Shown here one piece after another: positions 1-29,461 of a stretch of 29,461 nucleotides of DNA (the first letter of the stretch is position 1; every line of letters begins with the position of its first letter). The stretch is from the NCBI GenBank assembly GCA_027021605.1, contig JALUUA010000251.1, forward strand, positions 1 through 29,461. Reading direction: 5' to 3'. The translations under genes and the position numbers were made by a program. The notes under the pieces are model-generated. The model was given only the letters and a program-made list of their open reading frames with translations. It was not told the origin of the DNA and did no database searches. This DNA comes from Candidatus Bipolaricaulota bacterium. Lineage in GTDB: Bacteria; Bipolaricaulota; Bipolaricaulia; RBG-16-55-9.

Positions 1-1730
1 ACTCGACCCCCCTTAGGTCCCAGTGCACCTTCCCGGTTGCACCGCCCCGCCACTTGTACGATGCGCTCCAGAGGCCCAATGGCCCGATAGACCACGGGGA
101 AGTCCAGATCGACGCCCGCCTCCACGACTTGAGTGCTGATGAGACGTACGGGCTTCCCGTCGTTTAGCCTTTGGTGGATCTCCTTCAGGATCTCCCGCCG
201 GTGGGCCGCGCAGAGGAGCGTCGAGAGGTGAAAGGCGCTCTCGTCCTCGCCCAGCTCGTTGAGCAGGGCCAGCGCGTCCTTGCGCGTGTTGAGCACCACC
301 ATTGCCTGGGGATGTTGCCGAAGCTCCTCGGCCAGCTCGGCCCAGGAGAGCGGCTCCCGGCGATACTCGTACCTCACCCGCCGCAACAAGCGGAAGTGCT
401 CGGGATATTGCGGCACGATCTCGCCGCGGAGCTTTTGGGTGTTGAAGACCCGCGCGAAGCGCTCCCCCTCGAAGGCGGGCTGGGTGGCGGTCGAGAGCAC
501 GACCGTGACGCCGTAATCCTCTACGAGGGCGTTGAGCACGTCGAGGGTGGGCTCGAGCACGTGGGGCGGCAGCGTCTGCACCTCGTCCAAGATGAGCACG
601 CTCCTCGCGATGTTGTGCAGCTTGCGACACTTCGAGGGCTTGTGGTGGAAGAGGCTCTCGAAGAGCTGGACGGTCGTCGTCACGATGAGAGGGGCCTCCC
701 AGTTCTCGCTGGCCAGGCGCAAACGGAGGGTTTCCTCGTCCTGACACTCGTCTTCTCTTTCGGGGAACTCGAAGGCGCTGTGATGCTCCAGCACGGCGTC
801 CTTCCCCAACACCTCGCGATAGACTTGAGCGGTCTGGTCGATGATGCTCGTGTAGGGAAGGGCCACGATCACCCGCCGCAGGCCGTGCGCATGGGCGTGC
901 TTGAGGGCGAAAGCCAGCCCGCTGAGGGTCTTGCCCCCGCCCGTGGGGACGGTCAGTCGAAAGATTCCCGGAGGCTTTTCTGCCGCTTTAAGACAAGCGT
1001 CGTAGACTTCCTCCCGCACCCGAAGCACGTGAGGGTCTGTCCTCTTCGTGCTTCCATGAGTTCGTTTTTTCAGGAAAGCGGCCCGTCCGGCCTCGAAGCG
1101 CTCCCAGAGTTCCTTGAGGGAGGGCCAGCGGCCCCTTAGTCGACTCTTGTCGGGCTCGAAGTGCGCTTCCGTATCGAGATGGTCGGCGTCCACGAGCGCC
1201 GAGAAGAGCATTCGGATGAACAGCTCGCGGCGGGTGATCTGCTCTCTTGCGGGATGTCGCTCCACTCGAAACGGGGGCAGGGCTGCCTGTTTCTTCTTGA
1301 GGAATTGTTGCATGAGCAAGAGGGATTCCCGCTCTTGGTCAAGGAAATCCTTTAAAGCGTTAAGAAGCTCGCCGACGTCGGGAAGCCCGACGTGGTGCCC
1401 ATAGATGGGCAGCGCGAGTTCTTTCCAGTCCTCGGGCTTTCGGGCACCGTGGACGATAAGATTGTAAATGAACGCAGCGCCCCACAGGGCGTGAGGGACC
1501 CGCCTATGGGGGCGTCCCTCGTGCTCAGCTTCCAGATACGCTTGGAACTCGGGGTTGCACTTCCCCAAATCGTGGAGCCAGCCGAGCCAAGCGGCTAAAG
1601 CCTCCGCCCCGAAGGGCCGAGCCCGCTCGGCGGCTTTTTGGGCGACAGCTTGGAGGTGTGCGGCGAGATCGTGCCACCGGCCCTCGCGATTGGGGGTGTG
1701 CGCTGCTGGTCCGTAGGGACGATCGCTCAT
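1..1730 (-). CDS. cas3: CRISPR-associated helicase/nuclease Cas3 (HD + SF2 helicase), type I-C-like; 3' end lies outside the window
   Basis: Manual translation from ATG at 1730 stays open to the window edge. It shows HD-domain motifs (AHTPN...HL, WLHDLGK, HALWGA, GHHVGL), RMLFSALVDADHLDTE, Walker A LTVPTGGGKT, ILDEVQ, STATQP, STQVVEAGVDLDF and QVAGRCNREG. It is probably absent from the ORF track because it has no stop in the window. Confidence 0.96.
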   Translation of the reverse strand, partial: MSDRPYGPAAHTPNREGRWHDLAAHLQAVAQKAAERARPFGAEALAAWLGWLHDLGKCNPEFQAYLEAEHEGRPHRRVPHALWGAAFIYNLIVHGARKPEDWKELALPIYGHHVGLPDVGELLNALKDFLDQERESLLLMQQFLKKKQAALPPFRVERHPAREQITRRELFIRMLFSALVDADHLDTEAHFEPDKSRLRGRWPSLKELWERFEAGRAAFLKKRTHGSTKRTDPHVLRVREEVYDACLKAAEKPPGIFRLTVPTGGGKTLSGLAFALKHAHAHGLRRVIVALPYTSIIDQTAQVYREVLGKDAVLEHHSAFEFPEREDECQDEETLRLRLASENWEAPLIVTTTVQLFESLFHHKPSKCRKLHNIARSVLILDEVQTLPPHVLEPTLDVLNALVEDYGVTVVLSTATQPAFEGERFARVFNTQKLRGEIVPQYPEHFRLLRRVRYEYRREPLSWAELAEELRQHPQAMVVLNTRKDALALLNELGEDESAFHLSTLLCAAHRREILKEIHQRLNDGKPVRLISTQVVEAGVDLDFPVVYRAIGPLERIVQVAGRCNREGALGPKGGR

Positions 1731-1737
1731 CGTCCCT
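1715..1737. promoter_or_regulatory. Perfect 9-bp inverted repeat AGGGACGAT-N5-ATCGTCCCT over the cas3 start codon and predicted TSS
   Basis: Arms at 1715-1723 and 1729-1737 read directly from the sequence; function is inferred. Confidence 0.5.
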
Positions 1738-1738
1738 G

Positions 1739-1767
1739 CTTATACCACGAGGAAGAGCCCCGGTCAA
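1739..1767 (-). promoter_or_regulatory. Sigma70-type promoter for cas3 (TTGACC-N17-TATAAG, extended TG)
   Basis: -35 at 1762-1767 and -10 at 1739-1744, with AT-rich sequence just upstream; the -10 ends 8 nt before the ATG. Confidence 0.65.
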
Positions 1768-1783
1768 GATTGAATATAACGGA

Positions 1784-2350
1784 CTACGCGTTGAACTCGT
1801 TCATCACCGCCTCGATGTCCTGCTCCAGAAAGACCTCGATGGCTTGGGCGGCCCTGTCCAAAAAGGCGTCCAGCTCGCGCTCCTCTTCTTGAGTGAACGC
1901 CCCCAGCACGTAGTCCGTGAGGTCCTTAGGCAGGTCGGGACGCCCGATCCCCAGGCGCAGCCTCGGGATCTGCCGGGTGCCCAGCGCCTCGATCACGGAG
2001 GCCATCCCGTGGTGGCCCCCGTCGCCGCCCTGGGCCCGCGCCCGCAGCTTCCCAAACGGGAGCATCACGTCGTCGTAGACAATTAGAATCTCCTCGGGCG
2101 AAAGGCGATGGGTCCGGGCGATCTCCAAGACGGCCAGGCCGCTGCGGTTCATGTACGTCTGCGGCTTGGCCACCAAGAAGTCCCCGACGCGGTAAATCTG
2201 AGCCGTCCGGGAGGGCAACGCCTCCGGACGGCCGCGCCTCCGGCTTCGCGCGAGATAGCGGTCGACGGCGAGGAACCCGAGGTTGTGGCGGGTGCGCTCA
2301 TAGCGGGGGCCGGGGTTTCCCAAGCCCACGACCGCTTTGCGGACCCGCAT
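1784..2350 (-). CDS. pth: Peptidyl-tRNA hydrolase
   Basis: VVGLGNPG.RY..TRHNLGF, KPQTYMNRSG, VYDD, GGDGGHHG and RLRLGIGRP motifs; conserved prs-rplY-pth order. Confidence 0.97.
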   Translation of the reverse strand: MRVRKAVVGLGNPGPRYERTRHNLGFLAVDRYLARSRRRGRPEALPSRTAQIYRVGDFLVAKPQTYMNRSGLAVLEIARTHRLSPEEILIVYDDVMLPFGKLRARAQGGDGGHHGMASVIEALGTRQIPRLRLGIGRPDLPKDLTDYVLGAFTQEEERELDAFLDRAAQAIEVFLEQDIEAVMNEFNA

Positions 2351-2365
2351 CGCCGCAGGTCGGGA

Positions 2366-3007
2366 TCATTCGGAGCCCGCTGCGGGGGCGGACTCGGATT
2401 CGCCCTCCGCTCCCCCCTCCGCGGCCGCGGGCGCGGCCTCCTCCTCGACGGCGGCGACCTCCTCCACCTTGCGCGGCGCCAGCACCGTCACCACCACCAA
2501 GTCGGGGGAGGTGTGCAGCTCCACGCCCTCGGGCAGCTGCAGATCCCCGGTGTGGATGGACTGCCCCACGTCCAGGTCCGTGAGGTCCACCTCGATGAGC
2601 TCGGGGATCGCCTCGATGGGGCCCCGCACCTCCACGGTCTCGAGGATCTGCTCCACCACGCCCCCGGCCTTGCGGCCCTTCGCCTCGCCGTGGATGTGGA
2701 TCGGGACCTCCATGGTCACGGGCCGGTCCGCGGGCGGCTGGTAGAAGTCCACGTGCAGGATCTCGTCCGTCAGCGGGTGGAACTGGATCTCCTTGATGAA
2801 GGTGTGGTACTCCTCGCCCGAGTCGAGCTTCAAGGTGATCCGCGAGCTGTGCGTGATCTTGGCGAACAGCCTCTCGAGCTCCTTGCGGTCGAGGCTGAGC
2901 AGCTCGTGAACCCCCGGGCCGTAGACCACCGCCGGGACCCGCCCGCTCCGGCGAAGGGCCCTCGGGTTCGTCCTCTCGCGCTTCTGTGCCTGCAGTTCGT
3001 AGGCCAT
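2366..3007 (-). CDS. rplY: 50S ribosomal protein L25/Ctc (long form)
   Basis: LRRSGRVPAVVYG, KEIQFHPL...ILHVDFY and C-terminal Ctc domain with acidic tail. Confidence 0.96.
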   Translation of the reverse strand: MAYELQAQKRERTNPRALRRSGRVPAVVYGPGVHELLSLDRKELERLFAKITHSSRITLKLDSGEEYHTFIKEIQFHPLTDEILHVDFYQPPADRPVTMEVPIHIHGEAKGRKAGGVVEQILETVEVRGPIEAIPELIEVDLTDLDVGQSIHTGDLQLPEGVELHTSPDLVVVTVLAPRKVEEVAAVEEEAAPAAAEGGAEGESESAPAAGSE

Positions 3008-3072
3008 ACCCTATCCTAGCTCCTTCTTCCTAAGGGGTTCGCGTCCGTGTCCGTGGTCCGTGGGGATGCCCG

Positions 3073-3102
3073 ATGATAGCGCATTCTTGCGCAGTTTGCC
3101 AG
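3073..3102 (-). promoter_or_regulatory. Putative promoter for rplY-pth (CTGGCA-N18-TATCAT)
   Basis: -35 at 3097-3102 and -10 at 3073-3078 in the prs-rplY gap. Confidence 0.45.
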
Positions 3103-3104
3103 CG

Positions 3105-4049
3105 CTAGTAGTGCGGGAAGAGCTCGCTTACGGACTTCTCCGTGTGGATCCGCTCGATGATCTCGGCGAAGAGCTTGCCCACGGAGATGGGGGTGATCTT
3201 CGGGCTTTGGGGGGGCCGGATGGAGTTGGTGACGAAGACCCGCTCGATGGCCGAGTTCTCCAGGCGCTCCAAGCACCGATCGGCGAAGACCCCGTGGGAG
3301 AAGGCGGCGTAGACCTCGCGCGCGCCCGACTCCAAGAGCAGCTCCACCGCGGCGACGACCGTGCCCCCCGTGGCGATGATGTCGTCGACGATGATCGCCC
3401 GCTTGCCCTCCACATCCCCGATGACGTGGCGGGCCTCCACCTCGCCGGTCCGCTCGCTTACGCGGGCCTTCTCCACGATGGCGTACGGGAGGTGGAGCCG
3501 CTCGGCCACCGCGCTGGCCCGCTTGGCCGCCCCCACGTCGGGCGCCACGATCACCGTGTCGTCGAGCAGGCCCTCCTTCTCGATGACCTCGGCCACGATG
3601 GGGTCGATGCGGAGGTTGTCCACGGGGATGTTGAAAAAGCCCTGGATCTGGCCCGCGGGGAGGTCCAGGGTGAGCACGCGGTCGGCCCCGGCCGTCTCGA
3701 GGAAGTTGGCCATGAGCTTGGCGCTTATGGGCACCCGCCCGATGAACTTTCGGTCTTGACGGGCGTAGCCGTAGTAGGGCATCACCGCCGTGATCCGCCG
3801 GGCCGAGGCCCGCCGCAGCGCGTCGATGATCAGAAACAATTCCATGTAGTTCTCGTTGACGGGCGGCGAGGTCGATTGAATCACGAAGACGTCCGTCCCC
3901 CGCACGGTCTCCTTGATGTGGACGTGAATTTCGCCGTCCGGAAAGCGGCTCACCTCGGCGTCGCAGAGCGGGACGCCCAAACACCCGCTGATCTCTTGGG
4001 CGAGCTCGGGATTGGAATTCCCCGCGATCAGCTTCAGATCCCCGGTCAT
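3105..4049 (-). CDS. prs: Ribose-phosphate pyrophosphokinase
   Basis: FPDGEI.V.I.ETVRG, PYYGYARQDRK, QIQGFF, VAPDVG and IVDDIIATGGT motifs; the usual DLH motif reads DLP. Confidence 0.96.
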   Translation of the reverse strand: MTGDLKLIAGNSNPELAQEISGCLGVPLCDAEVSRFPDGEIHVHIKETVRGTDVFVIQSTSPPVNENYMELFLIIDALRRASARRITAVMPYYGYARQDRKFIGRVPISAKLMANFLETAGADRVLTLDLPAGQIQGFFNIPVDNLRIDPIVAEVIEKEGLLDDTVIVAPDVGAAKRASAVAERLHLPYAIVEKARVSERTGEVEARHVIGDVEGKRAIIVDDIIATGGTVVAAVELLLESGAREVYAAFSHGVFADRCLERLENSAIERVFVTNSIRPPQSPKITPISVGKLFAEIIERIHTEKSVSELFPHY

Positions 4050-4119
4050 CGGCCCTCCTCTGCCCCCTTTGGGTTCGGTGTGGAATCGGGAACGCTCCGG
4101 GGACGTCCCCCGGAGCCCT

Positions 4120-4149
4120 ACGATACTCGACGCCGCCGCGGCTCGTCAA
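4120..4149 (-). promoter_or_regulatory. Putative prs promoter (TTGACG-N18-TATCGT)
   Basis: -35 at 4144-4149 and -10 at 4120-4125; strong SD (AGAGGAGG) before the prs ATG. Confidence 0.55.
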
Positions 4150-4160
4150 ACGCGGCCGCC

Positions 4161-5369
4161 TCACTCGTAGCGCAGCGCCTCCACGGGGGGCCGCAGCGCC
4201 GCGCGCCGGGCGGGCGGGAGCCCCGCGAGCGCGCTCAGCCCGACGGCCCCCAGCAGCGCGGCCGCGATGAGCCCCGCGCTCGCGCCGGGGGCGAGCGCGG
4301 CCCCCTCCACGAACCGGCTCACCACCGCGGAGAGGCTGAGCGCGATGCCGTATCCGAGCACCACCCCGGCGATCCCGCCCAGGAGCCCGAGCCCGCCCGC
4401 CTCCAGCACGAACAGGAGGAGGATCTGCCCCGGCCGCGCCCCCAAGGCGCTTAGGACCCCGATCTCGCGCGTTCGCTCCACCACCGCCGTGTACATCGTG
4501 TTGAGGAGCCCCAGGCCCCCCACGAGCAGCGCCACGGCGGCAATCGCCGTAAGCGTCGCGTTCAAGATGCGAAGCGCCGTGTGTACGACCTCGAAGATCC
4601 GCCGGGAGCTCTGCACGAGGGCCCCGGCCCCCGCGCCCGCCTCCCGAAGGGCTTGTTGGACGTCTTGCTCCAGCCGAACCACGTCGTAGCCGGGACGGGC
4701 CTTCACCCAGGCGAGCGTGATCCCCTCCCGCTCGCCCACCAGGGCCCACAGCGCCTCGAGGGGGAGGAAGAGCGCCCCCCGCTCGGGGGCGCCCCCGCCC
4801 CCCCAGCTCACGATCCCGGAGACGCGGAACGTCCGCCCGCGGATGCGGACGGCATCGCCCACGCCCACCCCGAGGTCGCGCGCCGCCTCGGCGCTGAGCA
4901 GCACCTCGGCGGGGCCGGGGGCCCGCCCCTCCACCCGCGAGACCCCGCCCCACAGGGGGCCTTCCCCCCCGGAGGGATCGGGATCGGGGTAGACGCCGAC
5001 GACCGGCAGGAAGCCCTGGGCGTCCGCGGCGGCCACGGGCAGGGCCTCGCGCAGCCAGGCGCCCACCCGCTCCGCGCCCTCCACCCGCTCGAGGAGGGCG
5101 GGGTTCAGCGGGAGCCGCCCCCGGCTGCCGGGGGCGGGGCCGGGTCCCGCGGCGGACGGCAAGACGAGCACGACGTCGTATCCCAGACGCTCCAACTGCT
5201 GGGTGAGGGCCCGCTGTGCCCCCAAGCTGAGGCTCCCCAGGGCGACGACGGCCGCCATCCCGACCGCCACCCCGAGGGCCGTAAGCCCCGAGCGCAGCGG
5301 CCGGCGCAGCGCGTTGCGCAGCGCCAAGCGCCCCAGCTCCCAGAGCTGCCGCAACGCAGGGCTATTCAC
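4161..5369 (-). CDS. ABC transporter permease, MacB/FtsX family
   Basis: LRNALRRPLRSGLTALGVAVG N-terminal TM, periplasmic domain, NTMYTAVVERTREIGVLSALGA and C-terminal ARRAALRPPVEALRYE. GTG start at 5369 overlaps the upstream stop. Confidence 0.9.
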   Translation of the reverse strand: MNSPALRQLWELGRLALRNALRRPLRSGLTALGVAVGMAAVVALGSLSLGAQRALTQQLERLGYDVVLVLPSAAGPGPAPGSRGRLPLNPALLERVEGAERVGAWLREALPVAAADAQGFLPVVGVYPDPDPSGGEGPLWGGVSRVEGRAPGPAEVLLSAEAARDLGVGVGDAVRIRGRTFRVSGIVSWGGGGAPERGALFLPLEALWALVGEREGITLAWVKARPGYDVVRLEQDVQQALREAGAGAGALVQSSRRIFEVVHTALRILNATLTAIAAVALLVGGLGLLNTMYTAVVERTREIGVLSALGARPGQILLLFVLEAGGLGLLGGIAGVVLGYGIALSLSAVVSRFVEGAALAPGASAGLIAAALLGAVGLSALAGLPPARRAALRPPVEALRYE

Positions 5370-6072
5370 GGCGCTCGAACTCGACGAGCTGCAGCCGGAA
5401 GACCTCCACAAAGCGCCGCCCCGGGGCGAGGGCCGTAAGCGCCAGCGAGGTGCACACGCTCAGCGTGTGGGGCCTCCCGCCCGAGGGTTTCTCCTCCTCG
5501 AGCTGCATCCACGGCGGGAACGGGACCGTGGGGTCTTCCGCAATGGCCAGAAACGTCCGGCGGTCGGGCTTCTCCGGGTCCGTCAGCAGCCCGCAGATCG
5601 CCGGGACGCCCCCGATCGTCTCCCGCGCGCCCGTCACGAAGCGGGCTCCCCCCGAGAGGAGGAAGACGGTGTGGGGCTCCAGGCTCTCGCGGTTTGCCAG
5701 CAGCGCCTGGATCGCCTCGTCCTGGAGGAGGAGCTGGGCCTGGGCGACGCCGTTGGCCACCCCCGTCTCCAGTTGGTCCCGCCGGGCGATCACCTCGTTC
5801 GTGGTGACCACCCGGAGACGGTCGTCGGAGTCGGAGGCGGAGGCGGGCTCCACCGTCCAGCCGAGGCGAATCGGGTCCTCCAGCCCCTCGGTGACGATCT
5901 CGTAGACCGCCCGCGTGTAGCCGCCCGGGTACTGCTGAAAGTAGTTGGGCGCCTGCGCGGCGACGAGCCCCCCCAGCCCCAGGGCTAGAATTCCCAGCCC
6001 CAGCCCTACGAACCCGGGATGCCGACACCTGCGCGCTCCTGCGCTCGGATCACGCTTTTGTTCGTGCACCAA
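5362..6072 (-). CDS. Exported hypothetical protein
   Basis: Signal-peptide-like N-terminus (GLGLGILALGLGGLVAA-QA), G-rich SD before TTG, and its stop overlaps the permease start. No family recognised. Confidence 0.75.
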   Translation of the reverse strand: MVHEQKRDPSAGARRCRHPGFVGLGLGILALGLGGLVAAQAPNYFQQYPGGYTRAVYEIVTEGLEDPIRLGWTVEPASASDSDDRLRVVTTNEVIARRDQLETGVANGVAQAQLLLQDEAIQALLANRESLEPHTVFLLSGGARFVTGARETIGGVPAICGLLTDPEKPDRRTFLAIAEDPTVPFPPWMQLEEEKPSGGRPHTLSVCTSLALTALAPGRRFVEVFRLQLVEFERRE

Positions 6073-6100
6073 CGGCGATTCCCCCCTTAGGCAAGCAGTA

Positions 6101-6116
6101 TGTAATCGCGATCACA
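6101..6116. promoter_or_regulatory. CRP/FNR-family-like palindromic site TGTAA-TCGCGA-TCACA
   Basis: One mismatch to the CRP consensus TGTGA-N6-TCACA; 14 of 16 positions are self-complementary. Confidence 0.6.
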
Positions 6117-6150
6117 GACGTACGCCGCAAGGGGCGATTATAATGACCTT

Positions 6151-6227
6151 GTCCCTCTACTCTAACTTCCTCTCACCACCGCAAGTGGAGGACGCAGCCC
6201 CTGCTCCCCGCAGGGGCTGGCTTTTTT
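6151..6227 (+). ncRNA. Candidate small RNA (about 77 nt)
   Basis: Perfect TATAAT at 6139-6144, purine +1 at 6151, pyrimidine-rich 5' segment, and a + strand intrinsic terminator ending at 6227. No ORF starts inside it. Confidence 0.45.
6195..6227 (+). terminator. Intrinsic terminator with + strand polarity
   Basis: 10-bp stem CAGCCCCTGC/GCAGGGGCTG with a 5-nt loop, followed by GC and T6 (6222-6227). Confidence 0.7.
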
Positions 6228-6229
6228 GG

Positions 6230-7114
6230 CTAGCGCTGAGAGGCCCGATACTTCTCCTCCAGGAAGCGGTAGACCTCGGCGTCGATGGCGCTCGGGTCCT
6301 CCAGGCGGCGCATCTCGAGGTTCTCCACGTTGTGGAAGTCCTCCAGGGCTTTTTGGGTGGTCTCGTCCAGCTCGCCCGTGATCCCGCCCGAATAGTACCC
6401 GAGGGCCTGGAGCATGGTTTGAATCTGCCGAACCCGTTCGGGGGTAAGCTCCCAGATCTCGGTGGGTTTGCCGAAGTAAAGCCGCTGGAGCCGGAGGAGC
6501 CGCGCCAGCTCCTCGATGGGCTGCGGGTGGTCGTCCACCCGCAGGTCCACGAGGCGGTCCGTAAAGCCCCCGTAGCCGCCCTTCTCCTTGACGACCAAGA
6601 GGGCCGCCGACTGCTGGCCGCGGCGGTCTCCCCCGGCGGCCTGGCCCGCCCTCAGGGCCTCGATGAGCCGATCCGCGAGCGGCCCCTTTGTCGTCTCGAA
6701 CGCCTCGGCCATCGCCTCGACCACCCGTTGGGAGGCGAGGATGTTCCCCTGGCAGGCGTACCCCTCCCCCACGAGGTGGCCGGCCCACTCGTAGCACGCC
6801 TTCCCCGTGAACGCCGCAGCCCGCCCTTGGGCATCCACCACGCCGAGCTGGCGGTGCTCCCGCTCCTCGTCCTCCTCGGTGAGCTTCTTTACGACCTCCT
6901 CGGCACTCAGCCCCGCGCGCAGGAGCTCGAGCCCCCGGGGGCCGTAGCTCGTGTTGGCATAGGCTTGCGTGGCAATGGCCCCGACGTTCGCCGCCGCCCA
7001 GGGCACCACGGGGCCCACGGCCAAGAACTTCGACTCCACGGCCACCCCCCACTCGCCCGCCTCTCGATCGCAGGCCACGATGGAAAACGTGCTCGGATAA
7101 ATCGTCGCGTCCAT
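6230..7114 (-). CDS. DUF1028-family Ntn-hydrolase-like protein with C-terminal peptidoglycan-binding-like domain
   Basis: TFSIVA.D...GEWGVAV.SKFLAVG..VPWA, AIATQA, RQLGVVD, GGDRRG.QSAAL, DLRVDDHPQPIEEL and LQALGYYSGGITGELD. Second ATG (7114) chosen for SD spacing. Confidence 0.88.
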   Translation of the reverse strand: MDATIYPSTFSIVACDREAGEWGVAVESKFLAVGPVVPWAAANVGAIATQAYANTSYGPRGLELLRAGLSAEEVVKKLTEEDEEREHRQLGVVDAQGRAAAFTGKACYEWAGHLVGEGYACQGNILASQRVVEAMAEAFETTKGPLADRLIEALRAGQAAGGDRRGQQSAALLVVKEKGGYGGFTDRLVDLRVDDHPQPIEELARLLRLQRLYFGKPTEIWELTPERVRQIQTMLQALGYYSGGITGELDETTQKALEDFHNVENLEMRRLEDPSAIDAEVYRFLEEKYRASQR

Positions 7115-7125
7115 CCGCATCCCTC

Positions 7126-8205
7126 CTAGCGTCCCTCCTGCTTTGAGGCTTCGTCCTTTGGGATTTCTTGAGCGGCTTCCTCCAAGAGCCGGAGCAGCTT
7201 AAGCCGCGCGTTCGACGGTAGCGCATTCAGCCACTCCGAATCAAGCGGACCGGGGCGGCCCACCACGAGGAGCCCCACCATCCCCAGCGCCTCGTGAAAC
7301 CGGCAGCGGTAGGGATAGCTCCCCTCCGGGAGGTCTGGCGGGACGGTCCACTCGTAGCGCTCCCCCTCCTCGAGGGAGCCGGAGTCCCACAGGGGGGCCC
7401 CCTCGAGGGCATAGGCCGTCGCGGTGTGGGGGCAGCCGCGGGCGCAGACCCAGCGCACCCGGTCCCCGGGGCGGACGAGCAGCAGCTCGGGATCGAGGAG
7501 ATATCGCCCCTCGGGGGTGACGACGAGGCGCACCTCCCAGAGGCGGCTCATCCGGGGCTCCGGCTCCTTAACGTCAATTTCGACGGATGCGGCCGCCGTA
7601 GCGCCGTCCTCGTCCGTGACGGTGAGCGTGGCCGTGAAGACGCCCGCGGCCTCGTAGACGTGTTCGACGCGCTCCCCCTGCGCGGTCGTCCCGTCGCCGA
7701 AGGCCCACTCGTAGCGCACCAGTGACCCGTCGGGGTCGCGGGAGCCCGAGGCGTCGAAAACCACCCGGAGGGGCGCGGTCCCCTCGCGGGGCTCGGCCCG
7801 GATCGCCGCCCGGGGCGGCGCGTTTCGGACCGTGATCGTGAGCGAGGCCGGCGGGCTCTCCGCGCCCTGGGGGTCGACGGCGGTCACGGTGACGGTGTAG
7901 CGGCCCGGACGGGCGTAGCGGTGCTCCACCGTCCCCGTGGGCGTCTCCCGGGTGTTCCCGTCGCCGAAGTCCCAGCGAAACCGGAGCGCCTCCCCCGGGG
8001 GGAGGTCAGGGTCCTCGCCCACCGCCACGAAGCGCACGACCTTGCTGGGTGCTTCGGGGTTCGCGGGCGGGGGGCTCTCAAAGCGCACCGACGGCGGCGC
8101 GTTGCGCGCCCCGCAGCCGACCAGGCCCACTCCCAAGGCCAACAGCAGGAGGAGCCACAACCACCTTGAAACTTCGACCCGAAACACGGGGGAAGCCACG
8201 CTCAT
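7126..8205 (-). CDS. Lipoprotein with two PKD domains and a C-terminal cupredoxin (type-1 copper) domain
   Basis: Lipobox LVG-C; PKD signatures WDFGDG...H.Y..PG.YTVT and WAFGDG...H.Y...G.FTATLTV; copper-ligand pattern HTATAY...YRCRFHEALGM. ATG 8205 overlaps the pcm stop. Confidence 0.85.
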   Translation of the reverse strand: MSVASPVFRVEVSRWLWLLLLLALGVGLVGCGARNAPPSVRFESPPPANPEAPSKVVRFVAVGEDPDLPPGEALRFRWDFGDGNTRETPTGTVEHRYARPGRYTVTVTAVDPQGAESPPASLTITVRNAPPRAAIRAEPREGTAPLRVVFDASGSRDPDGSLVRYEWAFGDGTTAQGERVEHVYEAAGVFTATLTVTDEDGATAAASVEIDVKEPEPRMSRLWEVRLVVTPEGRYLLDPELLLVRPGDRVRWVCARGCPHTATAYALEGAPLWDSGSLEEGERYEWTVPPDLPEGSYPYRCRFHEALGMVGLLVVGRPGPLDSEWLNALPSNARLKLLRLLEEAAQEIPKDEASKQEGR

Positions 8206-8903
8206 CGTAGGGCGCCGTCGTCCTCGGGTTTCGACTTCGGCTCGCAGGGGTCCTCGGCGTACTCCGGGGGCCAGCCCTCCGCCCCGATCAAGGGCAGGAA
8301 GCTGCACTCACACAGATCCCGCTCTACGAACGCGTCCCCACGGCGCTCGACGAGCTTCAGGGTCTGGAAGTGCCGACCGCCGACGGGGATCACGAGGCGC
8401 CCGCCGTCGGCCAGCTGCTCCTTGAGCGACGGGGGCACCCGGGGCACCGACCCGGTGGCGATGATCCCCGCATAAGGGGCGAACTCCGGCCAGCCCACCG
8501 TCCCGTCGCCGCACTTGTAGCGAACGTTATGGAAGCCGAGGGCCTCGAGCCGGGCGCGGGCCTTCTCCAACAGCGAGGGGAAGCGTTCGATCGTGTAGAC
8601 CTCCGCGGCGAGGGAGGCCAGAATCGCCGTCTGGTACCCGGAGCCGGTGCCGATCTCCAGAACGCGGTCTTCGGGGGCGAGGCGCAGGGCCTCCGTCATG
8701 AGCGCGACGATGTAGGGCTGGGAGATCGTCTGCCCCTCGTCGATGGGAAGGGGACGGTTTTCGTAGGCGTGTTCGCGATAGGGCTCGGGGACGAACTCGT
8801 GGCGGGGGATCGTTCGGATCGCCTCGAGGACGCGTTCGTCCCGGATGCCGAGGGCGCGCAGCTCTTCGACCAAGCGATGGCGGGCGGCTTCCCAGGAGTC
8901 CAT
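8202..8903 (-). CDS. pcm: Protein-L-isoaspartate O-methyltransferase
   Basis: PRHEFVP, GQTISQPYIVA.M, VLEIGTGSGYQTA.LA, GDGTVGWPEFAPY and GGRLVIPVG motifs. Confidence 0.95.
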   Translation of the reverse strand: MDSWEAARHRLVEELRALGIRDERVLEAIRTIPRHEFVPEPYREHAYENRPLPIDEGQTISQPYIVALMTEALRLAPEDRVLEIGTGSGYQTAILASLAAEVYTIERFPSLLEKARARLEALGFHNVRYKCGDGTVGWPEFAPYAGIIATGSVPRVPPSLKEQLADGGRLVIPVGGRHFQTLKLVERRGDAFVERDLCECSFLPLIGAEGWPPEYAEDPCEPKSKPEDDGALR

Positions 8904-8946
8904 CGGGGCTCTTAGCGGGCCTCCTTCCTCTCCCCCTCTAGGGGCC

Positions 8947-8975
8947 ATTCTAGGTCTCCCCTAGGGCCGATGCAA
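8947..8975 (-). promoter_or_regulatory. Putative pcm promoter (TTGCAT-N17-TAGAAT)
   Basis: -35 at 8970-8975 and -10 at 8947-8952; favours the 8903 start over 8948. Confidence 0.45.
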
Positions 8976-9473
8976 GGAGCGAAGCTCCCGGCGGATCGCC
9001 TCCGGGGAGAAGCCCCTGCGGCGCAGGAAGGCGTAGAGCCGCCGTTCGAGGGTTGCCGGATCCAGGCCCCGGCCCCGATAGCGGGCTAGGGCCTCCTCGA
9101 GGAGCCGGTGGAGGGCTTCCGTTTCGTCCTCGTCGCGCATCTCTTGGGTGAGGGCCTGCTCGATAAGCTCGTCGGAGAGGCCGTAGGCCCGCAGCTCCTG
9201 CGCGAGCAGCGCCCGGCTCCTGGGCTTGCGCTGCAGCCGATCGCGAATCCACAGGCGGGCGAACGCCTCGTCGTCGAGCCCGCCTTGGGCTTGGGCTTCG
9301 CTCAGGACCTCCTCCACGATTTCGGGCGAAAAACCCGCCTGCCGGAGGCGTCGGCGGGCCTCCGCGACGCTGCGCGGACGGTGCTTCAAGAGCCGAAGGA
9401 GCCGCTCGCGGGCCCGGGCCCGCTCCGCGCTTCTCCGGGGGTCAGGAGGGAGGTCGGGTGGGGAATCAGCCAC
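8961..9473 (-). CDS. recX: Recombination regulator RecX
   Basis: [31 protein letters not shown] and FLRRRGFS motifs; follows recA with an overlapping GTG start. Confidence 0.9.
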
Positions 9474-10554
9474 GGCGACCGCGCGCCTTGACGGGCCTTC
9501 CGCCCTCGGGCTGTCCGCCGTCTGGGGGGGCCGTCGGGGTCGGTGTGCTTTCCTTGCCGGGCTCCTCCGGGAGGAGGCCCGCCCGTACCCGGATCTCCCG
9601 CTCGATCTCTTGGGCAAGAGAGGGGTTTTCGGCGAGGAACGAGGCGGCGTTGGCGATCCCCTGGCCCAGCTGGGTCTCCCCGTAGGAGTACCAAGCGCCG
9701 CTCTTCTTGACGACGCCGAGCTGCTCGCCCAGCTTTAGGAGCTCGCGCTCCCGGGCGATCCCCACCCCGTAGAGGATGTCGAAGCGGGCTTCCTTAAAGG
9801 GCGGGGCGAGCTTGTTCTTCACCACTCGCACGAGCGTTTCGTTCCCGACCTTCCGGCCGCCGTCCTCGATGGCGCCTAGGCGCTTCACCTCCAGGCGCAC
9901 GGAGGTGTAGAACTTGAGCGCCAGGCCCCCGGTGGTCGTCGTGGAGGGCCCCCAGGGCCCCGACTGGATGAGCGATCGTATCTGGTTGATGAACACCACG
10001 AGGCAGTTCGACTGGTGAATCGCCCCGGAGAGCTTGCGCATCGCCTGGCTCATGAGGCGGGCTTGGAGGCCGACTTGGGTATCGCCCATGGCGCCCGCGA
10101 TCTCCGCCTCGGGCACCAGCGCGGCCACGGAGTCGATGACGATTACGTCCACGGCGCCGCTCCTTACGAGATGTTCCGTGATCTCGAGCGCCTGCTCCCC
10201 GGAGTTGGGCTGGCTGAGCAGCAAGTGGTCGAGGTCGACGCCGATGGCCTTCGCGTACTGGGGGTCGAGCGCGTGCTCCGCGTCGATGAAGGCGGCGATC
10301 CCCCCCCGCTTCTGGACCTCGGCGATCAGGTGGAGCCCCAGGGTCGTCTTCCCCGAGGCTTCGGGGCCGAAGATCTCGGCGATGCGCCCCCGGGGCATCC
10401 CCCCGATCCCCAGGGCGATGTCCAGCGCCAGCGACCCGCTGGGGATCGTCTCCACGCTGAGGTGGGGCGACTGCCCCAGCCACATGATCGACCCTTCCCC
10501 GTAGCGCTTCTTGATCTGGTCGAGCACCGAGTCGAGCACTTCCCGCTTCCCCAT
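9466..10554 (-). CDS. recA: Recombinase RecA
   Basis: [65 protein letters not shown] and KNKLAPPFK motifs. Confidence 0.98.
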
Positions 10555-10563
10555 GGCGCCCTC

Positions 10564-10593
10564 ATGGTAGCCGATCCCCCCCGGGCCAGACAA
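10564..10593 (-). promoter_or_regulatory. Putative recA promoter (TTGTCT-N18-TACCAT), near-leaderless
   Basis: -35 at 10588-10593 and -10 at 10564-10569; 9 nt separate the -10 from the ATG. Confidence 0.5.
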
Positions 10594-10683
10594 ACCGCCG
10601 AAGGCGACGATTCCTCGCGCTGCTTGCGCCCGCTCTTGAGCGGACTCCGGGCCGGACTGGACTAACTAGACTAATTACTAGAG

Positions 10684-11178
10684 CTAGAGGTAGAAGTGGA
10701 TCGCCAGCCCTGCGGTGACCTCGCTCACCCCGCGGAAGAGGAGCCCCACCTCGGCCGCCAGGGCGATGTGGGGGGTGAGGCGGATCTCCAGCCCGGAGAC
10801 GGCCTGCAGCGGGACGACCAGCGTGCCGCCGCTTCCGAACACGGCCGCCCCCGTGCCCAAGTAGAGATCCGCCACGGAGGTGTTCACGTACTTGAGGAAC
10901 CCGCGCATCGAGAGGCTGGGGGCCTGGTCCACCACGAAGAGCGAAGCCTCGATCCCGAAGAGGTTGGCGACCCACAGGCGCCCGGACAGCCCCGAGGCGG
11001 GGAAGGTGTTCGGCGGGGTGAACGGGGCGGTGAGCCCCAGCCCGAACCCGATCCCGTGCCCCTGGGAGAGGTCCTCCACGGCGGGCTCCCCCCGCCCCGG
11101 GAGCGCAAGCCCGCCTACGACCAGCCCGAGGATCGCCAACGTGAGCGCTACGGCGTGTTTCGTACGGCTCGTGGACAT
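10684..11178 (-). CDS. Secreted protein, probable small outer-membrane beta-barrel
   Basis: Signal peptide, alternating hydrophobic Gly-rich strands, aromatic C-terminus (AIHFYL) and strong SD (GAGGAGG). Confidence 0.7.
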   Translation of the reverse strand: MSTSRTKHAVALTLAILGLVVGGLALPGRGEPAVEDLSQGHGIGFGLGLTAPFTPPNTFPASGLSGRLWVANLFGIEASLFVVDQAPSLSMRGFLKYVNTSVADLYLGTGAAVFGSGGTLVVPLQAVSGLEIRLTPHIALAAEVGLLFRGVSEVTAGLAIHFYL

Positions 11179-11354
11179 CGCGTCTCTCCTCCTCTAAGCG
11201 TTGAATACGCCGTACTGTACGGGTTGTTCGCCCGAGGAGGAAGGACCGAGGGGCGGGGGGTGGGACCGACTCTGTCCGTCTCATAAGGGACCGGCGTCCC
11301 TGGAAGGGGGGCAGAAGGGGTGGCGTGCGCGGCCCGTTTCGCCCCGCTGGTCCC

Positions 11355-12107
11355 CTATCCCCCCAGATACGCCTGGCGGATGTAGGGGTCTTCCTTCATG
11401 TCGGCGACGGTGCCCTCGCGGACGATTCGGCCCGTCTCCAGGAGATAGATGCGGTCGGAGTGGCGGAAAGCGAACTCGGCGTTCTGCTCGGCCAGCAGGA
11501 TCGTCATGCGGTAGCGCCTGCGGATCTCCTCCAGCGCTTGGGAGATGTGCGCCCGGACGATGGGGGCCAGGCCCAGGGTGGGCTCGTCGAGCATCAGGAG
11601 CTTGGGACGGGCCATCAGGGCCCGGCCGATGGCGACCATCTGCTGCTCGCCCCCGGAGAGGGTCCCCGCCAGCTGCCGCGCCCGCTCCCGCAGCCGGGGG
11701 AAGAGCTGGTAGACGTCCTCTAAGTCCCTCAAGATCCCGTCGTCCCGGCGGCGGTAGGCCCCGAGCATCAGGTTGTCGTAGACGCTCAAGTACGGGAACA
11801 GGCTGCGCCCCTCGGGGCAGTGGATCACCCCGCGGTGGACGATCTCGTGGGGCTGCGCGGGGAGGGGCTCGCCCGCGAAGAGGATCCGTCCCCGGTAGGG
11901 CACAAGCCCCGAGATCGCGTTCAGCAGCGTCGTCTTGCCCGCCCCGTTGGGGCCGATCACCGAGACGAACTCCCCCTCGTGGACCGCGAAGGAGAGCCCG
12001 TAGAGGGCCTGGGCCTTCCCGTAGAAGACGCTCAGCCCCTCGACCCGGAGCGCCACCTTCCGCTCCGTCGCGGTCGAGACGCCACGGGCTCGGGCTTGGG
12101 CGCTCAT
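11355..12107 (-). CDS. livF: Branched-chain amino acid-type ABC ATPase (LivF-like)
   Basis: GPNGAGKTT, HCPEGR.LFP.LSV.DNL, LSGGEQQMVAIGRALM, LDEPTLGLAP and LLAEQN motifs. Confidence 0.9.
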   Translation of the reverse strand: MSAQARARGVSTATERKVALRVEGLSVFYGKAQALYGLSFAVHEGEFVSVIGPNGAGKTTLLNAISGLVPYRGRILFAGEPLPAQPHEIVHRGVIHCPEGRSLFPYLSVYDNLMLGAYRRRDDGILRDLEDVYQLFPRLRERARQLAGTLSGGEQQMVAIGRALMARPKLLMLDEPTLGLAPIVRAHISQALEEIRRRYRMTILLAEQNAEFAFRHSDRIYLLETGRIVREGTVADMKEDPYIRQAYLGG

Positions 12108-12931
12108 CGTCGAACCCCCTCGCCTTCGCCTTCGTCTTCGCCCTCGCCCTCGCCCTCGTGCTCGTGGAGCGTCCCCGCCAGGTACGCCTCCTGGACGGCG
12201 GGGTTGTGGGCGACCTCCTCGGGGGTGCCCTCGGCGAGCTTCTGGCCGAAGTGGATAACGACAACGCGCTCGACGAGCTTCATCAGCCCGCGCATGTTGT
12301 GGTCCACGATCACGAGGGTGCGCCCCTCCGCGCGCAGCTCCCGGACGAGGTCGCTCAGCTCCTCGACCTCTTGGTGGGTGAGCCCGGCGAAGGGCTCGTC
12401 GAGCAGCAGGAGCTTGGGGTCGTTGGCCAGGGCCTTGGCGATCTCCAGCTTGCGCAGCCCCGCCTGGGGGAGGGCGTTGGGGTAGGTGTGCCAGCAGTCG
12501 CAGAGGCCGTCGTGGGGTCGGGGCTCGTGGCCGATGGCTTCGCACAGCCCGGCGCGTGCGCAGCAGGCCGCCACCTGCGCGATCCGCTCCCGGCGCCCCC
12601 CCGTTCGCGCGAAGATCGCGTTGGGAAGGAGCGCGATCTCGACGTTCTGGGCCACCGTCTTGTGGCGGAAGGGGCGGGGGATCTGGAAGGTGCGCGCGAT
12701 CCCGGCCTGCACCACCCGGTAGGGCGGCCAGCCCGTGATCTCCCGCCCGCGGAAGACGATCCGACCCCGGTCGGGCTTGTGCATCCCCGTGATGAGGTTA
12801 AACAGGGTCGTCTTCCCCGCGCCGTTGGGGCCGATCAGCCCCAGGATCTCCCCCTCCCGGACGGTGAAGCTCAGGTTGCTTACCGCCTGCAGGCCCCCAA
12901 ACGCCTTCGAGAGGTGTGCCACCTCGAGCAT
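12104..12931 (-). CDS. livG: Branched-chain amino acid-type ABC ATPase (LivG-like) with a Cys/His-rich insertion
   Basis: FGGLQAV, GPNGAGKTTLFNLITG, GIARTFQ, LLDEPFAGL, VDHNM and EGTPEEV motifs; alternative start at 12961. Confidence 0.9.
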   Translation of the reverse strand: MLEVAHLSKAFGGLQAVSNLSFTVREGEILGLIGPNGAGKTTLFNLITGMHKPDRGRIVFRGREITGWPPYRVVQAGIARTFQIPRPFRHKTVAQNVEIALLPNAIFARTGGRRERIAQVAACCARAGLCEAIGHEPRPHDGLCDCWHTYPNALPQAGLRKLEIAKALANDPKLLLLDEPFAGLTHQEVEELSDLVRELRAEGRTLVIVDHNMRGLMKLVERVVVIHFGQKLAEGTPEEVAHNPAVQEAYLAGTLHEHEGEGEGEDEGEGEGVRR

Positions 12932-12989
12932 CGCGATCCCCCCGTCCCTCGTCCGGCTCATCGCTCTTGCTTTGATTTTATTGCAGCGT

Positions 12990-14144
12990 CTATCGTTTCG
13001 CCGCCTCCGTGGGCTCCTGTCTCGGCGTCTGCGTCTGCGTCGGCGTCGACGCCGACGTTGCAGTTGGCCCCCCCGGCGGGCGCTGCTGCGCCGCTGTGGG
13101 AGCGGAGGAGGCCGTCGGGCTCGGCGCGGTCCGGCCGGGGCCCAGGCGGGCGCGCAGCCGGGCGAGGAGTCCGCCCTGGACCAACAGCAGGGTGAGCAGG
13201 GCGAGCGTAAAGAGCACGCCGAAGCGCAGCTCCCCCAGGGGCCGGAAGATCTCCTCGAAGAGCTTGAAGAAGTAGGCCCCGAAGATCGGGCCGATGATCG
13301 TTCCCATCCCACCCAGCACCGCGGTGGCGATCGCCTCCACGGAGCGCTGCAGGTTGAGCACGTCGGAGGGCCCCGCCGAGCCGATGTGATAGACGTAAAA
13401 CGCCCCGCTCAGGCCGGCGAAGAAGCCGCTGATCGCGAACGCCAGCGCCTTGAACTTGGCGGTGTTGATCCCGGCGGCCTGGGCGGCCTCCTCGTCGTCG
13501 CGGATCGCCTCGAGCGCAAGCCCAATGCGGGAGCGGGCGATCGCCCACAGCACCAGGAAGCTCCCGACCATGAGCGCGAGAGCATAGTAGTACTTCGTCA
13601 CGGCGCTAAAGCTCAAGAAGCACTTCAGGCTGCAGAGGATCGTCCCCTCGGCGCCGGGGATGCCCAGATCGAAGCGGTCGGCGGGCTTGAGCCAGCGCAC
13701 GAAGCGGTCGAAGGCCAGGGCCGCCACCAGGGTCATCAGCGAGAGATACGGCCCATGCAGCCTCAAGGCGGGGGCGGCGACGAGCAGCCCCCCCACGGCG
13801 GCCACCAGGGCGCCGAGCCCGATGATCACCCAGGGGTTCCAGCCCACGCTGAGCGAGAGGATCGCCGCCGTGAAGGCCCCCAGCCCGAAGAAGAGGGAGT
13901 GGCCGAAGCTGATCTGCCCCGCGTAGCCCCCCAGCAGATCCCAGCTCATGGCCAGGATCGCCAGCAGGTTCGCCGTGATGAGCACCCCCAGCCACTTGGA
14001 GAGCAGAAAGGGGTTCTGCTGGAGGGAGGGGAACAGCAGGGGCAGCAGGTAGGGGAGCGCGGCCAGGAGCGCGAAGAAGACCACCAGCAGCCCGAGGAGC
14101 CCGGGCTTTCGGGTTCGGGAGCGCTGGGGCGTGTGCGCGCTCAT
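12990..14144 (-). CDS. livM: Branched-chain amino acid-type ABC permease (LivM-like)
   Basis: SWDLLGGYAGQISFGH..FFGLGA, LRL.GPYLSL.TL, AIRDDEEAA.A.GIN and VLGG.GT..GP..GA motifs; low-complexity P/T/A tail. Confidence 0.9.
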   Translation of the reverse strand: MSAHTPQRSRTRKPGLLGLLVVFFALLAALPYLLPLLFPSLQQNPFLLSKWLGVLITANLLAILAMSWDLLGGYAGQISFGHSLFFGLGAFTAAILSLSVGWNPWVIIGLGALVAAVGGLLVAAPALRLHGPYLSLMTLVAALAFDRFVRWLKPADRFDLGIPGAEGTILCSLKCFLSFSAVTKYYYALALMVGSFLVLWAIARSRIGLALEAIRDDEEAAQAAGINTAKFKALAFAISGFFAGLSGAFYVYHIGSAGPSDVLNLQRSVEAIATAVLGGMGTIIGPIFGAYFFKLFEEIFRPLGELRFGVLFTLALLTLLLVQGGLLARLRARLGPGRTAPSPTASSAPTAAQQRPPGGPTATSASTPTQTQTPRQEPTEAAKR

Positions 14145-14995
14145 GCGGCAGCCCTCCCCAACAGCCCCTGGGGCCGGAAGGTGAGCACGAACATCAGCAA
14201 AACGAGGGAGGCGAGCCCGCGGGCCTCCGGCGCGAACTGCTGGACGATCGTCTCGGAGAACCCGATGATGAGGGCCGCCCACAGCGAGCCGGGGATGCTC
14301 CCCAGGCCGCCCAAGACGACCGTGGAGAAGGCGATCGTGAGCAGCAGGCGCTCCTCCAGCGGGCTGATCCCGAAGAACGAGCCCACGAACAGCCCGGCGA
14401 TCGCCGCCAGCGCCCCGGAGAGGGCCCAAACCCACAGGATGATGTTCCGGGTGGGGATGCCCACCAGCGCCGCGCCGCGCCGCTCCATGGAGAGGGCCAA
14501 GATGGCCTTCCCCGCCCGGGTGCGGTTCACGAAGAGCCACAGCGCCCCGATGATCAGCAGCGCGATCGCGCTGGCCGCCAGGCGGTTATACGGGATGCGC
14601 GTCCCGCCCACCACGAGGATGCCGTCGACCAGCGGGGGCAGGATGCGGGAGTTGAAGCTAAAGAGCAGCCCGATGATCTGCTCGAGCACGACGGCAAAGA
14701 GGAGCGTCCCCAGGAAGACGATCACGGGGCGGTCCTCCACGGGCCGGATCAGCAGGAGGTAGACCAGGGGGGCCAGGACGGCCATCCCCCCCACGGCGAA
14801 GAGGGCGGCCGCCGGGAGGCTCCAGCCCCACCCCAGGGCCCAGATCGCCAGATACGCCCCCACCATGGCAAACGCCCCGTGCGCGAGGTTGAGCACCCCG
14901 GCCACGCCGAAGATCATGGTAAAACCCAGCGCGATCAGGGCGTACAGCGAGCTGATCAAGAACCCGAGTAGGAGGACTTCGATGATGCCGCCCAA
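14141..14995 (-). CDS. livH: Branched-chain amino acid-type ABC permease (LivH-like)
   Basis: YALIALGFTMIFGV.GVLNLAHG, T..GKAI.A, VVLGGLGSI.G and RPQGLLG motifs; TTG start. Confidence 0.9.
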   Translation of the reverse strand: MGGIIEVLLLGFLISSLYALIALGFTMIFGVAGVLNLAHGAFAMVGAYLAIWALGWGWSLPAAALFAVGGMAVLAPLVYLLLIRPVEDRPVIVFLGTLLFAVVLEQIIGLLFSFNSRILPPLVDGILVVGGTRIPYNRLAASAIALLIIGALWLFVNRTRAGKAILALSMERRGAALVGIPTRNIILWVWALSGALAAIAGLFVGSFFGISPLEERLLLTIAFSTVVLGGLGSIPGSLWAALIIGFSETIVQQFAPEARGLASLVLLMFVLTFRPQGLLGRAAA

Positions 14996-15089
14996 AGCCT
15001 TGATCCCCTTTGCCTGGTCGCTTTATCGTGTGGCTTTTGGTTGTAGGTCCCTGCCGGCCCCTCCGCCGCGGGGGATGGGACCTCGTCGC

Positions 15090-15119
15090 ATGATAACAAA
15101 GGAGCGCGAGGAGGGCCAC
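15090..15119 (-). promoter_or_regulatory. Possible internal promoter for livHMGF (GTGGCC-N18-TATCAT, extended TG)
   Basis: -35 at 15114-15119 and -10 at 15090-15095. Confidence 0.35.
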
Positions 15120-15215
15120 CCGCCTCCGCCTCCCATCTCCCTCGTCCGGGCGGGGCAGGACAGGACAAGGCAGGGCAGGGCCCTCCTCGCTTTCCGCTCT
15201 TCTCCTAGCGGATCG

Positions 15216-16592
15216 TTAGCGGAGCCACGGCGGCAGGACGAACGACGCGGTGGCCAGGTGCGGCGGGAAGATCACTTCCTGCTGGCCGCCCTGCCACTGG
15301 ATCCAGATCCCCTCGGCCAGGCCGGGGCCGTAGCGGACGTCGTGGGGGAAGTCCTGGTCGGGGCGCAGCAGCGTGACGCCCGTCTCGCCCCGCTCGTAGA
15401 AGCCGAGGTTCCCCGAGGTGCCCACGAAGAGGTTCGTCGGGTTGCCCTCCGCGTCCCGCTTGCCGAACTCCTCCAGGGCCTGGATGACGGCGGTGGTGCT
15501 CGCCTCGTCCTTGGGGAGCACCCCGGCGCTCTCGATGGCTGCCTTCAGCAGGTAGAGCGCGTCGTAGCTGGCGAAGGCGTTGTAGCTGGGGATGGTCACC
15601 TCGGGCTTGAAGTCCGTAAACGCGGCGAAGGCGTCCACGAAGGGGATCGTCTTCTCCGTGATGGGGGCGCGGGCACCCGAGGTGAAGGTGACCACGGACT
15701 CCGCCGCGCCCTGGGTGAGCTGATCGAAGCGGCCGTCCTGGGCCTGGACGTTGATCCCCACCATCGGGAGCGGGACCTGCTGGGCCGCCCACTGGGCCGT
15801 GGGGCGGGTCCCGGTGTGGGCCATGATCGTGTAGATCCCGCCGGTGCGCCCCTCCATGGCGCTTACGGCCCGGTTGAAGAGCGCGGTGAAGTCCGTGGTG
15901 TCCTCGGCGTAGCGGATCGCGTCGGCCACCTGGAGCTTCGAGCCGACGGCCTGCAGCAGCACGGGGAACCCGTCGGTGATGGGCTTCGTCCAAACGGCGT
16001 CCTCGGCGAGGAGGACGATGCTGTCCCAACCCAAGCCGCGCTCCAGGAAGCCGACGGCGAAGGTGAGCGCCGCCTCCAGGATGAGGAAGGAGTTGATCGG
16101 ACCGACGCGGAAGAAGAACTTGTAGTTGTCGTAGTCGGAGGCGACTTGGATGGTGGCCGCCGGGGTCGAGGCCCCCGTCCCCAGGAAGAGCTTGCGCAGC
16201 ACGGGGATGGCGGGCAGGGACCCGACCAGCTCCTCACTGAAGAAGAAGCCGGTCAGCACGTCGGCCCCCCGGCCCACGAGGTCCTGGAGGGCGATGGGGG
16301 CCTGGTCGGCGCGCCCGGCGCTGTCGGAGGTGATCAGCTCCAGCTGGACGCTCGTGTCGCCCACCCGGATGCCGCCGGCGGCGTTGATCTCCTGAATCCC
16401 GAGGCGCAGGGCCTTCTCGGCCGCCTCGCCGAAGAAGGTGGCCAGGGGGTTGGCCATCCCGATGACGAGCGTCTCCTGTCCCCGCACCAGCGGGCCGTGG
16501 GCCCACGGCCCCAGGGAGAGCAGGGCCGCTCCGGCCCCCAACTGCTTCAGGAACGTCCGACGACTCTGCTTCGGAAGACCAGTTTTTTGCAT
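15216..16592 (-). CDS. ABC substrate-binding protein, Liv/PBP type-1 family, with Tat signal
   Basis: SRRTFLK twin-arginine motif, ..EINAAGGI.., FFRVGP and DFTALFN motifs; heads the liv cluster and has a strong SD. Confidence 0.9.
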   Translation of the reverse strand: MQKTGLPKQSRRTFLKQLGAGAALLSLGPWAHGPLVRGQETLVIGMANPLATFFGEAAEKALRLGIQEINAAGGIRVGDTSVQLELITSDSAGRADQAPIALQDLVGRGADVLTGFFFSEELVGSLPAIPVLRKLFLGTGASTPAATIQVASDYDNYKFFFRVGPINSFLILEAALTFAVGFLERGLGWDSIVLLAEDAVWTKPITDGFPVLLQAVGSKLQVADAIRYAEDTTDFTALFNRAVSAMEGRTGGIYTIMAHTGTRPTAQWAAQQVPLPMVGINVQAQDGRFDQLTQGAAESVVTFTSGARAPITEKTIPFVDAFAAFTDFKPEVTIPSYNAFASYDALYLLKAAIESAGVLPKDEASTTAVIQALEEFGKRDAEGNPTNLFVGTSGNLGFYERGETGVTLLRPDQDFPHDVRYGPGLAEGIWIQWQGGQQEVIFPPHLATASFVLPPWLR

Positions 16593-16713
16593 CGCTTTTC
16601 CTCCTTCGCGTTGGTGGTTCGCTTCCGTCGTTTGTCTGTGTTTACTCTAATGCCCTTTTCCTCCCGTCTGACAGCGGGAGGATCTGTCCCGCTGCCCCAC
16701 CGGGCGGTGGGAT

Positions 16714-16756
16714 TGGGCTCGGCTCGGCTCAGTTCAGTTCAGCTCCGCTCGGCTCA
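16714..16756 (-). repeat. Degenerate pentamer tandem array (GAR-NN) x8
   Basis: Minus strand reads GAG CC GAG CG GAG CT GAA CT GAA CT GAG CC GAG CC GAG CC, starting within the upstream stop codon. Confidence 0.8.
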
Positions 16757-17839
16757 GGAGCAGGGCTTGGCCCGGACCCCCAGCAGCCGGACGGTCTTCT
16801 CCGCCACGGGGTCCACCAGGAGGTCGCAGCCGTTGCTCACGAACGTCAGGAACGCCAGATCGGCCGTGGCCGAGTCCTGCTCCTTGCTGAGGTCCCCCAC
16901 CAGCACGCCGATGGGGTTGGCCGCCACGGTGGTCCCGGTCACGAAGGCGGTCGCGGTCCCGGCCACCTCGGCGAGGGTCTGGCATCCGACGATGAAGGCG
17001 GACGGCCCCCCGATGTGGATGCCCGCCTTGGCGTTGCGCTCGACCCGGCCGTCGACGATCTCCGCCGAGGCGTTGTCGGCCACGCTGATCCCAAAGCAGC
17101 CGCTCTCCTGGACGACGACGTCCTCGATGTAGGCGCTGGCGTTGCCGCCCACCAGGATGCCGTTGATCCCGCTTTGGGCGATGAACGTCTGCGCGCCGAT
17201 CCGGGCGCTCGCCTCGTCCATGATCGAGATGCCGTTTGCGCCGCTCTGGCGGATCACGGTCTTGCCGCTCAGGGTGATACTCGAGCGGCCGCGCAGCGCG
17301 ATCCCGCCGCCGATGGGGTTCCCCAGCACCTCGAGCCCGTTCTGCTGGATGGTGACGTCCTCGAGGACAGCCTGGGCGTAGTTAAAGAGGGCGATCCCGT
17401 TCTGGGCGTTCCCCGCGATCACCACGTCCTTGAGGACGATCAAGGGCGAGAGCTGCTCGGGGAGCCCCGGGGGCGATTGGCCCTGCACGCCGTTTAAGCC
17501 CGCGGTGATCGTCATCCCGCGCAGCTCCACGCGGAACGGCCCGGCCACGATCACGCCCTTGGCCACCGAGACCTGATGGGGGCCGCTGCCGATGAGCGTG
17601 AGGCTGTTGCCGATGATGACCGGCCCGACGTACTCCCCGGCCTGGATGAAGATCGTGCTGCCGGGCGAGGCGGCGGCGACCGCCTCCTGGATGGAGGTGA
17701 ACCCGCACAGCGGCGGCCCCTCGGGGCAGACGGTGAGCAGCTCGCCCGCCTGCGCTCCCAAGGCCCCGCCGCCGAGCGCCAACAGAAGCCCTACCAGAAG
17801 CCAGCGACCGGCCCCTCGCTTCGCGTACAGTGCTCGCAT
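16754..17839 (-). CDS. Secreted right-handed parallel beta-helix (pectin-lyase-like/NosD-like) protein
   Basis: Signal peptide (ALGAQA), FTSIQEAV.AA..G.TIFI.AGEY, repeated N..GI.(L/I) coils and strong SD (GAGGAGG) before ATG 17839. Confidence 0.85.
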   Translation of the reverse strand: MRALYAKRGAGRWLLVGLLLALGGGALGAQAGELLTVCPEGPPLCGFTSIQEAVAAASPGSTIFIQAGEYVGPVIIGNSLTLIGSGPHQVSVAKGVIVAGPFRVELRGMTITAGLNGVQGQSPPGLPEQLSPLIVLKDVVIAGNAQNGIALFNYAQAVLEDVTIQQNGLEVLGNPIGGGIALRGRSSITLSGKTVIRQSGANGISIMDEASARIGAQTFIAQSGINGILVGGNASAYIEDVVVQESGCFGISVADNASAEIVDGRVERNAKAGIHIGGPSAFIVGCQTLAEVAGTATAFVTGTTVAANPIGVLVGDLSKEQDSATADLAFLTFVSNGCDLLVDPVAEKTVRLLGVRAKPCS

Positions 17840-18000
17840 ACCGAACCTCCTCTTTTGGGTTTTGCGGAAAGGTACTCCTCGGCGAAAGAAGCGGTCTCGT
17901 CCCGTCCCGTCTGGGCGAAGACCGCCCGTGGTTCTGTGCTCCTCCTCTCCCACCTCCTTCTCCACACGGTGTGGTTTTAGAAGAGCGCCTCTTCCCTTTT

Positions 18001-18030
18001 TTGCCCAAGGGGGCTTCGTTTGTCTATACT
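18001..18030 (+). promoter_or_regulatory. Putative promoter of the iorA-like operon (TTGCCC-N18-TATACT)
   Basis: -35 at 18001-18006 and -10 at 18025-18030. Confidence 0.55.
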
Positions 18031-18055
18031 GACACGAAATCGGCTCGGCTGTCAA
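18026..18055 (-). promoter_or_regulatory. Putative promoter of the beta-helix gene (TTGACA-N18-CAGTAT, extended TG)
   Basis: Perfect -35 at 18050-18055; -10 at 18026-18031 overlaps the opposite-strand -10. Confidence 0.4.
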
Positions 18056-18142
18056 GTCCGCTCCCGAGATCGGGTACGCCCCGGTCGTGCGTCCCGAAAG
18101 AAAAAACCGAGGCAGAACAACCAGGAGGAGGCGGGAGAGAGA

Positions 18143-19669
18143 ATGAGCAAACCCCAATCGGGCGAGAGCGCCCTCGTCGAGGCCCTCAAGCGGGGGGACG
18201 TCGCGCTGGTGACGGGCGTCTACGGCGACCCCTGTACGTCCCTTTTGGATCGCATGCGGGCCGAGGGGCTTCGGGTCGAGATCAGCGTGGAGGAGAAGAC
18301 GGCCCTCTCCCAAGCCCTGGGGGCCTCCGCGGTGGGCAAGCGGGCCGTGATGGCCGCCAAGCAGGTCGGGATCAACGTGGCCGCCGACCCCCTGGTGACG
18401 GCGGCCACCCACGGGATCGGCGCGGGAGTGCTGGTGATCTGCGGGGACGACCCCGGCGCGGCCAAATCGCAAAACGAGGAGGACTCCCGCTGGTACGCCA
18501 AGCTCACGGAGCTGCCGCTGATCGTGCCCCACGACCCCCAAACGCTGGCCGCCGGGGCCGTCGAGGGGCTCCAACTCTCGGAGGAGCTGGGGGTCCCCGT
18601 GCTGATGCAGATCACCGGGCGGCTCACCCGGATGACGGGGCCCGTCGAGCTTCCGGAGCCCTTGGGCCCGGCTCCCGCGTTCCGGAGGGAGCGGGCCTGG
18701 AGCCGCTTCATCCTCGAGCGCCACAAGTACCACCTCCAAGAGGTCTGGCCCAAACTCCAAGCCCACGTGGAAGGCTCGAAGCTCCACCGCGCGCAAAAGC
18801 GCGAGAACGCGCGGGAGGGCGTGATCTCCTGCGGGTACGCCTCCTCGCTGGTGGAGCACGAGAACCACCTCGTGCTGGGCTACGCGCACCCCCTTCCCGA
18901 GAGGCTCCTTGTGGGGTTTCTAGAGGGCCTGGAGCGCGTGCTGATCGTCGAGGAGATCGCGCCGTTCGTGGAGGAGGGCGTCCGGGCCCTCGTGGGAGTG
19001 CATCGTTTGGGGGTCGAGGTCCTCGGGCGGCTTACGGGCCACCTCCCGCGGGTGGGGCAGCTCGAACGCGAGCACGTCGCCGCGGCCCTCGCGCGGGAGC
19101 CCCAGGGCTGGAACTTCGATATAAAGATGCAGCTGAGCGACACGCTGCAGACCGTTCCCTGCGGCGGGTTCGAGCCCCTGTATCAAGCCCTGGCGGAGGT
19201 GCTTCCTGAGGGCCATCCCGTCGCCGGGGACGTGGGCTGCTCCATCCTGCACGGCTACTTCCCGCCCCAGGTCGTCACCACGGCGTACGCGCTGGGAACG
19301 TCGATCGGGACGGCAGCGGGGATGAGCCTCTCCGGGGGGAAGGGCGTCGCCCTGATCGGGGACACGGGCTTTCTGCACTCGGGGATCACCGGGCTGCTCA
19401 ACGCCGTCGAGTTCGGGCACAACGTGCTCGTGATCGTGCTCTACAACCGCATCTCGGCCATGACCCCCGGGGAGCAGGACATCCGGGGCATCGAGAAGCT
19501 CAAAGCGCTGATCGAAGCCTGCGGCCCCACGGCTATAGACGAGGTCGACGTCGACCGCGCCTCCCCGGAGGAGCTAAAGGGGCTCTTGGAGAAGCGCCTG
19601 GAGGAGCAGGGCGTCCACGTGGTGATCGCCAAGGCCCAGCCCCGGCCCTTCGGGATGGGCATTGGGTAA
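18143..19669 (+). CDS. IorA-like ThDP-dependent enzyme (indolepyruvate:ferredoxin oxidoreductase alpha homolog) lacking the ferredoxin domain
   Basis: EEKTAL..A.GAS..GKRA, KQVG.NVAADPL, GDDPG..KSQNEEDSR, GDVGC and ThDP motif GDTGFLHSG...LYN; ends without any CxxCxxCxxxC. Confidence 0.85.
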   Translation: MSKPQSGESALVEALKRGDVALVTGVYGDPCTSLLDRMRAEGLRVEISVEEKTALSQALGASAVGKRAVMAAKQVGINVAADPLVTAATHGIGAGVLVICGDDPGAAKSQNEEDSRWYAKLTELPLIVPHDPQTLAAGAVEGLQLSEELGVPVLMQITGRLTRMTGPVELPEPLGPAPAFRRERAWSRFILERHKYHLQEVWPKLQAHVEGSKLHRAQKRENAREGVISCGYASSLVEHENHLVLGYAHPLPERLLVGFLEGLERVLIVEEIAPFVEEGVRALVGVHRLGVEVLGRLTGHLPRVGQLEREHVAAALAREPQGWNFDIKMQLSDTLQTVPCGGFEPLYQALAEVLPEGHPVAGDVGCSILHGYFPPQVVTTAYALGTSIGTAAGMSLSGGKGVALIGDTGFLHSGITGLLNAVEFGHNVLVIVLYNRISAMTPGEQDIRGIEKLKALIEACGPTAIDEVDVDRASPEELKGLLEKRLEEQGVHVVIAKAQPRPFGMGIG

Positions 19670-19714
19670 GCGCGAAGGAAGCACAGCGGGGTAAGCGCAC
19701 GGGTTGGGCCCGCG

Positions 19715-20266
19715 ATGACGCGCACGGAGCGTTTTGTGCAGGAGCTGGCTCGGGTGGGGGGCACGGCCGCCGTGCTCGCGCCCCCGGAGGTGCCCGCCCA
19801 CGTCGCGGGTCTGCTCCGGGAGCGGGGAGCCCGTGGGGTTCTCCTGGCGCCCGACCCCCTGCCGGGCGAGCCCGCCTGGGAGCCGGCCCTGCGGGAAGCC
19901 CTGGAGGGGGAGGGTGTCACCGTCGTCCGCGGCGCGGAGGACCCCGCCGGCCTGCGGGAGGTCCCCGCGGGGATCACGGGGGCCCTTGCGGGCGTGGCCG
20001 AGTCGGGCACGCTGCTGCTCGGCGGGAAGCCCCGAGGCCCCTGGCAGTGGGCGAGCCTCCTGCCACCCCTGCACGTGGCCCTCGTCCGCGAGGAGCGGAT
20101 CTGCGCTTCCCTGGACGAGGCTTTTTGTGTGCTCCGCGAGTCCCTTCAGGAGGGCGTGGAGGAGTTCGTCTGGATCACGGGGCCGAGCCGCACCGCCGAC
20201 ATCGCGATCACGCTGCTGTTGGGGATGCACGGCCCCAAGGAGCTGCACGTCGTGGTGGTGAGCTAG
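19715..20266 (+). CDS. lutC: LUD-domain protein, LutC/YkgG-like
   Basis: GVAESGTL, SLLPPLHVA and ITGPSRTADI...GMHGP motifs. Confidence 0.88.
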   Translation: MTRTERFVQELARVGGTAAVLAPPEVPAHVAGLLRERGARGVLLAPDPLPGEPAWEPALREALEGEGVTVVRGAEDPAGLREVPAGITGALAGVAESGTLLLGGKPRGPWQWASLLPPLHVALVREERICASLDEAFCVLRESLQEGVEEFVWITGPSRTADIAITLLLGMHGPKELHVVVVS

Positions 20267-20267
20267 C

Positions 20268-22388
20268 GTGCCCCGGGATCTGGCCCGAGAGATCGAGGAT
20301 GCCCTTCAGAACGGGAACCTCCAGCAGGCCCTTGCGGGCTTTACGGGGGCCGTGGGCTTCCTGCGCGCCCAGGCGATCGCGGACCTCCCCGATTACGAGG
20401 GGCTGCGCGGGCGGGCCCGCCGGATCAAGGCCGAGGCGATCGAGAACCTCGACGCCCTTCTCGAGCAACTGAAGGAGAGCGTCGAGGCCCGCGGCGGCCG
20501 CGTGGTGTTCGCCCGCGACGGGGAGGAGGCCCTCCGCTACGTTCGGGACCTCATCCGCGCCCACGGCGTCCGACGGATCGTGAAGTCGAAATCGATGACC
20601 GCGGAGGAGATCGGGCTTGCGGAGCGCTTGGAGGCCCTGGGGGTGAGCGTCCTCGAGACGGACTTGGGGGAGCGGATTGTGCAGCTGGCCCGCGAGCGGC
20701 CCTCGCACCTCATCGGCCCGGCGCTCCACAAGACCCTCGACGAGGTGCGCGGGGTCTTTCGGGAGTGGCTCGGGCTCGAGGACCCTCCCCGGGAGCCCGC
20801 GGAGCTGGCCCGCCTGGCCCGCCAAGCCCTGCGCGATGCGTTCTTCGAGGCCGAGATGGGGATCACGGGCGCGAACTTCGCCGTGGCCGAGACGGGCCAT
20901 TTGATGCTCGTGGAGAACGAGGGGAACATCCGCCTGACGGCCCGCCTTCCGAAGGTGCACGTCGCCCTCATGGGCGTCGAGAAGGTCCTCCCCGCGCTCG
21001 AAGATCTTACGGTGTTCTTGAAGCTCCTCCCCCGCAGCGGGACGGGGCAGAAGCTTACGAGCTACGTATCGCTCTTTGCCCCCCGGCCCGGCCTGCACCT
21101 CATCGTTCTGGACAACGGCCGCTCGCGGCTGCGGGCGGACCCCGAGCTGCGCGAGGCCCTCTACTGCATCCGCTGTGGGGCCTGTTTAGATAGCTGTCCC
21201 TCCTACCAGGCCGTGGGCGGACACGTCTTCGGGGGCCGCGTCTACATGGGCGGAATCGGGACTGCCTGGACCGCCGGGGTGGACGGCCTAGAAGAGGCCG
21301 CCGAGTTCCACGGGCTGTGCACGAGCTGTGGGCGCTGCACGGAGGTCTGCCCCGTCAAGATCGACATCCCCTGGCTCAATACCGCCATCCGGAGTCGGGC
21401 CCGGCAGCTCGAGAGCCCCCGGCACCGCCGGGCCGCGAGGGTGTTGGGGGAGATCGACCGCTGGGCCCGGTGGGGGAGCCTCCTCGCCCCGCTCGGCAAC
21501 CGCGCGCTGCACTCGGGGCCGGGAAGGCGGCTTGTGGCCCGCGCGCTGGGCCTCGACCCCGAACGGACCCTCCCCAAGTTCGCGCGGCCTACGTTTCGGG
21601 CCCAAGCCCGGACACGCCCCCGATCCCAGCGGCAGCGCTTGGGGGCGGTCGACGGCGTAAAGCTCTTCGTGGACTGCTTTACGAACCACTTCGAGCCGGG
21701 GGTCGGGCTCGCCGCGCTGCGGGTCCTGGAGCGCCTCGGGGTCCGGGTGGAGCTTGCTCGTAACGTCTGCTGCGGGCGCGCGGCCCTCTCCCAGGGGCTC
21801 CTCGAGCGGGCGCGGGCCCTTGCCAACGAGAACGCCCGCCGCCTGCTCCCCGAGCTTCGGGAGGGGGAAACGATCGTAGGGATCGAGCCCAGCTGTGTTG
21901 CGGCCCTGCGGTCGGAGTACCGTCACCTGCTGCCCCCCAAGGAGGCGGAAGGGCTGCGGGAGCGCGTCCGGGACGTGATGGAGTTCCTCGCCGAGCCCGA
22001 GATCTCCCGGAGGCTCTCGGAGCTCCTTCCGTCGGAGGAGCCCAAGAAGGTCGTCTACCACGGCCACTGCCAGCAGAAGGCCCTCGGCTCCCACGGGGCG
22101 ATCGTCGCGCTCCTGCGGGACCTGCCGGGCCTGGAGGTGCAGACGGTGGAAGTAGCCTGCTGCGGGATGGCGGGGTCGTTCGGCTACAAGCGCGAATTCG
22201 CCGCGCTCTCGCGCCACCTGGGGCGCCGGCTGGTTGGGCTCGTGGAAGCCCAAGGGCAAGGGGGGGAGCCGGTGGCGTGCGGCTTCTCGTGCCGATCGCA
22301 GCTTCGGGATCTGGGGGGCCTGCGGGCGCGGCACCCGGTACAAATCCTCGACGAACTCTTAGCCCAATCGCAGGAGGGATCGCTATGA
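20268..22388 (+). CDS. lutB: LutB(LUD + 2x[4Fe-4S])-LutA(CCG) fusion Fe-S oxidoreductase
   Basis: KSKSM..EEI, ETDLGE, GANFAVAETG, ENEGN, CIRCGACLDSCP, CTSCGRCTEVCPVKI, then CCG domains (CCGRAA, EPSC, HGHC, CCGMAGSFG, CGFSC). Confidence 0.9.
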   Translation: MPRDLAREIEDALQNGNLQQALAGFTGAVGFLRAQAIADLPDYEGLRGRARRIKAEAIENLDALLEQLKESVEARGGRVVFARDGEEALRYVRDLIRAHGVRRIVKSKSMTAEEIGLAERLEALGVSVLETDLGERIVQLARERPSHLIGPALHKTLDEVRGVFREWLGLEDPPREPAELARLARQALRDAFFEAEMGITGANFAVAETGHLMLVENEGNIRLTARLPKVHVALMGVEKVLPALEDLTVFLKLLPRSGTGQKLTSYVSLFAPRPGLHLIVLDNGRSRLRADPELREALYCIRCGACLDSCPSYQAVGGHVFGGRVYMGGIGTAWTAGVDGLEEAAEFHGLCTSCGRCTEVCPVKIDIPWLNTAIRSRARQLESPRHRRAARVLGEIDRWARWGSLLAPLGNRALHSGPGRRLVARALGLDPERTLPKFARPTFRAQARTRPRSQRQRLGAVDGVKLFVDCFTNHFEPGVGLAALRVLERLGVRVELARNVCCGRAALSQGLLERARALANENARRLLPELREGETIVGIEPSCVAALRSEYRHLLPPKEAEGLRERVRDVMEFLAEPEISRRLSELLPSEEPKKVVYHGHCQQKALGSHGAIVALLRDLPGLEVQTVEVACCGMAGSFGYKREFAALSRHLGRRLVGLVEAQGQGGEPVACGFSCRSQLRDLGGLRARHPVQILDELLAQSQEGSL

Positions 22389-23146
22389 GCGTGAAGGCAT
22401 TTGACTGCACGGGCAAGGTCGCCCTGGTGACGGGCGGAGGGCGGGGGATCGGGCGGGCGATCGCCCTGGCGCTCGCAGACGCGGGCGCGGACGTGGTGCC
22501 CACGAGCCGCACACAGACGCAAATCGAGGCGGTGGCGGGCGAGATCGAAGCCCGGGGCCGGCGGACGCTCGTACAGCCCTGCGACGTGGCCGATCCCTCC
22601 CAGATCGAGGCGCTCGTGCGCAGGGTGGTGGACGAGCTGGGCCGGGTGGACGTGCTGGTGAACGCCGCGGCGATCAGCCCCCTGTGGAAGCGCATGGAGG
22701 AGGTCACCGAGGACGAGTGGGATCGCATCATGGGCGTGAACCTCCGGGGGGCCTTTCTCCTCAGCCGCGAGGTGGGAAGGCACATGCTGGAGCGGGGGGG
22801 CGGCTCCATCGTGCACATCGCGTCCATCGCGGGGCTCAAGGGGGTCACGCACTTCGGGGTCTACGCCGTGAGCAAGGCCGGGCTGATCGGGCTGGTTCGG
22901 GTGCTGGCGCGGGAGTGGGCCCCCCAAGTGCGGGTGAACGCGATCGCGCCGGGGTGGGTGCGCACCGACATGGCCCGCCCTGTGCTGGGGCACCCGGAGA
23001 TCTCGAAGGGGCTCCTCCGCGAGATCCCCCTGGGACGATTTGCCGAGCCCGAGGAGATCGCGCCTTTAGCCGTGTACCTGGCCTCGGACGCCTCGAAGTT
23101 CGCCACCGGGCAGGTGTTCGTGGTGGACGGGGGACAGCTGCTGTAG
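22385..23146 (+). CDS. Classical short-chain dehydrogenase/reductase (likely NADP-preferring)
   Basis: TGGGRGIG, TSRT after beta2, VNAA, IAS, YAVSK and RVNAIAPG motifs; ATGA overlap with the upstream stop. Confidence 0.92.
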   Translation: MSVKAFDCTGKVALVTGGGRGIGRAIALALADAGADVVPTSRTQTQIEAVAGEIEARGRRTLVQPCDVADPSQIEALVRRVVDELGRVDVLVNAAAISPLWKRMEEVTEDEWDRIMGVNLRGAFLLSREVGRHMLERGGGSIVHIASIAGLKGVTHFGVYAVSKAGLIGLVRVLAREWAPQVRVNAIAPGWVRTDMARPVLGHPEISKGLLREIPLGRFAEPEEIAPLAVYLASDASKFATGQVFVVDGGQLL

Positions 23147-23153
23147 CTTGTGG

Positions 23154-23711
23154 TTACACCTCGAGCACCTGCTGCTCCTTCTCCTTCATGAGTTCGTCGA
23201 TCTTCTCGGTGAACTCGTGGGTGATCTGATCCATCTCCTTGATGGCCCGGTGGAAGTCGTCCTCGCTCAGCTCCCCCTCCTTCTTCTGGCGCTCCAGCTC
23301 CTCCTTCATGTGGCGGCGGATGTTGCGGATCGCGATCCGGGCCTCTTCGGCCTTCTGGTGGACGACCTTCACCAGCTCCTTGCGCCGCTCCTCCGAGAGC
23401 TTGGGCACCGCGATCCGCACCACCTCCCCGTCCGAGGAGGGGTTGAACCCCAAGTTGGCCTCCAAGATCGCCTTCTCGATCGCGGCGATTTGGGACTTGT
23501 CGTAGGGCCGGATCACGATGAGGCTGGGCTCCGGGGCCGTGATCGTGGCCAGATGTTTCAGGGGCGTCTTGGTGCCGTAGTAGTCGACCATCACTTCCTC
23601 GACCATGGCGGGGTTGGCCCGCCCCGTGCGCACGTGTCGCAGCTCGTCCTCGAAGACGCGGAGCGACTTCTGCATGTGCTGGCGCATCTCCTCCAGGCTC
23701 CTGTCCGGCAT
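23154..23711 (-). CDS. frr: Ribosome recycling factor
   Basis: VRTGRANP...V.VDYYG..TPL, NP.SDG..VRI..P.L.EERRKELVK and ARIAIRNIRR motifs; 185 aa from ATG 23711. Confidence 0.97.
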   Translation of the reverse strand: MPDRSLEEMRQHMQKSLRVFEDELRHVRTGRANPAMVEEVMVDYYGTKTPLKHLATITAPEPSLIVIRPYDKSQIAAIEKAILEANLGFNPSSDGEVVRIAVPKLSEERRKELVKVVHQKAEEARIAIRNIRRHMKEELERQKKEGELSEDDFHRAIKEMDQITHEFTEKIDELMKEKEQQVLEV

Positions 23712-23738
23712 GCCGTTCACCCCCCTTTGAGTACGGGA

Positions 23739-23768
23739 ATTATAGTTCCTACCCGGCCTCGGGGCCAA
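23739..23768 (-). promoter_or_regulatory. Putative frr promoter (TTGGCC-N18-TATAAT)
   Basis: -35 at 23763-23768 and perfect -10 at 23739-23744. Confidence 0.6.
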
Positions 23769-23797
23769 CCGAGCGCGGTGGACCCCGCCCCCCTCGG

Positions 23798-23827
23798 TTG
23801 ACCCCCACGGGGACCCAAGGCTACCAT
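23798..23827 (+). promoter_or_regulatory. Putative promoter of the LVIVD gene (TTGACC-N18-TACCAT)
   Basis: -35 at 23798-23803 and -10 at 23822-23827. Confidence 0.55.
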
Positions 23828-23891
23828 GCTCCGCCGGGATTGTCCGCAAAACGGTAGAACGGCACGGGAAAGGGGAGGTGAACCCGTTTCA

Positions 23892-26210
23892 ATGACGGCG
23901 ATGACGGCCCAGACCGCTCTGCCCTCCCGGGCGCTCCTGCTCCTTGCGCTCGCCGCCTTCGGGACGCTGCCGGCCGTCGTGCCCGCGAAGGGGTACCACG
24001 ACGGCTCGCTGCGCCTCCACACGTGGAACGTGGAGCTCGTCGGCCACAACGGCGAGGTGGCCCGCGTGGGCAAGGGGATCACCGAGCTGCAGGTGCGCGG
24101 ACCGTATGTTTATCTGGGCTCCCTCGGCGGGGTCCTTCTGGTCGTGAACGTCTCCGACCCCGCAAATCCCCAGCTGGTGGGGAAGCTCGCCTTCGAGGGC
24201 GGCGACATCCGCGACGTAAAGCTCCACCCCACCCGGGAGATCGCGGTGATCACCCTGCGGGTGGGCGAGCCCCCCGATCGGGGCTTTCGGATCCAGTTCC
24301 CCGGGGTCTTCGACCTCCGCTTGGGCGGGGAGACCCCCGGCGAAGAAGAGGGGGAGGGGGAGGGGGAGGGAGAAGAAGAAGAGCCCGCAGGGGACTTCTT
24401 CCGCGGGATCGTGGTGGTGGACCTCTCCGATCCGCGCAACCCCCGGGAGCTAGCGCGACTCCCGAACGTCGACGACCGGGGGGAGCCGAGCGAGGTGCAC
24501 AACCTCTACGTTGACGGGGACTACGCGTATCTGGTGGGCACGGGCCGCGGCCTGGTCGTCGTGAGCCTCCAAGACCCCGAGAACCCCCGGGAGGTTGCGG
24601 TCTTCCGCGGCTCGGGGATGTACTACCACGACGTGGTGGTAAAAAACCTCCCCAACGGGCGCCGGATCGCCTATCTTTGTGGGATCTTCACGGGGCTGCA
24701 CCTCGTGGACGTCACCGTGCCGGAGGCCCCCGTGGAGCTGGGGGTCTGGCGGGAGCCGGGCTGGCTGCAGGCTCTGACCCACTACGCCGAGCCGACGCCC
24801 TCCGGGAGGATCACGGTCGTGGGGCCGGAGCACGGCTCCGGGTACGCGGGGCGGCTCTACCTCGTGGACACCCGGGACCCCAACCGCCCGCGCCTCCTCT
24901 CGACGTGGAGCCTCCCCGGCCACGAGTGGCAGCCCTCGGGCTTCCCGCCCCAGCGATTTCAGTACCAGTGGACGCTCCACAACTTCGACGTGCGGGAGGA
25001 TCGGGTGTACCTGGCCCACTACGGCGCCGGGGTCTGGGTGATCGACATCTCCGACCCCCAAAGCCCGAGGGCGATCGCCTCCTTCGGGCCGGAGTCCTTC
25101 CGGCCTTCGGCCCTCGTCCCGGATCCGGAGCACGAGGGGCAGGAGGGGTTCCCCGTCCCCCGGGTCTGGGCCGTGGAGGAGCAGGACGGCCTCCTCTACG
25201 CGAGCGACATCTCCAGCGGGCTCTACGTTCTGAGGGTCAAGGAGGGGATCGAGAGCCCCGGGTCCCTGGAGCGCTCGCTGGGGCCGTCGGGGTGGCGCGC
25301 CGCCCCCGTCTTCGCCTCGGACCCGGAGGGAGGGCTCTACGGGCTCCAAGGGGAGCTCCTGGGCCGGTGGAAGGTGCGCGCCCGGGTGGCCCTCACCCCC
25401 TCGCTGAGCCTTCGCTACGGCATCGGGGCCCTCTACGCCCTCCGGGAGTCCACCCGCGTAGGGGGCAGCTGGCGCCACTGGCCCTCAACCCCCGTGCCCG
25501 GGTTTGCGGGCGAGACGGGCGGGCGACTTGTGTGGCGCGAGGAGGGCGAGCGGACCAAGCTCCTTGCCTCCCTCTTCGTGGGCGAGCTGTGGGGGTGGGC
25601 AGGGCAAGGAGAAGCAAACTCCCCCGAGCGCTCCCCCGCGGGCTATCTACACGGAGGGGTGAGCCGCTTCCTCAAGCTCACGCCGTGGGAGTCGTTTTCG
25701 GTGCAGCTTGACGGCCTCTACGGACGCCTGTTGGTGCTGGGCGAGTCGCCCCGGGACTTCTTCGTGGGGAGGCTCTCGATCCTGTATCGCTGGAAGGGGC
25801 TGCACCTTCGGGCGACCGTGGGCCGACGGTGGGAGGTGGCCCCCGTTGAAGAGCTGCGCTTCGGCCTAGGGGGCTTCGACTCCGAGGTGCCCGTGCGCGG
25901 CTACCCCCGCCGGGCTCTCGAGGGGGACGGCCTTCTGGCCCTGAGCGCCGAGTGGCGCTTCCCCAGCCCCATCAAGCCGAGTCCCTACTCCCCGGCCCTG
26001 GAGGCGTTCGTCTTCGTGGACGTAGGCGTGGCCCTGCCCGCGGGGGCCGGGATCGGGCTGCTCAATGAGGCGAAGTGGCTCCGGAGCCACGGCTTCGGGA
26101 TCGTCCTCTCCAACCTGGGGGACCGGGTGGGGGAAGAGCTTTCCGTGGTGGTCGCCTTCAACGACCAAGGGCAGCCGAGCCTCCAGCTCCTGCGCCGGAC
26201 GCTCTTCTAA
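23892..26210 (+). CDS. Secreted LVIVD-repeat beta-propeller fused to an Omp85/BamA-like beta-barrel
   Basis: Signal peptide; repeats LLVVNVSDPANP, IVVVDLSDPRNP, VVVSLQDPENP, LVDVTVPEAP, LVDTRDPNRP and VIDISDPQSP; C-terminal region with VRGY, FVFVDVG, HGFGI and terminal Phe. SD GGGGAGGTGA precedes ATG 23892. Confidence 0.8.
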   Translation: MTAMTAQTALPSRALLLLALAAFGTLPAVVPAKGYHDGSLRLHTWNVELVGHNGEVARVGKGITELQVRGPYVYLGSLGGVLLVVNVSDPANPQLVGKLAFEGGDIRDVKLHPTREIAVITLRVGEPPDRGFRIQFPGVFDLRLGGETPGEEEGEGEGEGEEEEPAGDFFRGIVVVDLSDPRNPRELARLPNVDDRGEPSEVHNLYVDGDYAYLVGTGRGLVVVSLQDPENPREVAVFRGSGMYYHDVVVKNLPNGRRIAYLCGIFTGLHLVDVTVPEAPVELGVWREPGWLQALTHYAEPTPSGRITVVGPEHGSGYAGRLYLVDTRDPNRPRLLSTWSLPGHEWQPSGFPPQRFQYQWTLHNFDVREDRVYLAHYGAGVWVIDISDPQSPRAIASFGPESFRPSALVPDPEHEGQEGFPVPRVWAVEEQDGLLYASDISSGLYVLRVKEGIESPGSLERSLGPSGWRAAPVFASDPEGGLYGLQGELLGRWKVRARVALTPSLSLRYGIGALYALRESTRVGGSWRHWPSTPVPGFAGETGGRLVWREEGERTKLLASLFVGELWGWAGQGEANSPERSPAGYLHGGVSRFLKLTPWESFSVQLDGLYGRLLVLGESPRDFFVGRLSILYRWKGLHLRATVGRRWEVAPVEELRFGLGGFDSEVPVRGYPRRALEGDGLLALSAEWRFPSPIKPSPYSPALEAFVFVDVGVALPAGAGIGLLNEAKWLRSHGFGIVLSNLGDRVGEELSVVVAFNDQGQPSLQLLRRTLF

Positions 26211-26265
26211 TTTAGCGGCTGCCCGGGTTCCCGTACAAAACTCGATTCGCGAGGGGAGATTCGCA

Positions 26266-27300
26266 ATGCAGGCACAGAGACAGAAGCCGAAGCCGACGAC
26301 GCAAGGAACGGTCCGGATCGAGCACGTAGAGAGCCGGGTGCTGAGGGACAACCCCTTGGGGGACCCGCACGTGCGGGAGGTGCCCGTCTACCTCCCTCCC
26401 GGCTACGAGAGCGCAGAGGAGCGCTATCCCACGATCTACTTCCTCACGGGGTTTACGGGCTTCGGGCGGGCGCTGCTCAACCGCCGCGCCTTCGAGGAGG
26501 CGCTCGACCAGAGGCTCGATCGCTTGATCCAAGAGGGGAAGATGCGCCCCGTTATTGTCGTGATGCCCGATTGCTTCACCCGCTTAGGCGGGAGCCAGTA
26601 TCTCGACTCCGAGGCCACGGGCCGCTACGAGACCCACCTCCTGGAGGAGCTGGTGCCCCTCATCGACGCAAAGTATCGCACGATCCCCGAGCGGGAGCAG
26701 CGGGCCGTGGTCGGCAAGTCGAGCGGCGGGTTTGGGGCGCTGGTGCTGGGGATGCGCCACCCCGACGTGTTCGGCGTGGTGGCCTGCCACAGCGGGGACA
26801 TGGGCTTTGAGTACTGCTACTTGCCTGACTTCCCCCCGGCGATGATCCAGCTCGAGAGGCACGGCGGCGTCGAGGGCTTCTTGGAGCACTTCTATCAAAA
26901 GCCCAAGAAGGGCCACGAGGACTTCCTCACGCTCAACGTCGTGGCGATGGCCGCCTGCTACTCGCCCAACCCCGCAAAGCCCCTACGGATTGAGCTGCCC
27001 TTCGACGAGCGGACGGGAGAGCTGCTGCCCGACGTTTGGGAGCGCTGGCTTGCGTGGGACCCGGTGCGCATGGTCGAGAGGCCCGAGTACGAGAGCGCCC
27101 TCCGCCGGCTGAGGATCTTCTTGGACTGCGGCACCAAGGACGAGTTTCGGCTCTATGCCGGGGCCCGGATGCTCTCCGCCAAGCTTCGGGCAAGGGGCAT
27201 CGAGCACGTCTACGAGGAGTTCGAGGACACGCACATGAACATCCCGTATCGCTATGACTGCTCCCTTCCGTGGATCTCGGAGTGCTTTGGGGCAGCGTAG
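26266..27300 (+). CDS. Alpha/beta-hydrolase, putative esterase family (Fes/FrmB-like)
   Basis: VYLPPGY..., YPTIYFL.G, IVVMPD, nucleophile elbow GKSSGG, FLDCG..DE and terminal H motifs. Confidence 0.88.
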   Translation: MQAQRQKPKPTTQGTVRIEHVESRVLRDNPLGDPHVREVPVYLPPGYESAEERYPTIYFLTGFTGFGRALLNRRAFEEALDQRLDRLIQEGKMRPVIVVMPDCFTRLGGSQYLDSEATGRYETHLLEELVPLIDAKYRTIPEREQRAVVGKSSGGFGALVLGMRHPDVFGVVACHSGDMGFEYCYLPDFPPAMIQLERHGGVEGFLEHFYQKPKKGHEDFLTLNVVAMAACYSPNPAKPLRIELPFDERTGELLPDVWERWLAWDPVRMVERPEYESALRRLRIFLDCGTKDEFRLYAGARMLSAKLRARGIEHVYEEFEDTHMNIPYRYDCSLPWISECFGAA

Positions 27301-27312
27301 CTTCTGCGTGGG

Positions 27313-27342
27313 TTGGCCGGGGAGGCCGCTTGTGGGTACACT
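27313..27342 (+). promoter_or_regulatory. Putative hicBA promoter (TTGGCC-N18-TACACT)
   Basis: -35 at 27313-27318 and -10 at 27337-27342. Confidence 0.55.
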
Positions 27343-27376
27343 GCTTGCGCGATGCACCATGGGGGATAAGGCGAGC

Positions 27377-27640
27377 GTGAGCGTTACGTCTTACACGTTT
27401 CGCGCGGTCCTCGAGCCGGATGAGGACGTATGGGCGGCGTACTGTCCCGCCTTGGTGGACAAGGGCGTCTCCACGTGGGGACACACCCCTGAGGAAGCCC
27501 TACGCAACCTTCAGGAAGTTCTCCAAATGGTGCTGGAGAGCCTTCGCGACCATGGGGAGCCCCTCCCTAAGGGAGACGCCGTGCAGATCTCCTCGGAGCC
27601 TCGGGTGACCGTAAACCTGACGGAGCGTGGCACCCCTTGA
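27377..27640 (+). CDS. hicB: HicB-family antitoxin, short form without DNA-binding domain
   Basis: W.AYCPAL...G.STWG.TPEEAL.NL.E.L.M.LE.L...GEPLP pattern; GTG at 27377 chosen (alternative ATG 27359). Confidence 0.85.
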   Translation: MSVTSYTFRAVLEPDEDVWAAYCPALVDKGVSTWGHTPEEALRNLQEVLQMVLESLRDHGEPLPKGDAVQISSEPRVTVNLTERGTP

Positions 27641-27893
27641 CTATCGCAAGCTCCGTAACCTCACGGCGAGACGCTTGGTCCAAGCGTTGCTTCGGGATGG
27701 CTTCGTCCTAGATCGACAGCGGGGCTCGCACCGGCACTACGTCCACCCCGATGGACGCCGGGTCACCGTTACGTTTCACCGATCCGGTGACACCTTTCGG
27801 ATCGGCACGCTCAAGCGTATGATCGAGGATCAAGCCCGGTGGACGGAGGACGATCTCAAGCGCCTGCGGTTGCTCCCTCGAAGGGATCCTTGA
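27627..27893 (+). CDS. hicA: HicA-family mRNA interferase toxin
   Basis: LV.AL..DGF..DRQRGSH.HY.HPDGRRVTV..H....GTL..M pattern; overlaps the hicB end. Confidence 0.88.
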   Translation: MAPLDYRKLRNLTARRLVQALLRDGFVLDRQRGSHRHYVHPDGRRVTVTFHRSGDTFRIGTLKRMIEDQARWTEDDLKRLRLLPRRDP

Positions 27894-27906
27894 CCCTAGG
27901 CCCGAG

Positions 27907-27936
27907 TTGCGCAACCGGTTGGGACTGTGCTAGCCT
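27907..27936 (+). promoter_or_regulatory. Putative mdh promoter (TTGCGC-N18-TAGCCT)
   Basis: -35 at 27907-27912 and -10 at 27931-27936. Confidence 0.45.
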
Positions 27937-27969
27937 AGAGCGCATTCTTAGGGAGGGGAGGCAACCTCT

Positions 27970-28905
27970 ATGCGACAAAAGGTGACCGTGGTGGGCGCGG
28001 GCTTTGTGGGGGCGACCGCGGCCCAGCGCATCGCGGAGAAAAACTTGGCCGACGTGGTGATGATCGACATCCCCGAAAAGGAGGGCCCCACCAAGGGCAA
28101 GGCCCTCGACATGCTGGAGGCCGCCCCCCTGGTGGGCTTTGAGGCCCGCATCGAGGGCACGAGCGACTACGCTGCGATGGAGGGCTCCGACGTCGTCGTG
28201 GTCACGGCCGGGGTGCCAAGAAAGCCCGGCATGACCCGGGAAGACCTCATCAACATCAACACGAACATCATCAAGAGCGTCACGGAGCAGGTCGTGAAGT
28301 ACGCCCCCGAGGCGATTTACATTGTGGTGACGAACCCGCTGGACGCGATGGTCTACGCGGCCTACAAACTCAGCAGCTTCCCGCCGGAGCGGGTGATCGG
28401 GCAATCGGGGGCCTTAGATTCCACCCGCTTTCGCGCCTTCATCGCGATGGAGCTGGGGGTCTCGATGCGGGACGTCCACGCCTTGGTAATCGGGGGCCAC
28501 ACGGACGTGGGGATGGTCCCGTTGGTGAGCTGCTCCTCCGTGGCGGGCATCCCGCTTACGAAGCTCCTGCCCAAGGACAGAATCGACGCGCTGGTGGAGC
28601 GCACCCGCAAGGGCGGGACGGAGATCGTCCAGCTGCTGCAAGACGGGAGCGCGTACTACGCCCCCTCGGCGGGCGTGGCCGCGATGGTCGAAGCCATCCT
28701 GCTGGACGAGAAAAGAGTGATCCCCTCGGCCTGCTACCTGAGGGGCGAGTACGGCATCCAGGATCTGTATTTAGGCGTCCCCGCGGTGCTGGGGGCCAAG
28801 GGTGTGGAGAAAATCTTGGAGATCGAGCTGGCCCCGGAGGAGCGGGAGCAGCTCCAGAAGGCCGCCGAGATCGTCCGCGAGACCGCGAGCAAGGTCACGC
28901 TGTAA
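27970..28905 (+). CDS. mdh: Malate dehydrogenase (LDH-like MDH)
   Basis: [26 protein letters not shown] (Arg at the specificity position), [17 protein letters not shown] and GSAYYAP motifs. Confidence 0.93.
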
Positions 28906-28922
28906 GCATAGGAGGGGTCCCT

Positions 28923-29234
28923 ATGGACGCGCTGGGCATCGCCGGGATAGGACTCATAAGCGTAGGCATAGTGCTTCTTCTGGCAGCAGTCCTCCCGCTT
29001 TTCATTCGCTACGTCCGCCGTCTGCCCGAATCCGAACGAAGAAGGCTCTCCTGGGCCGCTGCAGCCTATGGGGGCGTTTGTTTGGCGAGCCTGCTGGTTA
29101 TGGCAAGCTTTGCCGGGGGCGGGCTCGCGAGGATATGGATAGCATGGTTTGCCGTGCTTATGCCGATCTTCGGCTCGCTCACGCTCCTGCAGCAGCTGCT
29201 GAGCACCCTTTCGGCCCAGGGAAGGAAGTCCTAG
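28923..29234 (+). CDS. Small membrane protein with about 3 TM helices, unknown function
   Basis: Three hydrophobic segments and SD AGGAGGG before the ATG. Confidence 0.7.
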   Translation: MDALGIAGIGLISVGIVLLLAAVLPLFIRYVRRLPESERRRLSWAAAAYGGVCLASLLVMASFAGGGLARIWIAWFAVLMPIFGSLTLLQQLLSTLSAQGRKS

Positions 29235-29241
29235 TTAAGTT

Positions 29242-29461
29242 ATGAGCTTTCACGTGCTCTTAGCTCGGCCGCGGGGCTTCTGTCGCGGGGTGGAGAACGC
29301 GATCCGCATCGTGGAGATCGCGCTGGAGCTGGTGGGCCCGCCCCTGTACGTCAAGCACGCCATCGTCCACAACCGCTTCGTCATTGAAGGCTTCGAGCGC
29401 CGAGGTGTTGTTTTTGTTGAGAAAGTCGAGGAGATCCCCGAGGGGTCTATAGCGGTGTTCA
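29242..29461 (+). CDS. ispH: 4-hydroxy-3-methylbut-2-enyl diphosphate reductase, 5' part only
   Basis: Manual translation MSFHVLLARPRGFCRGVENAI...YVKHAIVHNRFV...GVVFVE..EEIPEG matches the IspH PRGFCxGV and IVHN motifs; runs off the right edge. Confidence 0.92.
   Translation, partial: MSFHVLLARPRGFCRGVENAIRIVEIALELVGPPLYVKHAIVHNRFVIEGFERRGVVFVEKVEEIPEGSIAVF

Follow-up and report, generated by a model that had tools for sequence, protein, structure and literature searches.

Positions 6098-6227 of the window (the whole 29,461-nt stretch of DNA that was analysed) are likely to be a complete, self-contained gene that encodes a small trans-acting RNA of ~77 nt, activated by a CRP-type regulator and acting by blocking Shine-Dalgarno (SD) sequences. 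We infer that this RNA, here called sRNA-1, is transcribed, that a CRP-type protein activates it, and that it represses the targets named below. In the mechanism that we propose, a CRP-type dimer would bind a 22-bp site centred near -41.5/-42.5 and activate, in class II fashion, a promoter with a perfect -10 and a poor -35. Transcription would start at about G6151 and stop at the intrinsic terminator at 6195-6227, giving an RNA predicted to have a C/U-rich, single-stranded 5' half followed by a small hairpin and the terminator. The seed of this RNA, CCUCUCACCACC, would pair with GGUGGUGAGAGG(G) at the SD/start-codon region of a target mRNA and thereby block binding of the 30S subunit, and Hfq is probably not needed for the pairing. 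A second RNA, sRNA-2, which has the same box, CCCUCUCACCUCC and an 11-nt copy of the anti-SD tail, would belong to one regulon with sRNA-1.

An earlier, sequence-only reading of this DNA had listed a regulator box, a weak -35, TATAAT, a C/U-rich RNA, hairpins and a U6 run, all on the + strand, and had taken them together for an unannotated, regulator-activated sRNA. Each of those elements is present on that strand at the coordinates listed below, and the interpretation as an sRNA gains support from the joint conservation of the cassette in ~28 genomes and 13 metagenome contigs and from the covariation of its terminator.

The window belongs to a metagenome-assembled genome (MAG), G000, of 373 contigs and 2.17 Mb, 85% complete and with 67% G+C. 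The DNA runs that contain the window are hydrothermal-vent metagenomes. Three metatranscriptomes from related studies were searched as well and yielded no contig of G000's organism, a result that does not speak against transcription. To our knowledge the phylum, Bipolaricaulota (OP1, Acetothermia), has no cultured member, and we found no papers on small RNAs of Bipolaricaulota in the literature.

The sRNA-1 cassette and its relatives

The elements of the cassette are as follows.

6098..6119, + strand: CRP-type activator site, 22 bp, with core TGTAATC-gc-GATCACA at 6101-6116 and centre at 6108.5
6115..6120, + strand: weak -35, CAGACG, a 3/6 match to TTGACA, with an 18-nt spacer
6139..6144, + strand: -10 hexamer TATAAT, perfect
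6150..6227, + strand: predicted sRNA-1 transcript, ~77-78 nt, with +1 at G6151 or T6150
6151..6160, + strand: first C/U-rich motif, GUCCCUCUAC, nearly invariant in the ortholog alignment (A1)
6169..6180, + strand: invariant anti-SD-like seed, CCUCUCACCACC (A1 columns C20-C30 invariant)
6176..6188, + strand: small hairpin, CCAC at 6176-6179, loop CGCAA, GUGG at 6185-6188
6195..6227, + strand: intrinsic terminator, a 10-bp G+C-rich stem (6195-6204/6210-6219) with loop 6205-6209, then GC and U6 (6222-6227)

For the 78-nt RNA the predicted folding energy is -32.6 kcal/mol, at z = -4.2 relative to shuffles. In the minimum free energy folds of most orthologs the motif GUCCCUCUAC is single-stranded. 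The small hairpin (helix 1), which reads ACCACC...GGUGGU in other families, is conserved without compensatory changes, and in most predicted folds its stem includes the 3' part of the seed, ACCACC. The terminator helix, by contrast, carries compensatory changes in 9/11 pairs among 28 sequences: its cells are paired in 97% of cases versus 45-68% when the partner is slid, and 0/500 shuffles reach the observed values. The + polarity of the terminator, which the sequence-only reading had set against the - strand orientation of both flanking genes, is confirmed, in that the U-run lies on the + strand alone and the - strand reading of the hairpin in G000 contains none.

Relatives were sought in a sample of 151 Bipolaricaulota genomes, which are kin to one another. 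By blastn, a core of 35-52 nt is shared with relatives from several families at 90-100% identity, far past the reach of the flanking coding similarity. R1, a covariance model trained on 17 copies, matches G000 at 6150-6226 with 88 bits and finds a single copy per genome in 28/151 genomes from six families, mostly within one order. With G000 left out, the copies are distributed as 8/8 genomes in family f1, 12/16 in f5, 2/4 in f3, 1/1 in f2, 3/3 in f4 and 1/1 in f7, and no copy was found by R1 in the 117 genomes of families f6 and f8-f11. Weak R1 matches in G012, G020, G032 and G019 were rejected as orthologs, being without box and seed. Among ~185,000 species genomes, an exact two-motif pattern occurs in 16 stretches, 14 of which are the sRNA-1 cassette, in MAGs labelled Bipolaricaulota, Acetothermia, Fraserbacteria or 'uncultured Thermotogae'; metagenome contigs with the exact pattern number 14, and 13 of these hold the cassette.

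The layout of the orthologs is constant: a box, a spacer, a -10, a similar 5' half, and a terminator that differs in sequence yet still pairs. Conservation sets in exactly at the predicted start of the RNA, where the C/U-rich stretch of G000 also begins (6150/6151), and the 5' half is the most conserved part. The description of the RNA as unannotated agrees with Rfam, where no family claims it. A search of the whole window against Rfam 15 at gathering threshold gave no match, and the best permissive matches were CcsR1, at 13.8 bits against a gathering score of 65.3 bits, a score that does not make sRNA-1 a member of CcsR1, and Betaproteobacteria_toxic_sRNA, at 12.5 against 50 bits. R1 defines the predicted sRNA-1 as a new and well-delimited RNA family, with 28 members in genomes and 13 in metagenomes.

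Promoter architecture and candidate activators

The box, TGTAATCGCGATCACA at 6101-6116 on the + strand, is the sole TGTRA-N6-TYACA match in the window (0 in 100 shuffles) and one of 3 such matches in the whole 2.17-Mb genome. It is the core of a 22-bp, two-fold symmetric site of the TGTGA-N6-TCACA type expected of a class II CRP promoter, and agrees at 13/14 positions with the E. coli CRP consensus TGTGATC-N2-GATCACA. From its centre at 6108.5 there are 42.5 nt to G6151 and 41.5 nt to T6150, the two predicted starts; the predicted +1 was placed at the onset of conservation, 7 nt past the -10. Class II activated promoters combine a site near -41.5 with an overlapping weak -35 and a good -10. 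At the sRNA-1 locus the -35 has a conserved GAC core that shares bases with the 3' half of the box, most orthologs reading ACAGAC after the box, and TATAAT occurs 3 times in the window versus 0.37 expected.

The sequence-only reading had made its case depend on whether the box and -10 persist in orthologous intergenic gaps, and they do: GT-N10-AC lies at the identical offset in 25/26 orthologous promoters, with spacing fixed. In the promoter alignment (A2) the GT and AC of the two half-sites are invariant, as is the A of the -10. The -10 itself (TATAAT, TATACT, TAGAAT or TATAGT, that is, TANNNT) stands a fixed 36-37 nt from the box G, and the ~22 nt between box and -10 vary freely in sequence while their spacing is constant among orthologs. 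Judged from these features, the predicted sRNA-1 promoter is probably of the class II CRP-type activated layout.

A further claim, that the palindrome ATTATAAT provides a leftward -10 through which the same site could repress the exported-protein/permease unit, did not hold up. The palindrome does allow TATAAT to be read on the - strand at 6137-6142 as well, but it is confined to G000 and its congener G001; the other members of f1 have CTATAAT or GTATAAT, and the divergent gene is a different one in f5.

The box had also been described as a CRP/FNR-box, and of this designation the CRP part stands (TGTGATC-N2-GATCACA) and the FNR part does not. The FNR site is TTGAT-N4-ATCAA, and none of the orthologous boxes resembles it. 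Many of them read GTA-N8-TAC, which is the NtcA-type core. This form would suit a box bound by something other than a CRP-type protein (an NtcA-like regulator, another CRP/FNR subfamily or an unrelated dimer), or one that is a repressor site. Our attempts to assign a regulator also leave room for such a reading. G000 encodes 9 CRP-family proteins, 4 of them with an R-E recognition-helix pair, and 3 class III cyclase domains; the recognition helices vary among the 9 paralogs and include S-K-T-A-I-R in the protein encoded on contig C271. The assignment failed on two counts. At no locus is there a CRP-family gene nearer than 1.5 kb to sRNA-1 or sRNA-2, and C367, the one paralog itself preceded by boxes (two of them), is specific to f1; it was rejected as the general activator because its true orthologs are confined to that family. 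The C271 regulator is phylum-wide, with S-K-T-A-I-R as its recognition helix, and its presence therefore does not track the sRNAs. We nevertheless regard a non-CRP-type regulator or a repressor site as unlikely. From what is generally known of such promoters, a site at about -41.5 that is joined to a poor -35 but a perfect -10 corresponds to the class II layout, and the 7-2-7 palindrome is closer to the CRP than to the FNR consensus.

Scanning the genome with a position weight matrix (PWM) of the box turned up few additional sites having a correctly spaced -10. The genes at these extra sites encode a coiled-coil exported protein and a membrane protein of unknown kind, and they give no clue to the signal.

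Sibling RNA and candidate targets

The genome-wide box scan proposed in the sequence-only reading proved productive: the PWM revealed a second locus with the same promoter design. This locus and the two candidate target sites considered below are the following.

G000:C158 ~5034-5124, - strand: sRNA-2, ~90 nt, located by the box PWM scan
G000:C271:5887-6558, - strand: gene for the C271 CRP-family regulator, with GGUGGUGAGAGG, a perfect seed complement, adjoining the AUG
G000:C97:547: ftsA start site, with a perfect seed complement over the start

The predicted promoter of sRNA-2 has the same box with TATATT, at the spacing seen in sRNA-1, and box, spacing and RNA are conserved in f1 and f5. The 5' end of sRNA-2, AUCACCUCCUU, repeats 11 nt of the 3' tail of the G000 16S rRNA without a mismatch, and this copy is invariant in 17 orthologs. 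The RNA further carries a hairpin with three covarying pairs (and a ~100-nt loop insertion in two genomes), a single-stranded CCCUCUCACCUCC and a terminator, and it has the motif CCUCUCACC in common with sRNA-1. No Rfam match was found at the sRNA-2 locus, and a search outside the order at E <= 1e-6 returned nothing. Before the AUG of a small exported protein (G000:C331) stands a 13-nt stretch that is perfectly complementary to the sRNA-2 motif. The presence of the same box before both RNAs suggests a small regulon of two sRNAs.

The complement of the sRNA-1 seed 12-mer, GGTGGTGAGAGG, has 5 other occurrences in the genome, at 4 distinct sites, of which the start of the C271 regulator gene is the most telling. 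Upstream of this gene lie a sigma-70-like promoter of its own and a leader of 80 nt, and its protein is 72-98% identical across the order and present in 143/151 genomes of the phylum. Within the order, ~26/30 orthologs have GGUGGUGAGAGGG or a close variant as the 13 nt that precede the AUG, while the remainder of the leader varies freely. The genome of f7 (G036), which lies outside the order and has sRNA-1, keeps the motif at its C271 start; in 18 sampled C271 orthologs from families without the sRNA, a motif of the GGUGGUGAGAGGG type is absent and other sequences stand in its place. A conserved seed is thus matched, in sequence comparison, by conserved complementary target sites, which lends support to the earlier proposal that the RNA pairs through an anti-SD seed.

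Duplex energies point in the same direction. Paired with the C271 start region of its own genome, each sRNA gives a mean of -31 kcal/mol (z from -1.6 to -6.0), versus a mean of -19 kcal/mol for the G000 sRNA-1 with the start regions of genomes that have no sRNA. The predicted pairing is moreover extended in lineage-specific ways, by CCAUCC/GGAUGG across the AUG in f5 and by CCGC/GCGG in f1. At ftsA, the motif lies at, just before or over the start in G000, G002, G005, G009, G011 and G036, and in f8-f11 only its GGYGGUGA part is found, an ordinary SD. We consider the mRNA of the C271 regulator the best-supported candidate target and ftsA a second candidate, and sRNA-1 probably blocks the ribosome-binding sites of both.

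It is important to note how these conservation patterns should be read. The target motif contains a genuine SD, in that its GGUGA pairs with the UCACC of 16S rRNA, so that translation, and not pairing with the sRNA, could account for some of its conservation. Because the genomes are kin, finding sRNA and motif together counts for no more than one or two evolutionary events. In one genome, G012 (96% complete), the start motif is kept and sRNA-2 is present, and no convincing sRNA-1 was found.

A search for Hfq (PF17209) in G000 and in 5 relatives of 90-99% completeness gave no match; its controls matched in 5/14 control genomes, E. coli and B. subtilis included. This absence fits long, G+C-rich pairing that proceeds without a chaperone, and proves nothing.

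A different function can be imagined for these RNAs, and above all for sRNA-2, namely that they are global competitors for SD sequences, or decoys for some protein with affinity for C/U-rich or anti-SD RNA, that re-tune translation as a whole. The invariant 11-nt copy of the 16S tail at the 5' end of sRNA-2 is what one would expect of such a competitor, and an Hfq not found in 6 genomes leaves room for some other protein partner. The whole-genome RNAduplex scan with the 33-nt 5' region of sRNA-1 was likewise unselective in this purine-rich, 67% G+C genome, giving very many G/A-rich partners, with long G/A-rich stretches that out-score the C271 site. Against this, the sRNA-1 seed UCACCACC differs from the 16S anti-SD UCACCUCC, and it is precisely this difference that yields exact complementarity to the regulator and ftsA sites. 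The extended motif GGTGAGAGG is rare, with ~20 sites in the genome, about as many as chance would give, of which 3-5 lie at gene starts. We therefore hold global competition or a decoy function to be quite unlikely.

For the preferred reading, in which sRNA-1 acts on particular start sites, a more specific version can be put forward tentatively. In this order-specific module, a cyclic-nucleotide signal would act through the two sRNAs and shut down translation of the C271 regulator and ftsA via the co-evolved GGUGGUGAGAGGG; we think such a module possible but doubtful. If true, it would be an RNA-based brake on growth and division, possibly a feedback loop, in a phylum without a cultured member. 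An sRNA and its target site that apparently arose together on a phylogeny, as here, are seldom observed. The sRNA-1 family comes with a promoter motif, a sibling RNA and target predictions, all of which could be tested in E. coli with no need to culture the host.

Neighbouring genes and known systems

The cassette lies on the + strand inside an intergenic gap, 6073-6229, that is flanked by two - strand genes. The genes around it are these.

4161-5411, after the gene at 5362-6072: MacB/FtsX-type permease gene (context only)
5362-6072, - strand: divergent gene for an exported or membrane-anchored protein of 236 aa, with a signal-anchor-like N-terminus and no Pfam family
6230-7120, - strand: DUF1028 + PG_binding gene, convergent with sRNA-1 (context only)

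The stop codon of the DUF1028 gene (6230-6232) falls 3 nt past the T-run of sRNA-1, and a convergent gene whose end lies within a few nt of the terminator is found 3' of sRNA-1 in 25/26 genomes. The identity of the neighbours changes with the family. The convergent partner is a DUF1028 gene in f1 only and another gene in f5, and the divergent 236-aa exported protein is likewise kept within f1 only and replaced by a different gene in f5. That the neighbourhoods of f1 and f5 differ indicates that the sRNA-1 unit is autonomous, and the convergent orientation of the downstream gene in 25/26 genomes indicates that sRNA-1 is not a leader. Endowed with its own promoter and a covarying terminator, and not a leader, sRNA-1 has the marks of an independent transcription unit so far as these can be read from sequence alone.

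The constant presence of a convergent gene end so close to the terminator might instead mean that sRNA-1 is a cis antisense partner of that gene, or that the hairpin is a terminator shared in both directions. An mRNA of the convergent gene that read through would be fully complementary to sRNA-1, and such read-through is plausible in G000, where the hairpin has no U-run on the - strand; in f2-f4, an A-run 5' of the stem would make a two-way terminator. However, f1 and f5 have different convergent genes, and still no part of the RNA is more conserved than its 5' half; a pure terminator, besides, needs no conserved promoter, box or seed. We thus consider a cis-acting role improbable.

Read locally, the hairpin says little about the presence of a gene, since terminator-like sites number 3 in 5 kb versus 2.0 expected and a lone hairpin is within chance. 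The locus might on this ground be dismissed as chance promoter-like sequence beside a neighbour's terminator. The cassette exceeds chance by being conserved in other genomes as one unit. The full cassette occurs in six families and 13 metagenome contigs, with a covarying terminator and fixed spacing from box to TATAAT, and its form is kept in a different neighbourhood, all of which makes a chance origin very improbable. That the locus encodes a small protein is scarcely credible: a GTG-started frame from 6186 does cross the terminator, but no conserved ORF was found among the sRNA-1 orthologs, whose conserved 5' half has no start codon, and the sole frames, this one included, run across the variable terminator and give peptides unrelated between families.

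Among known systems, CyaR of enterobacteria offers the closest parallel, as a short stand-alone sRNA activated through a CRP site, with a C/U-rich anti-SD seed that keeps ribosomes off its target mRNAs and an intrinsic terminator, features that for sRNA-1 are predicted from sequence. The two are not kin by sequence or Rfam family and belong to different phyla; Hfq was not found here, and the seed and candidate targets are different. Sites for regulators of the CRP/FNR family near -41.5 also precede FnrS, which FNR activates, and NsiR4, which NtcA activates in cyanobacteria, and many orthologous sRNA-1 boxes share the GTA-N8-TAC form with the NtcA sites of the latter. Unlike those of FnrS and NsiR4, the sRNA-1 box is a CRP-type 7-2-7 palindrome, and sRNA-1 has no homology to either RNA.

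The use of C-rich sequences against SDs recalls RoxS/RsaE, 6C RNA and CcsR1-4, whose conserved C-rich motifs pair with SD sequences in Hfq-independent or high-G+C settings. In those RNAs the motifs are displayed in hairpin loops, whereas the C/U motifs of sRNA-1 lie in a single-stranded 5' stretch. In the nature of its best candidate target, the start of a transcription-factor mRNA, and in having siblings that share a promoter motif, sRNA-1 resembles OmrA/OmrB with OmpR and the Qrr RNAs with HapR/LuxR; the feedback that characterises the OmrA/OmrB and Qrr loops is one possible wiring for sRNA-1 and sRNA-2. Overall, we take sRNA-1 for a CRP-family-activated anti-SD sRNA of the functional kind represented by CyaR, FnrS and NsiR4, which would extend the design of a CRP-family site at -41.5 joined to an anti-SD sRNA to a deep and unrelated lineage.

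A predicted sibling RNA gene

A second predicted RNA gene, sRNA-2, is found elsewhere in G000, the 2.17-Mb metagenome-assembled genome to which the window belongs:

C158 ~5034-5184 (L084:2035-2185), - strand: predicted sRNA-2 gene, ~90 nt

Its promoter carries the same type of CRP box as that of sRNA-1, the predicted RNA of the window, with the same spacing between box and -10. The 5' end of sRNA-2 is identical to the 16S rRNA 3' tail, AUCACCUCCUU, and is accompanied by a covarying hairpin, single-stranded CCCUCUCACCUCC and a terminator. The gene is flanked on one side by a CCA-adding/poly(A) polymerase-family gene and on the other by a cytochrome c assembly gene in convergent orientation; families f1 and f5 of the phylum both conserve sRNA-2. 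In two related genomes (G007:C25 and G002:C44; L101, L102) an insertion of ~80-100 nt enlarges the hairpin loop, despite which both hairpin arms and both C/U motifs are retained.

For sRNA-1, one contig from the window's metagenome (DNA run X1) links window positions 6139-6360 to a promoter variant known from a related, G003-like genome; within the RNA, this contig lacks 3 nt at position 6163 and 2 nt at position 6167. The sample seems to contain two related populations.

Sites complementary to the two RNAs

Matches to the RNAs recur at gene starts, and a further motif lies in a hairpin present in two copies:

C271:5887-6640 (L072:1456-2269), - strand: CRP-family regulator gene with upstream region
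C97:530-600 (L158), + strand: ftsA start region, reading AUGGUGGUGAGAGGGAC
C331:436-460 (L161), + strand: GGAGGUGAGAGGG, 4 nt upstream of an exported-protein AUG
C103 ~2640-2710 (L160), - strand: long hairpin GGGGCCGGGUCU...AGACCCGGCCCC, copy 1
C118 ~2510-2590 (L160), + strand: the same hairpin, copy 2

The regulator gene on C271, present in 143 of 151 genomes across the phylum, has a promoter TTGACA-17-CATAAT and an 80-nt leader; conserved GGUGGUGAGAGGG, immediately 5' of its AUG, is the complement of the sRNA-1 seed. The ftsA motif is complementary to the seeds of the sRNAs and is again located at the start of ftsA in 5 other genomes, each of which also has sRNA-1. The C331 site, which precedes a gene for an exported protein of 178 aa without a Pfam family, is a perfect complement of the sRNA-2 motif over 13 nt. 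The two long hairpins are identical, contain GGUGGUGAGAGGGAG in the loop, lie shortly 3' of a gene's stop codon and have no match in Rfam; they could be a decoy or sponge of the sRNAs, or a single region assembled twice.

Further CRP-type boxes and CRP-family regulators

Additional CRP-type boxes were located at three loci:

C367:3150-3440 (L087), divergent intergenic region: two boxes, GGTGACGAAGATCACA and GGTTACCCGGATCACA
C291 ~1930-2004 (L082), - strand: box and TAGAAT
C142 ~9710-9755 (L083), - strand: box and TAGAAT

On C291 and C142 the offset is 36-37 nt, as in the sRNA-1 promoter. The gene behind the C291 box encodes an exported coiled-coil protein of 466 aa, and that behind the C142 box a protein of 322 aa without a Pfam family; both are possible additional regulon members. 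The C367 boxes separate a CRP-family gene from a divergent one whose product has a cNMP-binding domain and no other. Because both boxes lie in its divergent upstream region, the sequence suggests that this CRP-family gene is autoregulated. Its product has the recognition helix T-R-E-N-V-T, that of the C271 regulator being S-K-T-A-I-R, and true orthologs of this paralog are limited to family f1. The density of cyclic-nucleotide signalling in G000 is high: its 2.17 Mb encode nine regulators of the CRP/FNR family, along with three class III cyclase domains.

Follow-up and report, generated by a model that had tools for sequence, protein, structure and literature searches.

Organisation of the locus

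The window, meaning the whole 29,461-nt stretch analysed here, covers positions 1 to 29,461 (forward strand) of contig JALUUA010000251.1 from Candidatus Bipolaricaulota bacterium (GCA_027021605.1). An IorA-like ThDP enzyme encoded at 18143-19669, hereafter IorAL, heads an operon with the following features and surroundings.

12104-16592, minus strand: Liv-type ABC transporter, after the NosD-like gene (Pfam, synteny)
16754..17899, minus strand: divergent beta-helix (NosD-like) protein, start approximate (Pfam, synteny)
18001..18030, plus strand: promoter-like site TTGCCC-18-TATACT, 113 nt 5' of the IorAL start (consensus scan only)
18143..19669, plus strand: IorAL, IorA-like ThDP enzyme, 508 aa, TAA stop (Pfam, NCBIfam, AlphaFold2 model)
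19715..20266, plus strand: lutC-like LUD-domain protein, 183 aa, ATG at 19715, TAG at 20264-20266 (PF02589, 84.5 bits)
20268..22388, plus strand: lutB-lutA fusion (LdhH type), 706 aa, GTG start at 20268 (Pfam, NCBIfam, motifs in the translation)
22385..23146, plus strand: classical SDR, 253 aa (Pfam, NCBIfam, motifs in the translation)
23154-23711, minus strand: frr, convergent on the operon

The promoter-like site sits in the intergenic region from which the beta-helix gene and the IorAL gene diverge. A gap of 45 nt separates the IorAL stop from the lutC ATG, the spacer between lutC and lutB-A is a single nucleotide, and the SDR ATG at 22385 overlaps the TGA of lutB-A (ATGA), indicating translational coupling, with AGGAGGG upstream of the SDR gene. 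The operon ends with the SDR gene because frr converges on it from the minus strand. The gene calls and the tight 1-nt and ATGA junctions given in the original prediction were confirmed.

Predicted fold and active site of IorAL

IorAL matched TPP_enzyme_N and TPP_enzyme_C of Pfam. Its best-scoring family was IOR_alpha (TIGR03336) with 283.3 bits, less than half of the cut-off of 650.9, and the match covered positions 7-529 of the 595 in the family model, indicating that the ferredoxin tail is missing. The protein consists of OFOR domains I (about 1-170), II (about 180-325) and VI (about 330-508), with the ferredoxin domain absent. IorAL does not reach the equivalog level of IorA.

The AlphaFold2 model of IorAL (mean pLDDT 96.1) aligned with OFOR proteins at VIA-align Z values of 29-31, namely 30-31 for OFOR alpha subunits and 29.4 for Moorella PFOR (6cin_A; 482 residues aligned, 3.5 A). 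A DC-family fold occupied the top ranks of Foldseek but with a TM of 0.3, and was rejected when an exhaustive VIA search led to the OFOR fold. PDC, IPDC and benzoylformate decarboxylases resemble IorAL in the proposed chemistry and in the linear order of PYR, middle and PP domains, but differ in three-dimensional arrangement: single domains match, whereas global superposition gives a TM of 0.3 and an rmsd of 16-17 A (about 17 A, against 3.5 A to PFOR). Judged from the model, they are analogues of IorAL and not members of its family. With the arrangement of domains I, II and VI, the ThDP motif and the activating Glu all present, the predicted structure shows an OFOR-superfamily fold. Searching PDB sequences with IorAL (phmmer) returned no match and no solved IorA.

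Individual residues were placed by alignment with canonical IorA proteins from within the phylum (28-33% identity to IorAL) and by column counts over 120 IorA-type sequences (alignment A1).

18227..18229, plus strand: Asp29, invariant in the IorAL clade (column counts, A1)
18290..18298, plus strand: E50-E51-K52, E51 being the conserved ThDP-activating Glu (nearly invariant in the 120 relatives)
18488..18490, plus strand: Arg116, invariant in all 120 IorA-type sequences (A1)
19160..19171, plus strand: C340-G-G-F, remnant of the C-x2-C motif (alignments)
19238..19240, plus strand: Cys366 in GDVGC, third ligand, invariant in the clade (alignments)
19358..19447, plus strand: ThDP/Mg motif G406-D407...N435, then clade-specific T441-P442-G-x (alignment)
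19640..19642, plus strand: Pro500 at the position of the fourth ligand Cys (alignments)

The catalytic Glu (EEK) and the ThDP motif are retained, as had been proposed. Arg116 presumably binds the 2-oxoacid carboxylate, an assumption that we draw from the PFOR literature. At position 29, where the IorAL clade has Asp, canonical IorA mostly carry Thr/Ser (YPGTP motif) and the short archaeal relatives mostly Tyr/Phe. T441-P442-G-x replaces the T-G-x-Q of the other groups, which almost all short relatives have as T-G-G-Q. His90 is shared with the other short relatives. IorAL thus shares with IorA the domain order I-II-VI, the catalytic Glu, the invariant Arg and the ThDP/Mg motif, but is distinguished from it by D29 and TPGx and by the lack of the 2x[4Fe-4S] domain, of two of the four proximal Cys and of IorB.

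Depletion of the proximal cluster site

OFOR-type enzymes are defined by an electron flow from ThDP through Fe-S clusters to ferredoxin. Against the ligand pattern C-x2-C...GDxGC...C of canonical IorA, the four proximal [4Fe-4S] ligands of IorAL read C, deletion, C, P: C340 is kept, the second Cys is lost through a 2-residue deletion (PCGG--FE), Cys366 is kept and Pro500 takes the place of the fourth. In the fourth-ligand column, the IorAL clade has P in 34 sequences, A in 3 and G in 1, whereas Cys occurs in 53/53 canonical and 21/21 short archaeal-type sequences. The last Cys of IorAL is residue 460, and a C-terminal 2x[4Fe-4S] domain is absent. The alignment therefore bears out the reading of CxGC as CGGF at 19160 with the distal Cys and the 2x[4Fe-4S] domain gone; the description of the protein as Cys-less and without Fe-S ligands, however, holds only as depletion, since the protein retains two of the four. 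C340 and C366 are invariant over 79 clade sequences with identity down to 57%, as are C230 and C460, and E344 is also invariant in the clade. Literature searches brought up no account of an IorA homologue without the cluster.

IorAL is a conserved paralogue without IorB

No iorB adjoins the IorAL gene, and an unlinked one, raised in the original prediction as a way to complete a normal IOR, was found neither in the same genome (85% complete), where the best match to IorB (TIGR03334) reached 36 bits against a cut-off of 206, nor in 11 of the 27 carrier genomes, some of which are 93-94% complete. IorB-like genes occurred in genomes that also hold canonical iorA, and in all cases with both positions listed the two were no more than about 2 kb apart. 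The IorAL sequences form a supported clade in the tree, found in one order of Bipolaricaulota only (27 of the 184 genomes of the phylum). The clade is a tight one: a single full-length 50%-identity representative scores 684 bits, after which scores fall to 291 bits. IorAL is a conserved single-copy paralogue, and several genomes carry it together with canonical iorAB, indicating that it is not a decayed IOR. The genome survey thus upholds the view of a real, cluster-depleted IorA-type protein without IorB.

Operon partners and their linkage

The lutC product contains a LUD domain, and LutB-A contains a LUD domain, a 2x[4Fe-4S] dicluster and a CCG domain, with two CxxCxxCxxxCP motifs, CCGRA and CCGMAGS read in the translation. 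This is the domain content of LutABC/LldEFG and of the two-subunit L-lactate dehydrogenase LdhG/LdhH (LUD; LUD plus dicluster; two CCG motifs), but LutB-A scores below the equivalog level of both LdhH (NF045670; 504.8 bits, cut-off 800) and LutB (TIGR00273; 378.9 bits, cut-off 444.8). Judged from sequence, the Lut substrate could be a 2-hydroxyacid other than lactate. A PDB search yielded no solved structure related to LutB-A. The lactate operon of Desulfovibrio carries a full PFOR. The SDR is of the classical type (adh_short 203 bits, adh_short_C2 244 bits; TGGGRGIG and YAVSK), and subtyping against NCBIfam and PDB gave generic FabG-like matches only, below every specific cut-off.

Linkage to lut genes, whose lack of conservation the original prediction had named as refuting it, is conserved only in part. 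lutC-lutBA follows IorAL only in the subclade of at least 73% identity, on five contigs (the window, L027, L028, L029 and L058); at 60-68% identity IorAL is directly followed by the SDR gene and an acyl-CoA ligase gene, and in three other families it stands alone. Adjoining lut genes are therefore missing from most of the clade, and two carrier genomes (G021 and G037) gave no LutBA match at E<=1e-60, indicating that Lut is not an obligate redox partner of IorAL. In other genomes, lutC-lutBA forms a separate two-gene unit amid unrelated genes. By contrast, the SDR gene is the most constant operon partner of IorAL within the family: IorAL-SDR adjacency spans 60 to 100% identity in family f1, with the acyl-CoA ligase gene often next, and the neighbourhood of the NosD-like gene and the Liv-type ABC transporter is kept throughout f1 as judged by synteny. 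One genome from the same genus carries an aldehyde dehydrogenase gene divergently oriented to lutC-lutBA-SDR, a hint of an aldehyde.

Short relatives in archaea and Bacillota

The nearest outgroup to the IorAL clade consists of short IorA-like proteins of about 480-530 aa (Methanothrix, ANME-2, Methanoperedens and others; 38-41% identity), uncharacterised and annotated as 'thiamine pyrophosphate-dependent enzyme'. They resemble IorAL in length, His90 and the lack of a ferredoxin tail and an adjoining iorB, but keep all four proximal Cys and mostly have Tyr/Phe at position 29. Several of the short archaeal relatives adjoin aks/leu-type 2-oxoacid elongation genes. In a sister archaeal lineage (Halorutilales), the protein has lost all four Cys and its gene is the last of a bioB-bioW-bioU-bioF-bioD-aksA-D-E-F operon. 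Such an operon must require a 2-oxoacid to be shortened by one carbon, and a relative closing it suggests 2-oxosuberate decarboxylation; a literature search found no description of a 2-oxosuberate decarboxylase. A separate Cys-less clade includes aerobic Bacillota members, and the one locus examined lies in a biosynthetic-looking cluster. These non-redox surroundings of relatives favour the decarboxylase reading proposed below.

A biotin/pimelate role for the window's own clade, suggested by the bio-aks operon of Halorutilales together with a BioF/Kbl gene located downstream in L028, was rejected because bioB occurred in none of 35 genomes from the order, of which 18 are at least 90% complete, bioD was not found in the genome that the window comes from, and no aks genes lay within about 9 kb of any Bipolaricaulota IorAL locus.

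A putative 2-oxoacid decarboxylase and alternative readings

The best explanation, to which we give an about even chance, is that IorAL is a putative CoA- and ferredoxin-independent 2-oxoacid decarboxylase that passes its aldehyde product to the SDR and, in the window's lineage, is supplied from 2-hydroxyacids by Lut. Given no electron route and no CoA site, we infer that IorAL would act on a 2-oxoacid as a ThDP enzyme independently of both ferredoxin and CoA, most likely by non-oxidative decarboxylation to an aldehyde, in which clade-specific Asp29 and the more widely shared His90 may serve to protonate the carbanion. The SDR would then work on the carbonyl product and reduce it to an alcohol. 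Alternatively, with the acyl-CoA ligase of sister loci, the product may be carried onward to an acid and a CoA ester; because an SDR would be unusual as an aldehyde oxidiser, a further enzyme would be needed to reach the ligase. In the window's lineage, LutC and LutB-A may oxidise the matching 2-hydroxyacid to the 2-oxoacid used by IorAL. The divergent Liv-type ABC transporter suggests a carboxylate derived from amino acids or something similar. The non-oxidative model of the original prediction, with the SDR acting on the product, is in this form consistent with all of the evidence.

OFORs show pyruvate decarboxylase side activity, and the bifunctional POR/PDC enzymes of hyperthermophiles release acetaldehyde (PMC9405506). 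The latter parallel IorAL as OFOR-fold ThDP enzymes capable of the non-oxidative 2-oxoacid decarboxylation proposed here; unlike IorAL, they keep Fe-S clusters and the gamma domain, and their decarboxylation is a CoA-dependent side reaction (PMC9405506). It speaks against a decarboxylase that this known side activity needs CoA whereas IorAL is without a CoA domain, and that with pyruvate/lactate as substrate the route would give no energy.

The same data would also fit a carboligase of the acyloin/acetolactate synthase type, which shares the cofactor chemistry and likewise has no use for a redox partner. Here, the ThDP-bound carbanion would attack a second carbonyl compound, Lut would make pyruvate from lactate, and the SDR would reduce an alpha-hydroxyketone as in AlsS/BudC butanediol formation. 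Among its many family matches, the SDR does score 200 bits against the meso-2,3-butanediol dehydrogenase BudC and matches a putative acetoin reductase structure, and the biosynthetic-looking setting of the Bacillota Cys-less relative is compatible with ligation. However, the generic FabG-like nature of the SDR matches, the absence of an acetolactate decarboxylase nearby and the sister archaeal aks-bio operon, which calls for decarboxylation rather than ligation, make a carboligase unlikely.

The invariance of C340 and C366, joined by that of C230 and C460, makes a metal or unusual cluster possible in IorAL: a cluster with non-Cys ligands, a [2Fe-2S] or a Zn could be held by C340, C366 and others such as E344 (invariant as well) or H370, in a structural or redox-sensing role that would leave the decarboxylase chemistry unchanged. 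We consider such a centre rather improbable. Pro500 and the deletion take out half of the cage, and C460 and C230 should be far from the site by the strand topology that the secondary structure of the model implies. Moreover, the loss of all four Cys in both the sister lineage and the other Cys-less clade indicates that the fold does not need the cluster site.

The second original model, in which the ThDP intermediate is oxidised and its electrons pass in a physical complex to the Fe-S clusters of LutB-A/LutC replacing ferredoxin, draws on the tight junctions in the window operon and in L028 and on the two [4Fe-4S] and two CCG motifs of LutB-A. To our knowledge, the proximal cluster starts electron transfer in every OFOR, and IorAL has lost two of its four ligands, which leaves no proximal cluster site to relay the electrons. 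As IorAL occurs without lut genes in most of its clade, including in genomes without a LutBA match, and the lutC-lutBA pair occurs on its own elsewhere, electron transfer to Lut is no property of the enzyme family, and the model is very unlikely and not supported. Finally, a normal CoA-dependent IOR working with an unlinked IorB and free ferredoxin is largely refuted and scarcely credible, despite IOR_alpha being the top family match and the presence of seven POR-gamma domains in the same genome, by the score of 283 bits against a cut-off of 651, the loss of two cluster ligands and the ferredoxin domain, the failure to find IorB in this and 11 carrier genomes, the location of several POR-gamma matches on the same contigs as, and near, other OFOR alpha- or beta-type matches, and the retention of IorAL in genomes with canonical iorAB.

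Extended to all short IorA-like proteins, the decarboxylase reading becomes a doubtful proposal. The group would constitute an overlooked family of ferredoxin- and CoA-independent 2-oxoacid decarboxylases, whose archaeal aks and bio-aks members would supply the 2-oxosuberate decarboxylase long missing from coenzyme B and pimelate/biotin synthesis. From this family the Bipolaricaulota clade would have branched off without the cluster and, together with LutC/LutB-A and the SDR, been drawn into a new route from 2-hydroxyacid through 2-oxoacid and aldehyde to alcohol.

A conserved lineage that has the OFOR fold and ThDP but is without half of the proximal ligands, the ferredoxin domain and a CoA subunit would represent a scaffold reused for non-redox chemistry, and IorAL may be less oxygen-sensitive than cluster-bearing OFORs. 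Several sources annotate IorAL-type proteins as 'IorA', a routine mis-annotation through which metabolic reconstructions might mistakenly credit Bipolaricaulota with fermenting aromatic amino acids. The wider short-IorA family may also provide the decarboxylase for making coenzyme B and, in archaea, pimelate, for which it offers a defined candidate gene.

Organization of the operon

The IorA-like gene opens a four-gene unit on contig C251 of its own genome (G000), a Bipolaricaulota metagenome-assembled genome that is 85% complete:

18001-18030, promoter-like site upstream of the IorA-like gene
18143-19669, + strand, IorA-like gene (508 aa), first in the unit
19715-20266, + strand, lutC (LUD domain), second
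20268-22388, + strand, lutB-lutA fusion (LUD, dicluster and CCG domains), third
22385-23146, + strand, classical SDR gene, last

The 1-nt and ATGA junctions of the original prediction were borne out, and the spacing now reads 45 nt (IorA-like/lutC), 1 nt (lutC/lutB-A) and an ATGA overlap (lutB-A/SDR). A convergent frr gene limits the unit downstream, while its upstream neighbours are a beta-helix gene in divergent orientation and a Liv-type ABC transporter. Elsewhere in the window are recA (9466-10593, minus strand), genes for an LVIVD-repeat protein (23826-26210) and an esterase (26065-27300), and a gene for an NAD-dependent lactate/malate dehydrogenase (27970-28905, + strand), 5 kb downstream of the lut genes.

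Loss of the cluster site with retention of the ThDP site

Canonical IorA proteins from genomes of the same phylum, 28-33% identical to the IorA-like protein, served as the reference for cluster ligands; common to them are C-x2-C, GDxGC and a Cys at the C-terminal end, and a ferredoxin tail contributes eight further Cys. In the IorA-like protein, ligands 1 and 3 are kept (C340 and C366), ligand 2 is lost through a two-residue deletion (PCGG--FE), and the position of ligand 4 is occupied by Pro (P500), with the C-terminus following eight residues later and no ferredoxin tail. In an alignment of 120 IorA-type sequences, this pattern is common to all 38 members of the clade (C-C-P in 34, C-C-A in 3, C-C-G in 1). 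Disruption of C-x2-C and loss of the distal Cys and the tail had thus been predicted correctly, but the protein is not fully Cys-less, C340 and C366 being invariant. As also predicted, the catalytic Glu (E51) and the ThDP motif (G406-D407...N435) are intact on alignment, and R116 corresponds to an Arg invariant across all 120 sequences. The clade carries an invariant Asp where the canonical YPGTP motif has Thr/Ser, a position that we take to contact the substrate in the Desulfovibrio PFOR structure. Only the clade has TPGx after the Mg-binding Asn, whereas the other groups have T-G-x-Q (T-G-G-Q in nearly all short relatives); His90 is found in all short groups, where canonical IorA mostly has Thr/Ser/Ala. 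These differences fit a changed active site.

An OFOR fold without IorB

Pfam assigned TPP_enzyme_N and TPP_enzyme_C to the IorA-like protein, and its best NCBIfam family was IOR_alpha (283 bits, below the cut-off of 651), with the match ending at model position 529 of 595. LutB-A resembles the LdhH large subunit (505 bits; cut-off 800), and family and structure comparisons resolved no specific subfamily for the SDR. An AlphaFold2 model of the IorA-like protein was built on 120 relatives (mean pLDDT 96). Foldseek ranked single-chain decarboxylase-family enzymes first, at a TM of about 0.3 and an rmsd of about 22 A. However, exhaustive structural comparison matched residues 1-330 to OFOR alpha subunits with Z of 30-31 and aligned 482 residues to Moorella PFOR at 3.5 A, while decarboxylase-family enzymes superposed at only about 17 A. 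A PDC-like identity was therefore rejected; the protein is an OFOR that comprises domains I, II and VI.

The absence of iorB noted originally held up when an unlinked copy was sought. The own genome encodes seven POR-gamma domains, several near other OFOR alpha- or beta-type hits on the same contigs, and its best IOR_beta score, 36 bits, fell short of the cut-off of 206. Across the order (35 genomes), the genomes with IorB-like genes also hold canonical iorA, no more than about 2 kb away wherever both places are listed, and 11 of the 27 genomes carrying the IorA-like gene, some 93-94% complete, gave no IorB-like match. Given that canonical iorAB and the IorA-like gene coexist in several genomes, the latter is a paralogue serving a separate function.

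Distribution and linkage to lut genes

When 1.8 billion representatives were searched exhaustively without a profile, the clade appeared as a single full-length 50%-identity representative (684 bits), and the next match scored 291 bits. The gene is present, in one copy each, in 27 of 184 genomes of the phylum, all in the window's order (families f1, f2, f4 and f5). In a maximum-likelihood tree, short proteins form a group apart from canonical-type IorA (support 100). This group comprises archaeal and other members with four Cys kept and no tail; a clade lacking all four Cys that includes Paenibacillus, Marininema and Mechercharimyces; and the window's clade, whose sister is a Halorutilales protein with all four Cys lost (support 99). 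Because the Cys-less lineages are separate, the cluster site was lost more than once in the short group. In Paenibacillus polymyxa (L079:9001-10590), a fully Cys-less IorA-like gene follows two ABC ATPase genes and precedes nucleotidyltransferase, epimerase, radical SAM, PTPS and GTP cyclohydrolase I genes, an arrangement resembling a cluster for the biosynthesis of 7-deazapurines or sugar nucleotides. In Thermodesulfobacterium sp. (L039:6001-11643), a 516-aa IorA with four Cys and no ferredoxin tail is convergent with an iorB-paaK-ACT-paaK-ACT operon that itself lacks iorA.

Gene neighbourhoods were compared across 30 loci.

Neighbours of the IorA-like gene by identity to the window protein
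73-100% (window, L027, L028, L029, L058): lutC next, then lutB-A and SDR where the contig continues
60-68% (L016, L017, L030, L031, L059, L060, L064): SDR directly next, usually with acyl-CoA ligase
57-63% (families f2, f4, f5; 15 loci with flanks): IorA-like gene amid unrelated genes

The predicted lut linkage is thus kept among the closest relatives but gives way to a directly adjoining SDR and then to an IorA-like gene standing alone. Both of the first two groups have the divergent beta-helix and Liv genes on the upstream side wherever the contig extends that far. LutB-A homologues occur in 20 of the 35 genomes of the order, but on other contigs, and in two cases examined a lone lutC-lutBA pair sits among housekeeping genes. 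In G119, a genome of the window's genus, lutC-lutBA-SDR genes 63-91% identical to the window's are divergent to a gene for a 546-aa aldehyde dehydrogenase (L164:3518-8890) and the IorA-like gene ends another contig, reflecting either rearrangement or an assembly artefact. The own-genome orthologue of this dehydrogenase (93% identical, contig C266) adjoins another acyl-CoA ligase gene. In L028 (11888-15145), the SDR is followed downstream by an acyl-CoA ligase gene together with genes encoding a PCC-domain protein and an acyltransferase of the BioF/Kbl family (TIGR01825; its 625 bits exceed the cut-off), a type condensing acyl-CoA with an amino acid.

Both branches of the basal split in family f1 contain lut-linked loci. 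Whichever took place, insertion of lut or its later deletion, the enzyme is not dependent on Lut; its more constant partner is the SDR, and the Lut connection is lineage-specific. It is accordingly unlikely that the LUD complex serves as electron acceptor of the ThDP enzyme in place of ferredoxin, since two genomes (G021 and G037) carry the enzyme without a LutB-A match. The original observation is confirmed and its interpretation partly supported.

Archaeal relatives and the pimelate hypothesis

In a Halorutilales archaeon (L080:1-9431, CP169074.1), a 476-aa IorA-like protein with four cluster Cys lost closes an operon of bioB, bioW, bioU-like, bioF, bioD, HMGL-like (aksA-type), aconitase/homoaconitase large and small subunit and Iso_dh (isocitrate-dehydrogenase-like) genes. 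This order suggests that pimelate for BioW arises by chain elongation to 2-oxosuberate and ThDP-dependent decarboxylation. Together with the BioF/Kbl gene of L028, it raised the same role for the window's clade, which was rejected: bioB is present in 0 of 35 genomes of the order, bioD was not found in the own genome, and aks genes are absent from the neighbourhood of every Bipolaricaulota locus.

Short four-Cys homologues adjoin aksA-like and aconitase genes in 4 of 8 archaeal loci, despite only about 42% shared identity; in these (L036, about 6001-12200; L082; L084; L086), the tail-less gene lies beside convergent aksA-like and aconitase/Iso_dh genes. Among 301 sampled Halobacteriota genomes, 85 hold one copy of the short homologue and 76 of these also McrA, an association inflated by kinship; McrA occurs in 164, and about half of the Mcr-bearing genomes have no strong match to the homologue. 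The archaeal gene may encode a decarboxylase or oxidoreductase that acts on 2-oxosuberate in coenzyme B or pimelate synthesis, a pathway whose intermediates have been described (PMC3087415). Our literature search found no paper naming an enzyme for 2-oxosuberate decarboxylation.

Proposed chemistry and pathway

In OFORs, the ThDP-bound carbanion is oxidised via the proximal cluster, and domain III is needed for CoA. Because the IorA-like protein has neither, a non-redox outcome is the simplest reading: the carbanion would be protonated, releasing an aldehyde, or would attack a second carbonyl. Acetaldehyde release is a known side reaction of OFORs (PMC9405506). We infer a pathway in which Lut would convert a 2-hydroxyacid to the 2-oxoacid, the ThDP enzyme would turn this into an aldehyde, and the SDR would reduce the aldehyde to an alcohol; in sister loci, the aldehyde would instead yield the acid and its CoA ester. 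Since a route from lactate or pyruvate would give no energy, a larger, possibly amino-acid-derived acid imported by the Liv system is the more plausible substrate. The IorA-like protein is a new cluster-depleted, IorB-free variant of the OFOR-type ThDP enzymes, and probably a decarboxylase.
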